In this document: piece by piece, positions 1 through 64,000 of the stretch
How positions within the stretch are numbered: the first letter of the stretch is position 1
Layout: each line of letters opens with the position of its first letter
Origin: a virus
Taxonomy: Duplodnaviria > Caudoviricetes
Strand: one strand, 5' to 3'
Virus record (IMG/VR): IMGVR_UViG_3300020016_000006
Location: 3,433 to 67,432 of that record
DNA length: 64,000 nt
Notes under the pieces: model-generated
What the model was told of the DNA's origin: nothing
The model's input: only the letters and a program-made list of their open reading frames with translations
Databases searched by the model: none
Position numbers and translations under genes: made by a program

Positions 1-52
1 TTCAATTTATTGTGGATTACATACTTGAGAACCGAACAGTGAGGGTAACTGT

Positions 53-292
53 ATGGACGACAAAGTGCTATTGGTGGAACATCGTTTCCACCTTCGCGTC
101 CCGAAAGCTTGGAAGATTGAAGACATTCAAAAATACGTTAACAGCCATTGGACAGCAATTCAGCGAGTGGAAAAAGACATGGGTGTCGAAGTAGTTGCTG
201 ATGTGAGTTCACTCTATGCTGGGAGGAGATATGAAGAAGCAACATTGGACACAAACGCCAGAAGGAAGAATCAGATCGAAGGCACTTCTTGA
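53..292 (+). CDS. hypothetical protein
   Basis: 79-aa ORF, ATG after a weak purine-rich RBS; overlaps next ORF by about 60 nt. Confidence 0.45.
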   Translation: MDDKVLLVEHRFHLRVPKAWKIEDIQKYVNSHWTAIQRVEKDMGVEVVADVSSLYAGRRYEEATLDTNARRKNQIEGTS

Positions 293-551
293 TCGAGGCA
301 AGGCTGCTGTGGCGGCGCGGAGAAAGTTTGGGGAAAAACTTAACAATGGGAGCCTGAGGCATGCGCGCAAAGAAGATCCAACAGAAGAGCAGTTCATTTA
401 CGCTCTCGGCAGAACGCAGGGATGGCTGGAAGCCTACGCAGCGGGCACTGGCCGCTCTGTCCGCAGTCTTGCCGAACAGGTGGGATCAGCACTTCTCCAC
501 GATTCCAGCAGGACGCCACGTGGGCATTCGCAATCAATGCGGGATCTGTGA
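231..551 (+). CDS. hypothetical protein
   Basis: ATG at 231 preceded by strong RBS GGGAGGAG. Confidence 0.6.
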   Translation: MKKQHWTQTPEGRIRSKALLDRGKAAVAARRKFGEKLNNGSLRHARKEDPTEEQFIYALGRTQGWLEAYAAGTGRSVRSLAEQVGSALLHDSSRTPRGHSQSMRDL

Positions 552-641
552 GATCACTCCACCGTCTGGAATGTCAGCATACCAGCGTTGGAGGTGGATG
601 GCGATCCATACAGCAAGTCACCGAGCAATGAGGATTGAGAA

Positions 642-956
642 ATGACTCAACGCATTCTAACCCATGGACTTAATAGTGATTGCCCCAAGGTTAAGGCGGG
701 CGAGTGGAGCAGATGCGAGGGGCATGAGCTAGACGACATGAAGCGCGTCGTTGAAACATTCCCTCGCGTTGGTGGAGATTACATCATCCAGGATCGAACG
801 GACGCGCGCAGCTGTGCGATAGGAATGGAGAATGCGGCAAAAGCAGTTAAGGACGACATTCGTCAAGGTCAGTATCGGGATGCCCTTCGACACTCAATGC
901 AACTAGCGCAGAGTCTAGTTGAACTTCAACGTTGGTTACAGAGGCAACCACAATGA
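642..956 (+). CDS. hypothetical protein
   Basis: RBS and ATG; stop overlaps next start. Confidence 0.7.
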   Translation: MTQRILTHGLNSDCPKVKAGEWSRCEGHELDDMKRVVETFPRVGGDYIIQDRTDARSCAIGMENAAKAVKDDIRQGQYRDALRHSMQLAQSLVELQRWLQRQPQ

Positions 957-1159
957 GTACATTCGCCGCAGTAGCAATCAGGATTGACGGAACGACAGAT
1001 GCCATTAATACTCAGAAGAAAGTTGATGCAGCACTTGACACTCTTGTGGCTAAACTAGAACATCGTATGGAGTTAGTTCAAGCTGTCCATATTCCAGCAG
1101 GTATCGGTGGAACCAACGGTACGCTGGTTCTCATCGGGACCGGCGAGCTTCCCGACTAG
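953..1159 (+). CDS. hypothetical protein
   Basis: ATG at 953 coupled to upstream stop. Confidence 0.65.
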   Translation: MSTFAAVAIRIDGTTDAINTQKKVDAALDTLVAKLEHRMELVQAVHIPAGIGGTNGTLVLIGTGELPD

Positions 1160-1210
1160 GGCCGAGTGTGACACGATGTCTCGCGGCCGGAACGGGGCCT
1201 AGGAGCCTGT

Positions 1211-1240
1211 TTTACAGGGAGGGGCGACCCGGAGTAGCCT
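1211..1240 (+). promoter_or_regulatory. candidate sigma70-like promoter TTTACA-N18-TAGCCT with palindrome CCTGT-TTT-ACAGG over the -35
   Basis: Intergenic CG-rich stretch upstream of the ORF at 1296. Confidence 0.4.
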
Positions 1241-1295
1241 CGGGCGCGAAACAGCGTCCTACACGGTGCTACGGACGTTTACGAAAGGCGACAAG

Positions 1296-1475
1296 ATGAC
1301 AGTCAAAGAATTACGAGTGTTTCTCGATGAATTGCCGCATAGATGCGATAATGCTACTGTGATAGTTCAGATACATGGAGAAGCAGGATACTCTGATTCC
1401 TATAAAATCATTGGAGTCGAGGATCTGCGTATTGATAATGTTGTTATGTTTGATACTAATTCACCAGGACATTAA
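1296..1475 (+). CDS. hypothetical protein
   Basis: AAAGG RBS then ATG at 1296. Confidence 0.6.
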   Translation: MTVKELRVFLDELPHRCDNATVIVQIHGEAGYSDSYKIIGVEDLRIDNVVMFDTNSPGH

Positions 1476-1477
1476 TT

Positions 1478-1894
1478 ATGATACGACATGTTCATAATCC
1501 CGGCGACATTGTACCTGTGCCGATAACGGCTGATGGGTTGCGGTATTTGTATAATGCATGCAATGAGATAGCGAGGATCAATCGCATCCAAGCACTCGCG
1601 CTTACGAATGAAAAGGCACGATCAGAGAAACACCGAGAGGCGATATCAAAGATGCGAGTCATGCACATGCATATAGCAGATCAGTATGAAGCTATGGCGA
1701 AGGAGATTACCCAAGCCAAGGATCAGACAACATCGAGTGAGATGAGTCTAAGTATGGCTGGAGAAATGAAGCTAACGGTGATTGGATCGGATATTAATCA
1801 TACACGCTCACAGCAATGGGACGATGATCTTGCCGAGCTTGAACGGCGAACGGCCGCGCTCCGCGCCGAGCGACAGGCGGTCTCGCGCCCGTAG
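1478..1894 (+). CDS. hypothetical coiled-coil protein
   Basis: 138-aa helical ORF in a tightly packed operon. Confidence 0.7.
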   Translation: MIRHVHNPGDIVPVPITADGLRYLYNACNEIARINRIQALALTNEKARSEKHREAISKMRVMHMHIADQYEAMAKEITQAKDQTTSSEMSLSMAGEMKLTVIGSDINHTRSQQWDDDLAELERRTAALRAERQAVSRP

Positions 1895-1907
1895 CAGGGC
1901 CGTGCAC

Positions 1908-1957
1908 CCTGCTTCTCCCCTCGGGCGGACCTCGGGGGCCGGGCGGGGAGAAGCAGG
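1908..1957 (+). terminator. GC-rich hairpin (13-bp stem CCTGCTTCTCCCC/GGGGAGAAGCAGG), possible terminator or processing site
   Basis: Perfect inverted repeat right after a stop codon; no clear U-tract. Confidence 0.45.
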
Positions 1958-2061
1958 CTCTAACAAGGTGCTGCATTCGTTTTTAGCGATGCCCCTTTCT
2001 GATTTCCCGAAACGGGGTATCTTTCGGAGTGAACCTTATGATCGAGAAGGAGGATACGTGT

Positions 2062-2283
2062 ATGATTACAGGGCGGAGACGGCCGGCAACGAGGACCGGC
2101 GAATCATGCCTTGCCGTATGCGAACATTGTGATGCTGAGCCACAGAAGAACGGCGGGGTTGGAACGGATGCGATCAATGTACGACGCTGGGCTTCCCGGC
2201 ATGCGCACGCCGCGAGGCATCGGGTGATGCTGAAAACGACGCAGACAACCTACTACAATGGGCACATAAGGAAGCAAGCATGA
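2062..2283 (+). CDS. hypothetical protein with CxxC
   Basis: AGGAGG RBS near 2048; CEHC motif. Confidence 0.6.
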   Translation: MITGRRRPATRTGESCLAVCEHCDAEPQKNGGVGTDAINVRRWASRHAHAARHRVMLKTTQTTYYNGHIRKQA

Positions 2284-2510
2284 CTATGACACCTGAAGAG
2301 GCCAAGGCAATCCATCGCATGGAGCAGATGACTGCTGGACTTCGTCAAGGAGCAGAAGCTGTGTTTAAGTATTATCAAGCACTTATCCATGCAGGGTTCA
2401 AGCCGAAGGAGGCATTGCCCCTAGCTGGAACATTTCAAGCTACACTTTGGACGGAAGCGATGGCGAAAGGAGGAATGAATGATGACAATCAGGGCGGAGC
2501 TAATCCATAA
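2280..2510 (+). CDS. hypothetical protein
   Basis: ATGA overlap with upstream gene. Confidence 0.7.
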   Translation: MTMTPEEAKAIHRMEQMTAGLRQGAEAVFKYYQALIHAGFKPKEALPLAGTFQATLWTEAMAKGGMNDDNQGGANP

Positions 2511-2865
2511 TCGTCTCACGACAGCAGAACGCGTGTACCTGTTCCGTAGACGATCTGGAATGACGCAGAGTAAGATTGCGAAGAAGCATGGAATGGATGT
2601 TAGGGAATGGCGCATGCACGAGACAGGGCACCCCAAGTGCCCGCGTACACCCAAAACGATTATCATGAAGGGAACACCAACCAAGCCTGAGCTTATGGCA
2701 ATCTGGCGTCGGCGTCATGGTATTCCGATTGAGGAGATGGGTATTGAGATGGGCATCGCGCATGTGACCCTGAACAAGCGTGAGGATGGTGCTGGTGAAT
2801 GGCAGGAAACCTATGACTGGTGGATGGAGCGTGCGAATGGAACACGAACCGCAAAACGAGCTTGA
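2479..2865 (+). CDS. tandem Cro/CI (XRE)-type HTH protein
   Basis: Two HTH-like repeats: RRRSGMTQSKIAKKHG..WRMHETG and RRRHGIPIEEMGIEMG..LNKREDG. Confidence 0.75.
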   Translation: MMTIRAELIHNRLTTAERVYLFRRRSGMTQSKIAKKHGMDVREWRMHETGHPKCPRTPKTIIMKGTPTKPELMAIWRRRHGIPIEEMGIEMGIAHVTLNKREDGAGEWQETYDWWMERANGTRTAKRA

Positions 2866-3136
2866 GATTGGCCAGGCTATCACGCATGCCTATTCCGTTG
2901 GTAAGCGATTACTCCGGCATAAGGGCAAGAAACTCGTGATGTATATTGTACTTGAGAAGAATGTCATTGTGCCGGAGTGGTTGGCCAAAGATCTGGAAGA
3001 TCACTATGATATCTACAATCGAATCATGGGCAGAGATCACGTACTTACTGATGCATTAAAAGAGTGGGTTCGACAATGGACAGAACAGCGTGATCTCTTG
3101 CTTGAGAAAATGGAAAAGGAGAACATTGCCAAATGA
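2837..3136 (+). CDS. hypothetical protein
   Basis: In-operon ORF; start uncertain. Confidence 0.6.
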   Translation: MEHEPQNELEIGQAITHAYSVGKRLLRHKGKKLVMYIVLEKNVIVPEWLAKDLEDHYDIYNRIMGRDHVLTDALKEWVRQWTEQRDLLLEKMEKENIAK

Positions 3137-3417
3137 TTATCGGCAAACAAGAACGGGAGCGGCTGGCTGGTGAATATCCGAAGATCACGCACACAAGTGC
3201 GAAGTTGCTTGATGAATTGATTCGTACAGCAGGTAATCTTGGATGGTCAAATAGTCAGGGAACAAATGATGAAGTAGCAAGTGATAAAACTACTTTTGAG
3301 AAGGCAAAGAAACTCATGATACGTCGCATTCTGCGAATTGAGAGTAGTGTAAAGTTTCAGAAAATCAAACTTGTGAATGAGCGTAAGCTCCGTCATGGTG
3401 GGGGACTATTACTATGA
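3133..3417 (+). CDS. hypothetical protein
   Basis: Start/stop overlaps at both ends. Confidence 0.7.
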   Translation: MIIGKQERERLAGEYPKITHTSAKLLDELIRTAGNLGWSNSQGTNDEVASDKTTFEKAKKLMIRRILRIESSVKFQKIKLVNERKLRHGGGLLL

Positions 3418-3674
3418 TTGATGTACGCGTGGAAACACTCGATGTTGGTAATCCTGATCCTGTACAGTGTAAGGCATGCGATATTAATGCGCAGGCCATG
3501 GCTGTTCTAAGCATCTCAACAACACGTGAACGTGTTAATGGTAAGCGTCGAACGACAACAAAAGATACAGTGAATCATTTCCTTTGTGTTGATTGCGTAT
3601 TACGAATGGCTGCGCTCTTTGAAGTTGCGGTGGATTCATTCATGGAGTCTCATGGAAGAAGGAAGCGTGCGTGA
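3414..3674 (+). CDS. hypothetical zinc-binding protein
   Basis: Two CxxC motifs (CKAC, CVDC). Confidence 0.7.
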   Translation: MIDVRVETLDVGNPDPVQCKACDINAQAMAVLSISTTRERVNGKRRTTTKDTVNHFLCVDCVLRMAALFEVAVDSFMESHGRRKRA

Positions 3675-3937
3675 TGGTAAATCCAAAATTCAAATACTTG
3701 TGTCGGCATATTCGGGAAGGCAATGTGCATTATTCAGTTCTTGAGCCAGGAAGAGACTGTCGTGGTGATGCGCCAAAGCTTGAGCCTGGAACGTATTTAG
3801 TACAATGGCCAATTGGTGTGATTGAATTTGCTGATATCAGTGAAGATGAACGTGGTGAAATGTGGTTGAAAACGAAACATCATGGTGGGGAAATCAATTC
3901 ATGCCTTTTTGATGCGAAGGTGAGGATTCTGGCATGA
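3671..3937 (+). CDS. hypothetical protein
   Basis: GTGA overlap with upstream gene. Confidence 0.7.
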   Translation: MMVNPKFKYLCRHIREGNVHYSVLEPGRDCRGDAPKLEPGTYLVQWPIGVIEFADISEDERGEMWLKTKHHGGEINSCLFDAKVRILA

Positions 3938-4116
3938 AGCTCACTTTCACTGCGAAATGTATGTTCATTTGCGGCTTATTGATATGGTTCGCCATCATCA
4001 TGGCATTTAGGAGAGAATACTGGTGGGCACTACTTGACCTTATTGGCGCTGGCATATGGTTCTGGCTAGCAGCGAAGTATGGAGGTGAGTCCATTGACGT
4101 GGATCCAGTTGGATAG
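3934..4116 (+). CDS. small membrane protein (2 TM)
   Basis: Two hydrophobic segments. Confidence 0.65.
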   Translation: MKLTFTAKCMFICGLLIWFAIIMAFRREYWWALLDLIGAGIWFWLAAKYGGESIDVDPVG

Positions 4117-4279
4117 AATCCCAAATGAAGTGGATTTAAGCAGTGAAGAGGGAATGAAATGGTGGTTGCTGTGCAGACCCAAACTGAATGGTCAAAGAAT
4201 GGTGCTTGATCTTACACCCTTGAAGGATCACCTCAGAGAACTTGGAGATGAACATGGCCCGCATGAACTTCATTCCTGA
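4079..4279 (+). CDS. hypothetical protein
   Basis: In-operon ORF; start uncertain. Confidence 0.5.
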   Translation: MEVSPLTWIQLDRIPNEVDLSSEEGMKWWLLCRPKLNGQRMVLDLTPLKDHLRELGDEHGPHELHS

Positions 4280-4454
4280 GTTGCGTGAGAAGTTGAAGAC
4301 ACAAATCGAAAAGCAGGGAATCAATAAGCGAATTGTTCAGACGGCACTTGATCAATGGGATGCTGGCCAAAAACCAAGCAGCCCCTATGTGCGTGCATGC
4401 TTCCAGGTCTTTGAGAAGATTCAGGCTGAGATTGATGCTGGAAGGGAACCATGA
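4242..4454 (+). CDS. hypothetical protein
   Basis: GGAG RBS; coupled to next gene. Confidence 0.65.
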   Translation: MEMNMARMNFIPELREKLKTQIEKQGINKRIVQTALDQWDAGQKPSSPYVRACFQVFEKIQAEIDAGREP

Positions 4455-4738
4455 ATCCTGCCCAGATTGAGCGATTGGCCATTTGCGCTGAAGAGGCTGG
4501 TGAAGTAATTCAGGCTGTGGGCAAGTGTCTTCGTCATGGAATGGATTCTGAGAATCCAAATATTATTGGTGGTGGGTGTAATCATTATCACTTGGCGCGT
4601 GAACTTGGCCAGCTAATCAGAATCGCAGACTGGCTCGTAGGGCATGGCGATATTTATGATGAGTATCTCAAGAAGGGATATGATGAAAAGATGCGCAAAA
4701 TGAGAGAATACATTCATTGCGAGGAGAATCTGAAGTGA
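4451..4738 (+). CDS. MazG-like NTP pyrophosphohydrolase
   Basis: ERLAICAEEAGEVIQAVGKCLRHG...LARELGQL, EExxE all-alpha NTP-PPase motif. Confidence 0.75.
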   Translation: MNPAQIERLAICAEEAGEVIQAVGKCLRHGMDSENPNIIGGGCNHYHLARELGQLIRIADWLVGHGDIYDEYLKKGYDEKMRKMREYIHCEENLK

Positions 4739-4971
4739 ATCTTGATGAAATTACATTATGTAGTCGGCTCGCTGCACTGCTGGCATGGGCGCCTGGCATG
4801 AGTCCCGGTGCGCTGATGGACTTATCAATGGGTGACCATCATATCAGCGCTGTTCATCTGGCCAAAGAAACACCCTTGACATATGAACAAGCACGAATGT
4901 ATCTGGCCGGTTTACAACAGGATATTGAAGTGGTCCGTGCGAACAACTACAAAGTGGAGGGATTGTTATAA
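4735..4971 (+). CDS. hypothetical protein
   Basis: GTGA overlap. Confidence 0.65.
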   Translation: MNLDEITLCSRLAALLAWAPGMSPGALMDLSMGDHHISAVHLAKETPLTYEQARMYLAGLQQDIEVVRANNYKVEGLL

Positions 4972-5453
4972 TGACTAACTATGGAATGTGGAATTGGGAT
5001 CTTGCGACTCGATGGTGGAGGGGCATCTGTCTTGGCTGTGGTGAAGCGAGCCAGGAGCCAAAGCACTTTATTGGCGTGCGAATTGATCCCTCACGTGGGT
5101 GGAGTGCGTCGCACCCTGGATGTATTGTTGCTGATAAATATGAGATTCGACCAATGGTGGATCTATTGGAATCTGGCCATACAGGTGGCGTGGAATGGGG
5201 AACTGGGATCATGCCTCGGCTTCCATGGGCTCAGAAGAAGGAGTTGTGCGGTGATACGCCATTATATCGTGCGGATATGTTTGTAACGCATGAGCAATTG
5301 CGAGAGCAGCGGGAGATGATATTGAACTATGTTGAGAAGGAAATAATTCAGAAGTTGAAGAATGATAATCTTTTGATGAAAATCGTGGATGCTCGTGTGA
5401 GCCGTGCTCTGCGTGAAGGAGCGAATAGTGCTATGAAACAGGCTATGCGATAA
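4971..5453 (+). CDS. hypothetical protein
   Basis: 160-aa ORF, TAATG coupling. Confidence 0.7.
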   Translation: MTNYGMWNWDLATRWWRGICLGCGEASQEPKHFIGVRIDPSRGWSASHPGCIVADKYEIRPMVDLLESGHTGGVEWGTGIMPRLPWAQKKELCGDTPLYRADMFVTHEQLREQREMILNYVEKEIIQKLKNDNLLMKIVDARVSRALREGANSAMKQAMR

Positions 5454-5683
5454 TGGAACTGTTGCTATGGGCTGGTGTGGGTGTCCTGGTGGAAACAATC
5501 GAATGGGCTGGCCCACCGCCAAGCAGGTGGCGAATGCCATTTATGGATGGTCCAATAATTATACGTGATCCTGGTGAACAGTATGATCCAGTATATAGCA
5601 TCAAGCTAGAACGCACGTTTGAACGCATTACCCATTATCACCCTTCGCATCAGCGAGCCCATTACATGGAGGTACGGAAATGA
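5453..5683 (+). CDS. hypothetical protein
   Basis: TAATG coupling. Confidence 0.65.
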   Translation: MELLLWAGVGVLVETIEWAGPPPSRWRMPFMDGPIIIRDPGEQYDPVYSIKLERTFERITHYHPSHQRAHYMEVRK

Positions 5684-6087
5684 ACAGGAGAGGATGGCTT
5701 GGTGCACTGACCAGTGCATTGGGCAATGGTGCATTGAGGCGCTTTCTGCCGGCAAGGACGCCAGGTGTGGTGCCATATGCGGAACGGACAATGGTGATTA
5801 AAGAGGATGTGACTACTAATAGTAATGATTGGAATCCAGGTTATTCGACAGTGGGGACTGTGCTGCGGAGAACGATCTTTGGACCTGATGTAGGCGCTGT
5901 GGAATATGAGTTGCGCATAAGCCAGTATGAGCGTGACGGGCGTGGGTTATTGGGCCCATTATATGAGGCATATGTAACGCATGATATTGTGGCCTTTCCA
6001 ATGCGTCAAGATCCAGGGTGGGCGATTGGTGATTTTTTAGTCAAGGGCAAAGATGGATCGTGGGGTCGTTTATCCAGTCAAACATAA
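5680..6087 (+). CDS. hypothetical protein with twin-arginine (Tat)-like N-terminus
   Basis: MNRRGWLGALTSALG. Confidence 0.65.
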   Translation: MNRRGWLGALTSALGNGALRRFLPARTPGVVPYAERTMVIKEDVTTNSNDWNPGYSTVGTVLRRTIFGPDVGAVEYELRISQYERDGRGLLGPLYEAYVTHDIVAFPMRQDPGWAIGDFLVKGKDGSWGRLSSQT

Positions 6088-6320
6088 TATCCCCTATTAG
6101 GCTCTCGCGAGAGAGCTATGAAGTTTTTTTTCGGCATGGATACCCAATAGCTAATATACGAAATAGTCTGAATCAATGTAAGTATATGAAAATACATATA
6201 CTTAATATGATATTGATACATGAACATTTTGCTAATATATGCCAATATCATGTAAAACTGATGTAACTCTATATAGTATATAGTGTTATCTCTATATCAC
6301 CGGGTGTGTCTCGCTAAAAC
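6086..6320. repeat. dispersed AT-rich element copy 1 (palindrome CTCTCGCGAGAG ... CACCGGGTGTGT box)
   Basis: Same boxes in same order and similar spacing at 36906-37132. Confidence 0.75.
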
Positions 6321-6586
6321 AGTGACGATTTAGTAGACTCCTCGCGAGTGCCTAGTAGGGGTTTTATGCGGAAGGGCAATAGGCGGGGGAGGCCGGGATA
6401 TGGGGTGGGTGGCCGCAACCAGTCACACATGAAGCACAGCGCAAATCAACATTCACGTATAGCGTATTGGCTGTTACAAACAACATTGGTGGGCTCTGAA
6501 ACTGGTGAATCAATGAAATTACCATGATTCAAAGTTGGTGTGTTGGGTGTATGACTACATGACCCCATGCATTGGAGAACATTGCA

Positions 6587-7321
6587 ATGGCATTTGATCT
6601 TGAAACTGCGACTGATGAACAGAAGCTGCTTGTTCTCCGTGGGTATTGTGCACGTCCAACACGCAATCCAGCAGCCAAAGGGCCATACTGTACACAGAAT
6701 GCTGGACATAAGACAGATCACGCTGGTGAAGGAGCATGTTGGCTGCATGGTGGGAACAATCGCATTAAACATGGACGATTCAGTTCAGTTAAGCATACCA
6801 GGCTGGCTGATCTCATTTCAGAGATGGATGAAACAGAAGATCCACTCAACACGTTGCCTGAAGTGGCAGCCACCAGAGCACTCCTGGTTGATCACATTAA
6901 CAGATATGATGAATTTACAGCTGCGCTGATCGCATGGCATGAATCATACATGGCTGGTGTTCCGACACCCAAACTGTTCGCTTCACTTGAATCCATAATG
7001 GAGATGTTGGAGACCAATTGTACTGAAGCTGAACTGAAACGCAACAAAGATTATCAGACATGCCTCAAGGCTGTGATGTCCTATAAGAGCTCAAATCCAA
7101 AGCCAATTCAAATTCTTGATATCGCAGACTCAATGAGATTGCTTAGTGAAGTCACCAGGATGGTGGAGCGCATTGGAAAGTCCATGTCCATTAACGCAGT
7201 GGGCAGGCGTGATTTCCAGCGCATCATGCTGGAGATTGGAAACATCATTGACCAATGCGTCAGCAGCGATCGTGAAAAGATCAAGATCAGAGACAAAATT
7301 GCGAATCTCAGATTGGCCTGA
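6587..7321 (+). CDS. terS: terminase small subunit (HGG-motif family)
   Basis: C-x-GHKTDHAGEGACWLHGG-NRIKHGRFS motif typical of HGG-type small terminases; helical C-terminus; GGAG RBS before ATG 6587. Confidence 0.7.
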   Translation: MAFDLETATDEQKLLVLRGYCARPTRNPAAKGPYCTQNAGHKTDHAGEGACWLHGGNNRIKHGRFSSVKHTRLADLISEMDETEDPLNTLPEVAATRALLVDHINRYDEFTAALIAWHESYMAGVPTPKLFASLESIMEMLETNCTEAELKRNKDYQTCLKAVMSYKSSNPKPIQILDIADSMRLLSEVTRMVERIGKSMSINAVGRRDFQRIMLEIGNIIDQCVSSDREKIKIRDKIANLRLA

Positions 7322-7331
7322 TGCAGTGAGG

Positions 7332-7351
7332 TGCAATGGTGCACTGATGCA
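7332..7351. repeat. 20-bp TGCA-rich element TGCAATGGTGCACTGATGCA, copy 1
   Basis: Identical copy at 58325-58344. Confidence 0.8.
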
Positions 7352-7426
7352 CTGATCATCCAATCCTAATGGTTCAATTATGCTGAATGGTCAACTGCTA
7401 TCCAGCATAATTGAGGCAATGGGGTG

Positions 7427-7476
7427 AAAAGAAAAACAAAAGGCCATGGGCACCAGATCATCGGTGCCCATGGCCT
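7427..7476 (-). terminator. intrinsic terminator of the minus-strand wHTH gene
   Basis: 14-bp stem AGGCCATGGGCACC/GGTGCCCATGGCCT with A-tract on the + side, just after the TAA. Confidence 0.85.
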
Positions 7477-7483
7477 CAAGTGT

Positions 7484-7918
7484 TTACTTCACCTCAGCAG
7501 GAGTGTCCTTCGCCTGATCCCGCATCGCGATCACCGCGGTCCTGACCGCCTTGGCCTTGTCGCTGGCCTTGGCATCGTTCTCGGCAATCACGAACCGATA
7601 CTCACTGCCGATACGAATGGCGTCCAGGATGCCCGCCTCTCCCGCGCTGATCCCGAAGTACCTCACCGTCACATCACGGAGGCCGGTGGCAGCCACAAGC
7701 TCGCTGACCGTTGATCCTGCGCCCTGACGAATGGCGTCCCAGACCTTGCCTTCACGGAGAGGATTGATCCTGCCCTCTGCGAGCGCCTTTGGGTCTGGGC
7801 CGGTCTTGCCGTCCTTGCGTGCTGGGGTGGCCTTGCTGTAGGGAGCGACGGTGACCGTGGGAGTGGGGGTGGTCTCGGTGACCACAGGCTGGGTGCTGTT
7901 CTTCTTGTTGCGCTTCAT
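7484..7918 (-). CDS. winged-HTH-like protein, TG/CA-rich copy (paralog of 8535-9011)
   Basis: ATG at 7918 after AGAACGGGAG RBS; VWDAIRQGAGSTVSELVAATGLRDVTVRYF..LDAIRIGSEYRFV wHTH-like pattern. Confidence 0.85.
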   Translation of the reverse strand: MKRNKKNSTQPVVTETTPTPTVTVAPYSKATPARKDGKTGPDPKALAEGRINPLREGKVWDAIRQGAGSTVSELVAATGLRDVTVRYFGISAGEAGILDAIRIGSEYRFVIAENDAKASDKAKAVRTAVIAMRDQAKDTPAEVK

Positions 7919-7994
7919 GGTGTTCTCCCGTTCTTGTTGAGTTATCAAAGAGCACTTGGCTCGGGCCAGGGGATCGTCCCCCGACCTAGGTACT

Positions 7995-8040
7995 AATCTA
8001 CGTTGCCTCAGAAAAAAGCGAAACCCGAATAGTACCCGAA
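7995..8040 (-). promoter_or_regulatory. promoter TTTCGC-N17-TAGATT with two TCGGGT boxes upstream
   Basis: Inverted repeat of 8334-8363; 17-bp spacer; points into the 7918 gene. Confidence 0.7.
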
Positions 8041-8058
8041 GTGTTTTCGCCTTCACTC

Positions 8059-8255
8059 AAAACTCGAGCATGGAACAAAATTGGTGATTGGTGGTGAATG
8101 CCACTGTGCGATGCCAAACACCACTGTGCGACCAATGCCTAATGGTTGAATGGTCCATGGTTGGTGGGTGGGTGGTGGGTGTGTGGGTGGCCCTGGTGCC
8201 TGTGGACGTTGGGTTTTGAAGTTGTAGGATCAATCTTGTCGCATGCTCGAGTTTT
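8059..8255. repeat. 14-bp inverted repeats (AAAACTCGAGCATG) enclosing a TG-rich core with CCACTGTGCGA x2 and a G-tract
   Basis: 8059-8072 vs 8242-8255; direct repeats at 8101 and 8121. Confidence 0.8.
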
Positions 8256-8323
8256 GCGCGACAATTTCCACTCGACAATTTTGATCGCGACCGAGAACAA
8301 CTCGCGTTAGTCTATCGGACAAC

Positions 8324-8379
8324 TCGGGTTTAATTCGGGTACTATTCGGGTTTCGTTTTTTCCGAAGGATTCGTACTAT
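8324..8379 (+). promoter_or_regulatory. promoter TTTCGT-N17-TACTAT with three TCGGGT boxes at 11-bp period
   Basis: -35 8351-8356, -10 8374-8379; boxes at 8324, 8335, 8346. Confidence 0.75.
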
Positions 8380-8534
8380 AGTCTCGTCGCTCCGCGAAAT
8401 TCGGAAGCCTCCCCCGCGAGGGAAGTAGCCGAGCGACCCGATAGCCGAGCGGGCGCGGTCCCGAGCTAGGCGAACGAAAAACCGAACCCTCCGAGACGGG
8501 CCGCTCCCGTCTCGGTTAACTCCGAGGAGGCTAT

Positions 8535-9011
8535 ACGAAAAACCGAAAGAACCGCGCGACCCGCGCCCCCGAGACGCCCGAGGCTCCCGAGGCCGTAGCT
8601 CCCGAGACGCCCGAGGTTCCGACCGTAACCGTCGCTCCGTACTCGAAAGCGACCCCCGCCCGTAAGGACGGAAAAACCGGACCCGACCCGAAGGCGCTCC
8701 GCGAGGGTCGGATTAACCCCCTCCGCGAGGGTAAGGTTTTCGCGGCGATCCGGGCGGGCGAAGGCTCGACCGTCGCGGAGTTAGTCGCCGCTACCGGACT
8801 CCGAGACGTAACCGTTCGCTATTTCGGAATTTCCGGCGGCGAGGCGGGGATTCTCGACGCTATCCGAATCGGTAGCGAGTACCGGTTCGTCGTTTCCGAA
8901 ACGGACGCGCTAGCGAGCGCGAAGGGTAAGGCCGTAAGGACGGCCGTAATCGCCCTCCGAGACGCGGCGACCGCGACCCCCGCTCCGAGTACCCCCGAGG
9001 CGGCGAAGTAG
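8535..9011 (+). CDS. winged-HTH-like protein, TG/CA-free copy, ACG start (not in ORF track)
   Basis: GAGGAGG-CTAT-ACG; 158 codons to TAG; 100/114 aa identical to the 7484-7918 product; no M, W, C, Q or H. Confidence 0.9.
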   Translation, partial: TKNRKNRATRAPETPEAPEAVAPETPEVPTVTVAPYSKATPARKDGKTGPDPKALREGRINPLREGKVFAAIRAGEGSTVAELVAATGLRDVTVRYFGISGGEAGILDAIRIGSEYRFVVSETDALASAKGKAVRTAVIALRDAATATPAPSTPEAAK

Positions 9012-9018
9012 CTCCTAC

Positions 9019-9045
9019 GGGCCGCTAGGGCGATCCTAGCGGCCC
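9019..9045 (+). other. intercistronic hairpin GGGCCGCTAGG-GCGAT-CCTAGCGGCCC
   Basis: Perfect 11-bp stem between the two island ORFs. Confidence 0.7.
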
Positions 9046-9073
9046 TCCCGCTCCCCTTAGCTTAGGAGGCTAT

Positions 9074-9229
9074 ACGCGCTACCCCTATCTCGGACTTCCG
9101 GCCGCTCCGAGCGTCCGCGAGTCTCTAGAGCGGGCGGCGGAGATTATCGCCCGCCGGATCGTTTCGGAAATTCGATTCGTCCCCGTCGCCCGCGACCTCC
9201 CGCCCTACTCGGGCGAGGACGGTTCGTAA
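9074..9229 (+). CDS. 51-aa hypothetical protein, ACG start (not in ORF track)
   Basis: Same GGAGGCTATACG context as 8535; RYPYLGLPAAPSVRESLERAAEIIARRIVSEIRFVPVARDLPPYSGEDGS then TAA. Confidence 0.75.
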   Translation, partial: TRYPYLGLPAAPSVRESLERAAEIIARRIVSEIRFVPVARDLPPYSGEDGS

Positions 9230-9239
9230 AAACCGAAGG

Positions 9240-9268
9240 GGGGTAGCCGAAACGGCTACCCCTTTTTT
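9240..9268 (+). terminator. intrinsic terminator GGGGTAGCC-GAAA-CGGCTACCCC-T6
   Basis: GC stem with U-tract closing the island. Confidence 0.9.
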
Positions 9269-9354
9269 ACGGGCGGGGAGGGTGCCCCCTCCCACATGCA
9301 GGATGAAATCTGAAACATTTCAGCCATGAACTTTTCATTGATCACCTATGAGTC

Positions 9355-9383
9355 TTTTGTTTTCCCCGAGTGTTCTATAGCTT
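9355..9383 (+). promoter_or_regulatory. candidate promoter TTTTGT-N17-TAGCTT
   Basis: 17-bp spacer, -10 identical to other phage promoters; upstream of ATG 9393. Confidence 0.5.
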
Positions 9384-9392
9384 TATTTTATT

Positions 9393-9551
9393 ATGATCCG
9401 ATACAAAATTTGGTTTGAGCCGAGTGATGACAGTATAATGATGGGCACCACCCCAAGCCAACGAGCCACGGTGCTTCAAGAGTTTATCGCATATACATGG
9501 GAAGAAGCCTTACGCACCTTTGCTCGTTGGAGATCCATACGATTAATCTGA
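9393..9551 (+). CDS. hypothetical protein (52 aa, possibly near-leaderless)
   Basis: MIRYKIWFEPSDD...; ATG about 10 nt after the -10. Confidence 0.5.
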   Translation: MIRYKIWFEPSDDSIMMGTTPSQRATVLQEFIAYTWEEALRTFARWRSIRLI

Positions 9552-9851
9552 GCAGGTTGCGATTAGACGGGCGTGAGATTGCGGTGTGCCACCCCAACAC
9601 GGCCCATGAGATCACGAACAACCCAGAAGTGTTCGATGAACTTATGAGGACACTGCAATGCCACGAGGATGTAACTGTCCGCTTGAAGCCATCCTAGCGC
9701 GTTTGCTCCTGAGGATGACGGATAGGATGCGAGGATGGCAGATCGCTCGGCGCACTGGCCGGCGTAATGATACATTAACAATCATTGACAGGTGTGACAT
9801 TTGCAACCAGCAGTACACTTTAACCTTCACCCCCGACAGGAGACATCCAGA

Positions 9852-10013
9852 ATGAAATACCTCATCATCGCCATCCTACTGCTGCTCCCCGCTACGGGTT
9901 GCTCCGCTCCAACTGAGCCAGGCATCAGCAACTTTAATCCCCCACACAGTATCCAAGCCCTCAATCGGCATAAGCCACCCCCACCCCCACCCGACCCATG
10001 GGAGATAAGGTGA
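9852..10013 (+). CDS. small lipoprotein-like protein
   Basis: MKYLIIAILLLLPATGC signal with lipobox; Pro-rich tail. Confidence 0.6.
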   Translation: MKYLIIAILLLLPATGCSAPTEPGISNFNPPHSIQALNRHKPPPPPPDPWEIR

Positions 10014-10357
10014 ACCGACGCCAGGCGCTCAAACCCCTGCTCCTTCTCCCAGCTGTGGCGATTAGCTGTGAGGAACTACAACCCACCACTTCACAAGCAC
10101 TTGTGCCCTTTAAGTTGAATGCTGAGGGGGTGGGGTTTGCCCGAGACCGGAATGGAGACGTTCACCCAATCCACAATCCCCTTCTTGTACACCAAGTGGG
10201 CGATATTCGTCTTGATGGCCGGAAGCGGGAATATGTTCAAGAATTCAATACAGAAAAGGGTTGGATCCGGCAGGGGCTAGATAAGGATGATTTCTCCAAA
10301 TCGGGGCTTCATGAAGTGGTTTCCTACGGCAAAGTCACGGTGGAGTGGAGATCATGA
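10010..10357 (+). CDS. hypothetical protein with Tat/lipoprotein-like signal
   Basis: GTG start; NRRQALKPLLLLPAVAISC. Confidence 0.65.
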   Translation: MNRRQALKPLLLLPAVAISCEELQPTTSQALVPFKLNAEGVGFARDRNGDVHPIHNPLLVHQVGDIRLDGRKREYVQEFNTEKGWIRQGLDKDDFSKSGLHEVVSYGKVTVEWRS

Positions 10358-10647
10358 AAGAGAATGATGAGACGTACTACATGCTCCATACTGTCAACCG
10401 ACTGATCTTTGAGATTGATACATCAGAAGGCGACCGCATCTGCACCCTGCTCGACAAGCTCTCTGATAACATAATTTTGCCGGGAGATTCGGTTCCAGAT
10501 CCAATGTTTATCAATTTCACTGATCGCGCTGGATCAGATATTCGTGTTCGTGCCGCGCATATTGAGGCATTGTTTACCTCCAGCCCTGCCTCTCGTGCAC
10601 ATGACAAAATGGTTGAAGAGAGGGACAAAGACTGGTCTAGTCCGTGA
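10354..10647 (+). CDS. hypothetical protein
   Basis: GGAG RBS, ATGA overlap. Confidence 0.7.
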   Translation: MKENDETYYMLHTVNRLIFEIDTSEGDRICTLLDKLSDNIILPGDSVPDPMFINFTDRAGSDIRVRAAHIEALFTSSPASRAHDKMVEERDKDWSSP

Positions 10648-10838
10648 GTACACGAATTATTGGTTTCACCCTGATTGATATGACGTCAGATCCAGCCTTC
10701 CCTCGCGGTCACGTAGTTGTTTCAAGACCAACACGTGACCGCGAATGGTGGGATTTGGCGCTCACCGATGAAATGCCTATCACGTGTGTTCCTGCCGCTG
10801 TCGAAATGGCCATCGATTTGGAGAAGCGTGGGGGCTAG
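10644..10838 (+). CDS. hypothetical protein
   Basis: GTGA overlap. Confidence 0.6.
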   Translation: MSTRIIGFTLIDMTSDPAFPRGHVVVSRPTRDREWWDLALTDEMPITCVPAAVEMAIDLEKRGG

Positions 10839-10864
10839 CGCAAACCGTAGCTCCATCCTATCTT
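10835..10864 (+). promoter_or_regulatory. putative late promoter CTAGCGC-N17-TATCTT
   Basis: Matches the consensus also at 18924, 33841 and 37170. Confidence 0.65.
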
Positions 10865-10917
10865 TGCCCTTACGCGCGTTTCCATCATAGTTGAACCAAT
10901 TACTGGGGGTGTTGGCC

Positions 10918-11415
10918 ATGACGACCACGCTTTCTGGATCACTGGGCTTGTCGCTCGGCGCAAGTTACAAGGATGTTGGTGATCGAGTCACAAGCAAGGC
11001 GGATCTGAATACCACATACACCGACACCCTCACAAATGGAACCGCATCTGGACAATGCAACCGCCACTACTCTGCCCGCCTCACTGTTCCTGCCGCAAGC
11101 AACGTTGAGATTGACCTCGCATCACTGACGGATGTGAACGGTGCTGCACTCACCTTCGTGAAGGTCAAGCACCTTATCGTCAAGGCGATCACAGCCAATG
11201 CGAACAAGGTGACTGTGGGTGGTGGTGCATCAAATCCGTTTACTGCACCGCTCGGTGGGACCACACCCACGTTTGATGTCTTCCCTGATGACTCCATCAA
11301 GCTTAGTAACAAGCTGGCTGGATGGACGGTTGATGGCACTCACAAGACAGTGAAGTTTGCCAGTGCGGGTGCACAGTGCTTCGTGGACGTGGACATCTTC
11401 GGTACTGACGCGTGA
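10918..11415 (+). CDS. putative virion beta-sandwich protein
   Basis: Thr/Gly/Val-rich, beta-strand pattern, follows late promoter. Confidence 0.6.
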   Translation: MTTTLSGSLGLSLGASYKDVGDRVTSKADLNTTYTDTLTNGTASGQCNRHYSARLTVPAASNVEIDLASLTDVNGAALTFVKVKHLIVKAITANANKVTVGGGASNPFTAPLGGTTPTFDVFPDDSIKLSNKLAGWTVDGTHKTVKFASAGAQCFVDVDIFGTDA

Positions 11416-11582
11416 CCATTCTAGGATTGCTCGTCGTATTGCTGATCCTCGGACTCCTGTTCTATCTGGTCAGATACATTCCAGATGCTACAGGACAGAC
11501 GGTGGCCAGGATCATCATCGTGGTTATAGCAATCGTTTGGCTTGCCAAGAGTCTCGGGGCAGAGAACATTCGTCTCTGGTAA
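11412..11582 (+). CDS. small 2-TM membrane protein (not in ORF track)
   Basis: GTG; TILGLLVVLLILGLLFYLVRYIP..ARIIIVVIAIVWLAKSLG, resembles Thivi_2564-type proteins. Confidence 0.65.
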   Translation: MTILGLLVVLLILGLLFYLVRYIPDATGQTVARIIIVVIAIVWLAKSLGAENIRLW

Positions 11583-11598
11583 CAAGAAGGGAGACAGC

Positions 11599-11916
11599 GT
11601 GGCTTTCATCAAGTTGGCTCGCGCTGTCTCCCAGTACGCCGGCCATCCAATTGCTTCTGCACTTGCATTTTCGTTCATCGTAGGGTGGGCCATGATGGGC
11701 CCGAAGTTTGACTACTCGGAACAGTGGCAATTGATCGTTAACACGACAACGACAATTATCACGTTCCTGATGGTCTTTCTGATTCAAAGTTCACAGAATC
11801 ATGATACTGAAGCCATTCATGCCAAACTCGATGAACTGATCCGATCCTCAGATGCTCGGAATGAGCTGATGGGAATTGAAAGGGACGAAGATCATGGCAA
11901 CAGTCGCACGTCTTGA
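11599..11916 (+). CDS. low-affinity iron permease (Fet4-like) family protein
   Basis: GP.F.YSEQWQLIVNTTTTIITFLMVFLIQSSQNHDTEAIHAKLDELIR family signature. Confidence 0.85.
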   Translation: MAFIKLARAVSQYAGHPIASALAFSFIVGWAMMGPKFDYSEQWQLIVNTTTTIITFLMVFLIQSSQNHDTEAIHAKLDELIRSSDARNELMGIERDEDHGNSRTS

Positions 11917-12241
11917 CTTTGAAGTTGTCCATGGAGACACCTTCAGAAAAACATTGACGTTTGAACAACCAGCTGGTGTGCCACTTGATCTGACGGACTA
12001 TACCCTTCTTGCACAGATCAAGTTATATGCAGGTGATCTTGACACCCCGCAAGCTGAATTTGAAATTCTTGATGGCTCAGCAGTAAACAAAAAAATTCTT
12101 CGGCTGAGTGCAGAAATAGTTGCCACGCTCAAGGCAAGAAATTATTGGTGGGACTTCCAATGGATTCCTCCAAGTGGTGATACAGAAACCAAACTCCAAG
12201 GCATCTTTGATGTATTGCCTCAGGCTTCGGTGCCGACATGA
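11894..12241 (+). CDS. BppU-like fibre adaptor/baseplate domain protein
   Basis: GDTFRKTLTF...PLDLTDYT...YWWDFQ...G.F.VLP pattern. Confidence 0.65.
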   Translation: MATVARLDFEVVHGDTFRKTLTFEQPAGVPLDLTDYTLLAQIKLYAGDLDTPQAEFEILDGSAVNKKILRLSAEIVATLKARNYWWDFQWIPPSGDTETKLQGIFDVLPQASVPT

Positions 12242-14640
12242 GCGATGAAATTCTCGTTGTCGTTCACGATGATGATGATTCAATAACAGTTATTGTCTCG
12301 TCCACTGGTGAACGAGGAACGCCTGGCGTCGGATTGCCGGCTGGGGGAGTCGCAGGTGACCTTGCCTTCAAGCAGTCTAGTACTGATTATGATACTGTAT
12401 GGCGTCAAGCCGAGACAGCAGACATCTCGGGTCTTGACGCCGCGCTTGCGGCCATTGCCGATGACGTGGCGGATGCGCAGACTGATATTGTCGCGGAGAT
12501 AGCTGCCAGAGCGGCTGCTGATACGACTCTTCAGAACAATATTAATGCTGAAGCGTCAACTCGTGCTACTGCTGATACAACTGAGGCTTCAACACGAGCG
12601 GCTGCAGATACCACCCTTCAGACAAATATTACTGCCGAAGCAGCTACAAGAGCATCGGCAGATACAACACTTCAGGGAAACATAACCACCGAAGCATCAG
12701 CCCGAGCGGCCGCGGATGCGTTGCTTATTCCACTGACACAGAAGGGTGCTGCTAGCGGAGTAGCTGATCTTGATGGAACAGGAAAGGTTCCTATTGCTCA
12801 GCTTCCAGCGACGGTCCTCGGCGCGGTATCGTATCAGGGGACATGGAATGCCAACACGAATAGTCCTACCATCCCCGCCGCCTCCAGTAGCAATAAAGGA
12901 TGGTACTATCGAGTATCAGTTGCTGGATCAACAAGCATCGACGGCATTACCGACTGGAAACTCAATGACTGGATTATCTCGAATGGATCTGCATGGGAGA
13001 AGGTAGACAACACAGATCAGGTAACATCGGTCTTTGGTCGGCAAGGGGCAGTTGTCGCCGCACCAGGAGATTATGCCCTTGCAGATATTACTGGACTACA
13101 GGCTGCGCTTGATCTTAAGGCCACCATCGTTGCACTTCTTGCTGAAGAGACAGCACGGATCGCTGATGTTGACGCGGAGGAGTCAGCACGGATCGCGGCT
13201 GTAAGTTCTGAAGCATCCACGCGTGGCTCGGCCGATACAGCCCAGGTTGGACGCCTTGACGCGATTGAAGCGAACAATTGGGTAACAACCGCTCGAATTG
13301 CTGCTGGCCAGGTGACGAATGCCAAGCTAGCAGATATGGTTGAAGCGACGATGAAGGGACGCGCTGCCGGCGCCGGGACAGGCGCTCCTACTGATCTTAC
13401 GGCTTCCCAGATTCGGACACTTCAGGGCCTTGGCGCACTGGCACTATTGGCAACTGTAGGTGCATCACAGATTGATGATGCGGCGGTTAGTAATGCCAAG
13501 CTAGCCAACATGGTCGCGGCATCCTTTAAGGGCCGGCAGCTTGGGGGCGGTACTGGCGTGCCTGAGGACTTAACTGCCGCTCAGCTACGGACTGCCGCTG
13601 GGTTGGTTATTGGAACTGATGTACAGGCATTTCATGCCCTTCTGTTAGCACTGGCCGGACTAGACACCACTAGTGGGTCAGTACCGACTGTTCAAGCAGT
13701 GGGCACTCCGCTGGCAACGCAGACAGGTGGCGCAATCGTCTGGCCGGCGCACCAGCCAGGCGACGTGGCCCTGCTGTTCATTGCCCATAGTAATGATGAC
13801 ACAACCTCATTTACTGATGCTGCTGGGTTCCAGGCGCTCCCAGACTCACCACAAGCCACCGGCGGCACAGGTGGGGTCAATAACGAATCAAAGGGTGCGT
13901 TCTACTGGCACCGAGCTACGTCCAGCGCTATGGCCAACCCGGTTATTGCAGACACCGGGAACCATCAGTTTGCCGTCATCATTACCATTCGTGGCTGTGT
14001 ACCGACGGGGAATCCGTGGGATGTGACTTCTGGGGATGCGACGGCGTTGGGGGTTCAGTCTACCTCAGTATCAATCCCTGGCGATACCACAACCGGGGCT
14101 AACCGTCTTGTCGTTGTTGCAGTGGTTCATGGCCGTGATATTCTTGGCGCTCAGGTATCGGCATGGGCCAATACCGATCTGAGTGGGCTGGTTGAACTCT
14201 TTGACGACTCCACTGATTTGGGACATGGGGCCGGGATAGGTGTTGCCGCCGGGACGAAGACTGCAGCTGGAGCCTACGGGGCAACCACTGCCACTCTAGC
14301 GAATCAATCCGGTCAGGCACGTTTCTCTATCGCCCTAAAGCCAAGTCCAAGCTCGCTCATCTATGCGAGCGATGTGAATGTATTATCACTCGCCGCCTTG
14401 TCCGCAGCTGCAAGATCACTACTGGATGATGCTGACTACGCGACCATGCGGGCCACATTAGGTCTTGTGATTGGGACGAACGTTCAAGCATACAGCGCGG
14501 TGCTGGCGGCTATAGCAGCCTTCACTGGGATAGCGGATGGTACCTATTTGAAGCGCAGCGGTAGTAGCATTGTGGGTGATACTCCTTCTGGTGGCGGTGG
14601 TCAGACTTGGGCACGATCCTTTATGATGATGAGGACATAA
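12238..14640 (+). CDS. tail/side fibre protein (800 aa)
   Basis: Heptad EA.TRA.ADTTLQ repeats, QVTSVFGRQGAV, NAKLA.M and GLVIGT.VQA repeats. Confidence 0.8.
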   Translation: MSDEILVVVHDDDDSITVIVSSTGERGTPGVGLPAGGVAGDLAFKQSSTDYDTVWRQAETADISGLDAALAAIADDVADAQTDIVAEIAARAAADTTLQNNINAEASTRATADTTEASTRAAADTTLQTNITAEAATRASADTTLQGNITTEASARAAADALLIPLTQKGAASGVADLDGTGKVPIAQLPATVLGAVSYQGTWNANTNSPTIPAASSSNKGWYYRVSVAGSTSIDGITDWKLNDWIISNGSAWEKVDNTDQVTSVFGRQGAVVAAPGDYALADITGLQAALDLKATIVALLAEETARIADVDAEESARIAAVSSEASTRGSADTAQVGRLDAIEANNWVTTARIAAGQVTNAKLADMVEATMKGRAAGAGTGAPTDLTASQIRTLQGLGALALLATVGASQIDDAAVSNAKLANMVAASFKGRQLGGGTGVPEDLTAAQLRTAAGLVIGTDVQAFHALLLALAGLDTTSGSVPTVQAVGTPLATQTGGAIVWPAHQPGDVALLFIAHSNDDTTSFTDAAGFQALPDSPQATGGTGGVNNESKGAFYWHRATSSAMANPVIADTGNHQFAVIITIRGCVPTGNPWDVTSGDATALGVQSTSVSIPGDTTTGANRLVVVAVVHGRDILGAQVSAWANTDLSGLVELFDDSTDLGHGAGIGVAAGTKTAAGAYGATTATLANQSGQARFSIALKPSPSSLIYASDVNVLSLAALSAAARSLLDDADYATMRATLGLVIGTNVQAYSAVLAAIAAFTGIADGTYLKRSGSSIVGDTPSGGGGQTWARSFMMMRT

Positions 14641-14643
14641 CCA

Positions 14644-14970
14644 ATGGCAGAAGCAAATAAGGTTCTTGCACAAGTCAAGCCTGCAGCCGCGACACAGACA
14701 ACACTCTATACTGTCCCAGGAGGTGGGGTGTTGTCTGCAGTAGGGCACTTGACTATTTGTAATCAGGGGGCGGCAACAACATTTCGTGTTCGCATCAATA
14801 TCGCAGGGGCTGGTGATGATGATAAGCAATATCTGTTTTACGACACCCCCATCGGGGCTGGTGAAAGTATTCCATGTGGTCCAATTGTAATGGCGACAAC
14901 TGACGTTATGAAAGTCTATGCCACATTGGCGACAGTTAACTTTGTATTGCAGGGAACCGAGGTTAGCTAA
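14644..14970 (+). CDS. fibre-associated virion protein
   Basis: TTLYTVP...ICNQ...YLFYDTPI pattern; coupled to fibre gene. Confidence 0.6.
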   Translation: MAEANKVLAQVKPAAATQTTLYTVPGGGVLSAVGHLTICNQGAATTFRVRINIAGAGDDDKQYLFYDTPIGAGESIPCGPIVMATTDVMKVYATLATVNFVLQGTEVS

Positions 14971-15590
14971 TGCCACTGAAACGCCCCTACTATCGTGATC
15001 CACTTCGAGCCTCTGTTCTATTACAGGTTCAGCGTGGATCACGGGTTGGATCTATCTTGGGTGATGATGGGCCTGTGCAGCGGGTGATGAACAATCCACT
15101 GCGGTACGCTGATGCAAATGATTGGAACTTTGCTGGTGATTTTACTATTGAACTCGCGGAAGTAACCTACCCCAGCACCCCATCTGCCCGAGCCGGTTTG
15201 TTCGGCCACTATCTTGCAACGGGCAACCTTCGGTCATGGACTGCTTTCTACGACAATACCCAGGGTGGACTAAACGCTACTGTTTCGACTAACGGCACAG
15301 CCAATTTGGCTCTCGTTGCTGATGTATGGGCGCCGACAGCAGGACAAAAATATTACATCACCCTTGAACGCTCTGGTACAACAGTACGACTATATCGTGA
15401 TGGTGCTATTATTGATAGCGGCACCCTTTCTGGTGCTTTGTTTAACGCGACTGATCATATGTATGTAGGCGCTTACAACGACAGCGGTACTATAAGAATC
15501 CACACCGGCACTATCGGTGGGTGTCGTATTACCACTGCTGCGCGGTTTGCCGGAGCCCATGCGCTTCCGCCATTTCCCTGGCCTGCATAG
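14970..15590 (+). CDS. LamG/concanavalin-A-like domain protein
   Basis: DFTIE...YYITLERSGTTVRLYRDG..IGGCRIT. Confidence 0.8.
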   Translation: MPLKRPYYRDPLRASVLLQVQRGSRVGSILGDDGPVQRVMNNPLRYADANDWNFAGDFTIELAEVTYPSTPSARAGLFGHYLATGNLRSWTAFYDNTQGGLNATVSTNGTANLALVADVWAPTAGQKYYITLERSGTTVRLYRDGAIIDSGTLSGALFNATDHMYVGAYNDSGTIRIHTGTIGGCRITTAARFAGAHALPPFPWPA

Positions 15591-17161
15591 TGGCTGAGTT
15601 TCTTGGTGATATTCTGCACCAACCAACCCTAATGGAGCAAGGGTTAGCCTCCCTTGTGAAAGGCATTCGGACTGCCCCTGGTATCAAGTATGATGATAAC
15701 GGGGTGGCGCGGCCAATGACGCTGAGGGAATTCACCGAATATGTAAATCCACGATTCAAGTGGCATCGTCATAATATTGAAGTCAATGACACTCTTCAAG
15801 ATGCGATTGACGGTAAGCTGGGCATTCATGCTCGTATCATTATCATTGAACCTCCGCGTCATGGCAAAACGGAACAAGTCAGTCGTATCTTCCCAGCATA
15901 TTGGTTGTACCGATTCCCGACCAATGAAGTTGGACTCGCAACTTATGGTTCTGATCTCGCGTATACGATTAGCGAGCAGGCCAAGAATTATTATGTTAGC
16001 GCCACTAGTGATGCTGCTGAGGAGCGTGAGGTACTCGACAAGACAGCCGCTCGCCAGTGGGTCAATACTCGTGGCGGGAATATGTGGGCCACAGGTATCG
16101 GTGGTCCAGCGACGGGTAAGGGATGGCATCTTGGAATCATTGACGATCCAGTCAAGAATGCTGAGGAATCCCAGTCTGAGACAACAGGGCCGAAAAATTG
16201 GGAATGGTATCAGTCGGTGTTCTACACTCGTGAAGCGGCAGATGAAGATGTAGATATGCCAGCGCAAACGTGCCTGGTTGTAATGCATACGCGCTGGCCG
16301 GGACCAGGCGACTTGATTGGTAAGATTCTGGAGGAGGAGAAGGCTGACACTGAAGAGTTAGAACATTGGTATGTGATTCACCTTCCTGCCATCTATGATG
16401 GCGCTCCATTGGATGTCCCGGCTTCCTGTACGCTTCATCCAGATTGGCGCAGGGAGGGTGAGGCTCTCAGCCCTGGTCGTTTTGATGAAAAGAGGTTGAT
16501 GAAGATTAAGCGTCGGGTTGGCCCATACTTCTGGGCCTCTATTTATCAGGGACGCCCGAGGCCGAAGGAAGGTGGGGCATTCAAGGAGGATTGGTTCTTA
16601 TATATTGAGCCATGGGAATTAAAGCCTGAGGATTATAGGGAAATTCGATATTGGGATATGGGTGGATCAGAGAAGGGTGCTGGTGGTGATCCGACCGTTG
16701 GCGTAAAGATCAGGGTGTATGCTCCTGATGATATTGTAATTGTCCATGTGGCTTTAATGTACAAGACGCCTGCCCCTCGCGATAAAGAGATCAGACGAAT
16801 TGCTGAGGCGGATGGGATTGGATGCACCCAATGGGGACCGCAAGACCCTGCTGTTGCTGGCAAAGCAGAAGCAAGCCACTTCCGTTCACTCCTCGCTGGG
16901 TTTAAGGTTCATACGGAACCAGTCAATGGTGACATCGAAGTGCTTGCAGGACCGTATCAAGCGAGCATTGAGAATGGACACACCAAGATTCTACGTGCCG
17001 ACTGGAATCGTCCCTTCATAAACGAACACTTGGAACAGTGGACAGGGTCCCATGACGACCAAGTGTGGGCGGCGGCTAATGCTTATCTCAAGGGCACACA
17101 TCGTCGTCTCAAGCGCAATCGTCAAATTGTATCTTATGCCTTCTCCAATTATGGCAATTAA
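15590..17161 (+). CDS. terL: terminase large subunit
   Basis: Walker A PPRHGKT, Walker B IIDDPVK, HTRW coupling motif, YWD and HDDQV nuclease motifs; start GTG 15590 or ATG 15632. Confidence 0.95.
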   Translation: MAEFLGDILHQPTLMEQGLASLVKGIRTAPGIKYDDNGVARPMTLREFTEYVNPRFKWHRHNIEVNDTLQDAIDGKLGIHARIIIIEPPRHGKTEQVSRIFPAYWLYRFPTNEVGLATYGSDLAYTISEQAKNYYVSATSDAAEEREVLDKTAARQWVNTRGGNMWATGIGGPATGKGWHLGIIDDPVKNAEESQSETTGPKNWEWYQSVFYTREAADEDVDMPAQTCLVVMHTRWPGPGDLIGKILEEEKADTEELEHWYVIHLPAIYDGAPLDVPASCTLHPDWRREGEALSPGRFDEKRLMKIKRRVGPYFWASIYQGRPRPKEGGAFKEDWFLYIEPWELKPEDYREIRYWDMGGSEKGAGGDPTVGVKIRVYAPDDIVIVHVALMYKTPAPRDKEIRRIAEADGIGCTQWGPQDPAVAGKAEASHFRSLLAGFKVHTEPVNGDIEVLAGPYQASIENGHTKILRADWNRPFINEHLEQWTGSHDDQVWAAANAYLKGTHRRLKRNRQIVSYAFSNYGN

Positions 17162-17176
17162 CTAAGGGACCCAGAC

Positions 17177-18955
17177 ATGCCCGCTCGCGTACCCTTCCTC
17201 ACCTGGGATGATCTTCAGTTCCGTGAAGCCCTCGGACTGAAGCAAGGCGATCACTTTGCAGAAAATCGTGATTACCTAGAGGGCCATCATTGGCGTCTCG
17301 GTCTTGGGTGGATGGGGCCTGCACCTGATATTGGCGATAATGATTATCGAACCGTCATGTTGCTAATTGAAGCAGGATTTGTCTCGCGAAACGTCATTGA
17401 GGAAGTCACTGATCGTCACGGAAATGGAGTTGTTGGTAAGCCGATGCGGTGGAGATGGTCCACAAAGCGTTTCCTCAAGGTTGGTGAGTCAGCAACACCA
17501 GAGGAAATTGCCGACATCGCGCTTATCGAAGCATGGCAGACTGAGTGGTGGGATAAGCGAGAGACGAGTGCTGTTTTTCGCCAGGCCACCATCAACGCTT
17601 TGACGTTTGATCGTGGGCCAATTCGTCTTTTGATTCCTGAGGGATTACTTGAAGTAGTTAATAACGTGACGGTTGCGAAAGTTAAGCGTGGCGACATCGT
17701 CGCGGCCCTCGACTTGATTTGGCCTGAAGCTCCTGATCCTGAAGTTGCGTGTGTGTATCGTGATACCTATACGATGCGTGAAGTAGGAATCGTCAAGACT
17801 CAGGATGCTCCTGTGGATGGTGGCCCCTGGAATATGAATGGGCAAGAAACCCTTCACGCGTGTTATCTTGACGGATCGGATCTAAAGCCAGAACAGACAA
17901 TTGTTCGTACAACAGGTGCTCGCGTTGGCTACGCAACATACAATCTTGGTGGCCGCCTAACGGTTTCTGAAATTGTCCGGCCCCGGATCGTTACCGAGCA
18001 GCTTATCCAAGGTCAAAAGGCACTTAACCTCGCTTTGAGCATGGTGCCACGAACGGTCGTGATGGCCGGCTTCCTTGAGCGAGTGATTCTTTCAGGGCAG
18101 ATGCCGGGTGAATTTTCGCCAATTCTGGATGCGAATGGGAAACAGGTTGGTGAGAAGTTTATTGCCTCCCCACCCAGCTTTGGTGCCGGTAAGACTAACT
18201 ATGTTGCTCCTGTAATGATTGAAGAGGAAGATGGTAGGGGCGGGACTCGGACTGTGATGTCTTCACCGGATGTGAAGTGGAGAGAGCCGACTGATCCCAA
18301 GTTTGCCATTTCAGCGAAGGTTAGTCATTATCAGGATATGCTTGAGGAGTGCGATCAGGCTCATATCCTTATTCAATCTGATGCCACTCCGAGCGGCAAC
18401 TCTCGTGAGCAGGCACGATCTGAATATGAAGGTTCGCTCAATAAGACCAAGCCTCATGTTGATAAGGTCGGTCGCTGGTTTCTTGAAACACTTCTTGCCT
18501 TGGCTGAACAGTTGGCGGGAGTGCCGGGAAAGTACACGAGCAAGTACCGGGCTCTGTTTGAATGTAATGTAGACTCGGGTCCGCTGACTCCTGATGAGAA
18601 GCGCCAGTATATTGAAGCTGCTGACAAAGGATATTTGTCGTACCAAACGGCTATGGAGCTTCAGGGTGTTGAGGATACAGATGCCGAGGTTGCGCGCATT
18701 AAGGCTGAGAAAGAAGGTAATGTTGGTCAGATGCTTCAGCGGGCAACAGCACTGAAGACGCTTGTTGATTCCAAATTCCCTGTTAGTGTTGCGGTGAAGA
18801 TTCTTGGCTTTCCACAGGAGTTTTGGGAAGAGATTATTGCAGAAGTCGAGAAGCAGCAGCAGCAAGAGCAAGAAAACAAGCTTGCAGAGATCAAAGCAAA
18901 AGGCGCCCAGTCTCCCAACGGGACTAGCGCGCCCAGATCCGGCGCACTAGCTTAG
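17177..18955 (+). CDS. portal protein
   Basis: 592 aa directly after terL; SGNSRE motif and helical C-terminus. Confidence 0.8.
   Translation: MPARVPFLTWDDLQFREALGLKQGDHFAENRDYLEGHHWRLGLGWMGPAPDIGDNDYRTVMLLIEAGFVSRNVIEEVTDRHGNGVVGKPMRWRWSTKRFLKVGESATPEEIADIALIEAWQTEWWDKRETSAVFRQATINALTFDRGPIRLLIPEGLLEVVNNVTVAKVKRGDIVAALDLIWPEAPDPEVACVYRDTYTMREVGIVKTQDAPVDGGPWNMNGQETLHACYLDGSDLKPEQTIVRTTGARVGYATYNLGGRLTVSEIVRPRIVTEQLIQGQKALNLALSMVPRTVVMAGFLERVILSGQMPGEFSPILDANGKQVGEKFIASPPSFGAGKTNYVAPVMIEEEDGRGGTRTVMSSPDVKWREPTDPKFAISAKVSHYQDMLEECDQAHILIQSDATPSGNSREQARSEYEGSLNKTKPHVDKVGRWFLETLLALAEQLAGVPGKYTSKYRALFECNVDSGPLTPDEKRQYIEAADKGYLSYQTAMELQGVEDTDAEVARIKAEKEGNVGQMLQRATALKTLVDSKFPVSVAVKILGFPQEFWEEIIAEVEKQQQQEQENKLAEIKAKGAQSPNGTSAPRSGALA
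18924..18953 (+). promoter_or_regulatory. putative late promoter CTAGCGC-N17-TAGCTT
   Basis: Just upstream of the scaffold/capsid operon. Confidence 0.7.
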
Positions 18956-18996
18956 TAGACATTACTGAAACAATTTAATCCCCAAGGGGGCGCTCC

Positions 18997-19803
18997 ATGC
19001 GGTTCTGGTTCCTGCGTCATCTTTCGCCTGATGCGCCCGCTGGTGGTGGCGATCAGTCTGCTGTAAGGCCGTTTGACATGAATGCCTTTTTGGCTTCAGT
19101 GCTTGCACAGAATGGTGGCGATAAGGATGCATCCATTCGTCAACTTGGTCGTGAAAACAAGAAGGCGCGGGATAGTCGGAATCGCCATAAGGCACGAGCA
19201 GATAAGGCTGAGATGGAGCTTACTGCACTCAAGGCTCCTGGCAGCAAGACGTTTGCAGGTGAGCAGTTGAAGGAAGTTGAGGAGTTTCTTGGCCTCAACT
19301 TAAAAGCCAAGGACATCAAGGATGGCCTTGCTGAGCGTGAAACTCTTCGTGAGTTCAAGACGGGCACGGAGAGGCTGACGGCTTCGACCAAGGCGTCAAA
19401 GCTGCTCGGCTACAAGCAGCCCACGGTTCTCCTGGACCAGCTCAATGCCCCTGGGCGCGAACAAGACATCACGTTCAAGAAGGAAAAGATCAAGGATGAT
19501 GCTGGTGAAGATGTAGAGCAGGAAGTCGCGTATGTTACCAAGCGCGGTGACTCCAAGGCGAGTGCTGTTAAACTTGGTGATTATGTGACTGAACATCTCA
19601 AGGCGTACATCCCTGCGCTAATGTCCTCAGACGAGGATGAGCGTGTTGAGGATGAAGTCTTGACTCCGGTCCCTGGATCGGGCCCGGCACCCAGAGGGAA
19701 GCCCTCAAACACTGTAGGTCCGACCGAGAAGTATCTTGCTGGTCGGTACAAACTTCCTGCGGCGCTTGGTGGCAATGCCACTCCGCCCGCTGGGTCCAAG
19801 TAG
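18997..19803 (+). CDS. capsid scaffolding protein
   Basis: Charged coiled-coil, Pro/Gly tail, between portal and capsid. Confidence 0.7.
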   Translation: MRFWFLRHLSPDAPAGGGDQSAVRPFDMNAFLASVLAQNGGDKDASIRQLGRENKKARDSRNRHKARADKAEMELTALKAPGSKTFAGEQLKEVEEFLGLNLKAKDIKDGLAERETLREFKTGTERLTASTKASKLLGYKQPTVLLDQLNAPGREQDITFKKEKIKDDAGEDVEQEVAYVTKRGDSKASAVKLGDYVTEHLKAYIPALMSSDEDERVEDEVLTPVPGSGPAPRGKPSNTVGPTEKYLAGRYKLPAALGGNATPPAGSK

Positions 19804-19824
19804 ACTACTCCAGGAGCCGACACC

Positions 19825-20478
19825 ATGGGACGCGCTAACAACACGTCTGCTCTGACGAGGACACCGCCGATGTGGCAGGCTGATTTTCTAAAGCCTGACC
19901 ATCTCATGCCCGCTGGAGGGAAGCTGCTTTTGTCTGACTTCCCTCGGCCTGACTCGGTGCTCGTCACTGCAGGTGCTACCCTGGCTGCCGCGACTACGCT
20001 TGTAGTTGCTGCGCTGCCGACCCCGAAGGAATGGGATGGGTCCTCGACCATCATTCCTAACGGGACGGTGCTGAACTTTGGCACCAACAAGTTTGCCACA
20101 GTCAATGACGCGAACATCCAGCCTGGCGATACGGCGATCACAGTGCTTGCCATCCCCACTGCTCTTGCGGGTGGCGAGACGGCATCCTATGCCGGCACGA
20201 AGATGTACAGTGTGCCGTCTGGGACGGTTGTCGGTCGGACCTATACCGAGCAGGCTGCAGGCACCCGGTATGGCCTGGCGGCATCGGGCGATGAGGATGT
20301 CGCGATTGTGGCATTCGACATCGATGACATTAACGAGTGGGATGGTGATGTTGATCTTGTTCGGCCTTTCTCTGGGTATCCAGTGAAAGAGAATTTCCTG
20401 CCCGGATGGACTGGGCTGACGTCCGCCGTGAAGGCGCTTGTGCGCGCTCGTTACGTCACCCAGCAGGGCGTGGCGTAA
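19825..20478 (+). CDS. head decoration protein
   Basis: Position before capsid; VPSGTVVGRT motif. Confidence 0.65.
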   Translation: MGRANNTSALTRTPPMWQADFLKPDHLMPAGGKLLLSDFPRPDSVLVTAGATLAAATTLVVAALPTPKEWDGSSTIIPNGTVLNFGTNKFATVNDANIQPGDTAITVLAIPTALAGGETASYAGTKMYSVPSGTVVGRTYTEQAAGTRYGLAASGDEDVAIVAFDIDDINEWDGDVDLVRPFSGYPVKENFLPGWTGLTSAVKALVRARYVTQQGVA

Positions 20479-20504
20479 GCCGCCCCAGATAGGAGACCAG
20501 CAAA

Positions 20505-21596
20505 ATGGCCGTCCGTGATCTGGGTTCCTTGATTGCGCAGATGGAAGAGGATCAGTCCATCCTGCGCATCGCGCGCAACCCGCTTGCTCAGTTTGGTACT
20601 GATGAGGTTCCCCTCCTCGGTGCCGGCATCCTCCCTGAGCAGACTGTTGAAACCAACAGTTATCGTGAGGAGAAGGTTCAGTATCGCACCGTCATCGCCA
20701 ACCATGGCACCCGGTACTCTCCTATTCAGATCAAGGGAAGTGCCATGACTGGTTGGGTGGACGTCACCCTCTGGCATTCCGACAAGGGTGACATGATGAC
20801 TTCCAGAGATTTTGACGCGCTGCTCTCGTATCTGCGTCGTCGGAGTGACATGGAAGCCATCGCCTCGCTCACCAAGTTTGTGGATCGTGGGCTGGTGGTT
20901 CCGCTGAAGCATCGTAATGAGAAGGATCGTTGGGATGCCATCGTCAATGCGCAGGTGGTCCTACTCGGTGATAATGGTTACACTGAAACGATCAACTTCC
21001 TCAACCCTGCTGGCCATCGGGCTGCTGCTGGCGGAACGTGGTCGAATGATGCGTATGACCCGTTCCTCGACCTGTACACCATGCAGCAGATGCTTGCGGC
21101 GAAGGGCCTCAAGCTGAAGCGGCTCATCTCCTCGTATAATGTGGTCTCGATCATGAGTGCAAATGCCAAGGTGGCGGCACGCACAAATCGGATCACCATC
21201 ATCTCTGGTACAGTCACGGCACAGGAAGCCAATGTCCGACTCCCGGAAATCAATCAGGCCCTCACTCGCGATGGTCTGCCGCCCATTGAGCTGTTTGATG
21301 CTCAGTATCGGACGCAGACGGGCACGGCTCGGTTTATGCCGAACAACGTCGTGGTGGGTGTCTGCGAGACGGGTCGGGATGCTGAGCTTGATCTTGGCGA
21401 CCGTATCGTCATTCTCCCGAACACCCTCGGCTACACTGCCATTGGTACCCCGGCTGGTCAGTCCACTCCGGGCACTGCTATGGTTGTGGAGCACTTCCGC
21501 ACCAAGCCGCCCCGGATTGATGGTCAGATCTGGCAGGCTGCTGGCGTAGTCATCACGGAGCCTGAGGGGCTGATCGTCATCTCCGGTATCGCCTAA
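20505..21596 (+). CDS. major capsid protein (lambda gpE-like HK97 fold)
   Basis: 363 aa; E..RW.AIVN, W.N...DP..D, GYTAIG..AG motifs; high-expression codon usage. Confidence 0.9.
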   Translation: MAVRDLGSLIAQMEEDQSILRIARNPLAQFGTDEVPLLGAGILPEQTVETNSYREEKVQYRTVIANHGTRYSPIQIKGSAMTGWVDVTLWHSDKGDMMTSRDFDALLSYLRRRSDMEAIASLTKFVDRGLVVPLKHRNEKDRWDAIVNAQVVLLGDNGYTETINFLNPAGHRAAAGGTWSNDAYDPFLDLYTMQQMLAAKGLKLKRLISSYNVVSIMSANAKVAARTNRITIISGTVTAQEANVRLPEINQALTRDGLPPIELFDAQYRTQTGTARFMPNNVVVGVCETGRDAELDLGDRIVILPNTLGYTAIGTPAGQSTPGTAMVVEHFRTKPPRIDGQIWQAAGVVITEPEGLIVISGIA

Positions 21597-21604
21597 CACT
21601 TGGC

Positions 21605-21637
21605 GAGGGCAGGGATCAAGGTGGTCCCTGCCTCCTC
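21605..21637 (+). terminator. hairpin after the capsid gene
   Basis: GGCAGGGA..TCCCTGCC stem; weak U-tract. Confidence 0.45.
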
Positions 21638-21661
21638 ACTTTGCGCTGAAGGGTTCCGACG

Positions 21662-22033
21662 ATGAAAGCCGACAAGACCTATGTATTTGGTGGAGCGATC
21701 TACCTTCCTGGTGCTGAGATGCCAGAAGGGTGGGAGCCGCCCAAGCAGCCGAAGCAGAGTGCAGGCGTCACAATGTTTGGACCTGGGGGCCTGGTCACGG
21801 AATTGCCGGGACTCCCGTTGCCTCCTGGAGTGAGTGGTCCTGCGAAGTCGCCAGAAGAGCAGGAAGCTGCCATGGCTCCTCAGATTGGCAACCCGAACAT
21901 TCCTGGTGTACCACAGGTGCATCTGCCTGTGGCTGGCGGGCCTTCCGTTATCAAGACTCCTGAAGCCACAGCGAGGTCTGAGAAGGCTGCTGCTGAGGCG
22001 GCTGAAGGTGACAAGAACAAGAAGTCCAAGTAA
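21662..22033 (+). CDS. hypothetical Pro-rich virion protein
   Basis: Typical post-capsid position. Confidence 0.6.
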   Translation: MKADKTYVFGGAIYLPGAEMPEGWEPPKQPKQSAGVTMFGPGGLVTELPGLPLPPGVSGPAKSPEEQEAAMAPQIGNPNIPGVPQVHLPVAGGPSVIKTPEATARSEKAAAEAAEGDKNKKSK

Positions 22034-22044
22034 GGAGTGCACTC

Positions 22045-22446
22045 ATGACATTAACTGCGGCTCAGTTTCTATCGCCTCTTGGAGACATCGAAGCAGATAC
22101 GATGTTTGCCGGAGAGGATGAGTCTGTAGTTCGGACTCGTATAGAAACATACATTGCCGAAGGTGCTTTGAAGGTTACGGCCCTTGATCCCCTTGTTCAG
22201 GATGCCGCAGTTAATGCCTGGGTGTATTATCGAGCGTACAAGGCTGTGTTCATTAGCTTGTCAGCAACACCGTCATCGAACGCGATGGCAGATCAAGGCT
22301 CGACGTTGTATACTTCGGCACAAATTGCTAATTTCCTTGATCTGTCGAAAGAGGCACTCAAGGATTTTAACAACATGATTGAATCTGGAATTATCACGAC
22401 TCGTCCGCTCAGCTATTCTGTCTCGCATAAAGTTACATACCGATAA
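22045..22446 (+). CDS. head-tail adaptor
   Basis: Synteny and helical 133-aa size. Confidence 0.6.
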   Translation: MTLTAAQFLSPLGDIEADTMFAGEDESVVRTRIETYIAEGALKVTALDPLVQDAAVNAWVYYRAYKAVFISLSATPSSNAMADQGSTLYTSAQIANFLDLSKEALKDFNNMIESGIITTRPLSYSVSHKVTYR

Positions 22447-22877
22447 TGCGGCCATTCTTTAATGACCGAACGAAGGCCCTCCACCGTAACATGAGTAATC
22501 GCAATTTGACGGAACGGGCTGTTGTTTGGTATATGAAGGAACAGGCTCGGGATGCGAACACGAGTAATTATCCAACGATCAGAACAGTTGAGGCTGAAGA
22601 TGTACCGTGTAGGCTTTCTCCTCTTGATCTGCGCGTACCGTTTGAACAGGTGGTTGCACAACAGTATGGAGTTGACGCCAAGTGGATTGTCATTTTTGAA
22701 GCTGGCTACCGGCTGGAGCATACCCGTCGCCTCTTTATAACTGGCAGCATCAATAAGGTTCCTTTTGAACAGCATCTTGAGATTCTTGGTGATGTGATCC
22801 GTGAGAGCGATATGTTTTATCGAGTTGCCTGCGCCACCCTGAAATCTGTGAAGATTGCCCAGTATTATGCAACTTGA
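22446..22877 (+). CDS. head closure (stopper) protein
   Basis: Synteny; VPCRL motif. Confidence 0.6.
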   Translation: MRPFFNDRTKALHRNMSNRNLTERAVVWYMKEQARDANTSNYPTIRTVEAEDVPCRLSPLDLRVPFEQVVAQQYGVDAKWIVIFEAGYRLEHTRRLFITGSINKVPFEQHLEILGDVIRESDMFYRVACATLKSVKIAQYYAT

Positions 22878-23289
22878 ATTATCAGTTGAGGGGATCAGCG
22901 GTCTTGGTGCAAATCTATTTGCATTTGATGTTTCACTTCAAGCAAAGATTATTGAAGAGACGCATGAGTCTGGTGAATTTTGTAAAGAGTTAACACAGTT
23001 TTTCTGTCCTGTTGATACTGAATGGATGCAGGATCATGTACGGACGTTCTATCCCGGCATCGGGATGACATTTGAGACTGGCTGGAGTATTCTTGACTTT
23101 ATTGAGCGTGGAAGTGGGCGATTCTATCCCGTTGATCAAGAGTTTGGAAACTCTGTGACTTCTCCGCAACCGTCTTTGACCCCGGCATATGCAATCGCTG
23201 CCCCAATGTACAAGAAAAATGTTGGTAATCTAATTCGCGGCTCGATCAGAAAGTTACAACGTGATATTGATCGGAATGCCAGGCGATGA
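22867..23289 (+). CDS. HK97 gp10-like neck/tail completion protein
   Basis: CPVDT..FIERG..QPSLTPA. Confidence 0.75.
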   Translation: MQLELSVEGISGLGANLFAFDVSLQAKIIEETHESGEFCKELTQFFCPVDTEWMQDHVRTFYPGIGMTFETGWSILDFIERGSGRFYPVDQEFGNSVTSPQPSLTPAYAIAAPMYKKNVGNLIRGSIRKLQRDIDRNARR

Positions 23290-23696
23290 GCGCATCAACT
23301 GCTGAAGTTTACATCGGACTTGAACGATGGTTTAAGCAGAGTGCCAATCTGCTTGAAATGCTAGAAGGTGCGCATATCTATCCATGGACGGTGCCAGAGA
23401 AAAAGCCGCTCAGTTACATCACCTTTCCTGCACCTGAAGAGGGGCCTCTCAAGTTGCTGTTTAATAAGAAGCAAAATGAGGGCACGGTTCAGATTAGCAT
23501 TTGGACGGATGATCCATATAAGGCTGCAATCATTTGGAAGGTGTTATCAGCTCTTCTGGAAGAAATCAATATTCCAATTATTGAGGGGGTCATTATTACA
23601 GGTACATGTCGTTTGATTAATATTTTGAAGGATCAACATGACGATATGCTTCACCAGGGTGTCGTTCGATATGAGTGGCAGTCATGGACGACATAG
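23286..23696 (+). CDS. tail terminator (DUF3168-like)
   Basis: PLSYITF...GTVQISIWT...HQGVVRY. Confidence 0.75.
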   Translation: MSASTAEVYIGLERWFKQSANLLEMLEGAHIYPWTVPEKKPLSYITFPAPEEGPLKLLFNKKQNEGTVQISIWTDDPYKAAIIWKVLSALLEEINIPIIEGVIITGTCRLINILKDQHDDMLHQGVVRYEWQSWTT

Positions 23697-23953
23697 ACCG
23701 CTGGAAGATTCTGGCGAATCTATTGATTAGCATGAAAACCTTGATTGAGGCTGCTCTTGGAATTATCCAAGAGAAGATCAAGGAGTTACCGGCCAGGGGC
23801 CAAAGTAATGCTGATGAAGTGATGCAGAAAGTCCAGGAGGCATCTGGGAAGATTGTCAAGACATTTGGCACCCCTCCCGCATCGGCAAAGTCTGCCAAGG
23901 GCAGCGAATCGCAGGCGAGTGATACTCAACCTCAGGCCGGAGATGTTAAATGA
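23675..23953 (+). CDS. hypothetical protein
   Basis: In tail operon. Confidence 0.55.
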   Translation: MAVMDDIDRWKILANLLISMKTLIEAALGIIQEKIKELPARGQSNADEVMQKVQEASGKIVKTFGTPPASAKSAKGSESQASDTQPQAGDVK

Positions 23954-24351
23954 CAACCCCGACACAAGGCTCTCTTTTCCTCCTCAAAGTCGGTGGCGAC
24001 ATTGTGGAGGGGATGAACAAGTACAATAAGCAGCGGACGCGAAGCACACAGACGTTCCCTGTTTTCAATCGGGCCACCCCGTGGGCAATTACTCAGCCCA
24101 AGGAGGAGAAGTACAGCGTTGGTGGTCTGTTGGTGGATGGCGATCCTGGTCAGGGCGCGCTGCTTGCTGCCGAGATTGCGCAGACTCCAATCACCGTTAC
24201 GGTCCTCCCGAACGGTGTCAAGGGGTTCAGCCAGGAAGTGTACGTCAACTCGTTCACGCATGACGCGACTCCTGAGGGCTATCAGGAGATCACGTATGAG
24301 TTCATTGCGAATGCCGATGCCACAGCGGTGTCGGGCGGTGATCTCCTGTAA
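23950..24351 (+). CDS. major tail tube protein
   Basis: TP901-like tube size and beta pattern, precedes chaperones. Confidence 0.8.
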   Translation: MTTPTQGSLFLLKVGGDIVEGMNKYNKQRTRSTQTFPVFNRATPWAITQPKEEKYSVGGLLVDGDPGQGALLAAEIAQTPITVTVLPNGVKGFSQEVYVNSFTHDATPEGYQEITYEFIANADATAVSGGDLL

Positions 24352-24419
24352 GCGTTTCACCAGTGGGGGCCGGGATGCCCCGGCCCTCCGTTTCTCACTA
24401 CTCGCCCAAGGGGCAATCA

Positions 24420-24911
24420 ATGTCTGAGAACTCTGCAGTTGCTGAGGCTCCTGTCGCTGAGAGCGCGGAGCAGAAGGAAACTGGAACAGCGGTCGTTCAG
24501 AAGCACCTTCTCACCAAGGCCAATATCCTCGCGGCCAAGGACATTTTGTTTGAAGATGTCCACGTGCCTGAGTGGGCCTCAGGGGAAATGGACCCTGAGA
24601 AGTGCTTTGTTGTTATCAAGACGCTCAACGGGAAGGAACGTGATGCGTTTGAGGCGTCCATGATCCAGGGAGTCGGACGAGCACAGCGAATTGACGTTCA
24701 GAACGTCCGCGCTAAGTTTTGCTCGCTGATCATCGTGGATCCTGATACGCACGAGCGGATGTTTGGCAAGCCAGAGATTGATACTTTGGCGCAAAAATCT
24801 TCTGCCGCTCTCGACCGCGTGTATGCCGCGGGAATGAAGCTGTCGAAGTTCAGCAAGGAAGACATTGATGAGATCGTGGGAAACTCCGATGCAGACCAAC
24901 TCGTCGTATAG
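24420..24911 (+). CDS. tail assembly chaperone (G)
   Basis: Synteny; slippery G GGA AAC at 24878-24884. Confidence 0.85.
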   Translation: MSENSAVAEAPVAESAEQKETGTAVVQKHLLTKANILAAKDILFEDVHVPEWASGEMDPEKCFVVIKTLNGKERDAFEASMIQGVGRAQRIDVQNVRAKFCSLIIVDPDTHERMFGKPEIDTLAQKSSAALDRVYAAGMKLSKFSKEDIDEIVGNSDADQLVV

Positions 24912-25081
24912 CATGGATAATGGGAAAAGAGTTTGGTCTGCACCCAGATGAGGTGATGGAGAAGTTCAGTCTTGATGATATGAAAGAATGGATAGCCTTA
25001 AATATCATTGAGAATGAAGATCACGACGCAAGAATCAAAAAGCAGCAGCAATTACAAGACTGGGAAAACGACAGAGCATAA
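24878..25081 (+). CDS. tail assembly chaperone -1 frameshift extension (G-T)
   Basis: -1 frame open from GGGAAAC to TAA 25081: GKLRCRPTRRIAWIMGKEFGLHPDEV... Confidence 0.8.
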   Translation, partial: GKLRCRPTRRIAWIMGKEFGLHPDEVMEKFSLDDMKEWIALNIIENEDHDARIKKQQQLQDWENDRA

Positions 25082-25095
25082 CACTGGGGGCATCT

Positions 25096-28000
25096 GTGGC
25101 GACAATCGCGAGTCTTTTGATCCGAATCGGTGCAGATGCCACTAATGTTCGATCTACGCTGAATAGGACTGCCCGCGACTTACAACAGTTTGCCCGGAAC
25201 GCCAGCCGTCTCCGCACAACTGACGTCTTTGGGAATCTCCCCGCGAATCTGAATCGGAACGTCACTCGCGCTACACGTGAGCTGAATCGGCTTCGGGCTG
25301 AATTTGCACGAACCATGGAAGATATTCGTTCACGATCTGCGCAGGGGTTCATTAATGAACGCCAATTCTTCCGTGAGGGTCAGAGAGCCGAGGAGGCATT
25401 CAATCGTGGCATCCTCGCAGCACGACAGCGATTTGGTCAGGGCAACAGATCGGCTGGTGTTGATGCCAGGATCAGTGCTGGACTTCTTGCACAGCTCAAG
25501 ACGCCAAGTGGCCCAATTCGCGATCTTACCCAGCAATTGTCAGTTGTCGGTGATCTAACACAATCCCTCGGCCGAAGTTTGACGCGTGGTCTAACAATCC
25601 CCGTCACTGCATTCGGCATCGCCGGGGCCAAGGCTGCTGGTGATTTTGAAGCTGCGCTCAATCGCGCTGGCGCTCTGATTAGTGATAGCGCCGGGAGAAT
25701 CGATGAGCTGAAGCAGTCCGCTCTTGAGTTCTCTCAGCGGACGCCATTTTCACCAACGGAGATTATCAAGGGCATGCAGGTGCTCGGTCAGGCAGGACGA
25801 AGCACCACGCAAGTACTTGAGACCTTGCCGGGTATTCTTCGCTTGGCGACAATTGAAAGCGTTCCCCTGTCACAGGCAGTTGAAACTGTGGTTCGTGGTA
25901 TGACTGCGCTAGGACTTGAGTCTGATTCCACAAGTGCTTTTGTAGATAAGCTGGCTCGGGCCTCTCTGTCTGGCGTTGTGAGCATGACGGAATTGGGCGA
26001 TGCCTTCCGATATGCTGCGACGGTGGCTTCTCAGAGTGGTCAGCCACTTGATGATATTCTTGCGCTGATCACGAAGCTGGCTCAGGGTGGACTTGCGGGC
26101 GAGACGGGCGGCACCTCGCTGCGTAACATTCTTATCTCCCTCACCGACACTACTCCAAAAGCTGAGCGTGCACTTGAGCGTGTGGCAAAGCGTCTGGGGC
26201 AGACGGCGATTGCTATTCGCGACACTACAGGAGAAGTCACTGGAGTCAAGGGTCAGATTCTTCCTCTTGTCGCCATTCTTGATCAATTTGCTCGTGCGAA
26301 TCTTACTGCTGGTGAGGCAGTAGAGATTTTCGGCCGTCGTGGTGGTCCAGGATTTGCCGTTCTCCTTCAGCAGAGCATTCCTGAGATTATCAAGCTTTCG
26401 GCCGCGCTGAAGGGAGCGGGTGGAACTGCAGAAACAGTCGTTAATCAGCAATTCAAGGGCCTAAATGCTTCATTTACGCTCTTGAAGAATAGCATGATCG
26501 CGCTCGCAATTGCTGTTGGCCAGTCTGGCTTGCTTGGGTTCCTTACGGCTATGGTGAATACGCTCAAGGGCGTTGTTGATCAAATGACGAAGGCGAATCC
26601 ACAGCTTATCATCAGCGTTGCGAAATGGATTGCGTGGGCGGCGGTGATGGGGCCGATGATCAGTATTCTTGGTGGGGTGATCCGAATGGTCACTCTGCTC
26701 AGGATCGCCCTCTTTGGGTTGACAGCAACGGGCGTACTTGCCGCGCTGACTCCTGCCGGCCTTGTTGGTATCGCGATTATCGGTCTTGGTCTCTTGGCGA
26801 AGGCATTTCTGGATACTGCTCAAGATACGATCACCGCACAGCAGGCACTCGATAGCTTCAAGGCTTCGCTCGGGAGCCTCACAGGTGAACAGCTTGCAAA
26901 TGTTGTAACGTCGTTTAAGGGTCAACTTGCCCAGCTTAAGGCCGCTCGTGATGCTGCACAGAAAACAGTAAGTGCTGGCCGGCCCAAGGGCGCTGGCGTT
27001 TTTAGTCAGGATCTGGTTGAAGCGAACCGTGCCTTTAATCGAGCACAAGCTGAACTTGATCGGTTGAATCCTCTCGTTGATGAGATGGAGGCGAAGTTCA
27101 ATGCTGCCTCAACAGCATTGAAGGAATTTCAGGATCGTGCTAAGGCCACCGAGGAGTCTGAAAAGGCCATGGCTGCTCAGACAAAGGCCATGTCTGATGC
27201 GCTGAAGGCAGCGACCGGAGCGGAAGGTTTTGGAGTTGATAAGGATCAGCAGATTAAGGAAATGGTCAAGCGGATTCGCAATGTTGCCGATAATCTAAGT
27301 ATTGCTGATAGGCGTACAAAGGGTCTTGAAGATCGTGAACAGCAGCTCATTGCTCCGCTTGAGGAGGCGCGGTCGCTCTGGAAGGAAATCACTGACCTAA
27401 TTGATGAGGTTGGTGCAAAGAATGTTGACCCAAAGATCAAGGAAGGTGCTGTCCGACTGAAGGCCGCAATTGATCGGGCAAGTGCTCCTGATCCGGCGAG
27501 TTTTGAGCCATGGATTCGATCAGTAGATAATGTTCTTGCACGTATTGACGCGGTAAAGGATTCAACTGATAATGTCGCCCAGCGCTCTCGGCTATTAGCT
27601 CCACTTTACACTGAGCTTGCTCGACTTCAGGAGGAAGGGCGCAAGAAGATAGAAGCACAGGGTGGCGTTCAGAAAGCTAATATCCGTCTGCTGCAGAAGT
27701 ATAACCAGATTCTTCGCCAGCAAGCTGCTCCTGATCTTCTTCGTGATCTGGTGCCTGATATTGCTGCACAGGTTGATACGTTCGCCCGCCGCTTTGAACA
27801 AGCGAAACAGGCCCTTGCGGTTGCTCGGGCTGAGCAGAGCGAGAGTGGCGTTCGAGCGGCACAAGCGACTATTGACTCAATAAATGTTGAAGCAGCTGCG
27901 CTGATCCGACTGGCGAATACCGCACTAGCACGGATCAATGATCCAAATGTTACTGCTGATGATAAGATCGCAGCCTTCAATCAGCTACTTCAGATTTTCT

Positions 28001-29628
28001 CACAGCTTGGTGTAGCAATCAACGGTGTTGATTCTGATACGGCTCGTTGGTTGGAGACGGTTGATGATGTCATCAATGCGCTGGATTCTATCACTGGTGT
28101 TATTGATGATATTGGTCGAGCTATTGATGCGGACCTTTCTGATATAACCAATCTTATTGATGGCGTGGCAGACGTTCTTGCCGGGATATCTGACATTAAG
28201 AAGGCAAAGGATGAACTTGGGAAGTTTGACATCTTGAAGGCTATTCCAGGCATTGCCGGGGTCATCGGTGGCGCAGTGGGTGCCTTTGCCGGCCTTATCG
28301 GACGTGAATCGGCTGGTGATCGCCTACGTCAACAGAACACCGAGGCGCTTGATCGCCTGAGGGTTCAGCTTGCCGATAGTACCGAGGGTCTTGGCCAGCG
28401 AGCGGCTGTGAGTGGTGCGATTAGTCAATTAGATGTTGATACAGTTGTTAAGCGTGGAAAGGGTGGTCGAGCCGATTTTGTTGACTCGGAGGCCCTTAAG
28501 GCTCAGCTTGCTGATCTCGGGATCACCTTTGAAGAGCTTCAGAAAACGGCTGAGGATTTTGGCATTAGTCTCTTTGATGAAAAAGGGCGACTGCGGTTTG
28601 ATGCCTTTGAACGGCTTCAGGAGGCAATTGCCCTAACTGGTGACGCGCTCCGCCGATTCAGTCAGGATCTTGATACCAAGCTTTCGATTGCTACTCTTGA
28701 GCAGCGGCTACGGCAGGGTACGCCACTCACTTCGCAGCAAGATTTATCTGCACAGTTCCAAGTGCTCTTGGATGCAGTTGGACCGGGCATCTCCAAGTTT
28801 CTTCAGGGCATTGATGTTACAACCACTGCCGGGCAGCAGCAGCTTCGAGCAGCATTTTTGCGAATCATTAACGCGATCAAAACGGGACAAATTGCCTTTG
28901 AAGATTTTGGTGACTTTAAGAGTGCTGACGAATTCCTTGAATGGGTAGAAAAGATCACTGGCAGCCTTGAGGGACTTGATGAGGCTGTGAATGCCTCGTC
29001 CCTAAATATTCCCTCAGGCTTCAAGCTTATGCTTCGGCAGTTCCAGGCGGATCTGCCCCGGAGGCTCGGGGAGAATATCAACCTGGAGCCTGACCTGAAG
29101 CTCGACCCGATGACGGATGCGATTGTTAATGCTCAATTCGACTCGGCGGCAGGAATCATTGAGGCTTTGGAGAAGCTAACGGGGCGGGAGCTAGGGGATG
29201 TCTCGAATCCGCAGGCTAGTCCGGTCGGGGTAGAAGTAGATACAGGCTCTGCAGCGATGGTAGAAGTGCTAAATACGCTGGTAAACGTGAATCGGGCGAG
29301 CGAGGCTGGAATACGGGGTGTTGCGGATGCGGTAACAGCCCTAGCCGGAGTATTCACGGCAATTACCGACACCGAGGCTGCGGCTAGTTTCCGGGGCATT
29401 CAGGAGAATATTGTTCGCAATAGGGCCGAGACATTCGAGGTCGGGACTGAGACGGGTGATGCTATAAGCGGCGATAAGATCATTAACATCACCCAGAGCT
29501 TCGGAGATATCATAATTCAAGGTTCGGACAAAACGGCCCGAGAGCAGTGGAAGGAAATCAAAAACATCGCTCGTGAAGATTCCCAGCGGCGATATGGTAC
29601 ACCACATAAATGGGGTGAGGTGCCCTGA
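25096..29628 (+). CDS. tape measure protein (TP901-type core)
   Basis: 1510 aa; AGDFEAAL..TPFSPTEI..GE.GGTSLRN motifs. Confidence 0.95.
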   Translation: MATIASLLIRIGADATNVRSTLNRTARDLQQFARNASRLRTTDVFGNLPANLNRNVTRATRELNRLRAEFARTMEDIRSRSAQGFINERQFFREGQRAEEAFNRGILAARQRFGQGNRSAGVDARISAGLLAQLKTPSGPIRDLTQQLSVVGDLTQSLGRSLTRGLTIPVTAFGIAGAKAAGDFEAALNRAGALISDSAGRIDELKQSALEFSQRTPFSPTEIIKGMQVLGQAGRSTTQVLETLPGILRLATIESVPLSQAVETVVRGMTALGLESDSTSAFVDKLARASLSGVVSMTELGDAFRYAATVASQSGQPLDDILALITKLAQGGLAGETGGTSLRNILISLTDTTPKAERALERVAKRLGQTAIAIRDTTGEVTGVKGQILPLVAILDQFARANLTAGEAVEIFGRRGGPGFAVLLQQSIPEIIKLSAALKGAGGTAETVVNQQFKGLNASFTLLKNSMIALAIAVGQSGLLGFLTAMVNTLKGVVDQMTKANPQLIISVAKWIAWAAVMGPMISILGGVIRMVTLLRIALFGLTATGVLAALTPAGLVGIAIIGLGLLAKAFLDTAQDTITAQQALDSFKASLGSLTGEQLANVVTSFKGQLAQLKAARDAAQKTVSAGRPKGAGVFSQDLVEANRAFNRAQAELDRLNPLVDEMEAKFNAASTALKEFQDRAKATEESEKAMAAQTKAMSDALKAATGAEGFGVDKDQQIKEMVKRIRNVADNLSIADRRTKGLEDREQQLIAPLEEARSLWKEITDLIDEVGAKNVDPKIKEGAVRLKAAIDRASAPDPASFEPWIRSVDNVLARIDAVKDSTDNVAQRSRLLAPLYTELARLQEEGRKKIEAQGGVQKANIRLLQKYNQILRQQAAPDLLRDLVPDIAAQVDTFARRFEQAKQALAVARAEQSESGVRAAQATIDSINVEAAALIRLANTALARINDPNVTADDKIAAFNQLLQIFSQLGVAINGVDSDTARWLETVDDVINALDSITGVIDDIGRAIDADLSDITNLIDGVADVLAGISDIKKAKDELGKFDILKAIPGIAGVIGGAVGAFAGLIGRESAGDRLRQQNTEALDRLRVQLADSTEGLGQRAAVSGAISQLDVDTVVKRGKGGRADFVDSEALKAQLADLGITFEELQKTAEDFGISLFDEKGRLRFDAFERLQEAIALTGDALRRFSQDLDTKLSIATLEQRLRQGTPLTSQQDLSAQFQVLLDAVGPGISKFLQGIDVTTTAGQQQLRAAFLRIINAIKTGQIAFEDFGDFKSADEFLEWVEKITGSLEGLDEAVNASSLNIPSGFKLMLRQFQADLPRRLGENINLEPDLKLDPMTDAIVNAQFDSAAGIIEALEKLTGRELGDVSNPQASPVGVEVDTGSAAMVEVLNTLVNVNRASEAGIRGVADAVTALAGVFTAITDTEAAASFRGIQENIVRNRAETFEVGTETGDAISGDKIINITQSFGDIIIQGSDKTAREQWKEIKNIAREDSQRRYGTPHKWGEVP

Positions 29629-29981
29629 TGCCAGATTTTCTGACGTTTAATGGCACCCCGGTGCCTATCCTTCGGGATGGCGCCTCACAACGTCCTTCAG
29701 TCAAAATAGGTGATAGTGCTCGTGCATATGACGGAACCCTTCGTTCAACCGTCAGAGGAAAAAAGCGTGGTTGGGCAGTGAAGACCGGACCACTCTTGCC
29801 AGCAGAAGAGGATACCTTTCGTGAAATGGTTGATACGGATGATGAAATTACCGTTAATGGAGACGCAGTGAATAATACCCCTATTCAATGTCGAGTGGAT
29901 ATGGGCGAAACGGAATATATCTCAGACGGAACCGTGGATGGATTCCTGCGTCTAGCTAACTTTGAAATCAAGGAAATTTAG
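29628..29981 (+). CDS. distal tail protein-like
   Basis: RAYDGTLRS motif after tape measure. Confidence 0.6.
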   Translation: MPDFLTFNGTPVPILRDGASQRPSVKIGDSARAYDGTLRSTVRGKKRGWAVKTGPLLPAEEDTFREMVDTDDEITVNGDAVNNTPIQCRVDMGETEYISDGTVDGFLRLANFEIKEI

Positions 29982-29983
29982 CA

Positions 29984-31330
29984 GTGATTAATGATCCGAC
30001 TGTTCGTGGTCTTATTGGATCAAAGCATTATAATATTTGGGCACGTTTTCAAATTGCGAAGGTTGGGTATGTAGTTATCAACCTTAGCAACCCAAATGAT
30101 ATGCTGCTTAATGCCCAATGGGGCGAGGATCAAGAATCACCATGCGGGGCCGGGCAATTTCAGATCTTTGCTGATAGCGGTACTGTACTCGGGAATCTAT
30201 CACCATTTAGTGATGGTCCTCTCAGCACAGGTGCTTCCGATCCACTGATCTACCCCGGCGCATACGTCAACCTTGAGACTTCTATTGTATCCCCCGGATC
30301 TGGACCAGGGGAATGGCAGCAAATGTTCACAGGTCGGCTCGACAAAGTGAATGTAGCAAATGATGAACGATCAATGAGTCTTGTATGCCGGGATCTTGGG
30401 GGATTCCTTGTTAATCATTGGTTCTGGCCCACAGGAGCCGATCAAGGCGAGAGTGCTGTTAAGATGGCCGCTTCAACCCCGCGCCTTGACGCTCTGATTG
30501 AAGACTTGGTAAATTATGCAAATCCTAAAGGGGAATTTCACTTTGGGACGTCAAAGTCTGTTCTGCCACTTATCGTTCCTCAGATACCAGATTTCTTTGT
30601 TACTGTCTATCCCCAGGAACCAGGACCGTTGCTTGATATTCTTCAACAGAAGGCGCTTCAGATAGGATGGGATTGTAGGTATCGGTATAATGCAGCATCT
30701 AATCTGTGGCTCTTGACGCTTATTAATCCTGAGAAGGAGCAATTTGCGATTCATGATAATGAATGGATATTGGTACCTGAAGTTCGACTCTTGCCGAATG
30801 AGTATGTGAATATTAGTCGTCTTGAAATTGATGATAGTGATGTTCGTAACTATATTGAAGTGATTGCTTCAGATCGAAGCATTGCATATGCAGAAGATGC
30901 AAATAGCAAAAGCAAGTATGACTTTCGGCCGCTCCGAATTGCGGAAGATGCGGCTGAACACATAAATAATGTAGATGAAGCTCAAGTGATGGCCAACTCA
31001 GCCCTTCGTGATCTGAAAGATCCGAGGGCAACTCACGAATGCGAGTTTCTGTATTGGCCGCTTGTCCAGTTGAACGATATTCAGCAATATGCTGCGAATA
31101 ATGTATTGTACTCGCGGGATCTTACTTTTGCTGTGGAGAGTTATCAGCATACGTTAACAATGGATAAACATCGTACAATAATCACGGCGCGGGGCAACCC
31201 GATGACTACACGTACTAGGTGGTATAATGGTCAGCCTCGTATGCAGCACATCTACACAACCGATCCAGTCGGCACGGCAAAAGAACGCGCTGTCTGGTAT
31301 AAAGTACTGAGCACAGACTTCCTGACATAA
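29984..31330 (+). CDS. baseplate hub/tail tip protein
   Basis: GWDCRY..VRNYIEV..VESYQHT pattern; synteny. Confidence 0.7.
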   Translation: MINDPTVRGLIGSKHYNIWARFQIAKVGYVVINLSNPNDMLLNAQWGEDQESPCGAGQFQIFADSGTVLGNLSPFSDGPLSTGASDPLIYPGAYVNLETSIVSPGSGPGEWQQMFTGRLDKVNVANDERSMSLVCRDLGGFLVNHWFWPTGADQGESAVKMAASTPRLDALIEDLVNYANPKGEFHFGTSKSVLPLIVPQIPDFFVTVYPQEPGPLLDILQQKALQIGWDCRYRYNAASNLWLLTLINPEKEQFAIHDNEWILVPEVRLLPNEYVNISRLEIDDSDVRNYIEVIASDRSIAYAEDANSKSKYDFRPLRIAEDAAEHINNVDEAQVMANSALRDLKDPRATHECEFLYWPLVQLNDIQQYAANNVLYSRDLTFAVESYQHTLTMDKHRTIITARGNPMTTRTRWYNGQPRMQHIYTTDPVGTAKERAVWYKVLSTDFLT

Positions 31331-31331
31331 C

Positions 31332-33839
31332 ATGGCCACCAAAAGTCTTGAAACCTTCTCGGGTGCGCCCGATAATGATATCCACGGCCGTACTGTAGAT
31401 GGTGGAGGTGTGGGCCTAACTGATGGTGTATGGGATAAGGTAGAAAACTCTCCAGGCGCAGGAACATTTGATATTGTAACAATGCCCTTTCTTGGGGCAC
31501 AGCCACCCGAAGTTGCAATTAATTCTTCCAGCATCCCAGACATTAGCCTTCCACCTGCTCGAATTGTTGGGGATCTGCTTGGCCTTGTTGTGTATAGTAC
31601 TGATGGTACCCTTAGAAGTGCAGACACGCCGAGTGGATGGACACAAGAACAACGATCGTCGCTTGCTGGTCAACTAACCTACTATAGCAAAGTATGTGAC
31701 GGCACGGAAGCTGATACTCTTACAGTCAGCTTTACCGGGGCGGGCGGGGCCGCGATACACCAGGGTGCGTTTGCGTTTGGTATTCGTGGAGCCGTCACTC
31801 CATATATCGGCCAACTTGGCACGCTTTCATCATGGGGATCTGCGACAAATCTCGGCCCCATTGACGGCCTGACCCCGGATGAGCCGGGATCAATCGTTCT
31901 GATGTTTGGTGCAAAGAAAAATGATTTTGGCGGAGAGCCGAGCGCCACAGACTTTAATCTTGCTGGCTTCTCGGAATCCTTTAATGCTGGTGCCGTACTT
32001 TTTTGGCGTTTGTTAAGTGGCACACCAACTATTGGTTCAACGACCATTGTTGATCCAGTCGCGAGCGCGGGAGTTGGCACTGGGTTCATGGTCGAGATAC
32101 CGATGGGCGGTAGTTTCCCTACCGGATTGGTCCATCGTGGAAGTGAGCAATTAGAAGATTGGAACCATTATGTAGTCAAAAGTATTCCTGACATAGGTGG
32201 CGCGACAGGCATTACTGATTACATGGATGAAGCTGAATTTGACATTCGTTCAGCCGAACGTTGTACATTTGTTGCCCTTCTTGCTCGACATAGTGATACC
32301 TTAGAAACTGGATATGAGTTTAATATTGTACCACTTGAAGATGGTACACTCAATATTGAATTGTATCATATATGGGATGACTTTTATGATACGCTACGTA
32401 CCCTCAATTATGCTGATATAAATTGGCGTACTCAGAAAGTCAGAATACGCTTTTGTGTTTCTGGGCCGAGTACGGATGTTAATATTTCATGCTATGTTGG
32501 TCATGATGAAGCAAGTCTTGCACGCGTTATTCCTGATGACGGAACGCTTGATCCACTTGACATCTTCATTCATAACCCGGCGAGTGGAGAAGAAATTGAT
32601 GGTGGCTATCCAGGTCTTTGTATGTTTGACTTTTCACCAGGAGGCACCGGCTCGGGTGTAATTTGTACATATTGGCGAGCAGCGGAAGTTTGCGATGATC
32701 CGTATCCTGAAGAGCCATGTGAAAGTGATGATGGAACATGGCCCAATAATCCTCCCCCAGTAGAGCCTGATCTCACTGGCATCTGGGTGATGAAGAATAA
32801 GGTTTACCGGCCAGTTGATCCTGGTCTTGTAATCCCAGAATATCGGAAGGTTTATCGGGCAACGTCAAGTGAACTTCCGAGCGTTAATGTCTATATCAAT
32901 CGGGCGTGGCGTGAGATACCCATTTATGATACCGATCCAATTCCTGATACACCACGTCCACCTTATTATGATCCATGTGAAGATGGTGATCCCCTCCCGA
33001 TACCCGACACTGATCCAGGCCCACCGCCAGAACGTCTCTTTGGTGGTTGGGATATGCCAATACCGCAATTGGGTCCAGTATTCATAACCGCCATTAACGC
33101 GACTGGCCCATGGAGTACACTTAATCTATCTCAAGCAGCAGCACGTAGTAGTTACATTATTGGTGGAGTGGGGAGTTACAAAAAGTATCAATCAGGAGGG
33201 GTGTATCAGCGTTCGCTGATGCAGGCATGGATTGATAGTCATGGATCGTATATGCCAGGCTTAATGGCTAGTCCATGGTGGAAGGGCCAATTAAGTATGG
33301 ATGATCACGCGGCACGTGATCGATGGGGATGGCCGAGTAGCTGGTCCGATGATGATATTATTGATGAGTGTTCGTGGATTAATGGATATTGGAAAACACA
33401 ATATCCCGGCATTACGATCTGGATGCGGGCGAGGGAAGCTCAATTTGGCGCTCATGTTCCAGATTATGTCGATGGGATGATTGCACAATTCCGATTCTGG
33501 GGTCTTGGTGGTCATACGCCACCCACCTTCCGAGATGAGGAGCTAGGGTTAGCCAGTTCTCGTGGTCATGTAAGTTTGCTATCATACAATATTGAAAATG
33601 GTGGCCTAGGGCCTTCATCTCCTTATGGTGGTAGCAGCTTCACCCATCGTGTCGCATATGAAATGGGAACAGGAGAAGTCTTAGAGTGCTTGGATGCTTA
33701 TACGGATGCTGCTGCGGATATACCTGAATTTTGGGGCATAATGTTCTGGAAATTTAGTTATGAAGTGATGGGCCGGACAGGTATGATGGATGTACAAGCT
33801 ATTGGCCGGAATCAGCTTTACGCAATGGGCGCGCCATAA
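31332..33839 (+). CDS. multidomain receptor-binding/tail tip protein
   Basis: GDLL..PSGWT beta domain, lectin-like region, Pro/Asp linker, aromatic-rich C-terminal domain (possibly glycan hydrolase-like). Confidence 0.7.
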   Translation: MATKSLETFSGAPDNDIHGRTVDGGGVGLTDGVWDKVENSPGAGTFDIVTMPFLGAQPPEVAINSSSIPDISLPPARIVGDLLGLVVYSTDGTLRSADTPSGWTQEQRSSLAGQLTYYSKVCDGTEADTLTVSFTGAGGAAIHQGAFAFGIRGAVTPYIGQLGTLSSWGSATNLGPIDGLTPDEPGSIVLMFGAKKNDFGGEPSATDFNLAGFSESFNAGAVLFWRLLSGTPTIGSTTIVDPVASAGVGTGFMVEIPMGGSFPTGLVHRGSEQLEDWNHYVVKSIPDIGGATGITDYMDEAEFDIRSAERCTFVALLARHSDTLETGYEFNIVPLEDGTLNIELYHIWDDFYDTLRTLNYADINWRTQKVRIRFCVSGPSTDVNISCYVGHDEASLARVIPDDGTLDPLDIFIHNPASGEEIDGGYPGLCMFDFSPGGTGSGVICTYWRAAEVCDDPYPEEPCESDDGTWPNNPPPVEPDLTGIWVMKNKVYRPVDPGLVIPEYRKVYRATSSELPSVNVYINRAWREIPIYDTDPIPDTPRPPYYDPCEDGDPLPIPDTDPGPPPERLFGGWDMPIPQLGPVFITAINATGPWSTLNLSQAAARSSYIIGGVGSYKKYQSGGVYQRSLMQAWIDSHGSYMPGLMASPWWKGQLSMDDHAARDRWGWPSSWSDDDIIDECSWINGYWKTQYPGITIWMRAREAQFGAHVPDYVDGMIAQFRFWGLGGHTPPTFRDEELGLASSRGHVSLLSYNIENGGLGPSSPYGGSSFTHRVAYEMGTGEVLECLDAYTDAAADIPEFWGIMFWKFSYEVMGRTGMMDVQAIGRNQLYAMGAP

Positions 33840-33840
33840 C

Positions 33841-33870
33841 CTAGCGCCAGCCAGCGCAAGCAGTTAGCTT
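33841..33870 (+). promoter_or_regulatory. putative late promoter CTAGCGC-N17-TAGCTT
   Basis: Upstream of the lysis cassette. Confidence 0.7.
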
Positions 33871-33910
33871 CGATTTACCGCCTTTGACTAACTGCGAACA
33901 GGAGGTAGTG

Positions 33911-34228
33911 ATGGCAGTAGAGCCAGGGGAAGATGTATATCCGCCTCCCGCAAAACATTACAGGCGGTATGAAGATACACACCACAAGATCAACTGGAGT
34001 ATGATTGGCGTTCTCCTCGCTTTCACAGTTAATCTTTGTACCGTTGTTTGGGTAGCGGCAAATCTCAATTCTACCGTTCGACAAGGTCAAGTTGATACCG
34101 CGGAATTAAAAGCAGGAATCACCGGCTTAAGCGTTCAGGCGGCGCAGAATTCAGTGCGCATTGGAGTCTTGGAAACAAAAGTTGATGATATTCGTGATGT
34201 ACAACGTAGGAATCCCGCCAATCAGTGA
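33911..34228 (+). CDS. single-TM coiled-coil lysis protein (holin/antiholin-like)
   Basis: One TM followed by coiled coil. Confidence 0.6.
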   Translation: MAVEPGEDVYPPPAKHYRRYEDTHHKINWSMIGVLLAFTVNLCTVVWVAANLNSTVRQGQVDTAELKAGITGLSVQAAQNSVRIGVLETKVDDIRDVQRRNPANQ

Positions 34229-34242
34229 GAGCGAGGCTCAAT

Positions 34243-34512
34243 ATGACAGATCCCAAAACTGATCCCCCAAAGGTCGCTCCTGAAGATGACATTGGTCCAT
34301 TTTATCGTTATCTTGGTGGGCTTCTTGCGGTTGCTGGCGTATGTCTCTTTCTTGTACATGCATATAATCGTCAGACAATTTCATGGATTGATTTTGCCAC
34401 TCTGTGTGTTATCGCACTTCTTGTCCTTGCCATGATTCGCCCTCGGTTCTTCGACAGCACTGTAAAGACCATCGCAGACAAACTCCCGATGTTCAGTTAC
34501 AAAAAGGAATAA
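34243..34512 (+). CDS. putative holin (2 TM)
   Basis: Two TM, basic C-terminus, precedes endolysin. Confidence 0.65.
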   Translation: MTDPKTDPPKVAPEDDIGPFYRYLGGLLAVAGVCLFLVHAYNRQTISWIDFATLCVIALLVLAMIRPRFFDSTVKTIADKLPMFSYKKE

Positions 34513-34516
34513 CGCA

Positions 34517-34993
34517 GTGAGCATCATCATTACGCTGACCAGGGATATGCAGCATGCAGATGGGACGTTTGGTCAGCTTGTGATGCCGGGATGTCCCATG
34601 CTGTATACGATGGAAGATGATTGGCTTGAAAATCTGAAGGGGAAGTCTTGCATCCCGGCGGGAGACTATGACCTTCAGCGCTGTATCTTCCACAGAAAAC
34701 AAATTGAGACGTTTGAAGTAACTGGTGTACCGAACCGAACCCGTATTTTGATCCACCCAGCGAACACTGAGGAAGATGTTGAAGGGTGCATCGGACTTGG
34801 ATTGCGTTTGGGTGAGCTGTATGTAAAAAAGGATGAGGATACGGGTGAGGTCGGAGTGATGAAGAAAGCAGTGGTATCGTCCCGACAAGCCTTTAATACA
34901 TGGATGTGGGCTATGCAAGGGTATGACACCGCTGTGCTGCAAGTCCGTTGGGCCACTGGACTTCCTCGCCCTATAGATCCACTTACTGCTTAG
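34517..34993 (+). CDS. DUF5675-family putative endolysin
   Basis: TFGQL...SCIPAG.Y...VPNRTRILIHPAN...GCIGLG. Confidence 0.85.
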   Translation: MSIIITLTRDMQHADGTFGQLVMPGCPMLYTMEDDWLENLKGKSCIPAGDYDLQRCIFHRKQIETFEVTGVPNRTRILIHPANTEEDVEGCIGLGLRLGELYVKKDEDTGEVGVMKKAVVSSRQAFNTWMWAMQGYDTAVLQVRWATGLPRPIDPLTA

Positions 34994-35001
34994 GAGGGCA
35001 G

Positions 35002-35808
35002 ATGAGGTACGCAGCCGCGCTGGTCCTGCTGGTCGCTTTCACAGCATGTGATCGTGATCCGAAGGTAGACAAAGAACCCAATGTTGTTGATACGATTCCT
35101 CCACATGTGGAACCGGGTGGTGTGCCGAGCGATGCTCCTGAGGCACCGCCACTAACCCCTGAGGAAAAGGCAGATCTGGATTCGATCACTGGAGCAGTGG
35201 AATCACCGGCCGAGGAAGTGTCATTTATTCCTCAGATGACTGATGAAATTTTCCACCTTGCTGCGACTCGATTTGTGGATGTGCCGTTTTCGGTTGCCCC
35301 TGATTCGCTCGTGTGGCTGAAGACGAAGGTGTATGTCAGGAATATGAAAGCGAATGACCGCCTGGCCTATACCTACTTCAAAGACACATCTATGGTCAAG
35401 CGGAATATCAAAACAGGCGCCAAGGATTCTGTTCAGGCTGCTGCCCCGGACTATGGGCAGAAAGCAGTTTATAAGGGTTGTGTTCAGATATGGTATGGCG
35501 GTGACTCGACCAAGGTGTTCCCAGCTGAACCTTCCTGCTGGACTTGGGAATACACGCGCCCTGCGACTCCCCCAGCAACTATTGACTCTGTCGTTCGCCT
35601 TGCCCTGAGGTCACAGCCGCTTGTGCCGGGAGGTCCGTGGGAGCGTCGGGAAGATCAAACTGAGGCAATGGCGACTGACAGCAATCGGGTTCAGTTCTGT
35701 GCATACGTCAAAATGAAGGATAGTACATGGAAGAAGACAAGCAATGCTGATGGTATTCCCATTTGTGAGAATCTTTATCAGCAACTTCTCTCGGAGCGTA
35801 CAGGGTGA
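35002..35808 (+). CDS. lipoprotein of unknown function
   Basis: MRYAAALVLLVAFTAC lipobox. Confidence 0.7.
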   Translation: MRYAAALVLLVAFTACDRDPKVDKEPNVVDTIPPHVEPGGVPSDAPEAPPLTPEEKADLDSITGAVESPAEEVSFIPQMTDEIFHLAATRFVDVPFSVAPDSLVWLKTKVYVRNMKANDRLAYTYFKDTSMVKRNIKTGAKDSVQAAAPDYGQKAVYKGCVQIWYGGDSTKVFPAEPSCWTWEYTRPATPPATIDSVVRLALRSQPLVPGGPWERREDQTEAMATDSNRVQFCAYVKMKDSTWKKTSNADGIPICENLYQQLLSERTG

Positions 35809-35857
35809 AGCGAATTGCTGTTGCACAGAAGCATATGCGTAAATATGGGGGCAAGGG

Positions 35858-36217
35858 ATGGCGTTGTCTTGGTCAAAAGAATCGTTCTTGCCCCAAAAGG
35901 AGGAGAGGAGGGCGCAAGTGACTCTTGCAGAACAACAGAATCAAACGATGTCTCGACTCTGGAATATCTTTGTGCCAGAATTGCTCAAATGCTCTACTTT
36001 TGAAGAGCAAATTGCTCTAATTGGATATAGTCAGACAGTTGGCGATGCGTTCCGAAAGTATCATCAGCTATTGTATCTTAAGTGTATTCGCAGTAAACAA
36101 TTCATGGAAGATTTTCAGGATTATCGCAAGGATCAATGGGTCAAGTGCAATCTGGGACTTTTTCCTGATGATGATCCTCAGCCAAGTCTTCTACAGAACA
36201 CGGAGATGGTAGCATGA
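35858..36217 (+). CDS. hypothetical protein
   Basis: In-operon ORF. Confidence 0.6.
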   Translation: MALSWSKESFLPQKEERRAQVTLAEQQNQTMSRLWNIFVPELLKCSTFEEQIALIGYSQTVGDAFRKYHQLLYLKCIRSKQFMEDFQDYRKDQWVKCNLGLFPDDDPQPSLLQNTEMVA

Positions 36218-36876
36218 AAACTTCCACGTTGGCAATAATTGCTATTGCAATGGCGATTGCCGTTGCAATTACATTGGGTATCCTCACTCGGCCATCTCAG
36301 ACGCTCAATGAAATTATTGCTCAACGGGATTCTGCACAGGCATCTCGGGATAGTGTTCGTATTGTTGCTGAGTCGCTTGTGGATGTGCAAGTGGATCGCC
36401 AAAGAGTCACTGATTCGCTAAAAGCAATCAAACAAAAAACCGATACCGTCATTATCAAACGGATCAAATATCTGACGCCCAAGGTTGCGCACGCGGATTC
36501 AGTGGCTCCTGGTGATACGATCTGGAAGCCCATTGCGTTTGAAGTTATGGACCAGCGTGACTCGCTCCTCGCCAATTCCCTTCGTGCTGATACGGTTATT
36601 GCCCGACAGGATACCACAATCAGAGGCTATATTTTGATTGTGAGGAATTACGAGGCATATACTGATCGTGCTGAACGTCGGATTGGCCAACTAGAGGATT
36701 GGCAGCAAAAGCAGTTGCGAGAGTTCAAGTTGTTTGGCAAGATTCCCCTCCCCAAGCTTCAGGTTACAGCAGGGTTGAATACAAGCCTCAAACCGGATCT
36801 CGTCGCTGGCCTCGGATACACAGTGAAATTCGGCCGGAAGGCCGTGCCCCCGCCCGAGCCTACCCCGGACCCCTAG
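36214..36876 (+). CDS. i-spanin-like protein
   Basis: N-terminal TM, long coiled coil, end of lysis cassette. Confidence 0.55.
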   Translation: MKTSTLAIIAIAMAIAVAITLGILTRPSQTLNEIIAQRDSAQASRDSVRIVAESLVDVQVDRQRVTDSLKAIKQKTDTVIIKRIKYLTPKVAHADSVAPGDTIWKPIAFEVMDQRDSLLANSLRADTVIARQDTTIRGYILIVRNYEAYTDRAERRIGQLEDWQQKQLREFKLFGKIPLPKLQVTAGLNTSLKPDLVAGLGYTVKFGRKAVPPPEPTPDP

Positions 36877-36905
36877 CGGACTAGCCTGCGAAAACGGGAC
36901 ACGTC

Positions 36906-37132
36906 AATATTCCCTATTAGGGCTCTCGCGAGAGGGTGCGTATGAAAAATAAAAAATATTTTGCTAATAGGGAATATTTCTCGTTCAGTCAGCTAGGATA
37001 ACCCCCGGCTAGGATAACGACTTACAATGATATTAGTAAACCATATTAGAATGTTCAAGAGGGAATAGGCATGATAACTCATTATCGGATCGAAACTTAC
37101 ATCGTCTATTCACCGGGTGTGTTTCGCAAAAC
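36906..37132. repeat. dispersed AT-rich element copy 2
   Basis: AATATTCCCTATTAGGGCTCTCGCGAGAG, ATTTTGCTAATA, CACCGGGTGTGTTTCGCAAAAC shared with 6086-6320. Confidence 0.75.
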
Positions 37133-37169
37133 TAAAGAAAAACGAGACATCATCATAGATTCCCTATAT

Positions 37170-37200
37170 CTAGCGCAAGGATAGGTGACGGCGTTAGGTT
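37170..37200 (+). promoter_or_regulatory. putative promoter CTAGCGC-N18-TAGGTT
   Basis: Upstream of the SNF2 helicase operon. Confidence 0.55.
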
Positions 37201-37222
37201 CCGAGTAGAACGGGAGAGGACT

Positions 37223-38698
37223 GTGGACTTCTATACGACACCATTTGATTATCAAGCAGAGGACTGGGAGCTTACAAAGGATAAGCTCACATGGGCCTAT
37301 TTTTGGGGGCCAGGGTTAGGCAAGTCATGGATCAACTTAAATCTTGCCAGGTATCACTTTGAGGCCGGCCGCATTGATGCGATGCTTATCACAGCGCCCA
37401 ATGGCGTTCATGCAAATTGGATAACTGATGAAGCCCCAGCTCACCTTCCTCCTGGCTTTCCATGGGAGGGTATGATCTGGTGGCCGGCAGTGGTATCGCA
37501 TCACTGGCATAATGGTGTAAAGGAGAACCTACGAGAGTTTGTAAATCAGAAGAACAGACTCTTGATTCTCGCCACAAGCTATCACGCATTTCTTCAAGAT
37601 CGTTCATGGGCAATCATTAAGCAGTTTCTCCAAGAGCGGAAGGTTCTGTGGGTGCTCGATGAGTCAGACGATATTGGCAATCCTGATGCACTCTGGTCAG
37701 ATCGTATTCTGCGACGCGCCCCTCTTGCGGTGTTACGTAGAATCGGAACTGGTTCAGCATATAAAGATGGTAGTCCCTTACCATTCTGGAGTCAGTTCAG
37801 CTTCCTTCATCCAGACATTATTGGAATACCAAAATATCGCGCCTTCAAGCTGAAGTATGCAGAGTGGTACATGAGGCCATTGCCGAACAAGCCATATCCG
37901 CAGATGATCCCTGTAAAGGACAAACGTACCGGCCGGCAAAAGTTCAAGAACCTGGATGAGCTGAAAGAGAAAATCGGGCGTCGGACAAGTTGGCGCTCAA
38001 CCGAGGAGCACCTGAAGTTTCTTCCTGAGAAGTTGTACAACAAGCGATATGTCGAAATGACGCAAAAGCAGGCGGAGGTGTATGATCGGGTCCGCGATGA
38101 ACATGAGTTAGAGTTTGGTGATGGATTCGTCAGGCTGATTGAAATAGCAATGATTGTTCGACTTCGACAACAGCAAGTGGTTTGTGGGTTCTATCCTCGG
38201 GATGGTGAAGAGCCGGAGAAGCGCATTGAAGGGCCGCAACTTCGATTGGAGGCCACTGTTGATGAAGTGTTACGCGATCCTGGGCAAGTTATCGTGTGGT
38301 CGAGATTCAGGATTGATGTCACTGACTTGGTCAGACTCCTTGAACCACACGTTACGGTTGCGCGTTATGATGGTGGAGCATCCGCACGAGAAAAACAAGA
38401 GGCCAAGGAAGCGTTTCAGGGACGCAAGCTTAAAGTGTTGGTTGCAAATCAAGCAGCAATGGGTCGGGGGCTCACATATATTACTAGCCATCGCGCTATT
38501 TTTCACAGCAACTATGATAGACTCTTATTGCGCGAACAAGCCGAGGGCCGACAGCATCGCCCCGGCCAGCATAATGCCGTGCTTTATACTGATATAGTGT
38601 GCCAGCAGACAACTGATGAAAGTACGATACGGGCACTTCGCTCAAAAATGAATGTTGCGGACTACCTTGCGGGCAGGCCGCATAAGGAATGGATATGA
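37223..38698 (+). CDS. SNF2-family (SF2) helicase
   Basis: GPGLGKS, LDESD, GRGLT..EQAEGRQHRPGQ. Confidence 0.9.
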   Translation: MDFYTTPFDYQAEDWELTKDKLTWAYFWGPGLGKSWINLNLARYHFEAGRIDAMLITAPNGVHANWITDEAPAHLPPGFPWEGMIWWPAVVSHHWHNGVKENLREFVNQKNRLLILATSYHAFLQDRSWAIIKQFLQERKVLWVLDESDDIGNPDALWSDRILRRAPLAVLRRIGTGSAYKDGSPLPFWSQFSFLHPDIIGIPKYRAFKLKYAEWYMRPLPNKPYPQMIPVKDKRTGRQKFKNLDELKEKIGRRTSWRSTEEHLKFLPEKLYNKRYVEMTQKQAEVYDRVRDEHELEFGDGFVRLIEIAMIVRLRQQQVVCGFYPRDGEEPEKRIEGPQLRLEATVDEVLRDPGQVIVWSRFRIDVTDLVRLLEPHVTVARYDGGASAREKQEAKEAFQGRKLKVLVANQAAMGRGLTYITSHRAIFHSNYDRLLLREQAEGRQHRPGQHNAVLYTDIVCQQTTDESTIRALRSKMNVADYLAGRPHKEWI

Positions 38699-39063
38699 AT
38701 ATTGATAATCGTCGGGCGAGAGTCTACGTCACTCAGAAGCCGCCCACGGCCCGTCAAGGGAATCTGGTGTATTTCCATATTGATCTTACGCCAGCTTCAA
38801 AGTTGGGTGATATCCATTTCCTCTCCAATCGTGGGGATGTTGAACGAGGTACGGTACAATCCTTGCTCTGGGCATTTAGGTCAAAACTCAAAGAATATGA
38901 TTGTGAGAAGGATTACATCCTTCCGATTGGGCACACAATCACAATGGCAATCGCAGCGATCGTTGCCGCTGAAAATGGCCAGGGAATGATTCAGATCCTC
39001 CAATGGGACAAGAGGATTCGGGAGTATGAAATTTTCAAGTTGGACCTTCATGCACAACCATAG
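38689..39063 (+). CDS. conserved phage hypothetical protein (small Rossmann-like)
   Basis: DYILPIG..LQWDKRIREY pattern often seen beside phage SNF2 helicases. Confidence 0.6.
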   Translation: MDMNIDNRRARVYVTQKPPTARQGNLVYFHIDLTPASKLGDIHFLSNRGDVERGTVQSLLWAFRSKLKEYDCEKDYILPIGHTITMAIAAIVAAENGQGMIQILQWDKRIREYEIFKLDLHAQP

Positions 39064-39074
39064 GAGAACGGGAG

Positions 39075-39731
39075 ATGAGTACAATTAAGCGAGTTGCGGA
39101 TGTAGCACAACATGTTATTGATCTACAATATCAGATACTGAATCTGGAAACTGAACTGAAGGAAAAGAAAAAGGAGCTACGCTTCATTACTGAGTTTGTT
39201 CTGCCTGATGAGACAGATAGCCTAGATTGGAACAAGAGCATTATGCGGTACGATCCTGGTGGTGATGTTGTGACGATCAACCTTCCCAATGGTCATATTC
39301 TCGCCATTGCAGAGGAGTTTCACCCCCACACCCCCAAGAAGGACAATGAGAAGAGGGAGGCCATTCTTGACTGGGTTGAGGGTCACGGCGGTCAGGATTT
39401 ACTTACACTCGACGTTTCGCTATCCTTCCGGCGCGGCGAGGGAAAATTAGCCCGCAAGGTTCTGGCGGCGCTGGACGGAATCCCCGAAGCCAAATACACC
39501 AAAGAAAAAGGCATTCACCACGCACTCTACCAGACATTCTGTCGTGATCTGATTCGTAAGGGTCAAGATCTGCCTGAAATGCTGGGAGTGTTCAACCGCC
39601 GAGTTGCGAAGGTGGCCGAAACACAGCACTCTGAAATTCGCAAAGAGCACAATGTCCCTGAGTGGACACAGCCCGAAAAGCGTAGAGGTGTTCCTGCTGT
39701 TAAACGAGGTGAAGAAGGGTATGGGGAATGA
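39075..39731 (+). CDS. replication/recombination-associated protein
   Basis: Coiled-coil N-terminus, between helicase and SSB-like gene. Confidence 0.55.
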   Translation: MSTIKRVADVAQHVIDLQYQILNLETELKEKKKELRFITEFVLPDETDSLDWNKSIMRYDPGGDVVTINLPNGHILAIAEEFHPHTPKKDNEKREAILDWVEGHGGQDLLTLDVSLSFRRGEGKLARKVLAALDGIPEAKYTKEKGIHHALYQTFCRDLIRKGQDLPEMLGVFNRRVAKVAETQHSEIRKEHNVPEWTQPEKRRGVPAVKRGEEGYGE

Positions 39732-40024
39732 TCACTCTGGAGACGCTGAAGCGCATTCCTCAGTTTACGGCCGTCCGTGAGTCCATGCGACATACATTAA
39801 AGGTTCACGGCGCTCAATGTGTTCGTGGAATGCTTGATAATTTTACAATTGATGTTTGGGATAAACCACTTGCAGACTGGATCTTTTTTGCTGAAGATCA
39901 ACAGACGCTTAATCATCGAATCAAGGCACTTTATCTTGTAGTTGAAGAGTGGGAATCGAGTCTTGATCAGGGCGGACTCGACAAACAAAAACCGGCCCTG
40001 AACAATTTACCCCAGGGGGGTTAG
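39728..40024 (+). CDS. hypothetical protein
   Basis: In-operon ORF. Confidence 0.6.
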   Translation: MITLETLKRIPQFTAVRESMRHTLKVHGAQCVRGMLDNFTIDVWDKPLADWIFFAEDQQTLNHRIKALYLVVEEWESSLDQGGLDKQKPALNNLPQGG

Positions 40025-40028
40025 CACA

Positions 40029-40859
40029 ATGGCGAAGGACAAGCAGAAGGAAACGACTGATGTAGCAACCGTCCCTCAAGAAACCAAGGCTGTGGCTACC
40101 TCGGGTTATGCCGAGGATAGTGGCGCCGGGTTTGAGAGTATGACGGCAGATCACTTCCTGATGCCGTTTATCGGGATTCTTCAGAAGATGTCGCCGTTGA
40201 TGGATACCTTGGCTGGTGCGAAGGCGGGGAATATCCTCAACACCGCGACACAGGATCAGTTTGATGGAACGAAGGGTATTGCGTTCATCCCGGTCCATAC
40301 AGAGCATAAGTTTGTCGAGTGGATTCCGCGAGATAATGGTGGCGGATATGTTGGGCAATTCCCACCCGAGGCTCCCGAAGTCGCCAAGGCCAAGGCCGAG
40401 GCTGGCACGGAGTTTGGGAAGCTGGTGCTTGGGGAGAATGATCTTGTTGAGACATTCTACTGCTATGGACTTCGCCTTGATGAAGATGGAAGCACCTATC
40501 CAGAAGTCATCCCCTTCTCCTCCACACAGATTAAGGCATTCAAGACGTGGATGACGAAGGCGCGAGGCATCAAGTTGAGGGATGACGAAGGAAGGCAGTT
40601 TCCCGCCCCGCTTTTCGCTCATAAGTACCGGCTCAATACTCAGCTCACTCAGAACACCAAGGGATCGTGGCACGTTTGGACTGTAGCCTTCGATGGCCCT
40701 ACAGCAGAGTCAGCGCGCCTGCCGGCAGACTCGTCGTTGTATAAGGAGGTCAAGGAGCTTCGCAAGATGGTTGTTGAGGGTCGGGCCAAGGCTGACTTCT
40801 CCAAGGCTGAGGGCCTCAACGCCGATCCAGATGTTGTTAAGCCGGACGACAAGTTTTAA
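40029..40859 (+). CDS. putative ssDNA-binding/annealing protein
   Basis: GAGFE...PFIGILQKMSP..KFVEW..acidic C-terminus; high-expression codons. Confidence 0.65.
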   Translation: MAKDKQKETTDVATVPQETKAVATSGYAEDSGAGFESMTADHFLMPFIGILQKMSPLMDTLAGAKAGNILNTATQDQFDGTKGIAFIPVHTEHKFVEWIPRDNGGGYVGQFPPEAPEVAKAKAEAGTEFGKLVLGENDLVETFYCYGLRLDEDGSTYPEVIPFSSTQIKAFKTWMTKARGIKLRDDEGRQFPAPLFAHKYRLNTQLTQNTKGSWHVWTVAFDGPTAESARLPADSSLYKEVKELRKMVVEGRAKADFSKAEGLNADPDVVKPDDKF

Positions 40860-40966
40860 GTCACTCACCATAGCCTCATTTAGCAAAGGATCGTGGTAGT
40901 TTGCTAAATGCTTCGTACCGTGTGGCCCCGAGCGGTGGGCGATTCGGGGCTGGGGAGGAAGGGTGA

Positions 40967-42499
40967 GTGACACTTGCGAAACGGTTCTTTGACCGTTTTG
41001 CGGCCTTGGATCGTGTTTTTGGCCGCTACTCGTTGTCGAAGACAGCAATAGCAAATCACAAACCAGGGACAAAATTAGAAGGTGGGGCCGGAACAGTACA
41101 TGAGGCTCCGACCATTGATCTATGGCAACAGCACCTCGACGGAAAGGTCCAGATTGGGCTGGTGCCAATTCGGGATGATTCTACATGTTGCTGGGGCGCC
41201 ATAGATATTGATGACTATACCATTAACCTTGAAACATTAGAGCGCAAGATACGAGAAGTTGGATTGCCACTTCTCGTGTGTAGGACCAAAAGTGGAGGGG
41301 CGCATCTCTATTGCTTTACCAAGGAAGAAGTCAATGCTGAGATTCTCCGAGGGAAGCTGATGGAGTGGGCCGTCGCCCTGGGACATTCAGGCGTGGAAGT
41401 TTTTCCAAAGCAAACTCGATTAGCTGGACGTAATGATGATGGTAGCTGGATTAATATGCCGTATTCAGGAGGTGAGAAAACAGTACGTTATTGTTTGTAT
41501 ATGGGGGCGAAGCTCGGGCCGCAAGCGTTCTTGGATCTGATAGATTCCACGCTTGCGATTAATTTAGAACAGCTTCAGGAAATAGAGGCGCCTGAGCCTG
41601 AACGAGTGAAGACGTATTTTAACAGTTGTCCTCCATGCATACAGACATTGGTGTCGAGAGGCCCGATTGATGAACAAAGAAACCAGTTTCTCTTTAATCT
41701 TGTTGTATATTTGAAAAAGGTTCATGGCGATGATTTCAAAGAGGAAATGGTGGATGAGTATAACCAATCATTCATCGACCCACCCATCGGGCATAAAGAG
41801 CTTGCTCATATCATTAAGTCGAATAACAAGAAGATTTACAACTACAAGTGCAACGATGAGCCCATACGATCCGTCTGTAACCGGCAGATCTGCCTTACCC
41901 GCAAGTATGGAGTTGGTGGCGGGGAAGGTGATCCCGGCGTGGTATTTGGACAACTCGTTAAACTTGACTCCGATCCTCCTATATGGCTTTGGGATGTGGA
42001 CGGGCGACGACTTGAGCTTACAACTGATGAGCTTCTCACCCAAGGACGTTTCCACAAAAAGTGTACTGAAGTTGTGAATAAGTGGCCGAATACACTCAAA
42101 ACGAAAGCATGGCAAGAGTTAGTGAGGGAACGTCTGGCCAATGTTGAGATTCGGCAGGTGCCCCCGGATGCCAGCATAAGTGGTCAGATGATGGCGCATC
42201 TTGAAGCCTATTGTACCGGCCGGGTGACGGCTCGGGTGCGTGATGAACTCTTGATGAAGAAGCCATGGACAAACCCCGAGGACAAACGGACCTATTTCCA
42301 TGGACCCGACTTTATCCAATATCTACACCAGAAGCGAATGCAAGTTCAGGCGCGTCAGGTATGGTCTTGGCTAGAGAAAGTCGGAGCAGAGCATCATAAT
42401 TTCAACATCAAGGGTAAGTTCATCAATTGCTGGTCTATCCCGGCCTTTACGCAACAGACGGAGGAGCACACTACACCAGATATCAACGAGGAGATGTAG
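40967..42499 (+). CDS. archaeo-eukaryotic primase (AEP)-family primase/polymerase
   Basis: WGAIDID and RTKSGGAHLY motifs, PPC...RNQFLFN PriCT-like region. Confidence 0.85.
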   Translation: MTLAKRFFDRFAALDRVFGRYSLSKTAIANHKPGTKLEGGAGTVHEAPTIDLWQQHLDGKVQIGLVPIRDDSTCCWGAIDIDDYTINLETLERKIREVGLPLLVCRTKSGGAHLYCFTKEEVNAEILRGKLMEWAVALGHSGVEVFPKQTRLAGRNDDGSWINMPYSGGEKTVRYCLYMGAKLGPQAFLDLIDSTLAINLEQLQEIEAPEPERVKTYFNSCPPCIQTLVSRGPIDEQRNQFLFNLVVYLKKVHGDDFKEEMVDEYNQSFIDPPIGHKELAHIIKSNNKKIYNYKCNDEPIRSVCNRQICLTRKYGVGGGEGDPGVVFGQLVKLDSDPPIWLWDVDGRRLELTTDELLTQGRFHKKCTEVVNKWPNTLKTKAWQELVRERLANVEIRQVPPDASISGQMMAHLEAYCTGRVTARVRDELLMKKPWTNPEDKRTYFHGPDFIQYLHQKRMQVQARQVWSWLEKVGAEHHNFNIKGKFINCWSIPAFTQQTEEHTTPDINEEM

Positions 42500-42500
42500 C

Positions 42501-42983
42501 ATGGGAGAAGTCAAACTGATTCTGAAGGATGAGGAAGTCGCAGAGCACTTCAGGAACAAAGAGATCACAAAAAAGTTGGAGAAGTTGTTGGATGTTGTTC
42601 GTAATCTGACCATAGCATTTACAGCACTTACTCAAACCGTAGAGGTAACAATGGGACAGCTCAAGGATCAGCTGCTTGCGCAGCTTCAGGCCGCGAATGA
42701 GAAGGTGGTGGATGCAGAGGCTCGTCTGGCCCAATTCAAGGGCGCTGAGGACCAGGAAGATGTTCAGCAGAATGCAGAGCGAGATGCCCTCGCGGCTGAG
42801 GTTGCCCGTCTTCAGGCCGAGATTGATGCACTCAAGGCCCGTGCTGAACAGTCGCTGAGCCCCGAGGAGGCCACTGAGGTTACTGATCAGATCGAAACCC
42901 TGACCGAGCGTCTGGTTGAGCTTCAGGGCCAGTTGCCCGAGGTTCCCCCGGCGGAGCAGCCCCCGGCAGAGCCTACCGCCTAA
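42501..42983 (+). CDS. coiled-coil hypothetical protein
   Basis: Possible internal start at 42651. Confidence 0.6.
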   Translation: MGEVKLILKDEEVAEHFRNKEITKKLEKLLDVVRNLTIAFTALTQTVEVTMGQLKDQLLAQLQAANEKVVDAEARLAQFKGAEDQEDVQQNAERDALAAEVARLQAEIDALKARAEQSLSPEEATEVTDQIETLTERLVELQGQLPEVPPAEQPPAEPTA

Positions 42984-43091
42984 CCCTACACTCTGACGCG
43001 GGGAGGGGGCGACCTCTCCCCGCTTGAGGATTTAGGACATGGAGATATTCGTCGTTGCACTCGTTATCCTCATTGTATTTGTGAGGGTACG

Positions 43092-43367
43092 ATGAGCGAT
43101 AATCCAAGAATAGTTATCAGAGCAGCAATTACAGGACCGACTCAGGTGTTCCTGAATGGGAATGAAGTGCCAAATGTGATTAACTGGATGGCATATAAGA
43201 AAATTGATGAAGAGTTCCCAACGGTGATTCTGGAAATGAAAGTAGGATCAGTCCAAGTGGACGTGGATGTGCCGGTCCTTTACCTAGAACGGGAGAAGAA
43301 AGATGGAGTTCAGTCCTCTCCAAGCCCAAGCACTGGACAAGGTGGGTCAGTGGCTGAAGGAACGTAA
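43092..43367 (+). CDS. hypothetical protein
   Basis: GAGG RBS; overlaps next gene. Confidence 0.55.
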   Translation: MSDNPRIVIRAAITGPTQVFLNGNEVPNVINWMAYKKIDEEFPTVILEMKVGSVQVDVDVPVLYLEREKKDGVQSSPSPSTGQGGSVAEGT

Positions 43368-44538
43368 CAAGCCATATTTCTATCTGGCTGGTTACGCAGG
43401 CACTGGCAAAACCACACTCGCAAAATATCTAGCCAGCATGATTGGTGGAAATGTTCTTTTTGCCGCCTTCACTGGCAAGGCTGCGAGTGTGCTTAGAAAG
43501 GCCGGCTGTGAGAATGCACGCACCCTTCACTCAATCTTGTATAGCTCGTCAGATGATGTACGCAAAGAGAAGGTGAAGGAGTTACGACGTACATTAGCAA
43601 CTGTTTTATCTGGGCAAATTATAACTGATGGTGATCAGAAGGCACAGGATAAGTTGGCGAAGGAAATCAAGGAGGAAATTGCGGCACTCAAGAAAGAGAT
43701 CAAGGGTCCAATCTTCAGTCTGAATGATGAATCGGAATTGCGGGAAGCAGACTTACTGGTCCTTGATGAATGCTCGATGATAAATACACCCTTAGCGAAC
43801 GACACGTTGTACTTTAACAAACCAGTGCTTGTGCTCGGTGATCCGGCGCAACTACCCCCAGTTCAGGGCGCTGGGTATTTTACGCAGAATAAGCCAGATC
43901 ATGTTCTTACCGAGATTCATCGGCAAGCTGCTGATAATCCAATTATCAAGTGGGCCACTATGGTCAGGGAAGGTGAGCGGTTGCCGTTTGCTGATGAGGG
44001 AAGGGTACGGAAAGTCCGTCGAGGCACCATTGACTTTGATAGTCTTCCCATGGATGTTCAGGTACTTACCGGCAAGAACGCCGTGCGTCGTAATCTAAAC
44101 ATTCGCATTCGTCGGAGTCAGGGTCGAGATGGTGAGTTGCCAGTCAAGGGCGACAAACTTGTTTGCCTGAAAAATAATCATGAACTTGGGCTTCTGAATG
44201 GTGTGATTGGATATGCAATGGATGATGCGTTACGTATCGATGACGAGTGTATCTCTATGGGGGTGCTGTACGAAGGAATGGCTCTACCGGATGTAGCCGT
44301 GGCGGGGGTAACTTTCGAGCGTTACTCGGACCCCGAGGCCGAGACGGATTTCATTGATAGATACTTAGAGCAGTTTGATTATGGATACGCGCTCACCGTT
44401 CATAAATCACAAGGTTCACAGTGGGAGGATGTCATCTTGGCGGATGACGGTTTCGGAGCCTGGGATCCCAGGCTTCGGCGCAAGTGGCTTTACACAGCGA
44501 TCACCCGAGCGTCGGAAAGGATGACCATCGTAGCATGA
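43303..44538 (+). CDS. RecD/Dda-like SF1B helicase
   Basis: GYAGTGKT, LDECSM, GDPAQLPPV, YALTVHKSQGSQW, YTAITRA. Confidence 0.9.
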   Translation: MEFSPLQAQALDKVGQWLKERNKPYFYLAGYAGTGKTTLAKYLASMIGGNVLFAAFTGKAASVLRKAGCENARTLHSILYSSSDDVRKEKVKELRRTLATVLSGQIITDGDQKAQDKLAKEIKEEIAALKKEIKGPIFSLNDESELREADLLVLDECSMINTPLANDTLYFNKPVLVLGDPAQLPPVQGAGYFTQNKPDHVLTEIHRQAADNPIIKWATMVREGERLPFADEGRVRKVRRGTIDFDSLPMDVQVLTGKNAVRRNLNIRIRRSQGRDGELPVKGDKLVCLKNNHELGLLNGVIGYAMDDALRIDDECISMGVLYEGMALPDVAVAGVTFERYSDPEAETDFIDRYLEQFDYGYALTVHKSQGSQWEDVILADDGFGAWDPRLRRKWLYTAITRASERMTIVA

Positions 44539-44780
44539 GCAACCTAGACGGCATCCTATTAACAGGCGAGCGGCGACAATGGGTTGAGAACGGACTTCTC
44601 CCCCGAGTTGCCAGATTAGGTGTTGAAGTTCAGATCAAGTTGCGGGATGTTCGGACGTTCAATGATCTTGATGAAGTGGCGAAGTTTGCGCAGAGCATTT
44701 CTCGTGAGATCCAGGAGTGTCACGATAACTGGAGACAACTAGATGGCGCACGAAAAGATAGACCTGAGGGGCCACGCTGA
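44535..44780 (+). CDS. hypothetical protein
   Basis: ATGA overlap. Confidence 0.55.
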   Translation: MSNLDGILLTGERRQWVENGLLPRVARLGVEVQIKLRDVRTFNDLDEVAKFAQSISREIQECHDNWRQLDGARKDRPEGPR

Positions 44781-44928
44781 GCTTCACGAAGATTACCATC
44801 GACTTCATCAAACAGTCTGTAATCACGACTGTCAATATTATGAGGAGATAGGCAACTTCATATGCGGGGAGTGCCATCTTCCGTGGAATATTCATCCCCA
44901 CGAATTTTGTAAAGAGACAAAGTCATGA
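44743..44928 (+). CDS. small Cys/His-rich protein
   Basis: CNHDC and CGEC. Confidence 0.45.
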   Translation: MAHEKIDLRGHAELHEDYHRLHQTVCNHDCQYYEEIGNFICGECHLPWNIHPHEFCKETKS

Positions 44929-45236
44929 GAAAGCCGAGGGAGCCGTTTCAAGAGCCTTTGTTTCTCATATGCCGAGGTGGGCCGAGTGATCGAGAAGAAC
45001 GATCAATCAAAAGATCATGGTGGCCGATTGGAACCGAAGATGGTGGACGCCCAACGGGTATGTACCTACGCAAAGCCGAGCGGGGTGGTTCGTTATTCCA
45101 GTGGTATTCGTTTCCGAATGATCTTTTGGACTTATCATATATATTTGGATCTGAACAACGAGCAGTGGATTCCGGGCATCTCTGGGTTCCAGCCGACTTG
45201 CGAAACTTTATGACGAGGCATTTTCCTCGTGTTTGA
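44925..45236 (+). CDS. hypothetical protein
   Basis: In-operon ORF. Confidence 0.55.
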   Translation: MRKPREPFQEPLFLICRGGPSDREERSIKRSWWPIGTEDGGRPTGMYLRKAERGGSLFQWYSFPNDLLDLSYIFGSEQRAVDSGHLWVPADLRNFMTRHFPRV

Positions 45237-46728
45237 TAATGATAAGCTCAATGTGATCTTGGGAGGGCCAGGTTGTGGCAAAACAACTCGACTACTTGCT
45301 ATTGTTGCCGATGAAATTGCCAGAGGCGTTCTTCCAGGGCGAATTGCCTTTGTCACATTTACTCGCGCAGCAGCAGAAGAGGCTCGAAACCGAGCATCCA
45401 ATTTATTCTCTCTTGATCCCAAGAATGATCTCCCTTGGTTTCGCACCATACACTCCCTTGCCTATCACTCTCTGGGAATGTCACATGATGAAGTCCTCGG
45501 GCCTCGGGATTGGAAGCTGTTCAGCCGAATAGTCAAAGAGCCGATGAAAGGTACATATGAAGTTGATACTGCGCTCATCCCTACAATGGCTGATGCGGTG
45601 CGGAACATTGGAGATTCAATGTTACGAGTCGTTGATTATGGCTCAACCACCTGTCAAAGTCTTGAGGATGCATGGCACGACCTTGGAGACCCCATTGAGT
45701 GGTTCAGACTTAAGCGTTTCGCTGACACTCTTGATGCCTATAAACGGGAAATGGGAAAAGTGGACTTTACGGACATGCTCCACCTTTATGTGGCCCATAA
45801 TTCACCACTTCCCATCGATGTTGCTGTTATTGATGAAGCCCAAGATTTAACCAGAGCGCAATGGCGAATGGTCGAGCATGCATTCTCGCAATGCTCACGA
45901 GTCTATGTAGGGGGAGATGATGACCAAGCGATCTACCGATGGGCCGGGGCAGATGTCGAATATTTCCTGGGTCTTAAAGGAAAGCATGAAATATTGCCTA
46001 CATCCCACCGACTACCTGCGTCAATTTTTCGGCTCGCCCAGGGAGTCGTCAACCGAATTGAACATCGATTCCCAAAGGATTATCAGCCCAGTGAACGCCC
46101 CGGAAGCGTTGATTACCATCGTTCAGCAGACAGCGTTGATCTCTCCAGTGGAAACTGGCTCTTGCTCGCTAGAAATGGCTATATGCTCAGCAATTACGAG
46201 GGATTGTGTGAATCGGCTGGAGTCGCGTATCGCACTCGCGCTGGATCGAGCGTCAACCCGGAACATATCGTCGCAATCAAAACATGGGAAGGGCTACGAT
46301 CTGGCAAGCTTCAATCAGCACTTGCTCCAGAGCTTCGCCTCGTTGCGAAGTTTCTTGGCGTTCCAAAACCTGCTCTCCGAGAAACCCAGAAATACACGAA
46401 AGACAATTTTCCTGAATGGCCCTGGGAAAGAATATGGCACGTATCCATGGCCGAAATCCCTCGTAGAGTCAGGGATTATTACGTTGCCTGCTTACGGCGT
46501 GGAGAGCGTCTCACACAGGAACCCAGAGTCAGGATTGAAACGATCCATGGAGTCAAAGGCGCAGAAGCCGACCATGTTGTTCTCTCTACAGATATATCCG
46601 CCAAAACCCAATATACGGCTGATCTGAATCCAGATCATGAACACCGAGTCTTTTATGTCGGAGTCACCCGGGCAAAACACTCGCTCCATATCATCGAGCC
46701 TCAAACCACTGTGGCGTATGAGCTCTGA
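45229..46728 (+). CDS. UvrD/Rep-like SF1A helicase
   Basis: GGPGCGKT, IDEAQD, GDDDQAIY, TIHGVKGAEA, YVGVTRA. Confidence 0.92.
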   Translation: MFDNDKLNVILGGPGCGKTTRLLAIVADEIARGVLPGRIAFVTFTRAAAEEARNRASNLFSLDPKNDLPWFRTIHSLAYHSLGMSHDEVLGPRDWKLFSRIVKEPMKGTYEVDTALIPTMADAVRNIGDSMLRVVDYGSTTCQSLEDAWHDLGDPIEWFRLKRFADTLDAYKREMGKVDFTDMLHLYVAHNSPLPIDVAVIDEAQDLTRAQWRMVEHAFSQCSRVYVGGDDDQAIYRWAGADVEYFLGLKGKHEILPTSHRLPASIFRLAQGVVNRIEHRFPKDYQPSERPGSVDYHRSADSVDLSSGNWLLLARNGYMLSNYEGLCESAGVAYRTRAGSSVNPEHIVAIKTWEGLRSGKLQSALAPELRLVAKFLGVPKPALRETQKYTKDNFPEWPWERIWHVSMAEIPRRVRDYYVACLRRGERLTQEPRVRIETIHGVKGAEADHVVLSTDISAKTQYTADLNPDHEHRVFYVGVTRAKHSLHIIEPQTTVAYEL

Positions 46729-46855
46729 ATTCAAAGCACGATATGAGTCTATGTGCCTGATATGTAATGAATTAATACAGGAGGGTGAAATTTGTACTTA
46801 TCGCGAAGGCTATCCAGTTCACAAGAAATGTGCAGCTGAACAGGAGCAAGAATGA
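46718..46855 (+). CDS. small zinc-finger protein
   Basis: CLIC..H..C. Confidence 0.5.
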   Translation: MSSEFKARYESMCLICNELIQEGEICTYREGYPVHKKCAAEQEQE

Positions 46856-46999
46856 GATATCCATTTCAGATTAAACTTGATGTAAATTGGAAATGGTGGG
46901 AAGTGGGCTTCGGCATTAACTTTGGAACATATGATGAATGGTTCATTACCGTCAGTATCGGGCCTTTCATGTTAACAATTGGCTGGCAGGAGAAAATTT

Positions 47000-47350
47000 A
47001 TGAACCTCAAGAACTTTAGTCATGTCAATCGGTTACGTTGTGAACACCCGGAAGGGTTCAATCACAACTTAAATGATTGGTCACTTTCCGATTGGTTCAC
47101 TGCGATGCTAGGTGAATTTGGAGAGGCAGCGAATGTTGCGAAGAAACTCAACAGGTTTCGCGACGGCATCCGTGGTAACAAAGAAACCAAGGAGCAGCTT
47201 CAAGAACAACTGGAAGATGAACTCGCGGATGTCTTCATATATCTTGATCTTCTTGCTCAGCGTTCTGGATTTGATCTTAGTGATGCGGTTGTAAGAGTAT
47301 TTAACAGGAAGTCTGATTCTCTGGGCTGCCAAATAAAACTCGCACCCTGA
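47000..47350 (+). CDS. MazG-like NTP pyrophosphohydrolase
   Basis: GEFGEAANVAKK..EDELADVFIYL..FNRKS. Confidence 0.85.
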   Translation: MNLKNFSHVNRLRCEHPEGFNHNLNDWSLSDWFTAMLGEFGEAANVAKKLNRFRDGIRGNKETKEQLQEQLEDELADVFIYLDLLAQRSGFDLSDAVVRVFNRKSDSLGCQIKLAP

Positions 47351-47356
47351 TGGGTA

Positions 47357-47385
47357 TTTACTTTTCCCGCTGATGCACGTAGGTT
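47357..47385 (+). promoter_or_regulatory. putative promoter TTTACT-N17-TAGGTT
   Basis: Followed by CAAGAACGGGAGAACACC, identical to the leader of the 7918 gene. Confidence 0.65.
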
Positions 47386-47436
47386 CTCTATACGCGCTCG
47401 GGGCGAGCGACCGAACCCAAGAACGGGAGAACACCA

Positions 47437-47646
47437 ATGTATACCGTCACCGACTATAAGACCAAGAAGGCACTCAAAGAAGATGTTAAGGCAGGAAAGC
47501 AAGTCAAGGTGTATCAGCCAAACAATATGGGATTTTCCATTCCGACAGATGGAGTTGTTGACTTAGAAGGTCCGCACTACCCCAAGCCTCATACGTGGTA
47601 CGCAGCAGCGACATTGAAGAATGGAATTGTTGTTTCAGTGAAGTGA
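47437..47646 (+). CDS. conserved small phage hypothetical protein
   Basis: KTKKALKE..LEGPHYPKPHTWYA. Confidence 0.75.
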   Translation: MYTVTDYKTKKALKEDVKAGKQVKVYQPNNMGFSIPTDGVVDLEGPHYPKPHTWYAAATLKNGIVVSVK

Positions 47647-47655
47647 GAACGGGAG

Positions 47656-48336
47656 ATGACTGAGTTCATGGCCGACTATCTCTATTACACAGTATCAGAT
47701 GATCCCAGCCAAAAATTTGGGATCAGCGTGAAAGGTTTCACCCGGCGCAATCGGGCAGAAATCTTTGCCAAGACGGCCAAGAATCCCATTATCATTCGCT
47801 ACTCCAAGGTTGAACTGTCTCGACTCAAGATGGGACAGTTAATGAATATCGTGCGCACCGGAAGGGATGATGCGCCGAAGGTAACGCAGATGGGACGAGA
47901 TGATCTTGTCCTAGCTGCGTATGGCTGCCTTTGGGCGGCCTGTGTACGCACTGGGACGTTACAGCCACATGATCCCAGTGACTCTATCATCAACGAGGAG
48001 AACGGACAGATGGCGAAGAAGAACACTGGCGGCGACACCGCCACGGCAGAGGCTCCCGCGGGCAACGTTCGTCAGATGCGTGGTGCGAAGAAGGCCACTG
48101 GCGAGGGCGCGACGGCTGAGAAGCCCAAGCGTGAGGCCAAGCCGGATGAGTATGCCGGGAAGCGCATCAGCCTGGTGAGCAAGGACAACCCTCGGCGCGA
48201 GGGCACCCACGGCCACCGCTCCATGGAAGTGGTTCGCAACAAGCCCGGCATCACCTATGAAGATTACATCTCGGGTGGTGGCCGGCGCGTTGACCTGAAG
48301 GGCAGCATTGAGCTTAAGCAGGTGGAGCTTAAGTAA
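47656..48336 (+). CDS. putative DNA-binding protein with likely internal start at 48010
   Basis: GAGGAG RBS before ATG 48010; Lys/Ala-rich tail then NPRREG..TYEDY..DL domain. Confidence 0.65.
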   Translation: MTEFMADYLYYTVSDDPSQKFGISVKGFTRRNRAEIFAKTAKNPIIIRYSKVELSRLKMGQLMNIVRTGRDDAPKVTQMGRDDLVLAAYGCLWAACVRTGTLQPHDPSDSIINEENGQMAKKNTGGDTATAEAPAGNVRQMRGAKKATGEGATAEKPKREAKPDEYAGKRISLVSKDNPRREGTHGHRSMEVVRNKPGITYEDYISGGGRRVDLKGSIELKQVELK

Positions 48337-49302
48337 GTGCTGATCGTCGGTGCTGGGATGGCCGGCCTGCTGGCGGGGCATATACTCCGCCGGCACCGGC
48401 CACTCATCGTGGAAGCGCAGGAGTCCTTGCCAAATAACCATGCGGCCCTCCTGCGCTTCAAGACGCCGAAAGTCTCAGAGGCAACGGGCATCCCCTTCCT
48501 CAAGGTCTATGTCCGCAAAGCAGTTATGACAAGCAAGGGCCTTTCCGACCGGCCGAGTCTTGCGGACAATAATGAGTATTCAATCAAGGTAACTGGCGAA
48601 GCACTCGACCGATCAGTACTTGATCTGAGTCCTGGCGAGCGATATATTGCTCCTGAGGATTTCATAAGTCAGATGGAAAGTAATCTGAACATCCAGTTTG
48701 GGTACAAGTGGAATCCAACTCGGGATGAGTTTGATATTAATCAGCCCGAGGATGGCACGATCATTAGCACTGTTCCGATGCCGACACTAATGAAGATGGT
48801 TGAATGGCCGGCGATTCCTGAGTTCAAGCATAAGCGAATATGGACCGTTACGGCATATGTTGAAGATCCACCAGCCAGTTTGTACCAGACAATTTATTAT
48901 CCAGACCGGAGGCGTGACTACTATCGAGCCTCTTTGACGGGCAACCGCCTCTCATTAGAATACATTCAGTCAGTAGAGAGGGAAATAGCACAGATGGATG
49001 TGATGAAGGTTCTGGATGATTTCGGAATCTATCATCCAAAATGGAATATGAAGCCGCTTATTCATTATCATGAAGAGTATATCAAAGCACAGTTTTACGG
49101 TAAGTTGCTTCCAATTGATGAGATGGAGCGTAAGGCATTCATCATCGGGATGACGGATAAGTATGATATCTGGAGCCTCGGGCGATTCGCTACATGGCGA
49201 CAGATTCTCCTTGATGATGTAGTAGATGATGTGAAATTCATTGACCGCGTCGTTACCCAGAAGGATCAGTATCACCGCCGAATGCACCACCACAATAGCT
49301 AA
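48337..49302 (+). CDS. FAD-dependent oxidoreductase/mutase-like protein (UDP-galactopyranose mutase-like)
   Basis: IVGAGMAG dinucleotide-binding motif; C-terminal GRFATWRQ..DDVV like Glf GR..Y motif. Confidence 0.7.
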   Translation: MLIVGAGMAGLLAGHILRRHRPLIVEAQESLPNNHAALLRFKTPKVSEATGIPFLKVYVRKAVMTSKGLSDRPSLADNNEYSIKVTGEALDRSVLDLSPGERYIAPEDFISQMESNLNIQFGYKWNPTRDEFDINQPEDGTIISTVPMPTLMKMVEWPAIPEFKHKRIWTVTAYVEDPPASLYQTIYYPDRRRDYYRASLTGNRLSLEYIQSVEREIAQMDVMKVLDDFGIYHPKWNMKPLIHYHEEYIKAQFYGKLLPIDEMERKAFIIGMTDKYDIWSLGRFATWRQILLDDVVDDVKFIDRVVTQKDQYHRRMHHHNS

Positions 49303-49443
49303 CAACAGCCGGCTTCGTGCCGGGGGAGCGACCAATATGTGGCGTGAATTCCTAACCATCATGGGGATCATCTACGCCTGCTCGTTCGCGCTGGCACTCG
49401 TGTACCTATTGATCGGCGCACTGGCCGGGAAGGTTCATGTCGA

Positions 49444-49686
49444 ATGAATATCCAAGAGGCATTGGAAAAGAAACGGCAAGCCAAAAAGTGGTTTCGCAGT
49501 CTTACTCGCGAGGCATTGCTAGAGTTTCTTGCCGATACAGCATATCGTCTTAATGAGCTTGAAGGGGCCGCGATACTTGAAAATGAAAATGATGAAGAGT
49601 TTAGCAATCATATTCTCGACGCAGTGGAGAATGTAAATGCTGCGTATAAGGCAGAAACACGTTCTGAACTCCCGGCATTAACATGA
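49444..49686 (+). CDS. hypothetical protein
   Basis: In-operon ORF. Confidence 0.6.
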   Translation: MNIQEALEKKRQAKKWFRSLTREALLEFLADTAYRLNELEGAAILENENDEEFSNHILDAVENVNAAYKAETRSELPALT

Positions 49687-50663
49687 CAGTCAAGTTGCTA
49701 ACCTATACACCTGATGCGCTAGATATCATGCTGATGACGAAGCAGACTCGGCTGGATTTTAACCCCGAGATGCTGGAGGAGATTCGGCAATGGCCGATGG
49801 AGCAGAAATTGAAGGAACTGGCGTACATGCGTGGGACTATTCAGAGCAGTTGGGAATTTGTGGATTATACTTTTTTGTTGACGGGCGTATCGCGGGCCTT
49901 TACTCATCAGTTTGTTCGGACGCGACAAGGTTCCTACGCGCAGCAATCGCAGAGAACAGTAGACATGCAGGGATTTGATTATCTGGTCCCGAATGAGCTT
50001 CGGGAGAAGGATCTGGGTGAGGATGATTCTCCGCTTACCAAGACATCCGAATACGGGATTGATTTTCTTGACTTGGATGAGACGGTCAACACATCCCCGG
50101 ACATGTCCAGCGGTAGAAATTGGTATGATTGGGGAATGCTCGCCGCTGAACACGCCTATGCCAAGATGCGCGAAAAGGGAGTCAATCCTCAAGATGCGAG
50201 GGGTGTCCTTCCAACAAATATCGCTACAAATATCGTGGCGAAGTTTTCATTACGTGCCCTCTCAGATATGGCCAAGATCAGGCTTTGCACTCGCACTCAG
50301 GGTGAGTATCAAGACATCTTCCGCGAGATGCGTAAGCGAGTGATTGAAGTTCATCCTTGGGCCGAGCAGTTCATAGAAGTCCACTGCGTGGCGCTCGGGG
50401 TGTGTGCGTTCCCAAATTATATGGAGTGTCCAATTAAGGGTCCGCTCCTGAACCCTGAGACGGGACTTCGATGGGATGAGGCTCAGACCAAACGGACTCT
50501 CACAATACTTCCCAATCCTGAGAATGGTCTCAAGGACAAGATATTCCATACCATGGAGTATCCAGCTCACCCGGCTCCTCGGTGGTGGGTAAAGCAGAAG
50601 TGGGAGGAGCTACGGTATGAGGCTGTGCCGAAGCAACATAAGAACGAAGGGGAAGTACCATGA
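49683..50663 (+). CDS. thyX: ThyX-like flavin-dependent thymidylate synthase homolog with atypical RTR motif
   Basis: VSRAFTHQFVRTRQGSYAQQSQR, PQDARGVLP, R.CTRTQGEYQ. Confidence 0.85.
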   Translation: MTVKLLTYTPDALDIMLMTKQTRLDFNPEMLEEIRQWPMEQKLKELAYMRGTIQSSWEFVDYTFLLTGVSRAFTHQFVRTRQGSYAQQSQRTVDMQGFDYLVPNELREKDLGEDDSPLTKTSEYGIDFLDLDETVNTSPDMSSGRNWYDWGMLAAEHAYAKMREKGVNPQDARGVLPTNIATNIVAKFSLRALSDMAKIRLCTRTQGEYQDIFREMRKRVIEVHPWAEQFIEVHCVALGVCAFPNYMECPIKGPLLNPETGLRWDEAQTKRTLTILPNPENGLKDKIFHTMEYPAHPAPRWWVKQKWEELRYEAVPKQHKNEGEVP

Positions 50664-50842
50664 GGTTCCCACCGCATGAACCTTGGTTTGTGTATTATCT
50701 TCCCGATAAAGGATGGTGTATGATAGCTGCTTATGGCAAGGGAGAAAATGGTTATTACAAAGCTACGCAGCAATCTAGAATATCCAATAAGGAGCTAGGA
50801 AATGTCCCGGATTCCGGGGCTAGTCGGGTCCGTCCGAGATAG
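50660..50842 (+). CDS. hypothetical protein
   Basis: ATGA overlap. Confidence 0.45.
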   Translation: MRFPPHEPWFVYYLPDKGWCMIAAYGKGENGYYKATQQSRISNKELGNVPDSGASRVRPR

Positions 50843-50881
50843 AGACGCAGCTGCATACAGGCGCCTAGGAGGCTGAAAAAC

Positions 50882-51352
50882 GTGCTTTCGACCCCCGCGA
50901 CCGTTCCGCCCGCGACTATTTGGGCAATCATAGACTTGGACGGTACTCTTTGTGATATTACCCATCGGCTTCACATTCTTTCGGAGCCAAAAAAGAAATG
51001 GGCCGAGTTTCATGCATTACTTGTAGATGATATTCCCAATTTAGCCATTAGTATCATCATGAGAGCAATCCGAGGATATGGAGTTCGCATTGCGCTATGT
51101 ACGGGCCGGCCTGAGGAGTATCGAGATGAGACAATGGATTGGCTAAGAAAACACGCTATTGATTGGGATCGTCTTTTGATGCGCCCTGAGGGGAATTATC
51201 AATCTGATGACCTCGTTAAGCCAGCCCTCGCGGCCGACGCAGGGCTAACAAAGGATAATGTCCTTTTCATAATGGAGGATAGAGACAAAATGGTCCGCAT
51301 GTGGAGACAGCTAGGCTTCGTATGCTTTCAGGTTCAGGAGGGAGCATACTGA
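50882..51352 (+). CDS. HAD-family phosphatase (PNK-phosphatase-like)
   Basis: DLDGTL, TGRP, K.., EDR motifs I-IV. Confidence 0.88.
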   Translation: MLSTPATVPPATIWAIIDLDGTLCDITHRLHILSEPKKKWAEFHALLVDDIPNLAISIIMRAIRGYGVRIALCTGRPEEYRDETMDWLRKHAIDWDRLLMRPEGNYQSDDLVKPALAADAGLTKDNVLFIMEDRDKMVRMWRQLGFVCFQVQEGAY

Positions 51353-52137
51353 TGAAGAAGGATCAAATTTCTGGAATGTACATAAAGGATCAGAAGAAAC
51401 AACATGATTACGCGGTGCGGATTGTTCGCGCCCCCTCGCATCGTACCGCAGTCGTCACCGGCGCAAGCAAGCGAGGAAGTATCGGTCAGGCCATTGTGGA
51501 GATGCTTACGGGAATACCATACCACTCGATTCACTATCCTGCTGAATATCAACTTGACGTCACGAATCCAGATCAGGTTGAACGATACTTTACAAGTCTC
51601 GCCGGAATGGATACGCTTATCTGTTCTCATGGTGTAAATGCGATGTCGTGGTTTGAGAATATGAGCATTATGGATATAACCAGAATTATTGATGTAAATC
51701 TAACAGGATCGGCCATTGTGGCTCATTCCTTCGTGAATCGTACACTTGGACTCCCGTGGCGTAAACAGATCATCTTTATCGGGTCCATGGCGTATAATCA
51801 CGTGCTGAATGCCTCGGCTGCTTATTGCGCGAGTAAAGCAGGATTGGCAATGCTGACACGGTGTCTCGCTTGGGAATTGGCACCGAAGGGATATGATGTC
51901 TTCTGTGTTCACCCATCCAATACGGAGGGTGCGCCAATGACTGAGGATACAATCCAAGGCATCATGTCATATAGAAATGTCCCTCGGGAGGAGGCAGAAG
52001 GATACTGGGGTGCGGTACTGCCGCGCCATCGTTGGCTCCAGCCAAAAGATATTGCGCGAACGATTGAACATCTTCTCAAGGATGAATCGGGGTATCTTTC
52101 AGGGGCCAATCTTGAACTCGCGGGAGGTCAGCGATGA
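51352..52137 (+). CDS. short-chain dehydrogenase/reductase (SDR)
   Basis: TGASKRGSIG, VNLTG, GSM, YCASK. Confidence 0.9.
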   Translation: MKKDQISGMYIKDQKKQHDYAVRIVRAPSHRTAVVTGASKRGSIGQAIVEMLTGIPYHSIHYPAEYQLDVTNPDQVERYFTSLAGMDTLICSHGVNAMSWFENMSIMDITRIIDVNLTGSAIVAHSFVNRTLGLPWRKQIIFIGSMAYNHVLNASAAYCASKAGLAMLTRCLAWELAPKGYDVFCVHPSNTEGAPMTEDTIQGIMSYRNVPREEAEGYWGAVLPRHRWLQPKDIARTIEHLLKDESGYLSGANLELAGGQR

Positions 52138-52670
52138 GGCCTGATATGTCCATTCGGTATGCTGATGCACGCCGTGCGATTGCGGAGCATCTAGCGCACA
52201 CCGTCGTTAGTCGCTTGGCGATGCGGTTTGCTTATTCAGCCGATCTACCTGATGCCCCGCCGGGTATGACCCCAGTCATGAATAATGATGATTTACGGAA
52301 TTATGAAACTGAACTAACGGCCATTGCTGTACAAGACTTAAAATTGCTTGGAGAAGTATTTGGCGATGTGTTCCTTCAGTATAATGGCATTGAACCAACT
52401 GATTCTAATTTAGCACAGTTTAATGTCTTCATGGAAGCTATGTCACTCTACGATGAGCGCAATAAAAGATACAAGGATCAGTGGAAGGAATCTGGTTGGA
52501 TGGGCGCTCTCTATGATATACGCAAAAAGGCGGCAAGGTTGTTTCGTCAATTCTTTGGTGAAGAACCAACCGAGGGCGCCAGTGAGGATGACGCATGGGA
52601 TCTCATCAACTTCGGCGGATTCTTCATCCGTGGACGACGGGAACAAAACAAGTGGGGGAATTGGCTGTGA
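52134..52670 (+). CDS. DUF1599 / nucleotide-modification-associated domain 1-like protein
   Basis: ERNKRY.DQW...I.KK..RL...ED...DLINF. Confidence 0.7.
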   Translation: MRPDMSIRYADARRAIAEHLAHTVVSRLAMRFAYSADLPDAPPGMTPVMNNDDLRNYETELTAIAVQDLKLLGEVFGDVFLQYNGIEPTDSNLAQFNVFMEAMSLYDERNKRYKDQWKESGWMGALYDIRKKAARLFRQFFGEEPTEGASEDDAWDLINFGGFFIRGRREQNKWGNWL

Positions 52671-53563
52671 TTAATGATGATATCTTCCGAACGATGAGCC
52701 TTGGGATTATTCTGCCATCAAATAATCCTGATGACTACTTCACGAAATTCAGCCCGAGCCTTCCATATCTCAGGAGTGGACTAGAGCGATTGGATATCAA
52801 GATTCTTATATGTGCCCAAGAGCCATGGACTGAGGTAAAACTCGCAGAGGCAAAATATATTGCCATGAGTGAAGGTTTAGATTTGCGAGCTATTCTTCAC
52901 TCCGCTGAATCACCTCCGAGAATGTGTTACTTTCGGCAGCAAGCGGCGAATCTCTTTCCCAATGCATCAATCTACATGCTCGCAGATGATAATATGAGCT
53001 TCTATAAGGGACTTGGAACAGAGGAGATTCCACATGGACTCACCAGCGGACGATGTTACGCCGAAGTCCTTGACTATATGTTCCATTATCCCCGGTGCGG
53101 ACTTGTACAATGCCATACGACAGCACCAACAGGATTTGGCCGTAGCATCAGACCTACTAGCAATGGCCTTATCACCACTAACAAAGGCTTATTCATCCGC
53201 AATCTCAATAGAGGCTACCTGTGGCCACAATGGTCCTGGTCGTTCAAGTCCTCTCTTGAAGAGACTATTGCGGGATATAGAGTGCTTGATCAGGGCTACT
53301 TCCCAGCCAGACAGCATCAGAATCCGACAATACACACCATCCACAAAATAGGCGACGACGACGCACTACATAGTCATGATCTGATTTACGCAAATGCCGG
53401 GAGATGGGTGCGAGAGTTTTATCAGTCGCCTGAGTGGGATCACCAAGATGGACTCTTTCCTGAAATGCTAATTGATTCGGCAGTTAAGAATGCACCTATG
53501 GACGAGGTGACATTTTTCTCGGCTAACCCTCGGTTCATCAGGCGGTATGATGATATTAGCTGA
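52667..53563 (+). CDS. putative GT-A fold glycosyltransferase
   Basis: IILPS beta1, RQQAA..IYMLADDNMSF metal/NDP-sugar motif region. Confidence 0.55.
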   Translation: MINDDIFRTMSLGIILPSNNPDDYFTKFSPSLPYLRSGLERLDIKILICAQEPWTEVKLAEAKYIAMSEGLDLRAILHSAESPPRMCYFRQQAANLFPNASIYMLADDNMSFYKGLGTEEIPHGLTSGRCYAEVLDYMFHYPRCGLVQCHTTAPTGFGRSIRPTSNGLITTNKGLFIRNLNRGYLWPQWSWSFKSSLEETIAGYRVLDQGYFPARQHQNPTIHTIHKIGDDDALHSHDLIYANAGRWVREFYQSPEWDHQDGLFPEMLIDSAVKNAPMDEVTFFSANPRFIRRYDDIS

Positions 53564-54089
53564 TACGGAGAGTACAGGCCTCCATGAGATCACGGCTGCT
53601 CCCTTGGAGCGACAACCACGAATCATTGAAATTGCACTTCGGAAGATTGATGATAAGACGTTGAAGCTAAAAGAAGATTTCCAAACATTGATCAATCCTG
53701 GTATACCGATTCCGGCAAAGAATGTTGAGATAACAGGCATCACTGATGAAATGGTCAAAGATGCGAAGCGATTCGCGGCATGGTTCAATACATTGGTTGA
53801 CTTTTTCCTCGGGGAGCAGATTCTTGTTGGCCATAATCTTCCCTATGATGTACAAATTATGTTATGGGAACTTACGCGCATCGACAAGATCACCAAATTC
53901 CCGTGGCCGCCAGTACACTACTGTACCGTAGAATTGACACAAGATTTGAGTGGTAAGTATTTCAACTTGAATGATCTTTATGTTCATTATTATGGACATC
54001 CACCAGAACACAAGGCGCACCGAGCGATGGCTGATGTGATTACCCTTCACGAAGTTGTGAAAGCCATGAGGAAGGAGAAACGACTGTGA
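53547..54089 (+). CDS. DEDDh 3'-5' exonuclease (Pol III epsilon-like)
   Basis: DTESTG, GHNLPYD, AHRAMAD. Confidence 0.92.
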   Translation: MMILADTESTGLHEITAAPLERQPRIIEIALRKIDDKTLKLKEDFQTLINPGIPIPAKNVEITGITDEMVKDAKRFAAWFNTLVDFFLGEQILVGHNLPYDVQIMLWELTRIDKITKFPWPPVHYCTVELTQDLSGKYFNLNDLYVHYYGHPPEHKAHRAMADVITLHEVVKAMRKEKRL

Positions 54090-54201
54090 TCTGGTGGATT
54101 ATCAAACGAGATGATCGGGCGATTGGATGCGTCTGTGCGGCAACGAAAGAGGAAGCATTGGCGAAGTTTGAGGGCAACGTCACAGCTCATAAGGCGGCAG
54201 C

Positions 54202-54387
54202 ATGATTATACAACTTGAAGATTACAAGAACGGGGAGGCTCGCGCCTGGGAAATCAAGGAAACAACACCTCCTGATATCATCGGTATTGCTGGCGTGTAC
54301 TGGAAATATGATTGTGAGTTTGAGTCAGATGGACAGACATATCACAGCTATGAACGTGCGACCTTTGTGGAAATGGACCCTCTGTGA
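54202..54387 (+). CDS. hypothetical protein
   Basis: In-operon ORF. Confidence 0.55.
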   Translation: MIIQLEDYKNGEARAWEIKETTPPDIIGIAGVYWKYDCEFESDGQTYHSYERATFVEMDPL

Positions 54388-54617
54388 AGCCTGGCGAATG
54401 GCTTCACCTCAAAAATCTTTCAGGGGCAAGAAGTAATATCTGGCGTTGCTATATTGCTTGGAATATGTATTGGCAAGCTAATGAAATAAACAACGGAACA
54501 GCATGGGAGCTTCGTGGTTGGAATAATAATGATGGCGGAGTAACTGATCCACAGATTTTTGATACATTAGAAGATGTCCGAGATTGGGCTAAAACGCACA
54601 CCCCCGAGTTCAAATGA
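54384..54617 (+). CDS. hypothetical protein
   Basis: GTGA overlap. Confidence 0.6.
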   Translation: MKPGEWLHLKNLSGARSNIWRCYIAWNMYWQANEINNGTAWELRGWNNNDGGVTDPQIFDTLEDVRDWAKTHTPEFK

Positions 54618-57499
54618 TTCAGCTTCGCCTAAGATCTGAGTATTGCTTCCGCCGGGCCTTTGGCCGAGTAGAGAAGGTGCTGGATTCGGCGGAAGGAGAT
54701 GCCGTTGCCACAACGGACCCAGGTTCATGGGGCCACGCGATCTTTTATAAGGCGGCAAAAGCCAGGCAACGGAGAGCTCTACTTGGCTGCGAAGTGTATG
54801 TGATCCCCTCACATGAGGATGAGAAGGAAAAGCGTGGCGGAGTGTACGGTGCATTCCTTGCTAGGAATCAACGAGGGCTGGAGGAGTTATATGAGTGGAT
54901 CACAATGGCCAATCAAGCACCCCGGTTCTACCATTGGCCACGACTCGACTACGCTGATATCAATCAAGCAACTAAAACGCGCAACTTGGTCTACTTATCG
55001 GGATCTGGTGCCAGGATTGATCTCCTCAGGAACCGTCCGAACGTCTATCTGGAAATCAATCCGTCGAACCCTGCATGGAACAGAAGGGCAATGAAGGAGA
55101 AGGGGTGGAGCAAAGTCGTTTGCTGCGACAATCTCTATCCTACCGTCAGCGATCGAGTGGCGTGGGAAATATTGAGTGGTCTTGGTCCCGGCAAGAAGGG
55201 CCTCGGTGCTCCCGGCAGGACTAGTCCTCAGCATATTCTGAATGAGGATGAACTTCGGCTCGCTTGCCCCGAGGCGGGACGTGAGGAGTTTTTGAATACC
55301 GAGCGGATCGCAGCTGAGTGTGATGTTGCGATGCCGAAGGCGACAATGGTTAAGATGGACTGGCCTAAGACACTAGAGCAGATGTGTAAGGAAGGGTGTA
55401 AGCGGCGAGGGTTCAAGACGCATCGTAAACCAAGTGGCAAATGGTCTATGGCTGATGAAGTTTACAATGATCGCCTCTGGCTGGAATTGGAGATGATCCA
55501 TACGAAGAAATTTGAGGATTATTTCTATGTCATTGCCGATTTGGTTCAAGAAGCCAAGAAACATATGCTTGTCGGCCCTGCTCGCGGCAGCAGCGCTGGG
55601 AGTTTGGTCTGCTACCTTCTGGACATTACGGACGTGGATCCAATCGTACACGACCTTATGTTTGAACGTTTCATCGACATCACACGTGCCGATCTACCCG
55701 ACATTGACATCGACTTCCAGGATAACAAACGAGAGTTGGTCGCTCAGCACTTGTCCTCCAGATATGGAGCTGAGCGTGTTGGACAGCTTGGGACCATCCT
55801 CACATACAAGGCTAAGTCTGCCATTGGTGATGTGGCAAAAACAGTCGGCATTCCCATGTACGAAGTCGCAGACCTCAAGGGAGCAATAATTGAGAGGAGC
55901 AGTGGAGATGCCCGAGCGCAGTTCTGCATCGCTGATACATTTGAGACGCTCGACATTGGAAAGGAAATGCTCAAGAAATATCCGTCGCTTGCCTTGGCAG
56001 GCGAATTGGAGGGGCATGCTCAGTACTCTGGGACTCATGCTGCTGGAGTCATCGTTACCAATGATCCGGTCACTCGCTACGCCGCCATCGATCATAGCGG
56101 CTCAGCCCAGATTGATAAGAAATCCGCGGAGGTTCTCAACATCCTCAAAATTGACGCCTTGGGGTTACGAACCTTATCAGTCCTCCAAGACACGCTTGAT
56201 CAGATTGGTAAAGATCGAGATTGGCTCATCCATTACCCATTGGATGACACCGAGGCATTTGAGGTTTTTAATGAGGAACGCTTTACTGGAATTTTCCAAT
56301 ACGAAGGTAAGGCACTTCAGATTCTCACCAAGCAGATGAAGATAAGGAGCTTCGATGATGTCGCTGTCATCACCGCACTGGCTCGCCCCGGCCCTCTACA
56401 TTGTGGGGCTGCTAACGAGTTTATTGCTCGTCGTATTGGCGCTAGTCCAGTTAGTTATCTCCATCCAGTTGCGAAACCATTCACAGAACAAACCTACGGA
56501 ACCGTCATCTATCAAGAACAGGTAATGATGATATGTAGGCACATCGGGCAATTGTCATGGGATGATGTCCAGACGATTCGCCGGGCAATGTCTAAATCAA
56601 TGGGGGATGAATTCTTTGGAAAATATCTTGAGCGATTCGTTGAAGGAGCGATCCGACAAGGCATGGTCGGAGCTGATGCAAAGAATGTCTGGGACAAGAT
56701 CTGCACTTTTGGCTCTTGGGCATTCAATAAGAGTCACGCAGTTAGCTATGGACTCATTAGTTACTGGTGTGCGATGCTTAAGGCCCGATACCCCCTTGAG
56801 TTTGCCGCCGCATGTTTACGGAATGCATCTGATGAAGAACAAAGCATCAAAATGCTCCAAGAAGTCACAAAGGCTGGGCTAGAATATGTTCCTGTGGATT
56901 CTGAAAAATCTGGGTTGACATGGAGTGTAGTGGATGGGAAGCTACTTGGTGGGTTGACGAATATTAAAGGTGTTGGCCCGAAGAAAGCTGAGCAGATTCT
57001 AAGGTGTCGCGGAAACGGCGCGGCCAGAAGTCTCCCCCGAGGATTACGCACGCTCCTAGAGGCTGCACAGACGCCCTACGGCGACATTTTCCCCGGCCAG
57101 CGGCGATTCGCGGACCTCTACGCTGATCCGCCGAAGTACAACGTCCATAGTGGGGCAATCAGCTTTTGCCAAGATATGTCGGAGCCAGGTGAGTATGTCT
57201 TTATTGCTCGGATCAGAGAAAAGAACCAACGGGATATGAACGAGGCGCACTCTCTAGCCGCCAGAGGCGGCAGAGTGATCAAACGCAATAACCTCTTTCT
57301 CAACTTGGTACTTGAGGATGATACTGGATTAGTGTTTGCGACGATTGGCCGATTCCAGTATTCTGCCATCGGCAAGAAGATCATTGAAGAAGCCAAAGTT
57401 GGTGATTGGTTTCTCTGGAAGGGGAAAATTGAGCCTAAGTGGCAGAAAGTCTACATTGAGAAGTATCGCAACTTGGAGACTGATGAATGGCCGAAGTAA
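54614..57499 (+). CDS. dnaE: DNA polymerase III alpha subunit (family C)
   Basis: PHP-like N-terminus, GPARGSSAGS, PDIDIDF, HAAG, LKID.LG, FNKSH, OB-fold C-terminus. Confidence 0.96.
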   Translation: MIQLRLRSEYCFRRAFGRVEKVLDSAEGDAVATTDPGSWGHAIFYKAAKARQRRALLGCEVYVIPSHEDEKEKRGGVYGAFLARNQRGLEELYEWITMANQAPRFYHWPRLDYADINQATKTRNLVYLSGSGARIDLLRNRPNVYLEINPSNPAWNRRAMKEKGWSKVVCCDNLYPTVSDRVAWEILSGLGPGKKGLGAPGRTSPQHILNEDELRLACPEAGREEFLNTERIAAECDVAMPKATMVKMDWPKTLEQMCKEGCKRRGFKTHRKPSGKWSMADEVYNDRLWLELEMIHTKKFEDYFYVIADLVQEAKKHMLVGPARGSSAGSLVCYLLDITDVDPIVHDLMFERFIDITRADLPDIDIDFQDNKRELVAQHLSSRYGAERVGQLGTILTYKAKSAIGDVAKTVGIPMYEVADLKGAIIERSSGDARAQFCIADTFETLDIGKEMLKKYPSLALAGELEGHAQYSGTHAAGVIVTNDPVTRYAAIDHSGSAQIDKKSAEVLNILKIDALGLRTLSVLQDTLDQIGKDRDWLIHYPLDDTEAFEVFNEERFTGIFQYEGKALQILTKQMKIRSFDDVAVITALARPGPLHCGAANEFIARRIGASPVSYLHPVAKPFTEQTYGTVIYQEQVMMICRHIGQLSWDDVQTIRRAMSKSMGDEFFGKYLERFVEGAIRQGMVGADAKNVWDKICTFGSWAFNKSHAVSYGLISYWCAMLKARYPLEFAAACLRNASDEEQSIKMLQEVTKAGLEYVPVDSEKSGLTWSVVDGKLLGGLTNIKGVGPKKAEQILRCRGNGAARSLPRGLRTLLEAAQTPYGDIFPGQRRFADLYADPPKYNVHSGAISFCQDMSEPGEYVFIARIREKNQRDMNEAHSLAARGGRVIKRNNLFLNLVLEDDTGLVFATIGRFQYSAIGKKIIEEAKVGDWFLWKGKIEPKWQKVYIEKYRNLETDEWPK

Positions 57500-57726
57500 C
57501 TTCAGGTTGGTGTCGGCCACGTGGCGTGTTGCATGATCACTTTTACCGTAAAATCGGAGAGCAATGTGCATGTGGAAAATACGACCATAAATATATAAAT
57601 TATGCTAAAATGTATTGCCCATTGTATCTTTCACCAACAAAGCCTGATAAGCTCTGCATGATGGCAAGTAAGTACATTCCACGGGGGAGAACGGAAGATG
57701 GTAACAGAACGAATCACCACGACTAA
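57487..57726 (+). CDS. Cys-rich hypothetical protein
   Basis: Multiple Cys/His. Confidence 0.4.
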   Translation: MAEVTSGWCRPRGVLHDHFYRKIGEQCACGKYDHKYINYAKMYCPLYLSPTKPDKLCMMASKYIPRGRTEDGNRTNHHD

Positions 57727-57874
57727 TCTGAAGTACCTTTGGCACGAGGTGATTGGAAATGTCACAACCAAGCAAAAACGCTACCGCGTCATGGCGCGGG
57801 ATAAGGTGGTTGGTGCACTCGTGACGGCTGAAGACCTTGAACTCCTCGAAAGGATGGATCGCAATGGCCGATGA
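57698..57874 (+). CDS. Phd/YefM antitoxin-like protein (not in ORF track)
   Basis: MVTERITTTNLKYLWHEVIGNV....YRVMARDKVVGALVTAEDLELLE fits the Phd/YefM N-terminal pattern. Confidence 0.65.
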   Translation: MVTERITTTNLKYLWHEVIGNVTTKQKRYRVMARDKVVGALVTAEDLELLERMDRNGR

Positions 57875-58064
57875 TCGGAAGCGCAAGGGTGACTCCTACC
57901 CCGGCATAACGCATCCTGCGGTAAGTGCAGTGGCCTGCCCAACTTGTAAATCACCCAAGGGTGCACCATGTAGGTTGGTTAACTTCCCTCGGCACACCCG
58001 TACCCACCGCACGCGGCTGAATCTCTGGCGTGTTCAGCAGCAGGAGAAGGGAGGCAAGAAGTGA
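57864..58064 (+). CDS. phage zinc-finger protein
   Basis: CPTCKSPKGAPC..H..R. Confidence 0.7.
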   Translation: MADDRKRKGDSYPGITHPAVSAVACPTCKSPKGAPCRLVNFPRHTRTHRTRLNLWRVQQQEKGGKK

Positions 58065-58324
58065 ACTTCTGGCCATTAGCATCTTGGCTACTTGCTCTTA
58101 TATCTGGTGCAGCATTTGGCCTCTGGTATTCTGCTGAGAATACTGGATTTGTAATGCGACCGATTTCCCACTTTTATTCTAATGGAGTTGACTCGACGCG
58201 GTGTGTTGAGAAGTTGTTACTTGATTATTCTTTCATCACACTTCCTTTTGAGAAGAATATAATCAGTCGGTATGACACGGAGATTCCATTCACGCCTGGA
58301 GTTCACATTACTGGGGGTGATTGA
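58061..58324 (+). CDS. membrane-anchored hypothetical protein
   Basis: N-terminal TM. Confidence 0.55.
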   Translation: MNFWPLASWLLALISGAAFGLWYSAENTGFVMRPISHFYSNGVDSTRCVEKLLLDYSFITLPFEKNIISRYDTEIPFTPGVHITGGD

Positions 58325-58344
58325 TGCAATGGTGCACTGATGCA
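58325..58344. repeat. 20-bp TGCA-rich element, copy 2
   Basis: Identical to 7332-7351. Confidence 0.8.
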
Positions 58345-58384
58345 TTGGTGCAATGTACGAATTGCGGGGCTGATCTAAAGCGAT

Positions 58385-58798
58385 ATGAAGTGGGGTTATG
58401 CGGGAAGTGCATCAATGGGGACTAAGCATGGGCATAGCCCACGACATGGACCAAAGAGTCCAACCTACCAATCATGGCAGCATATGAAGGATCGTTGCTA
58501 TAACAAAAACAGTGAATTTTACCAACAGTATGGTGGGAGGGGGATACGTGTCTGTAAACGATGGTTCTACTCATTTAGTAACTTTCTCAAAGACCTGGGT
58601 GAACGACAATCTGGAACCTCCCTTGACCGAATTGATCCAAGGGGTCATTATACGCCGTCTAACTGCCGATGGGCTACAACAACTGAACAGAATCTTAACC
58701 GGAGAAACTCAAAAATCAATAAGCGGAGAAAACAGAGACGAAGGGCGCCAAGACTTCATGAGGGAGACCGTCGTCATACTCAGGAGGCCGAAGCATGA
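58385..58798 (+). CDS. HNH endonuclease
   Basis: MKDRC..YGGRGIRVC..SLDRIDPRGHY..NCRWAT. Confidence 0.9.
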   Translation: MKWGYAGSASMGTKHGHSPRHGPKSPTYQSWQHMKDRCYNKNSEFYQQYGGRGIRVCKRWFYSFSNFLKDLGERQSGTSLDRIDPRGHYTPSNCRWATTTEQNLNRRNSKINKRRKQRRRAPRLHEGDRRHTQEAEA

Positions 58799-59118
58799 AG
58801 TGCTTCGTTCAGAGTAGCTGCCTCGGAATTATGTGCGTGCTGATTGGCCCGAAGCATGGATTGTATGCAGTGAAGGATGGGCCGGCGAATGGGGTCTTAC
58901 TTCATGTTCGGGATGAGATGGCACCGACAACGTTTGAGACAAAAAAACTCGCTCAGGCAGCAATCGCCCGGACCCGGACATACTTCAAAAAGATCAATTT
59001 GCCAATGGATGAGGATGCGTTGATAATTTTGACTGAAAATCAATATGAGTCAATGCTTGAAGATAAGCTCGATCGCAAGCGCAAACGGCGTGCCAAAAAT
59101 AGCAACCATGACGTCTGA
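58795..59118 (+). CDS. hypothetical protein
   Basis: ATGA overlap. Confidence 0.6.
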   Translation: MKCFVQSSCLGIMCVLIGPKHGLYAVKDGPANGVLLHVRDEMAPTTFETKKLAQAAIARTRTYFKKINLPMDEDALIILTENQYESMLEDKLDRKRKRRAKNSNHDV

Positions 59119-59177
59119 ACCAATCAAATCAATGTGGGGGGATTCCGATGGGTTGTGAGATTTTAGCCTATGGCGAC

Positions 59178-59609
59178 ATGACTACAGAACTCAGGAAATT
59201 TGATCGAAGGTATCACGGATCACGCATTGAGAATGCAGTGGGCAGCGGCACGCCAGATGTAACCCAATGTATCAAGGGAGTGGAGCATTGGGTAGAAATG
59301 AAGGGCATGCAAAAGTTCAGAGGGAAGCCCAGTTCTGTTCTGCATCTGCCTCATGAACTCCGAGACACCCAACGCAAATGGCTCAGGAACAGATGGGATG
59401 CCGGAGGGAATTGCTGGGTCGTGCTCGGAGTCAGAGAACCAAAGGAATGGTTGATCTGGACCGGCCCCGTTGCTGCCGCCTATCTTGGTTTTGAAACACG
59501 AGAACGAATGATTAACCTTGCGGCAGTGCACGTGGTGGGTAACTTCCCGTCAGCGGCATTTTACGAGACCATTCGGGAGCGGCAGTCCGTGATCTCTAAC
59601 CTCTATTAG
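59178..59609 (+). CDS. PD-(D/E)xK nuclease (VRR-NUC/resolvase-like)
   Basis: RIEN..GTPDV..WVEMK..QRKW. Confidence 0.8.
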   Translation: MTTELRKFDRRYHGSRIENAVGSGTPDVTQCIKGVEHWVEMKGMQKFRGKPSSVLHLPHELRDTQRKWLRNRWDAGGNCWVVLGVREPKEWLIWTGPVAAAYLGFETRERMINLAAVHVVGNFPSAAFYETIRERQSVISNLY

Positions 59610-59614
59610 AGGCC

Positions 59615-59678
59615 GTTTCGTTTTTTCCGAACGCGCAACTGCTGGTATCTTTCGCTTTTTCCTGCTGTATAGTATCGT
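59615..59678 (+). promoter_or_regulatory. putative early promoter TTTCGC-N17-TATCGT, with upstream 17-mer identical to the island promoter
   Basis: GTTTCGTTTTTTCCGAA at 59615 equals 8350-8366. Confidence 0.65.
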
Positions 59679-59777
59679 TAGATAGCGGGGAGACGAACGC
59701 CCCGCACTATAGAAGGCAACGCCTGAGGGGCCGACCCCCTCGGCAACCAATTAACCCCGGCCGACCCGGAGGATATC

Positions 59778-60101
59778 ATGAGGAGCAGCAGGAGCTTTAC
59801 GCTTCAAGGCGTCGAGATTCAGTACAGCACGCGCACGACGAAGGGCAACGATCCCACCGTCATTCAGACCTACAGAATCATCCGCCCCGGTTGGAGCGAC
59901 ATCATCCTCACTGAGTTCTTCGGTGACTGGCAGTTTGAATTGGATGACATCGATGAGCGTGGCCTCACCCACGACGAAATCACTTCACGTTTGACCGCTA
60001 GGGCACTTCCAACATTAATGCAGATTGAAGATGAGAACGGCAATCTTGAAGAGGCAGAAGCCGCTGAATACATCGATGACGGCATTTACGGGGAGGCATA
60101 A
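59778..60101 (+). CDS. acidic hypothetical protein
   Basis: GGAGG RBS; first gene after promoter. Confidence 0.75.
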   Translation: MRSSRSFTLQGVEIQYSTRTTKGNDPTVIQTYRIIRPGWSDIILTEFFGDWQFELDDIDERGLTHDEITSRLTARALPTLMQIEDENGNLEEAEAAEYIDDGIYGEA

Positions 60102-60105
60102 GACA

Positions 60106-60516
60106 ATGCGCGCAGAAAAGTTTCGGATCGCGACCGGCATGGCTGCCTTCGCGAATCCTCAAGATACCTTGCTCCACAACGTCTGGGGTTTTGTGAATGG
60201 AGTTCACCTGCGGGAACAGGCGAATCTTCCGCAGAGTTACATGTGGGTGGATAACAATATCCAGGAATGGCCGCGTGAATGGGATCGGGATGGCGACAGC
60301 TATATCCAACGGATCAGCTTCCCCTATCCCGGCGCGACGAAGGGGCAGGCTCAGGAGTTCATTGAGCACGTGTATGGGGTTCACGAGCCTCATCATTGCT
60401 CCGTGCTCGACGCAGGCGGCGATTGCTGCGGACACTGGATTACTTCATGGGCTGAGGTCTGGGGCGGGGACGATGGTGATTGGCATGGGATCGTTCGCGT
60501 CAGTCAGAACGTCTAA
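60106..60516 (+). CDS. hypothetical protein
   Basis: GGAGG RBS, ATG 60106. Confidence 0.7.
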   Translation: MRAEKFRIATGMAAFANPQDTLLHNVWGFVNGVHLREQANLPQSYMWVDNNIQEWPREWDRDGDSYIQRISFPYPGATKGQAQEFIEHVYGVHEPHHCSVLDAGGDCCGHWITSWAEVWGGDDGDWHGIVRVSQNV

Positions 60517-60528
60517 CTGGAGACCACA

Positions 60529-60738
60529 ATGAACCTTCAAGAATATCGCGCACGTGATGCGCAGGTGGAGCGGGAGTTGGAGCAAGTGGGGTACTATTTG
60601 CTTGACTTCTTCTCCTATGCGAGAGTGCCAGATCAAGCATACATAGACCGATTCAAAAAGCTAGTCACGGAAGATCCAGAGTTGAGTGACTATGCGAGAA
60701 AATACATTCTGGAAAGGACAGATTTGCGATATGAATAA
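60529..60738 (+). CDS. hypothetical protein
   Basis: GGAG RBS. Confidence 0.7.
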   Translation: MNLQEYRARDAQVERELEQVGYYLLDFFSYARVPDQAYIDRFKKLVTEDPELSDYARKYILERTDLRYE

Positions 60739-61006
60739 TGTTCCGTGGAATCACCCTGAGCTGGACTCTATTCAAAGTATGCGATTTGAGCAGAGTCCCA
60801 GTAACAAACTGATTGATGTAGTCAGTTGTGAGGGCAGGATGAAGAATGGTATGCCTGTTAAAGTGGAGCTACCATTCCGGCAGTTACCCAAGTCCGACTG
60901 GCATGGCGCCATGCTGGACTATGGACGACGAGACAATGTGAGTCTGAAGGGGCTGGGCATTTTCAACGGAGCAGTGATCACCATCTTATGGAAGAGGTCA
61001 GCATGA
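60731..61006 (+). CDS. hypothetical protein
   Basis: In-operon ORF. Confidence 0.65.
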   Translation: MNNVPWNHPELDSIQSMRFEQSPSNKLIDVVSCEGRMKNGMPVKVELPFRQLPKSDWHGAMLDYGRRDNVSLKGLGIFNGAVITILWKRSA

Positions 61007-61311
61007 GTCAGCAACCTTGGGTGATTTGTCCCGAATGCAATGGTGAAGGCACGATCGTTCACCCTGCGTGTTCAGTCTGGACTCAGGACGATATTGCCGA
61101 GGATCCAGACAGCTTTGAGGAAATGATGCGTGGGACATATGACGTCACGTGTAACACTTGTCACGGATCAGGCAAGATCCGCGAGCCCACTGAGGAGGAG
61201 TTACAGGATCAGATTGACCTCGCAAACGACGCGAGGACAAGAGCAGCCGAGAACGGTGATGCTGAGGCATATCACAATTCGGCAATTCGCAGGTACTACT
61301 ATGGCCACTGA
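61003..61311 (+). CDS. DnaJ-type zinc-finger-like protein
   Basis: CPECNGEG and CNTCHGSG. Confidence 0.75.
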   Translation: MSQQPWVICPECNGEGTIVHPACSVWTQDDIAEDPDSFEEMMRGTYDVTCNTCHGSGKIREPTEEELQDQIDLANDARTRAAENGDAEAYHNSAIRRYYYGH

Positions 61312-61472
61312 ACCCAGAAAGAAACGTTCAGCGCATTCATGGCTCCGACGAGCAGACATGAATATTCAAAATGCTTTAGGAGATGGACGACTAGATGATG
61401 AGCAGAAGTCTACGCTCTCAGGAATGCGATATGAGATAGCTGAGATCATACTTCAGATTACAGGAGAATCAA

Positions 61473-61769
61473 ATGTTACTTGAAGGGAAGGTCTGCGTGG
61501 AGTTCATGCGGATCGCCATGACGCTCTCAGGGATCACACTTGAGCGCAAGACAGGACTGTATATGACTCGGCGCATTAAGGCAAGCTACATTGCCAAAGA
61601 TGACCTCGCTCGCGCCGGGGTCAAGTACAAGGGCAAGCCTATCTCCCGGCGCACCCGCATCCCACTTCTGGAGTTGTACGAAATCTATGAAGCATATTAT
61701 GAGAAGTACAAAACGGAAAATCACAATGTGTTGCGGGAGAACATCACAGACTACACCGGGAGAGAGTGA
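61473..61769 (+). CDS. hypothetical protein
   Basis: AGGAG RBS. Confidence 0.65.
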   Translation: MLLEGKVCVEFMRIAMTLSGITLERKTGLYMTRRIKASYIAKDDLARAGVKYKGKPISRRTRIPLLELYEIYEAYYEKYKTENHNVLRENITDYTGRE

Positions 61770-62054
61770 TGATTACATCCTATGATAGATACAAGCAAAT
61801 AAAGGGGATATGGACCAATAAGCAAATAACATGGTCCGAATATGTCGCTGTCATTTTCCACCGATACAATATTCTATCGGAGGCATGATGGATACGGGGG
61901 TGTTTATCAGGGCCAATATTGGACAAAAGTATGAGTCTGTTGATATTGGCGATCCACGATTGAGTAATGAAGAATTGACTCGATTCCTGGCCGGGAAGTC
62001 AATGGACTGGTTGATTGGTCTGATTCTTATTCTTCTCGGCCGAAGGGAAGGTGC

Positions 62055-62252
62055 ATGATGGAGCAATCAAAGCAATGCCCCAAGTGCGGGGATACTGCCT
62101 GGTGGAACAATTACTGTGGTGCGTACGTATGTGGTGGATGCGATCACCACCTGGGCCTCGCCCGGTGCTACTGCGGATGGGCGGAAGATGGCGGCAACGG
62201 CAAGGAGCAGTTAGAGGAGCTTGGTGAAACAATTGAACCGGAGGAATACTGA
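62055..62252 (+). CDS. Cys-rich zinc-binding protein
   Basis: CPKC, CGGC, CYCG. Confidence 0.7.
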   Translation: MMEQSKQCPKCGDTAWWNNYCGAYVCGGCDHHLGLARCYCGWAEDGGNGKEQLEELGETIEPEEY

Positions 62253-62524
62253 TGTCACAGATTAACTTGGTAATCAAAGGTGATCGAGTCACTGCTGAGA
62301 AGGCAGCACATGATCGCGGAGTGACGTTTACCTTTGATACGCAGATGGAGTATGAAGCAATTGGAACCGCACCTGAGGAGGACAGGGAAAAGATCGTCGC
62401 ATGGTACCAAGAAGATCTGACGCGCAGAGCACCATTCCCACAGGGATCGCTTCTGTTCTATGGCCGACCATATGTGGTAGGTTTGGTCGATGACCTTAAA
62501 GATGGGGGTCACGCCAATGACTGA
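62252..62524 (+). CDS. hypothetical protein
   Basis: GGAGG RBS. Confidence 0.7.
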   Translation: MSQINLVIKGDRVTAEKAAHDRGVTFTFDTQMEYEAIGTAPEEDREKIVAWYQEDLTRRAPFPQGSLLFYGRPYVVGLVDDLKDGGHAND

Positions 62525-62840
62525 CATGGCACCAAACCCGCGCTCGGAAATTGATACGAGCAATCCACAACATGTTTCGGATATCTTGATTCGCTTTCTG
62601 AATGGGGCGAATGATAGCAAGGTTGAGATGCTGGTTGAATGCATTTCCCAGGAACACCGTACACTCCAGCAAAAGTTTTCGGGCTTCGTGGTCCACTGGA
62701 TTAAGAACTGCGTATATAACAAACATGGACATGATGGTCGTAATGAAGTATCCGTCACATTCTGGAAAGATTTGGCGCCATTTATTGAGAATCGGTTGCC
62801 CTCTGGGCTTCAATATTTCAGACGGTTCCCGATTGTATGA
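62511..62840 (+). CDS. hypothetical protein
   Basis: EHRTLQQ motif; in-operon. Confidence 0.65.
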   Translation, partial: TPMTDMAPNPRSEIDTSNPQHVSDILIRFLNGANDSKVEMLVECISQEHRTLQQKFSGFVVHWIKNCVYNKHGHDGRNEVSVTFWKDLAPFIENRLPSGLQYFRRFPIV

Positions 62841-63166
62841 GACGACAACTCAGCGTACCAGAGAGACATCAACTCAAGATCGCTCGCGACATCTTGAAGA
62901 TGAATGATGTGTTTGTAAAAATCATGGGCGGAATGACCAAGGACGAAGCACGAGCCACGATTGCGAGGTTGACCGATGAGAAAGAAAAAGGTTGAGCCTC
63001 ATTGTGAGTCTCGCTGGCGCGAGGGGCGCAGAGGCGCGTTGGTGCCATGCCTTCGACCGCAACAAGTGGAGTTGGTGAGTAAAGGTTGGACCACGCGACA
63101 TTGCCAGCAATGTGCGACTTTACACGTTGACGCATTTCCCAAGAACACCTTCACATGGAGAGATTT

Positions 63167-63493
63167 ATGAGTGGTGAATACACTGGACCAGAACGTCGGA
63201 AGCATCCTCGCGTGCTTCCGTATCACCCTGACGATTCCAGGACATGGCACGATGCTGGACGAAAACTGATCTTCACGACTGAGCGGTATCGCTTGGCTGG
63301 GTATCTGCGTCGTGTTCTGTGCCAAATTGAGGGTGAAGAGAAATGGGTGATCTGGGAGGAGAACCTGGCTGATAGCGAACGAGTGGGTCACCCAGCCACT
63401 TTTGGCGGAGATTATCACTTCTCACTTTTGCGTGCTGTCATTGAGTTTTTCCATCGTGCCGAGAAGGATGGCTTGAAGGTACTGGTGCCCTAA
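63167..63493 (+). CDS. hypothetical protein
   Basis: GGAG RBS. Confidence 0.65.
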   Translation: MSGEYTGPERRKHPRVLPYHPDDSRTWHDAGRKLIFTTERYRLAGYLRRVLCQIEGEEKWVIWEENLADSERVGHPATFGGDYHFSLLRAVIEFFHRAEKDGLKVLVP

Positions 63494-63747
63494 TGAATGA
63501 ATTCAGAGAGAAAATTGCGGAGCTAGCGATCCGGTATCAAAGCATGATTAAGAAACTTGAAGCAATGGATGCCGAAGAAGGATCTGATGAACCATCACAG
63601 ACAGTCCAAGGCCTCAAATCAAATTATGATGCTCTCCTGGGACTTCGTGGACAACTATGGGTGATTGAAGAGATTCTCAAGAATTATCATGAGGGGATGA
63701 ATTTCCTTCAGCGCAATCTTGAGTTTATGGAAAGGACATTTAAATAA
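63493..63747 (+). CDS. coiled-coil hypothetical protein
   Basis: TAATG coupling. Confidence 0.65.
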   Translation: MNEFREKIAELAIRYQSMIKKLEAMDAEEGSDEPSQTVQGLKSNYDALLGLRGQLWVIEEILKNYHEGMNFLQRNLEFMERTFK

Positions 63748-64000
63748 TGGATGATCCGATCTACAAGGTGAACGTTGAACTGCGTGGTCGTGGCTACATG
63801 CTCAAGCGAGCACCAAATGGGCAAGCAATACATATAATGAATGTTAATGATGGAATGTTTCTCCAGCGCACCGGGAGCATAACAGAAGCAGTTCAGATCA
63901 TTAATGATATGGAGGGTAAAACAGAAGATGACCCCGAATCATGGAAGCTCAAGTTTTCACGTATTGGCCGAGGCCACACAGGATCACGAAAGAACAGGGG
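63747..64000 (+). CDS. hypothetical protein, truncated by window end
   Basis: TAATG coupling, open to position 64000. Confidence 0.55.
   Translation, partial: MDDPIYKVNVELRGRGYMLKRAPNGQAIHIMNVNDGMFLQRTGSITEAVQIINDMEGKTEDDPESWKLKFSRIGRGHTGSRKNR

Follow-up and report, generated by a model that had tools for sequence, protein, structure and literature searches.

A predicted winged helix-turn-helix protein of an uncultured soil phage is encoded by twin genes, one of them in an operon devoid of TG and CA

The stretch of DNA analyzed here (henceforth the window) comprises 64,000 nucleotides of an uncultured soil phage (Caudoviricetes; IMG/VR record IMGVR_UViG_3300020016_000006, positions 3,433 to 67,432), and contains two genes for the same small protein, along with an island of 962 bp in which neither TG nor CA occurs even once. 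The island has the organization of a complete operon, with a putative operator, a predicted promoter, two genes and a terminator, and its first gene is a paralog of an ordinary gene encoded on the opposite strand nearby. The features of this locus, along with those of a distal candidate modification module, are collected in Table 1.

Table 1. Features of the twin-gene locus and of the candidate thymine-modification module (positions are those of the window; promoters were inferred from the sequence)
Position	Strand	Feature	Details
7440..7477	-	Intrinsic terminator of the ordinary copy	16-bp stem containing CCATGG and GGCAC, followed by a T-run
7484..7918	-	Ordinary copy of the predicted wHTH protein	144 aa; ATG start behind GGGAG; TAA stop; 62 TG/CA; contains M, W and Q
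7995..8040	-	Predicted promoter region of the ordinary copy	22-bp element TTCGGGTACTATTCGGGTTTCG at 8040-8019, overlapping the -35 TTTCGC (8023-8018); 17-bp spacer; -10 TAGATT (8000-7995)
8063..8251		Inter-twin spacer	Bounded by the inverted repeat CTCGAGCATG / CATGCTCGAG (8063-8072, 8242-8251); extremely TG-rich on the + strand (33 TG in 161 bp); two CCACTGTGCGA boxes (8101-8111, 8121-8131); G-run tract (8159-8190); the same features occur in relatives
8321..9282		Island	962 bp with zero TG/CA; GC 65%; 154 CpG; from about 30 bp upstream of the -35 to 14 bp past the terminator
8334..8379	+	Predicted promoter region of the island operon	Identical 22-bp element (8334-8355); -35 TTTCGT (8351-8356); 17-bp spacer; -10 TACTAT (8374-8379)
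8526..8537	+	Predicted translation start signal of the island copy	GGAGGCTAT-ACG; in-frame TAA 6 codons upstream; no ATG, GTG or TTG possible in the island
8535..9011	+	Island copy of the predicted wHTH protein	158 codons from ACG; TAG stop; 0 TG/CA; no M, W, C, Q or H
9019..9045	+	GC-rich hairpin after the island copy	11-bp stem; no T-run, so probably not a terminator
9065..9229	+	Second island gene	Same GGAGGCTAT-ACG signal (9065-9076); 51 codons; TAA stop
9240..9268	+	Intrinsic terminator of the island operon	10-bp GC stem followed by TTTTTT; no TG/CA
46979..53563	+	Candidate thymine-modification module	MazG-like protein (46979-47350); FAD/NAD-binding protein of phrog_4828 (48337-49302); ThyX-like protein with RTR instead of RHR (49683-50663); HAD_PNKP phosphatase (50882-51352); SDR (51301-52137); GT-A-like lead (52595-53563); upstream of the epsilon exonuclease and DnaE; syntenic with Pbunavirus and Wifcevirus

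The observation made in the preliminary description, namely that one protein is encoded once in TG/CA-rich and once in TG/CA-free DNA, was confirmed at the coordinates and with the content given there. BLASTP aligns the products of the two genes at 98/115 residues (85%, E 1e-69), whereas a codon alignment gives 101/118 identical core residues, so that the earlier count of 100 of 114 is essentially right. Only 34 of the 101 identical residues use the same codon, and nucleotide identity is 70%. The reported W>F, Q>A, M>L and Q>A replacements in the island copy are all present, as are the absence of M, W, C, Q and H, the TAG stop and the contrast between the two terminator stems. However, the W>F replacement is not strictly forced by the island, as had been implied, because the ordinary copies of three relatives already have F at that position. 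The island is the only TG/CA-free gap longer than 60 bp in the window, and the only one longer than 56 bp in the whole 67.4-kb contig. About 110 TG/CA are expected from its own base composition, with a minimum of 83 in 2000 shuffles, and back-translation of the island protein with the codon usage of the phage gives a mean of 52 and a minimum of 34 in 5000 trials, thereby excluding chance.

Seven lineages from independent metagenomes (JGI, ENA and Logan samples) carry the same pair on a single contig, with the copies inverted in five lineages and in tandem in two. Each has an ATG copy with M, W and Q, and a second copy without M, W, C, Q and H that starts, as inferred from the sequence, at ACG behind (G)GAGG and is free of TG/CA, or near-free in one lineage (L008). 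The island of the present phage is identical in a second soil sample and study, and contigs bridge the locus in two runs; these contigs bear on neither depth nor expression, and the fragmentation of the island in sample S2 cannot be interpreted. In contrast, no relative was recovered in a nucleotide search of the locus or a tblastn search with the twin protein against 50,697 phage records, or in scans of IMG/VR with the protein and with the alignment, which returned only the record itself. Most island copies had not been called as genes at all, and two had been called only as over-long ORFs from upstream starts.

Codon-based comparisons, which had been proposed beforehand as a check, indicate that both copies are protein-coding genes under purifying selection. 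Between the twins the Nei-Gojobori pS is 0.756 (saturated) and dN is 0.21, placing dN/dS far below 1. Island copies compared between phages give dS 0.49-0.77, dN 0.12-0.14 and dN/dS 0.18-0.24, while ordinary copies compared with each other give dN/dS 0.18-0.30. In a phylogenetic tree the terminal branches of the island copies are no longer than those of the ordinary copies, but the tree does not decide between one ancient duplication and lineage-specific co-evolution: the pair of lineage L004 groups together weakly (77/90), and monophyly of the island copies is not rejected (AU p 0.22). The dinucleotide ban is itself under selection. One third of all point mutations would create a TG/CA, yet islands that differ at 175-358 aligned positions contain none. 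In six of the seven lineages none of the changes created a TG/CA, whereas L008 tolerates six CA, all inside GTAGCA, which a pure dinucleotide rule does not predict. The constraint acts on DNA rather than on codons, as cross-codon and intergenic TG/CA are likewise absent, and the ban covers 55-190 bp upstream of the predicted -10 in every lineage and ends just after the terminator. Nor is this a case of general restriction-site avoidance, because 13 of the 14 palindromic tetramers that lack TG/CA (GATC, GGCC, CCGG, CGCG, GCGC, TCGA, CTAG, AGCT, GTAC, ACGT, AATT, TTAA and TATA) are present in the island, with only ATAT missing. We also considered and rejected a CRISPR PAM (TG) or a codon/tRNA-level explanation, because the ban is confined to one operon and includes cross-codon and non-coding positions.

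That ACG is the start codon is inferred from several lines of sequence evidence. In-frame stops lie 3-6 codons upstream in four lineages, the KNRKN residues following the ACG are conserved, and the equivalent position is occupied by ATG in the ordinary copies and by GTG in L013, a relative with a single copy. The Shine-Dalgarno-ACG signal is conserved at both island genes in all lineages. In E. coli, ACG falls in the class of codons that initiate at 0.1-1% of AUG (bioRxiv 10.1101/063800). There is no tRNA gene in the window, and hence no private initiator tRNA for ACG; the leader of the island mRNA folds no better than shuffled sequences (z -1.46), and a search of positions 7300-9500 against Rfam found no family. 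The 22-bp element is identical at the two predicted promoters and occurs nowhere else in the window. In lineage L003 both promoters carry the same lineage-specific variant, the two being 24/31 identical to each other against 13-17/31 to other genomes. On this basis the two copies are likely to be under shared control, although binding of the protein to this element is inferred only from these identities.

The protein is predicted to be a winged helix-turn-helix (wHTH) DNA-binding protein. An AF2 model of the ordinary copy (pLDDT 83) shows three helices plus a wing followed by a long C-terminal helix, and the top Foldseek hits in the PDB are overwhelmingly wHTH proteins (probability up to 1.0, E about 0.01-0.1), with VIA Z up to 7.2 over 64-77 residues. 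At the sequence level neither copy matches a curated family above threshold: the only Pfam hit is DUF3489 at 13.3 bits against a cut-off of 29.5, and PHROGs gives none. The 51-aa product of the second island gene likewise has no match above threshold in either collection, and a tblastn search with it against the contig found no twin. A profile search linked the domain of the twin protein to the N-terminal domains of bacterial proteins, distant homologs (profile E 4e-9 to 1.5e-4), that carry HNH_2 or NOV_C nuclease domains. The conserved N-terminal motif GPDP..AL..G.INP.REG is shared only with a few proteins, some fused to HNH_2, NOV_C or TerB domains. The twin proteins themselves have no nuclease domain and thus do not conform to modification-dependent (type IV-like) nucleases with an N-terminal reader domain, while the HNH-fused homologs sit on contigs too short for their contexts to be informative.

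Published work provides a possible reason for a ban on TG. Thymine hypermodification targets TG in phages M6, ViI and phiW-14 (PMC6449724), in Acinetobacter phage 15599 (PMC13458397), and in Pbunavirus F8 and 14-1, where about a quarter of T is replaced by sugar derivatives and no known modification genes are present (PMC12191111). The present phage shares with Pbunavirus a module comprising the phrog_4828 FAD protein, the ThyX-like protein, phosphatase, exonuclease, DnaE and MazG-like protein in the same order, although which genes make the modification is not established in the literature examined. Its ThyX-like and FAD proteins have homologs in about 290 Pseudomonas phage records and in 27 Escherichia phage records, and the gene order matches that of Pbunavirus Ab28 and Wifcevirus WFC. 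In contrast, the 5-hmdU DNA kinase domain (HMUDK_hel, PF18723), the hallmark of the classical thymidine hypermodification pathway (5-hmdU, DNA kinase, aGPT-Pplase), was not found in a six-frame search of the contig, which is 73% complete, and the only Walker-A proteins detected are helicases. PF18722, PF18724, PF18725 and PF18726 are other families than the pyrophosphorylases (MazG_C, ADDT, HEPN) and have no bearing on this question. Searches of PDB sequences with the FAD and GT-like proteins found nothing.

The analysis establishes that one small protein, predicted to be a winged-helix DNA-binding protein, is encoded twice with both genes under purifying selection, that the second copy sits in a self-contained operon, and that selection removes every TG/CA step from that operon on both strands, including its non-coding and apparently non-transcribed parts, leaving no canonical start codon, with ACG behind a perfect GGAGG as the predicted start of both genes, and five amino acids unavailable. 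What follows is inferred, as are transcription of the island, initiation at ACG and the chemistry of the DNA of this phage. Our tentatively favored explanation, which we hold at somewhat less than even confidence, is that the virion DNA carries a thymine hypermodification directed at TpG, of the sugar-derivative kind measured in Pbunavirus, and that the island is the only operon that stays chemically ordinary DNA. That would let it be read at once by the host RNA polymerase, or be invisible to nucleases that sense hypermodified bases, or both, and it would act as the bootstrap of the infection. In this view, because ACG is a poor initiator and the amino acid alphabet is restricted, the island copy would be a weak, slightly compromised starter, and an ordinary ATG copy with W, Q and M would be kept beside it, under the same operator, to supply the bulk of the protein once modified or progeny DNA is being expressed. 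Certain observations weigh against this proposal. Pbunavirus Ab28 has the same gene module but no TG/CA-free island (largest gap 77 bp), and hence the island is not an automatic consequence of the module. Likewise, the two promoters carry the same 22-bp element and are of the same -35/-10 type, so that nothing in the sequence shows different timing. The absence of the hallmark 5-hmdU DNA kinase domain from the 73%-complete contig and the CA tolerated inside GTAGCA in L008 also count against it. Thus, the interpretation in the preliminary description was only partly supported: that both copies are selected protein-coding genes is upheld, whereas the idea of a two-state pair, readable from parental modified or attacked DNA and from progeny DNA respectively, receives only indirect support from the TG specificity of known modifications and the shared module.

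A bolder version, possible but less likely than not, is that the island is a chemically clean boot sector with its own start signal and a 15-letter amino acid alphabet, and that the twin genes form a switch that reports or exploits the modification state of the template, be it parental modified against fresh progeny DNA, or intact against nuclease-attacked DNA. This would be a natural example of one protein written in two DNA dialects for two chemical states of the same genome. If the hypermodification reading is right, hypermodified phage DNA carries a cost, either for transcription or through modification-sensing nucleases, that is large enough for phages to write a whole operon without a dinucleotide, giving up canonical start codons and five amino acids. 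The pair is a built-in controlled comparison, with the same protein, promoter type and genome and a difference only in TG/CA, and it makes the effect of TG-directed thymine modifications on gene expression and defence accessible to simple experiments. In practical terms, gene callers miss such genes, ACG-initiated genes behind a fixed Shine-Dalgarno context may be a recognizable class, and TG/CA-free stretches could be used to flag hypermodified phages in metagenomes, including relatives of the therapy phages Pbunavirus and Wifcevirus.

Of the alternatives, a reversal of the timing appears unlikely but accounts for the same facts, i.e. a strand-symmetric ban at the DNA level confined to one transcription unit and the need for two copies. 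Here a host nuclease or base-modifying defence, or a phage host-shutoff enzyme acting on TG, would attack or block TG/CA steps in unmodified DNA during infection, with the ordinary copy working before that event and the island copy remaining expressible after it. The link of the protein's domain to proteins with HNH_2 or NOV_C nuclease domains places the family in a conflict context; however, no TG-specific nuclease or modifier of unmodified DNA is known to us or was found in the contig, and the published TG specificity concerns the phages' own thymine modification. Somewhat less likely still is a constraint on the mRNA, which would avoid UG and CA to escape an endoribonuclease, such as a host toxin or a phage shutoff RNase, and would thereby resemble engineered ACA-less mRNAs that survive MazF. 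The ban does coincide with a transcription unit, and in L013 the depletion is asymmetric on the coding strand (CA 2 against 36 expected, TG 16 against 40 expected), which could reflect an mRNA motif. Nevertheless, this requires two independent dinucleotide bans where a DNA reading needs one, the ban extends in all lineages upstream of the predicted -10 and to the bases after the terminator, and the asymmetry in L013 fits avoidance of modified T on the template strand equally well; in L008 the tolerated exceptions are all CA on the coding strand.

Two further possibilities are very unlikely. The copies might have diverged at silent sites merely to prevent recombination between inverted repeats in a duplication kept for dosage or robustness, with the lack of TG/CA being incidental. 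Consistent with this, the copies are inverted in five lineages and about half of the silent differences (33 of 67) are not required by TG/CA avoidance, but it cannot explain zero TG/CA in the non-coding parts, the second gene and the terminator, the ACG starts, the loss of five amino acids, or retention of the ban through 0.5-0.8 silent substitutions per site, and it is contradicted by the shuffling and substitution statistics; moreover, the arrangement is tandem in two lineages. Alternatively, the island copy might be an untranslated decaying pseudogene, a DNA or RNA decoy, or an assembly or synthetic artefact, given that it has no canonical start codon and that no RNA run is known to contain the locus. 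This is contradicted by the low dN/dS and unexceptional branch lengths of the island copies, and weighed against by the conserved start signals, the intact frame in every lineage, and the natural divergence seen in independent assemblies from three data sources.

Among known systems, TG-directed thymine hypermodification is the closest, since the banned step, TpG on either strand, is exactly the preferred site in M6, ViI, phiW-14, Acinetobacter phage 15599 and Pbunavirus F8 and 14-1; however, those studies describe where the modification sits and not a genomic region written to escape it. A literature search for TG-free or TG-depleted regions in phages found nothing relevant in the collection searched, and the recoded twin pair appears new. 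Wifcevirus WFC, which has the same ThyX/FAD/SDR module, contains a TG/CA-depleted block (45 per kb against 143 per kb) inside its 3784-bp terminal repeat. Depletion there is about 3-fold and retains ATG, with about half of the 101 remaining TG/CA (22 ATG and 27 CAT) lying inside the triplets ATG and CAT, whereas in the present island it is absolute, the predicted starts are ACG and the main gene has an ordinary twin, for which no homolog exists among the isolated phages searched. The first-step-transfer (pre-early) region of phage T5, like target-poor early regions in general, is similarly a small early module kept free of the targets that matter before the phage's own protection works. T5 avoids particular restriction sites and its module lies in a terminal repeat that enters first, whereas here a whole dinucleotide step is banned and the module duplicates a gene that also exists in ordinary form; the locus lies on a linear, incomplete contig and is bridged by contigs, from which the genome ends cannot be placed. 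The predicted fold matches that of ArsR/MarR-type winged-helix regulators (Foldseek probability about 1, VIA Z 6-7), though with the distinctive N-terminal motif noted above. Finally, CpG suppression of RNA viruses against ZAP, and engineered ACA-less mRNAs that survive MazF, also involve coding sequences rewritten to lack a very short motif so as to escape a motif-directed factor. Those act on RNA and are genome-wide or engineered, whereas the present constraint, in our reading, acts on DNA, is confined to one operon and coexists with an unrestricted copy of the same gene.

The window is part of a linear 67.4-kb metagenomic viral contig that is about 73% complete. Counting the dinucleotides TG and CA along this contig gives about 150 per kb everywhere except in one stretch, an island of 962 bp that has none, whereas the next longest gap in the contig is 56 bp. 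About 110 TG/CA are expected from the base composition of the island itself, and the lowest of 2000 shuffles still had 83; the island is 65% GC and has 154 CpG. It reads as one operon, which begins with a 22-bp element, TTCGGGTACTATTCGGGTTTCG, that overlaps a -35-like TTTCGT and is followed by a 17-bp spacer and TACTAT. Then come a leader of about 145 nt, the signal GGAGGCTAT-ACG with a first open frame, a GC hairpin, a second GGAGGCTAT-ACG with a shorter frame, and a terminator. Next to the island, on the other strand, lies an ordinary gene that has an ATG behind GGGAG, its own strong terminator, and a promoter region with the identical 22-bp element followed by TTTCGC, a 17-bp spacer and TAGATT. 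This 22-mer occurs at these two places and nowhere else in the window.

Coordinates of the twin genes, their surroundings and the comparable regions of related contigs
Sequence	Coordinates	Feature	Details
Window	7484-7918	Ordinary copy of the gene	Other strand relative to the island operon; ATG start
Window	8063-8251	Spacer between the twin promoters	Bounded by the inverted repeat CTCGAGCATG/CATGCTCGAG; 33 TG in 161 bp on the + strand; two CCACTGTGCGA boxes
Window	8159-8190	Run of G-tracts within the spacer	Could form a quadruplex
Window	8321-9282	TG/CA-free island	962 bp
Window	8535-9011	First island frame (island copy)	158 codons from ACG
Window	9074-9229	Second island frame	51 codons from ACG
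Window	9240-9268	Terminator of the island operon	Stem plus T6
Window	38689-40859	Pam3 gp32/gp33/gp34-like proteins	
Window	46979-57499	Replication and nucleotide-metabolism module	Syntenic with Pbunavirus and Wifcevirus
L003	1565-2113	Both promoters of this relative	Lineage-specific upstream element
L004	3605-5157	Island and ordinary copies	Tandem
L009	250-2101	Island and ordinary copies	Tandem
L008	1521-2315	Island of a more distant lineage	Six CA, at about 1531, 1620, 1684, 1824, 2095 and 2222
L013 (UEXT01000284.1)	9745-10440	Single copy	GTG start behind GGAGGTATCT
L017 (Escherichia phage WFC)	1251-3500	TG/CA-depleted block	Inside an exact 3784-bp direct terminal repeat

The products of the ordinary gene and of the first island frame align at 98/115 residues in a BLASTP comparison (E 1e-69). 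In a codon alignment 101 of 118 core residues are identical, but only 34 of those use the same codon, and nucleotide identity is 70%. The ordinary coding sequence has 62 TG/CA and uses M, W and Q, whereas that of the island copy has none and lacks M, W, C, Q and H, with residues that cannot be written without TG/CA being replaced conservatively (W>F, Q>A, M>L and Q>A). Of the 67 silent codon differences 34 are required by the ban on TG/CA and 33 are not; the two copies are therefore old paralogues and not merely a recoding. The Nei-Gojobori method gives a pS of 0.756 (saturated) and a dN of 0.21 for the pair. The recognition-helix region, as read from the alignment and the structural model, is almost unchanged, so both products would be expected to bind the same DNA. 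The second island gene, in contrast, has no counterpart elsewhere in the contig. The relatives described below have a small ACG-started gene at the same place, but its sequence is poorly conserved, and only the phage under study (lineage W) and the lineage L006 share a PY.GLPAA...ES motif.

Protein searches recovered a very small family, with 6 proteins (including the query itself) in 5.8 billion clusters and 14 in 1.8 billion representatives. Examination of their contigs showed the same pair on one contig in seven lineages, namely W, L003, L004/L005, L006, L007, L008 and L009, which come from JGI, ENA and Logan assemblies of different samples, while an eighth contig, L012, holds an island copy only. 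In every case one copy starts at ATG and has 44-62 TG/CA, whereas the other lacks M, W, C, Q and H, has a predicted ACG start behind (G)GAGG plus four bases and has no TG/CA, with the qualification that the island of the more distant lineage L008 has exactly six TG/CA. All six are CA inside the heptamer CGTAGCA and fall in different reading-frame contexts, which represents either a tolerated context of the ban or a functional repeated motif. The orientation of the two copies is divergent in five lineages and tandem in two (L004 and L009), indicating that the pairing survives rearrangement. In the tree the two L004 copies group together weakly, which hints at co-evolution of the two proteins within a genome. 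Island copies compared with each other give dS of 0.49-0.77, dN of 0.12-0.14 and dN/dS of 0.18-0.24, and their terminal branches are no longer than those of the ordinary copies. A third of all possible point mutations in an island would create TG or CA; nevertheless, islands differ from each other at 175-358 aligned positions without a single such dinucleotide. Both the protein and the ban are therefore under continuing selection. The W island is also present, letter for letter, in a second soil sample of another study. In that sample (window 7553-9342, runs X3/X4) the assembly breaks into short, low-depth contigs within the island, with breaks near 8525-8530 and 9050-9120, while the flanks are on longer contigs; GC bias, low coverage or something physical are all possible causes.

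As no ATG, GTG, TTG or CTG can exist in the island, we examined the evidence for ACG as the start codon. In four lineages an in-frame TAG or TAA lies 3-6 codons upstream of the ACG, and the residues after it (KNRKN) resemble the N-terminus of the ordinary copies (MKRNKKN). Likewise, the same 12-mer precedes the second island gene, and in the single-copy relative L013 the homologous position is GTG behind GGAGG. ACG is thus the only plausible start, although initiation there is inferred from sequence alone. In E. coli, ACG belongs to the class of codons that initiate at 0.1-1% of AUG and gives an N-terminal Met (bioRxiv 10.1101/063800). No tRNA gene is present in the window.

An AlphaFold2 model of the protein, built on a 10-sequence alignment (pLDDT 83), predicts a disordered basic/Pro-Thr tail (residues 1-30), three helices and a beta wing (56-111), and a long C-terminal helix (120-138). 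The top Foldseek matches in the PDB are overwhelmingly wHTH proteins, mostly ArsR/MarR/Fur-type regulators (probability up to 1.0, E 0.01-0.1), and structure comparison with VIA gives Z up to 7.2, whereas no curated family matches. The profile search also reached bacterial or phage proteins in which the same N-terminal motif plus wHTH is fused to other domains. These distant homologues (P0008, P0013, P0014, P0015, P0017 and P0019) share the motif GPDP..AL..G.(I/F)NP.REG.. as the N-terminal part of longer proteins that carry HNH_2, NOV_C or TerB_N/TerB_C domains, and lie on contigs too short to show context. Such architectures are typical of DNA-sensing conflict proteins, but this is only a lead and not a function. 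Two facts argue that one factor, probably this protein, controls both promoters: the 22-bp element is identical at the two, and in L003 both promoters carry the same divergent, lineage-specific version, GG(T/A)AGCGTAC.G.ATAGG in place of ATTCGGGTACTATTCGGG, with 24/31 positions shared within that genome against 13-17/31 with other genomes. The two promoters thus co-vary within a genome. The spacer between the twin promoters is the most TG-rich DNA of the window, and its features recur in L003, L006, L007 and L013. Hence, the densest possible target for a TG-directed modification abuts the only target-free DNA.

The ban is strand-symmetric, ignores reading frames and includes non-coding DNA; in all lineages it starts 55-190 bp upstream of the predicted -10 and stops just past the terminator. 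This points to a property of double-stranded DNA across a whole transcription unit. It is not restriction-site avoidance in general, because 13 of the 14 palindromic tetramers that are free of TG/CA are present. The literature offers a specific candidate, as post-replicative thymine hypermodifications are placed mainly at TG. This has been described for M6, ViI and phiW-14 (PMC6449724), for Acinetobacter phage 15599, where TG sites are "almost fully occupied" (PMC13458397), and for Pbunavirus F8 and 14-1, where sugar derivatives replace about a quarter of T "in a TG motif" and no known modification genes are present (PMC12191111). The last of these, a preprint, also describes END nucleases, which attack hypermodified genomes early in infection.

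The contig lacks the classical kinase domain. However, it has a module of MazG-like, FAD/NAD-binding (phrog_4828), ThyX-like (with RTR in place of the RHR motif), HAD phosphatase and SDR proteins and a GT-A-like lead, just before the epsilon exonuclease and DnaE. The FAD and ThyX-like proteins have homologues in about 290 Pseudomonas phage records, of which those examined or named are Pbunavirus, and in 27 Escherichia phage records, of which those that we could place, such as WFC, are Wifcevirus. The gene order is the same in Pbunavirus Ab28 (L015/L016) and Wifcevirus WFC (L018), and these two genera are termed distant relatives in the BASEL paper (PMC11990801). We measured WFC and found a TG/CA-depleted block, with 45 per kb against 143 per kb genome-wide, inside its terminal repeat; about half of the TG/CA that remain there lie in ATG or CAT. 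In contrast, Ab28 has no comparable block.

Taken together, the sequence analysis establishes two selected genes for one predicted wHTH protein, a DNA-level TG/CA ban over one operon, conserved ACG start signals and shared promoter elements, and in this part we have high confidence. All that follows is inference. From the published specificity together with the synteny, we infer that the virion DNA carries a TG-directed thymine modification, so that the island would be the only unmodifiable operon. A further inference is that unmodified DNA is needed at the very start of infection, either because host RNA polymerase handles it better, or because modification-sensing nucleases cannot see it, or both. 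Beyond this, as the island copy would pay with a very weak start codon and a restricted alphabet, an unrestricted ATG copy would be kept under the same putative operator. The single-copy relative L013, whose copy lies next to the same terS-like gene and has no twin in the 10 kb upstream, fits a graded version of this view. It has a GTG start and partial, asymmetric depletion on the coding strand, with some TG (16 against 40 expected) but almost no CA (2 against 36 expected), that is, almost no TG on the template strand. We consider the whole chain of inference tentative.

Other explanations appear less likely. The timing might be reversed, with an attack on TG in unmodified DNA which the island survives, but we regard this as unlikely. 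An RNA-level ban on UG and CA, directed against an RNase, is somewhat less likely still, as the TG/CA-free DNA upstream of the promoter argues against it. Recombination-proofing of the duplicated gene, or a non-translated relic or artefact, are both highly improbable, since the statistics and the dN/dS values contradict them.

A literature search found no paper describing TG/CA-free regions in phages, which in a library of limited extent is not proof of their absence. The nearest concepts are the pre-early region of T5, which is target-poor, first-entering DNA, the suppression of CpG against ZAP, engineered ACA-less mRNAs, and the TG/CA-poor terminal-repeat module of Wifcevirus WFC. None of these combines an absolute dinucleotide ban over a complete operon, non-canonical start codons in a fixed context, a 15-letter protein alphabet, and an ordinary twin of the same gene. 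We therefore regard the pair as new in kind relative to these systems, with the mechanism remaining a proposal.

What the first reader, a model, noticed from the sequence alone, without database searches (positions are those of the whole stretch)
8321..9283. 963-bp island with zero TG/CA dinucleotides that is a complete transcription unit
Seen: from 8321 to 9283 there is no TG and no CA, so the CpA/TpG step is absent on both strands. Flanks are very rich in it (hand counts: 16 in 7321-7380, 17 in 8081-8140, 13 in 6661-6720 of terS). More than 100 would be expected at background rates, so chance is excluded. The borders match a functional unit: promoter (8324-8379), about 150-nt leader, ORF 8535-9011, hairpin, ORF 9074-9229, terminator (9240-9268); TG reappears 15 nt after the terminator. 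Inference: absence on both strands points to selection on double-stranded DNA, not RNA. Either virion DNA carries a TpG/CpA-directed modification that blocks host RNA polymerase, so the first-expressed unit must be target-free, or a host defence attacks CA/TG steps in the DNA that enters first. I know of no described phage system like this.
Basis: partly seen in the sequence, partly recalled or inferred. Interest (0 to 1): 0.97.

Follow-up and report, generated by a model that had tools for sequence, protein, structure and literature searches.

The report
Phage gene cassette purged of TG/CA
A soil phage keeps one small gene cassette, from promoter to terminator, completely free of the DNA steps TG and CA, giving up ATG start codons to do so; this is most likely so that the cassette escapes a chemical mark the phage puts on thymines next to G everywhere else in its genome, though the mark itself has not been shown in this phage.

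Summary
Observation confirmed. Window 8321-9283 has no TG or CA, where about 142 are expected (chance about 2e-67). The next-longest gap in the 67-kb phage genome is 56 bp. It is not an artefact: contigs from two soil studies give identical sequence across both borders. Six related lineages carry an island of 668 to 1091 bp. Four were aligned; these are only 66-70% identical in DNA, yet all are TG/CA-free.

The island holds a conserved promoter-like element, a winged-helix protein gene, a small fast-evolving ORF and an intrinsic terminator. Both ORFs start at ACG, 4 nt after GGAGG. The winged-helix gene is a recoded paralogue (78% aa over the full alignment) of an ordinary TG/CA-rich, ATG-started gene lying divergently beside it behind the same promoter element. 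Both copies are under purifying selection.

Best explanation (about 0.5): the cassette dodges the phage's own TG-directed thymine hypermodification. The phage shares its replication and nucleotide module with Pbunavirus, whose virion DNA carries hypermodified T in a TG motif (Yee et al. 2025), and adds a GT-A-fold glycosyltransferase. The mark itself, early expression and the genome ends are untested here.

The scan found similar CA/TG-poor islands before, in Wifcevirus and other phages. No published description was found.

The parts
8321..9283 (.). TG/CA-free island (963 bp, 64.7% GC against about 50% in the genome)
   Evidence: borders identical in contigs of 4 runs from 2 studies
8322..8351 (+). 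Three direct 8-bp repeats (ACTCGGGT, ATTCGGGT, ATTCGGGT) spaced 11 bp apart, abutting the -35-like hexamer; candidate operator
   Evidence: The exact motif occurs only here and at the twin's promoter (8023-8030, minus strand). Conserved in L002 and L003.
8351..8379 (+). Putative promoter TTTCGT-17-TACTAT (inferred)
   Evidence: Lies in a 49-nt inverted repeat shared with the twin's upstream region (I1) and is conserved in L002 and L003. Not detected by the sigma-70 consensus scan.
8386..8534 (+). Leader of about 150 nt, variable in length and sequence among relatives
   Evidence: fold z-score -1.8, not significant; no Rfam family
8526..8537 (+). Shine-Dalgarno GGAGG, 4-nt spacer, ACG start of ORF1
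   Evidence: The same 13-mer recurs at 9064-9076 (D18). The ACG aligns with the twin's ATG, and the same context is found in W, L001, L002, L003 and L009.
8535..9011 (+). Island ORF1: 158-aa winged-helix protein with no C, W, M, H or Q; recoded paralogue of the twin
   Evidence: dN/dS 0.16-0.35 among island copies; the fold was modelled on the twin protein
9019..9045 (+). Perfect 11-bp hairpin between the ORFs, with no T-run
   Evidence: I21; a hairpin at the same place in L001-L003
9065..9076 (+). Second GGAGG, 4-nt spacer, ACG start
9074..9229 (+). Island ORF2: 51-aa fast-evolving small protein of unknown function
   Evidence: only an 18-aa N-terminal match to ORF2 of L002; no Pfam or PHROG hit
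9240..9268 (+). Intrinsic terminator (10-bp GC-rich stem, 3-nt loop, T6), preceded by an A-run
   Evidence: sequence; the stem was found by the scan on the minus strand; conserved in L002 and L003
7484..7918 (-). Twin gene: 144-aa winged-helix protein, ATG start, 62 TG/CA in 435 nt (genome-average density)
   Evidence: identity to ORF1 is 85% in the best local alignment and 78% over the full alignment
7992..8040 (-). Twin's copy of the promoter element (TTTCGC-17-TAGATT), with TG and CA in its spacer
8084..8230 (.). Unique TG-rich, G-run spacer between the two inverted arms (37 TG/CA in 147 bp)
48337..49302 (+). PHROG 4828 protein; some GenBank records label homologues 'UDP-galactopyranose mutase'. 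Shared with Pbunavirus, Wifcevirus, Serratia, Xanthomonas, Rhizobium and Vibrio phages. Candidate part of a DNA-mark pathway.
49683..50663 (+). ThyX homologue with RTR in place of the RHR signature
50882..51352 (+). HAD phosphatase of the PNKP type
51301..52137 (+). Short-chain dehydrogenase
52667..53563 (+). GT-A-fold glycosyltransferase-like protein with an invariant DDN motif, directly upstream of the epsilon exonuclease and DnaE genes
   Evidence: pLDDT 88, pTM 0.90; TarS, POMGnT1, GalNAc-T2, RmlT; E about 1e-6

Best explanation
The island is a transcription unit kept free of the phage's own DNA mark.

Inferred chain:
(1) Like its Pbunavirus relatives, this phage converts thymines followed by G into a bulky, probably sugar-bearing hypermodified base after replication. 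Every TG on either strand (TG or CA as read on one strand) is then marked; that is about 30% of all T.
(2) Marks in a promoter or template hinder the host RNA polymerase on the incoming virion DNA.
(3) One cassette has therefore been purged of every TG/CA, from its operator repeats to its terminator, so that it can be read at once from parental DNA.
(4) The cost is visible: no ATG, GTG or TTG (hence ACG starts behind a strong GGAGG), no TGA, no Cys, Trp, Met, His or Gln, and a rise in GC.
(5) The cassette holds a 'bootstrap' copy of a winged-helix regulator plus a small accessory protein. The unconstrained, ATG-started twin behind the same promoter element supplies the better protein once unmarked or licensed DNA is available.

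Shown: the purge, its conservation under selection, the recoded twin, the ACG context, and homology of the replication and nucleotide module to that of phages with a published TG mark.

Inferred: the mark in this phage, its effect on RNA polymerase, and the timing.
For: - The purge is absolute and selected. Chance is about 2e-67. One third of random substitutions in the island would create TG/CA, yet island copies in W, L001, L002 and L003 differ at 30-34% of sites and stay clean; P is about 1e-53 for 300 changes.
- Islands occur in six lineages from different studies.
- The clean zone matches an expression unit, not a gene. It begins 29-47 nt upstream of the -35-like hexamer, at the operator repeats, and ends 6-15 nt after the terminator in W, L002 and L003. 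This points to DNA rather than mRNA as the target.
- ORF1 is a mostly synonymous recoding of the neighbouring twin. Of 92 twin codons that touch a TG/CA, 65 keep their amino acid. W becomes F, M becomes L, Q becomes A or E, and the ATG start becomes ACG. Both copies have dN/dS of 0.16-0.35.
- Island copies group together (82-86% aa) apart from the twins, so the duplication is old.
- L004, a single-copy relative, is only partly purged: 15 TG but 2 CA on the coding strand. TG on the template strand is therefore the most avoided (binomial p about 0.004, computed by hand).
- Published marks: hypermodified T in a TG motif, about a quarter of T, in Pbunavirus F8 and 14-1 (PMC12191111). TG/TC-directed T hypermodification occurs in M6, ViI and phiW-14, and the M6 5hmdU DNA kinase acts at TG (PMC6449724).
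- This phage shares with Pbunavirus LMA2 and Wifcevirus WFC the genes for an SNF2 helicase, Pam3 gp33/34-like proteins, a RecD-like helicase, the PHROG 4828 protein, ThyX, a HAD phosphatase, the epsilon exonuclease and DnaE, in the same order around ThyX. It adds a GT-A-fold glycosyltransferase and has an atypical ThyX.
- WFC has a strongly TG/CA-depleted block in its terminal repeats. Wifcevirus phages resist all but one of the tested RM systems without a known protection mechanism (PMC11990801).
- In vitro, bulky 5-substituents on pyrimidines block bacterial RNA polymerases (PMC4838386), and phosphorylating 5hmU in a template switches transcription off (PMC6457204).
Against: - No measurement shows that this phage's DNA is modified.
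- The genes that write the Pbunavirus mark are unknown. The shared module may simply travel with the replication genes by descent. An earlier check in this scan priced that gene-to-mark link at about 33/100 and 'the block dodges the phage's own mark' at 27/100.
- Pbunavirus LMA2, whose genus has the measured TG mark, has no island. Neither does Xanthomonas phage Carpasina, which also carries the SDR. The mark alone therefore does not force an island.
- All other genes and putative promoters of this phage carry normal TG/CA, so they would need a further device to be expressed.
- Residual TG and CA counts in the genes of the WFC island show no strand asymmetry.
- The promoter is inferred only. 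Expression timing and physical genome ends are unknown.
Confidence: 0.5

Rival explanations
1. Stealth against an agent that acts on double-stranded DNA at TG/CA. One candidate is a modification-dependent host nuclease (type IV or END-like) that senses the hypermodified T. Another is a phage or host nuclease that cuts at TG/CA. The cassette would be the first DNA in the cell and would have to survive and be expressed, perhaps producing an inhibitor from ORF2, before the rest of the genome enters.
For: - Both strands are purged equally in the complete islands, as expected for a reader of duplex DNA.
- END nucleases target hypermodified Pbunavirus DNA, and some of those phages need inhibitors to plaque (PMC12191111).
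- In WFC the depleted block lies in the terminal repeats.
- ORF2 is small and fast-evolving, as anti-defence genes often are.
- An HTH regulator plus a small variable gene behind one promoter resembles acr-aca operons (own knowledge).
Against: - The borders follow the transcription unit rather than running out to a genome end.
- Sparing 1 kb does not save the other 66 kb unless DNA entry is staged, and nothing here shows that. The contig is a circular assembly and the ends are unknown.
- It does not explain why the regulator gene is kept twice, or the strand asymmetry in L004.
Confidence: 0.2
2. The constraint acts on RNA. The mRNA must lack UG and CA, for example to survive an endoribonuclease of the host (an abortive-infection toxin) or of the phage (host shut-off). 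This would be a natural counterpart of ACA-less mRNAs that survive MazF.
For: - L004 avoids CA in the mRNA sense far more than UG, 2 against 15.
Against: - The clean zone includes 65 or more nt upstream of the inferred start site in W, and the whole promoter element in L002, L003 and L004. Chance for 65 nt is about 3e-5, computed by hand from the 14.7% density.
- It needs two unrelated dinucleotide specificities that happen to be reverse complements.
- It gives no reason for the link with phages whose DNA is marked at TG.
- The argument depends on a start site that is only inferred.
Confidence: 0.1
3. A foreign high-GC insert, an assembly artefact or a base-calling artefact.
For: GC is 64.7% against about 50%. 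CpG observed/expected is 1.53 and TpA 1.58, against 0.90 and 0.66 in the rest of the genome.
Against: - ORF1 is a paralogue of the adjacent native gene and shares its promoter element.
- The GC rise follows from the codons that remain allowed; the L009 island is only 57.5% GC.
- The sequence is identical in independent assemblies, and homologous islands occur in six other lineages.
- A TG-to-CG miscall would turn M into T, W into R and Q into R. Instead M becomes L, W becomes F and Q becomes A or E.
Confidence: 0.02
4. A physical property of the DNA. CA/TG is the most flexible base step, so a stiff CA/TG-free stretch might be needed for packaging, ejection or exclusion of nucleoid proteins.
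For: The island lies near the terS-like gene and nested inverted repeats, a plausible packaging region.
Against: - TpA, the other flexible step, is enriched in the island (observed/expected 1.58).
- A physical optimum would not demand zero occurrences at the cost of start codons.
- The borders track an expression unit.
- In L009 the arrangement is tandem, in a different layout.
Confidence: 0.03

Closest known systems
TG-context hypermodified thymidine of Pbunavirus F8 and 14-1 (Yee et al. 2025 preprint, PMC12191111)
   Same: The target dinucleotide matches exactly what the island avoids. About a quarter of T is replaced there; 30% of T lies in a TG context here. The replication and nucleotide module is homologous: PHROG 4828 protein, ThyX, HAD phosphatase, epsilon exonuclease and DnaE at 30-42% aa identity.
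   Different: The mark has not been measured in this phage. The writer genes are unknown even in Pbunavirus. The Pbunavirus tested here (LMA2) has no TG/CA-free island. The structural genes are unrelated. This phage adds an SDR and a GT-A-fold enzyme.
Post-replicative thymidine hypermodification at TG/TC in phages M6, ViI and phiW-14 through a 5hmdU DNA kinase (Flodman et al. 2019, PMC6449724)
   Same: It is a precedent for a dinucleotide-context rule (TG) for a bulky major-groove mark on T that covers 30-50% of T.
   Different: No 5hmdU DNA kinase or aGPT-Pplase homologue was recognised among the ORFs scanned. No mark-free island is mentioned in the passages read.
CA/TG-depleted early-gene blocks in the terminal repeats of Wifcevirus and other phages
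   Same: Local loss of CA/TG over 1-2 kb of small, promoter-led genes, in a phage with the same ThyX / PHROG 4828 / HAD / SDR module.
   Different: In WFC the loss is strong but not absolute (4-10 per 200 bp against 28), the genes keep ATG starts, and the block sits in direct terminal repeats. Here the purge is total, forces ACG starts, and duplicates a gene that survives next to it in ordinary form.
Motif-poor first-entering DNA (T5 first-step-transfer region, T7 early region); early-injected region and type I RM in Autographiviridae (PMC12455610, seen only as a title and abstract start)
   Same: The logic is the same: the DNA that must act first lacks the sequences that would expose it.
   Different: Those cases avoid 4-8-bp host restriction sites. 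Here a 2-bp step is avoided, probably the phage's own modification site. Entry order is unknown for this phage.
Vertebrate CpG islands (own knowledge)
   Same: They are stretches at promoters that stay free of the genome-wide base modification and so remain transcribable.
   Different: CpG islands keep the target dinucleotide but escape the enzyme. Here the target dinucleotide itself has been removed by selection, through the whole coding region.

Membership tests
Phages with TG-directed thymidine hypermodification (Pbunavirus type) | Non-canonical thymidine nucleoside in virion DNA | not testable with these tools
   It needs LC-MS or native-DNA sequencing. Only contigs of short-read runs were available.
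Phages with TG-directed thymidine hypermodification (Pbunavirus type) | The modification is confined to T followed by G | tested here: inconclusive
   The evidence is indirect: the only dinucleotide pair purged is TG/CA. There is no direct read-out.
Phages with TG-directed thymidine hypermodification (Pbunavirus type) | Shares the phage-specific nucleotide module next to DnaE (PHROG 4828 protein, ThyX, HAD phosphatase) | tested here: met
   tblastn against LMA2 and WFC gave E values of 1e-7 to 1e-55, with the same gene order. The genes are not proven to write the mark.
CA/TG-poor early-gene islands (the class seen earlier by this scan) | Local near-absence of CA/TG over 1 kb or more, conserved in relatives | tested here: met
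CA/TG-poor early-gene islands (the class seen earlier by this scan) | Location in a terminal repeat or at a physical genome end | not testable with these tools
   The contig is a circular assembly with a 126-bp overlap. Contig data show no read termini.
First-step-transfer / leading-region early modules (T5-like) | Enters the cell first and is expressed before the rest of the genome | not tested
   No RNA run was listed and there are no data on entry.
Winged-helix (ArsR/MarR-like) DNA-binding regulators | Winged helix-turn-helix fold | tested here: met
   The AlphaFold model of the twin has pLDDT 83. The best Foldseek matches are ArsR/SmtB/MarR-type regulators, but all have E of 0.01 or weaker. 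A weak DUF3489 hit was also found.
Winged-helix (ArsR/MarR-like) DNA-binding regulators | Binds a specific operator | not tested
   Candidate sites are the 8-bp repeats found only at the two twin promoters.
Sigma-70 promoter | Match to TTGACA-17-TATAAT | tested here: not met
   The consensus scan finds nothing at 8351-8379. The element matches 2 of 6 and 4 of 6 positions. It is called a promoter on conservation and position only.
Intrinsic terminator | GC-rich stem-loop followed by a T-run | tested here: met
   A 10-bp stem, 3-nt loop and T6 at 9240-9268. The tool reported the stem on the opposite strand.
GT-A glycosyltransferases (window 52667-53563) | GT-A fold with an acidic DxD-like motif | tested here: met
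   The model has pLDDT 88 and pTM 0.90. Foldseek matches TarS, POMGnT1, GalNAc-T2 and RmlT at E about 1e-6 with TM up to 0.56. A DDN motif is invariant. The substrate is unknown.
Anti-CRISPR / Aca-type operon | A small inhibitor gene plus an HTH autorepressor under a strong early promoter | not tested
   This is a resemblance only. There is no homology to known families and PADLOC was not run.

The most novel reading that the evidence does not exclude
This phage genome uses a 'CpG-island-like' epigenetic logic. Virion DNA is so heavily hypermodified at TG that host RNA polymerase can read only one purpose-built, target-free cassette. That cassette carries a recoded bootstrap copy of a regulator, translated from ACG starts. 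Its product, alone or with the small ORF2 protein, then licenses expression of the marked genome, including its own better-encoded twin.
Probability: 0.25. Interest if true: 0.92.

Novelty: new variant of a known kind. Interest (0 to 1): 0.8.

Why it matters
If the reading is right, a phage's anti-restriction DNA mark has a cost, unreadable DNA on arrival, and phages pay it off by writing a mark-free 'boot sector' into the genome. That would explain a recurrent, so far unpublished, compositional oddity in several phage groups, including relatives of therapeutic Pseudomonas phages and the restriction-resistant Wifcevirus coliphages. It would give a purely sequence-based way to read a phage's modification motif from its genome, and it would flag the genes a phage needs first.

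This case is the cleanest natural experiment so far. The same protein is encoded twice side by side, once freely and once without TG/CA. This shows directly what the constraint costs: no canonical start codons, no TGA stop and five amino acids lost. It also shows that both versions stay under selection. Finally, it gives a rare set of bacterial-type genes with conserved ACG initiation codons.

Tried and rejected
- Conversion or miscall model (every TG and CA turned into CG): rejected. The GC rise fits, but the twin comparison shows selected recoding (M to L, W to F, Q to A or E), not M to T, W to R or Q to R.
- Phage initiator tRNA reading ACG: no tRNA genes in the window.
- Close relatives in INPHARED: none by DNA; TerL is at most 34% identical.
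- Relatives in IMG/VR and GTDB genomes by the wHTH profile: none, so there is no host clue. The family is rare: 15 hits among 1.8 billion representatives.
- RNA evidence: no RNA holder was listed for the stretch, so expression could not be examined.
- Read termini and physical ends: only contigs could be laid.
- Rfam: no family in 7300-9600. Leader fold not significant.
- General TG/CA avoidance at other putative promoters: not found. The CTAGCGC-type and TTTxCx-type candidates carry 1-4 TG/CA.
- 'Module implies island': rejected as a rule, because LMA2 and Carpasina have the module and no island.
- Sequence searches of the unknown module proteins against PDB sequences: nothing usable.
- Searching whole metagenome records behind L022-L024 for islands: the records are not held. 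The fetched parts cover only the replication module and have no island.
- TG/CA enrichment of the island's flanks: 31-37 per 150 bp in relatives but average (24) in this window. Not robust.
Full report
**1. The observation.** A script count shows that no TG or CA begins anywhere in window 8321-9282. The window as a whole holds 9425 such steps in 64000 bases (14.7%), so about 142 are expected in 963 bp. A geometric model gives a probability of about 2e-67. The next-longest gap is 52 bp in the window and 56 bp in the whole genome. No other strand-symmetric dinucleotide pair shows anything comparable; the longest other gap is 235 bp, for TA. The island is 64.7% GC against about 50%, with CpG at 16% of steps (observed/expected 1.53).

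**2. It is real DNA.** The genome is a single 67,432-bp contig whose ends overlap by 126 bp, which indicates a circular assembly. It is a phage (TerL, tail and replication genes) with no close relative in INPHARED. Logan contigs from four soil-metagenome runs in two studies cover the island and both borders without a single difference, at depths similar to the flanks.

**3. Anatomy.**
- From the left border come three 8-bp direct repeats (ACTCGGGT, ATTCGGGT, ATTCGGGT) spaced 11 bp apart.
- They are followed by TTTCGT, 17 nt and TACTAT, then a leader of about 150 nt.
- Next is GGAGG, 4 nt, and ACG opening a 158-codon frame (8535-9011).
- A perfect 11-bp hairpin follows, then the identical 13-mer AGGAGGCTATACG opening a 51-codon frame (9074-9229).
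- The unit ends in a GC-rich stem with T6 (9240-9268). TG returns 15 nt later.
- ATG, GTG, TTG and TGA all contain TG, so no canonical start codon and no TGA stop can exist inside the island. The proteins cannot contain Cys, Trp, Met, His or Gln, and they do not.
- The sigma-70 consensus scan does not find the promoter. A TG/CA-free -35 cannot look like TTGACA, so the promoter is an inference from conservation.

**4. The twin.**
- ORF1 has homologues. The closest in this genome is an ordinary gene at 7484-7918 on the other strand. It encodes 144 aa, starts with ATG, and has 62 TG/CA in 435 nt, the genome average.
- The two proteins are 78% identical over the full alignment and 85% in the best local alignment. 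The DNA of aligned codons is 68% identical.
- Of the 92 twin codons that touch a TG/CA, 65 keep their amino acid in the island copy. The rest change conservatively (W to F, M to L, Q to A or E), and the ATG start aligns with the ACG.
- A 49-nt inverted repeat (80% match) places the same repeats-plus-hexamers element in front of both genes. The twin's copy carries a TG and a CA in its spacer. A second 31-nt inverted repeat lies further out, around a unique TG-rich, G-run spacer at 8084-8230.
- The exact ATTCGGGT motif occurs nowhere else in the window.
- The twin protein models as a winged helix-turn-helix with a long C-terminal helix. The nearest solved folds are ArsR/SmtB/MarR-type regulators, but all matches are weak, with E of 0.01 or worse.

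**5. Relatives.**
- Exact-protein look-ups and a profile scan retrieved contigs from other samples.
- L001, L002, L003 and L020 carry TG/CA-free islands of 668 bp or more (cut by the contig end), 1069, 1091 and 693 bp. In L001-L003 the ordinary twin lies divergently beside the island.
- L009 and L010 carry a 765-bp island in tandem with their twin.
- Every island ORF examined starts at ACG, 4 nt after GGAGG or GAGG: ORF1 in five lineages and ORF2 in three.
- The four aligned islands are only 66-70% identical in DNA. Synonymous divergence is 0.5-0.8. dN/dS is 0.16-0.35 for island copies and twin copies alike, so both are working genes.
- One third of all possible point substitutions in the island would create a TG or CA. 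The chance that 300 substitutions create none is about 1e-53. The purge is therefore actively maintained.
- Island copies group together (82-86% aa) apart from the twins (75-85%), with 71-78% between the two groups. The duplication thus predates these four lineages.
- In W, L002 and L003 the clean zone starts 29-47 nt upstream of the -35-like hexamer and ends 6-15 nt after the terminator.
- L004, a more distant relative, has a single copy with a GTG start in a unit that is strongly but not fully purged (17 TG/CA in 690 bp). The remainder is lopsided: 15 TG against 2 CA on the coding strand, so TG on the template strand is almost gone.

**6. What the island is not.**
- It is not foreign DNA. 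It encodes a paralogue of its neighbour, and its high GC follows from the codons that remain allowed.
- It is not a conversion or miscall of TG and CA into CG.
- It is not a known RNA family.

**7. The lead to a mechanism.**
- The scan's notebook shows that CA/TG-poor early-gene blocks were seen before in Wifcevirus, Myosmarvirus and soil phages, with the cause unknown.
- Independently, I searched a 321-aa protein of this phage (48337-49302, PHROG 4828, next to ThyX) against the phage collection. It is found in 362 records: mostly Pbunavirus, plus Wifcevirus and phages of Serratia, Xanthomonas, Rhizobium and Vibrio.
- In WFC it sits in the same order as here: this protein, ThyX, a PNK/HAD gene, an SDR, a small protein, the epsilon exonuclease and DnaE.
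- A local tblastn shows that the whole replication and nucleotide module is shared with LMA2 and WFC at 28-42% identity. The structural genes are not shared.
- Yee et al. (2025, PMC12191111) report that Pbunavirus F8 and 14-1 virion DNA resists enzymes whose sites contain TG. It contains novel thymidine-derived nucleosides of 362 and 390 Da replacing about a quarter of T, 'hypermodified thymine, in a TG motif', with no genes assigned.
- Flodman et al. (2019, PMC6449724) found TG/TC contexts for the T hypermodifications of M6, ViI and phiW-14, and a TG preference for the M6 5hmdU DNA kinase.
- In this genome 30% of all T lie before G.
- This phage clade adds a protein (52667-53563) that models confidently as a GT-A glycosyltransferase with an invariant DDN motif. 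Its ThyX has RTR in place of RHR.
- Wifcevirus phages resist all but one of the tested RM systems without a known protection mechanism (PMC11990801).
- In vitro, bulky 5-substituents on pyrimidines block bacterial RNA polymerases, probably at initiation (PMC4838386). Phosphorylation of 5hmU in a template switches transcription off (PMC6457204).

**8. Best reading.**
- A TG-directed mark on T hits TG on both strands, which is exactly the TG-plus-CA set the island lacks. The cassette is therefore most simply a mark-free expression unit.
- The fit of its borders to the regulatory repeats and the terminator points to reading of the DNA by RNA polymerase as the process being protected. The near-complete loss of template-strand TG in the half-purged L004 points the same way.
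- The twin then makes sense. The purged copy is a handicapped but always-readable starter (ACG start, five amino acids forbidden). The free copy is the better gene once the DNA is readable.
- I put this reading at about 0.5.

**9. Cautions.**
- Nothing shows that this phage's DNA is modified.
- The shared module may be inherited along with the polymerase, and earlier checks in this scan priced the gene-to-mark link and the 'dodges its own mark' claim at about a third or less.
- My own tests show that the module does not predict an island. WFC has a strong but incomplete depletion in both terminal repeats. Vibrio phage VA-RY-3 has only a 370-bp non-coding dip. Pbunavirus LMA2 and Xanthomonas phage Carpasina have none. 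The chemistry of the mark, or the way the genome enters, must therefore matter.
- All other genes and candidate promoters here carry normal TG/CA, so a further device is needed for their expression. This is the weakest link, and it is also what makes the winged-helix protein interesting.

**10. Rivals.** Stealth from a duplex-DNA reader such as a modification-dependent nuclease during staged entry (0.2). An mRNA-level constraint (0.1). DNA mechanics (0.03). An artefact or foreign insert (0.02). The remainder is unknown.

**11. Novelty.** TG-context hypermodification is published. A conserved, absolute, modification-site-free transcription unit with ACG starts and a recoded twin is not described in any paper found or read. 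The scan has seen the general phenomenon on other phage DNA before. This instance is the cleanest and adds the twin, the ACG starts and the half-purged intermediate.

Noticed in passing
window 6397-7400 (terS-like gene 6572-7321): This is the highest TG/CA density in the genome: 215 per kb against 149 +/- 13, and 153 in the 750-bp gene. It lies directly beside the zero-density island.
   Followed up: partly
window 8084-8230: A unique spacer between the two inverted arms, rich in TG and in G-runs (GGTGGGTGGGTGGTGGG...), with CCACTGTGCGA twice. It may form a G-quadruplex or be a packaging or end site. Relatives also have TG-rich tracts at the left border.
   Followed up: partly
L004:9794-10487 (GCA_900492005.1 contig UEXT01000284.1): A single-copy relative of the winged-helix gene with a GTG start, in a half-purged unit: 15 TG but only 2 CA on the coding strand. 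It looks like an evolutionary intermediate.
   Followed up: partly
L009:3604-5157 and L010: In this lineage the purged copy and the ordinary copy lie in tandem on one strand, not divergently. The arrangement is free, but the purge is conserved.
   Followed up: partly
window 52667-53563: An unannotated protein with a confident GT-A glycosyltransferase fold and an invariant DDN motif, just upstream of the epsilon exonuclease and DnaE genes. Homologues were found only in uncultured relatives and, weakly, in Rhizobium jumbo phages.
   Followed up: yes
window 49683-50663; L022:7183-8061; L024:7392-8210: The ThyX homologues read RTR-x7-S where the family signature is RHR-x7-S.
   Followed up: partly
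window, 11 sites (e.g. 10835, 18924, 33841, 37170): CTAGCGC occurs 11 times against 4.7 expected (0 of 100 shuffles reach 11). Four sites are followed at 16-18 nt by TAnnnT on the + strand. This may be a phage-specific promoter class. Their spacers contain TG/CA.
   Followed up: partly
window 8405-8411 and 8526-8532: The leader contains AGCCUCC, which pairs with the GGAGGCU of the ribosome-binding site in the minimum-energy fold. The fold is not significant against shuffles (z = -1.8).
   Followed up: partly
L017 (Vibrio phage VA-RY-3) 6790-7160 and 5800-6100: A podovirus with the same PHROG 4828 / ThyX / DnaE module has a short, mostly non-coding TG/CA-poor stretch (5 in 300 bp against 41) at the head of its early operon.
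   Followed up: partly
L024 and L009 (both SRR30224756); L025 and L010 (both SRR30224794): Contigs with the replication module and contigs with the island-plus-twin co-occur in the same two samples. They are probably parts of one phage genome.
   Followed up: no

Follow-up and report, generated by a model that had tools for sequence, protein, structure and literature searches.

In a 64 000-nucleotide stretch of soil phage DNA (hereafter the window), two genes lie within a short cassette that contains neither TG nor CA, and both genes probably start at ACG by direct, weak initiation, as a consequence of the exclusion of TG/CA at the level of the DNA. The ACG start and the sequence around it recur in related cassettes that have diverged considerably. 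We know of almost no conserved natural ACG start codons in bacteria or phages, and the purge of TG/CA is apparently unpublished; literature searches on TG/CA avoidance in phages and on ACG starts in phages returned nothing relevant.

Extent and composition of the TG/CA-free cassette

The source of the window is a linear 67.4 kb IMG/VR virus record from soil, estimated to be 73% complete, in which no end repeats were found and a weak terS match was located at 6572-7321. The last CA before the cassette lies at 8320 and the next TG at 9283, leaving a gap of 963 bp with zero TG/CA over 961 bp (Table 1). Outside the cassette TG plus CA occur at a rate of ~0.147 per position, approximately one in every 7 bases, and the second-largest gap in the 64 kb measures 52 bp; by our own arithmetic the probability of a gap such as that of the cassette is ~1e-66. 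The first-pass annotation, made on the letters of this DNA, had stated that NTG codons are barred from the island, and this was borne out by the count of zero TG over 8321-9282. When the cassettes of five lineages were pooled (4,171 bp) the TG/CA count was again zero and no further word was missing, while the words CG, TA, AA and GA were raised in the cassette.

Table 1. Features of the window and TG/CA-poor stretches of its relatives
Feature	Position	Strand	Remarks
Canonical twin (P0003)	7484..7918	-	144 aa; ATG start; TG/CA 14.4 per 100 nt
Tract of highest TG/CA density in the window	8054..8220	.	Between the twins, ~100 bp from the cassette
TG/CA-free cassette	8321..9282	+	Putative promoter through terminator; 64.8% G+C
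22 bp element TTCGGGTACTATTCGGGTTTCG	8334..8355	+	Exact inverted copy at 8019-8040, upstream of the twin
Putative weak sigma-70-like promoter, TTTCGT-17 nt-TACTAT	8351..8379	+	Inferred from a reading of the sequence
Shine–Dalgarno site of ORF1, GGAGG	8526..8530	+	Conserved across 7 lineages
ACG, proposed start codon of ORF1	8535..8537	+	Aligns with the twin ATG; invariant in 7/7 lineages; ORF1 start context GGAGGCTATACG
ORF1 (P0001)	8535..9011	+	158 codons; predicted winged-helix DNA-binding protein; TG/CA-free coding
G+C-rich hairpin between ORF1 and ORF2	9019..9045	+	No U-run; comparable hairpins in L004 and L006
Shine–Dalgarno site of ORF2, GGAGG	9065..9069	+	Sequence
ACG, proposed start codon of ORF2	9074..9076	+	Same 12-mer context as ORF1
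ORF2 (P0002)	9074..9229	+	51 codons; small protein without family match
Strong intrinsic terminator closing the cassette	9240..9268	+	Stem of ~10-14 pairs, then T-run; z-score -2.7
TG/CA-free stretch, L004/L005 (Logan)			765 bp; ORF1 start context CGAGGCTATACG (L004)
TG/CA-free stretch, L006 (ENA)			1091 bp; ORF1 start context GGAGGCTATACG
TG/CA-free stretch, L007 (Logan)			At least 668 bp; ORF1 start context GGAGGCTTTACG
TG/CA-free stretch, L010 (JGI)			693 bp; ORF1 start context GGAGGCTATACG
TG-free stretch, L011 (Logan)	1516-2315		800 bp; no TG, six CA, all within CGTAGCA; ORF1 start context GGGGGATATACG
TG/CA-free stretch, L012 (Logan)			At least 370 bp; ORF1 start context GGAGGATATACG

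Start context of the cassette genes

The window contains two copies of the 12-mer GGAGGCTATACG and no more (8526-8537 and 9065-9076), each at the head of an open frame. The first-pass annotation had placed ACG at 8535 and 9074 in an identical context, and both its coordinates and the shared 12-mer proved exact. It had also described a strong Shine–Dalgarno site with a fixed spacer, and this arrangement extended well beyond the window: a Shine–Dalgarno site, a 4 nt A/T-rich spacer and ACG were found in 7/7 copies of ORF1 and 3/3 copies of ORF2 (10/10 ORFs, seven lineages). The head of ORF1 reads Shine–Dalgarno, 4 nt, ACG-AAA-AA in every lineage, and the ORF2s of the window, L004 and L006 all start GAGGCTATACG. 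When the 5' regions were aligned, the start block was the sole well-conserved segment and the remainder was divergent.

In-frame stop codons were located 5 codons upstream of ACG in ORF1 of the window (TAA), 9 codons upstream in ORF1 of L004 and 3 codons upstream in ORF2 of L004. As the frame of the window ORF1 is closed only 5 codons upstream, ACG is its sole plausible start, and no near-cognate codon other than ACG was found at the head of a frame with a Shine–Dalgarno site. Aligned against six ATG-started twins, each with a Shine–Dalgarno site and ATG, the ACG falls on the initiator Met, and the match of ACG-K-N-R-K-N to the paralogue's M-K-R-N-K-K-N that had been noted previously was reproduced with the twin at 7484-7918 (-). 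The codon is one base from AUG and lies 4 nt past GGAGG in a cassette without any NTG, which is the pattern of a near-cognate start; a genomic ACG at a position where homologues carry ATG is also the pattern of an edited start.

Such genes were expected to be missed by standard gene callers, and this was seen in two forms. The cassettes of L004, L005 and L006 had been left empty, and in L007 and L011 the frames had been prolonged on the 5' side to spurious starts beyond the cassette, giving mis-extended calls of 220 aa (P0007, L007) and 261 aa (P0011, L011). With genes of this type overlooked or wrongly extended by gene callers, similar cassettes would stand unannotated in phage genomes.

ORF1 and its ATG-started twin

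ORF1 and P0003 share 85% protein identity over 115 aa, and their DNA identity is 71%, or 67% across all aligned codons. When the two were compared codon by codon, sites with TG or CA in the twin were found to be recoded in ORF1, and residues that need TG/CA had been swapped conservatively (W to F, M to L and Q to A). Many synonymous differences between ORF1 and the twin are located away from TG/CA sites, as would be expected for an old duplication. The differences among the cassette ORF1 copies are mainly synonymous (dN/dS 0.18-0.39, dS 0.5-1.4), and the dN/dS of the normal twins is 0.21-0.27. This purifying selection on the cassette copies argues that the frame is translated. Concerted evolution of the twins was considered and rejected, as in core identities the two copies of L004 are as distant from each other as from all others.

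The structural model of ORF1 (pLDDT 80) has an H-H-H-E-E topology at residues 65-120, a winged helix lying behind a disordered tail that is basic and Pro/Glu/Thr-rich. The top Foldseek matches of the model were SmtB, CzrA and MarR, with probabilities of 0.97-1.0 and E-values only of 6e-3 and above, and on this model ORF1 is predicted to be a winged helix of the ArsR/SmtB/MarR type. No significant family assignment for ORF1, ORF2 or the twin was obtained from Pfam, PHROGs or NCBIfam. Protein searches recovered P0004-P0006 and P0008 as homologues of the twin. The winged-helix domain of the twins was also observed within P0009, a long, normally coded protein of 966 aa, at residues 251-367; this embedding may aid in assigning a function to the domain.

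ORF2 and the intergenic region

The similarity of the window ORF2 to the ORF2s of L004 and L006 is weak and the sequences are barely alignable. The coding status of ORF2 is less secure than that of ORF1, resting on the shared start context and this weak similarity.

Directly past the stop codon of ORF1, CUCCUA pairs with the Shine–Dalgarno site of ORF2 around a stable hairpin (window 9012-9069), and by this pairing the translation of ORF2 could be coupled to that of ORF1. Translational coupling through sequestration of the ORF2 Shine–Dalgarno site was not retained as an explanation, as the arrangement seen in the window is not preserved as such in L004 or L006. The cassette of L010 ends after ORF1, and the place of ORF2 is taken by a normally coded, TG-rich ORF (854-935) that starts with ATG and encodes ~26 hydrophobic residues.

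Elements flanking the cassette

The 22 bp element present in inverted copies upstream of the two twins was also found 5' of the L006 and L010 cassettes. The two twins probably share it as an operator or promoter region, and as a candidate operator it is perhaps bound by the winged-helix twins themselves. A scan for consensus promoters returned no sigma-70 site for the cassette, where a consensus -35 sequence is impossible because TG/CA is excluded. The tract between the twins contains 40 TG+CA per 150 bp, compared with a window mean of 22.1 (sd 4.5), and includes runs of GGTGGGTGG. TG-rich tracts also flank the cassette in L004, L006, L007 and L010, and that of L004 includes GCTGGTGG.

Relatives in independent soil assemblies

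Relatives were taken from the contigs of twin homologues recovered in protein searches, together with one JGI contig. Independent soil assemblies yielded six more lineages with a TG/CA-free cassette beside a normal gene (Table 1), so that the purge is kept in seven lineages with protein identity down to ~60%. The six CA of L011 are placed upstream of the ORF (three), inside it (two) and at its stop codon (one); CGTAGCA could be a tolerated or a functional motif, and a clue to the reader of TG/CA. The cassette is divergent to the twin in the window (7484-9282), L006, L007 and L011, and lies in tandem with it in L004 (ahead of the twin, 3604-5157) and in L012 (behind it with one gene between, 250-2101). 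With position and orientation varying by lineage, the cassette appears to behave as a movable unit. A blastn search of 7000-10500 against a phage collection gave zero matches, and a protein-pattern scan of IMG/VR with P0003 identified no relative. L008 and L009, which were picked up in IMG/VR through exact 17-mer matches, have no TG/CA-free stretch and were discarded as chance matches.

The recoding of ORF1 has a designed appearance in that even codons away from TG/CA sites have changed synonymously, and it might in principle be an artefact of mis-assembly or of miscalled bases in modified DNA, or else come from engineered DNA that was synthetically recoded. However, the window sequence shows zero differences from contigs of a second soil sample and study, which makes an assembly artefact unlikely, and diverged versions (60-93% protein identity) are present in JGI, ENA and four Logan assemblies. 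The pattern of divergence is natural, and an artificial origin is already contradicted by these independent, diverged copies and is considered extremely improbable. The identity in a second study and the diverged lineages together indicate that the feature is natural and has been maintained through divergence.

Initiation at ACG

In the mechanism that we favour, the duplex step TG:CA would be kept out of 8321-9282 by selection on the DNA. Two observations lead us to place selection at the level of the DNA: TG/CA is missing from the untranscribed promoter/operator DNA as well as from the coding and terminator parts, and the rule holds equally for the two strands. Since UG is part of AUG, GUG, UUG and CUG alike, both cassette genes would use ACG. 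This codon would be read directly, and weakly, by the initiator tRNA, with anticodon pairing at positions 1 and 3. Its weakness would be partly offset by a near-perfect Shine–Dalgarno site ((A)GGAGG) and by the fixed 4 nt A/U-rich spacer (CTAT, CTTT or ATAT), and the A-rich codons 2-3 of ORF1 (AAA AAC) should hold the initiation region open in an RNA of 65% G+C. From what is generally known of initiation regions, it is plausible that the output from ACG is raised by the strong Shine–Dalgarno site together with the A/U-rich spacer and AAA as second codon. The products of ORF1 and ORF2 would carry formyl-methionine at the N-terminus and be produced in small amounts, while the same winged-helix protein would be supplied from ordinary DNA by the ATG-started twin; a low output of ORF1 may suit a regulator whose bulk comes from that twin. 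In E. coli, ACG-started GFP is made, with N-terminal Met (some Thr), and falls into the group with 0.1-1% of the output of AUG, while AUA, AUC, AUU and CUG starts give 1-2% of AUG (10.1101/063800). We infer that the ribosome starts at ACG with low output and with no need for editing.

The proposal in the first-pass annotation that ACG is forced by dinucleotide avoidance stood in part. No NTG codon is possible in the cassette, but ATT, ATC and ATA are also free of TG/CA, and ATT and ATC do occur inside the cassette ORFs. Since these three codons are permitted and are stronger in E. coli, avoidance by itself does not account for the use of ACG in every case, which could reflect a host preference, an ACG-specific mechanism or the descent of a single initiation cassette.

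The use of ACG in 10/10 cases, although ATH is allowed and better in E. coli, and the conservation of the spacer and first codons in nucleotides beyond coding need are also what would be seen if ACG were the start position but needed a dedicated mechanism. AUG could be generated in the transcript by a site-specific C-to-U change as in plant organelles, or TATACGAAAAA could be licensed by a phage or host factor, for example through relaxed IF3 proofreading. We regard such a requirement as unlikely. No CMP/dCMP-type deaminase, tRNA or Rfam element was found in the 67 kb record, tRNA genes were likewise absent from the contigs of the relatives, and the Rfam scan gave nothing meaningful. PF00383, the sole deaminase family searched, was absent from the record (73% complete), while control genomes gave matches; this agrees with the earlier remark that no deaminase gene was seen, and leaves the suggestion that ACG is edited to AUG unsupported as it was stated. 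We are aware of essentially no description of C-to-U mRNA editing in bacteria or phages, and global editing is excluded because codons containing CG directly encode residues of the twin. The record is 73% complete, and the portion not recovered could encode an editing or other factor. A further reading, which we judge to be quite unlikely, is that the cassette is an orthogonal unit with no canonical start in six frames, turned on only via a mechanism acting at TATACGAAAAA. This could be a site-specific ACG-to-AUG C-to-U change or a relaxation of start-codon proofreading that the phage or the host induces, and the infection state would then switch the translation of the cassette genes.

It is also rather improbable that one or both frames are untranslated from ACG, in which case ORF2 may be non-coding and the conserved 11-mer may act as a signal in RNA or DNA, such as a processing or protein-binding site that happens to overlap the heads of the frames. 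The poor alignment of the ORF2s from three lineages would fit this, as would the fact that G+C-rich DNA free of TGA yields long open frames by chance. However, ORF1 is under clear purifying selection in a frame that is closed shortly upstream of ACG, and the 11-mer holds a canonical Shine–Dalgarno site at a working distance and is always in frame with the ORF. Direct, weak initiation at ACG remains the preferred reading.

Candidate readers of TG/CA and implications

The protein families PF01555, PF00145, PF02086 and PF01702 (N6/N4, C5 and Dam-type methyltransferases and TGT/DpdA) were absent from the record. The ThyX cluster was considered as the writer of a TG mark and rejected; ThyX passes the NCBI equivalog cut-off as an ordinary thymidylate synthase, TG context is absent from the thymidine-hypermodification paper, and the idea was unsupported. 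We know of no DNA mark specific for TG/CA. It is a reasonable, if speculative, idea that the phage places a mark at TG/CA elsewhere in its genome; an equally speculative one is that a host or phage nuclease or reader acts at TG/CA and only the cassette DNA must function.

Selection appears to have removed every canonical start from a working cassette and to have kept ACG through long divergence. The cassette offers a natural test bed for the reach of the Shine–Dalgarno site and its context in supporting a near-cognate start, and it sharpens the larger question of what reads TG:CA strongly enough for a phage to give up ATG. As cultured E. coli phages of Wifcevirus show a milder purge, this question is experimentally approachable.

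Comparison with known systems

The Escherichia phage ECML-117 (Wifcevirus, JX128258) contains ~1.5 kb with 14 TG+CA per 500 bp, compared with a genome mean of 72. As in the soil phages, this is a local purge of TG/CA across small genes of an early block. However, the purge in ECML-117 is incomplete and ATG starts are kept, whereas here it is absolute and the starts are ACG. ThyX (44% identity) and an adjacent phrog_4828 protein (36%), which is Rossmann/FAD-like, are common to the window (48337-50663) and JX128258 (55582-57756), and a DnaE-type polymerase is present in both phages. The soil family may be a distant relative of the Wifcevirus/Pbunavirus group, with the purge an inherited trait; given this possible kinship, the genes in common do not count as independent support for the writer of a mark.

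In plant organelles, C-to-U editing turns ACG into an AUG start codon, and the cassette genes resemble these transcripts in having a genomic ACG where homologues have ATG. The cases differ in that no PF00383 deaminase is present in the record studied here and that, to our knowledge, editing is undescribed in phages. The first-step-transfer DNA of phage T5 lacks EcoRI sites and is, like the cassette, a self-contained, early-looking stretch of phage DNA without a word that occurs normally in the rest of the genome. The excluded word is a dinucleotide here and a 6 bp site in T5, and a role of the cassette in first entry is putative.

The Mom function of phage Mu carries out post-replicative hypermodification at SAS, and phage enzymes mark words of 2-3 nt (PMC13219725). 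An activity of this sort, reading or writing such short words, could put a cost on TG/CA, although the record contains no Mom, methyltransferase or DpdA/TGT homologue. The closest parallel in translation is offered by near-cognate starts such as the AUU of E. coli infC and pcnB (both cited in 10.1101/063800), which are likewise conserved non-NUG codons, one base from AUG and behind a Shine–Dalgarno site, from which weak initiation is expected. In contrast to AUU, ACG carries its mismatch at the middle base and is used by every cassette gene, and the reason for its use appears to be a ban on TG at the level of the DNA rather than autoregulation by IF3.
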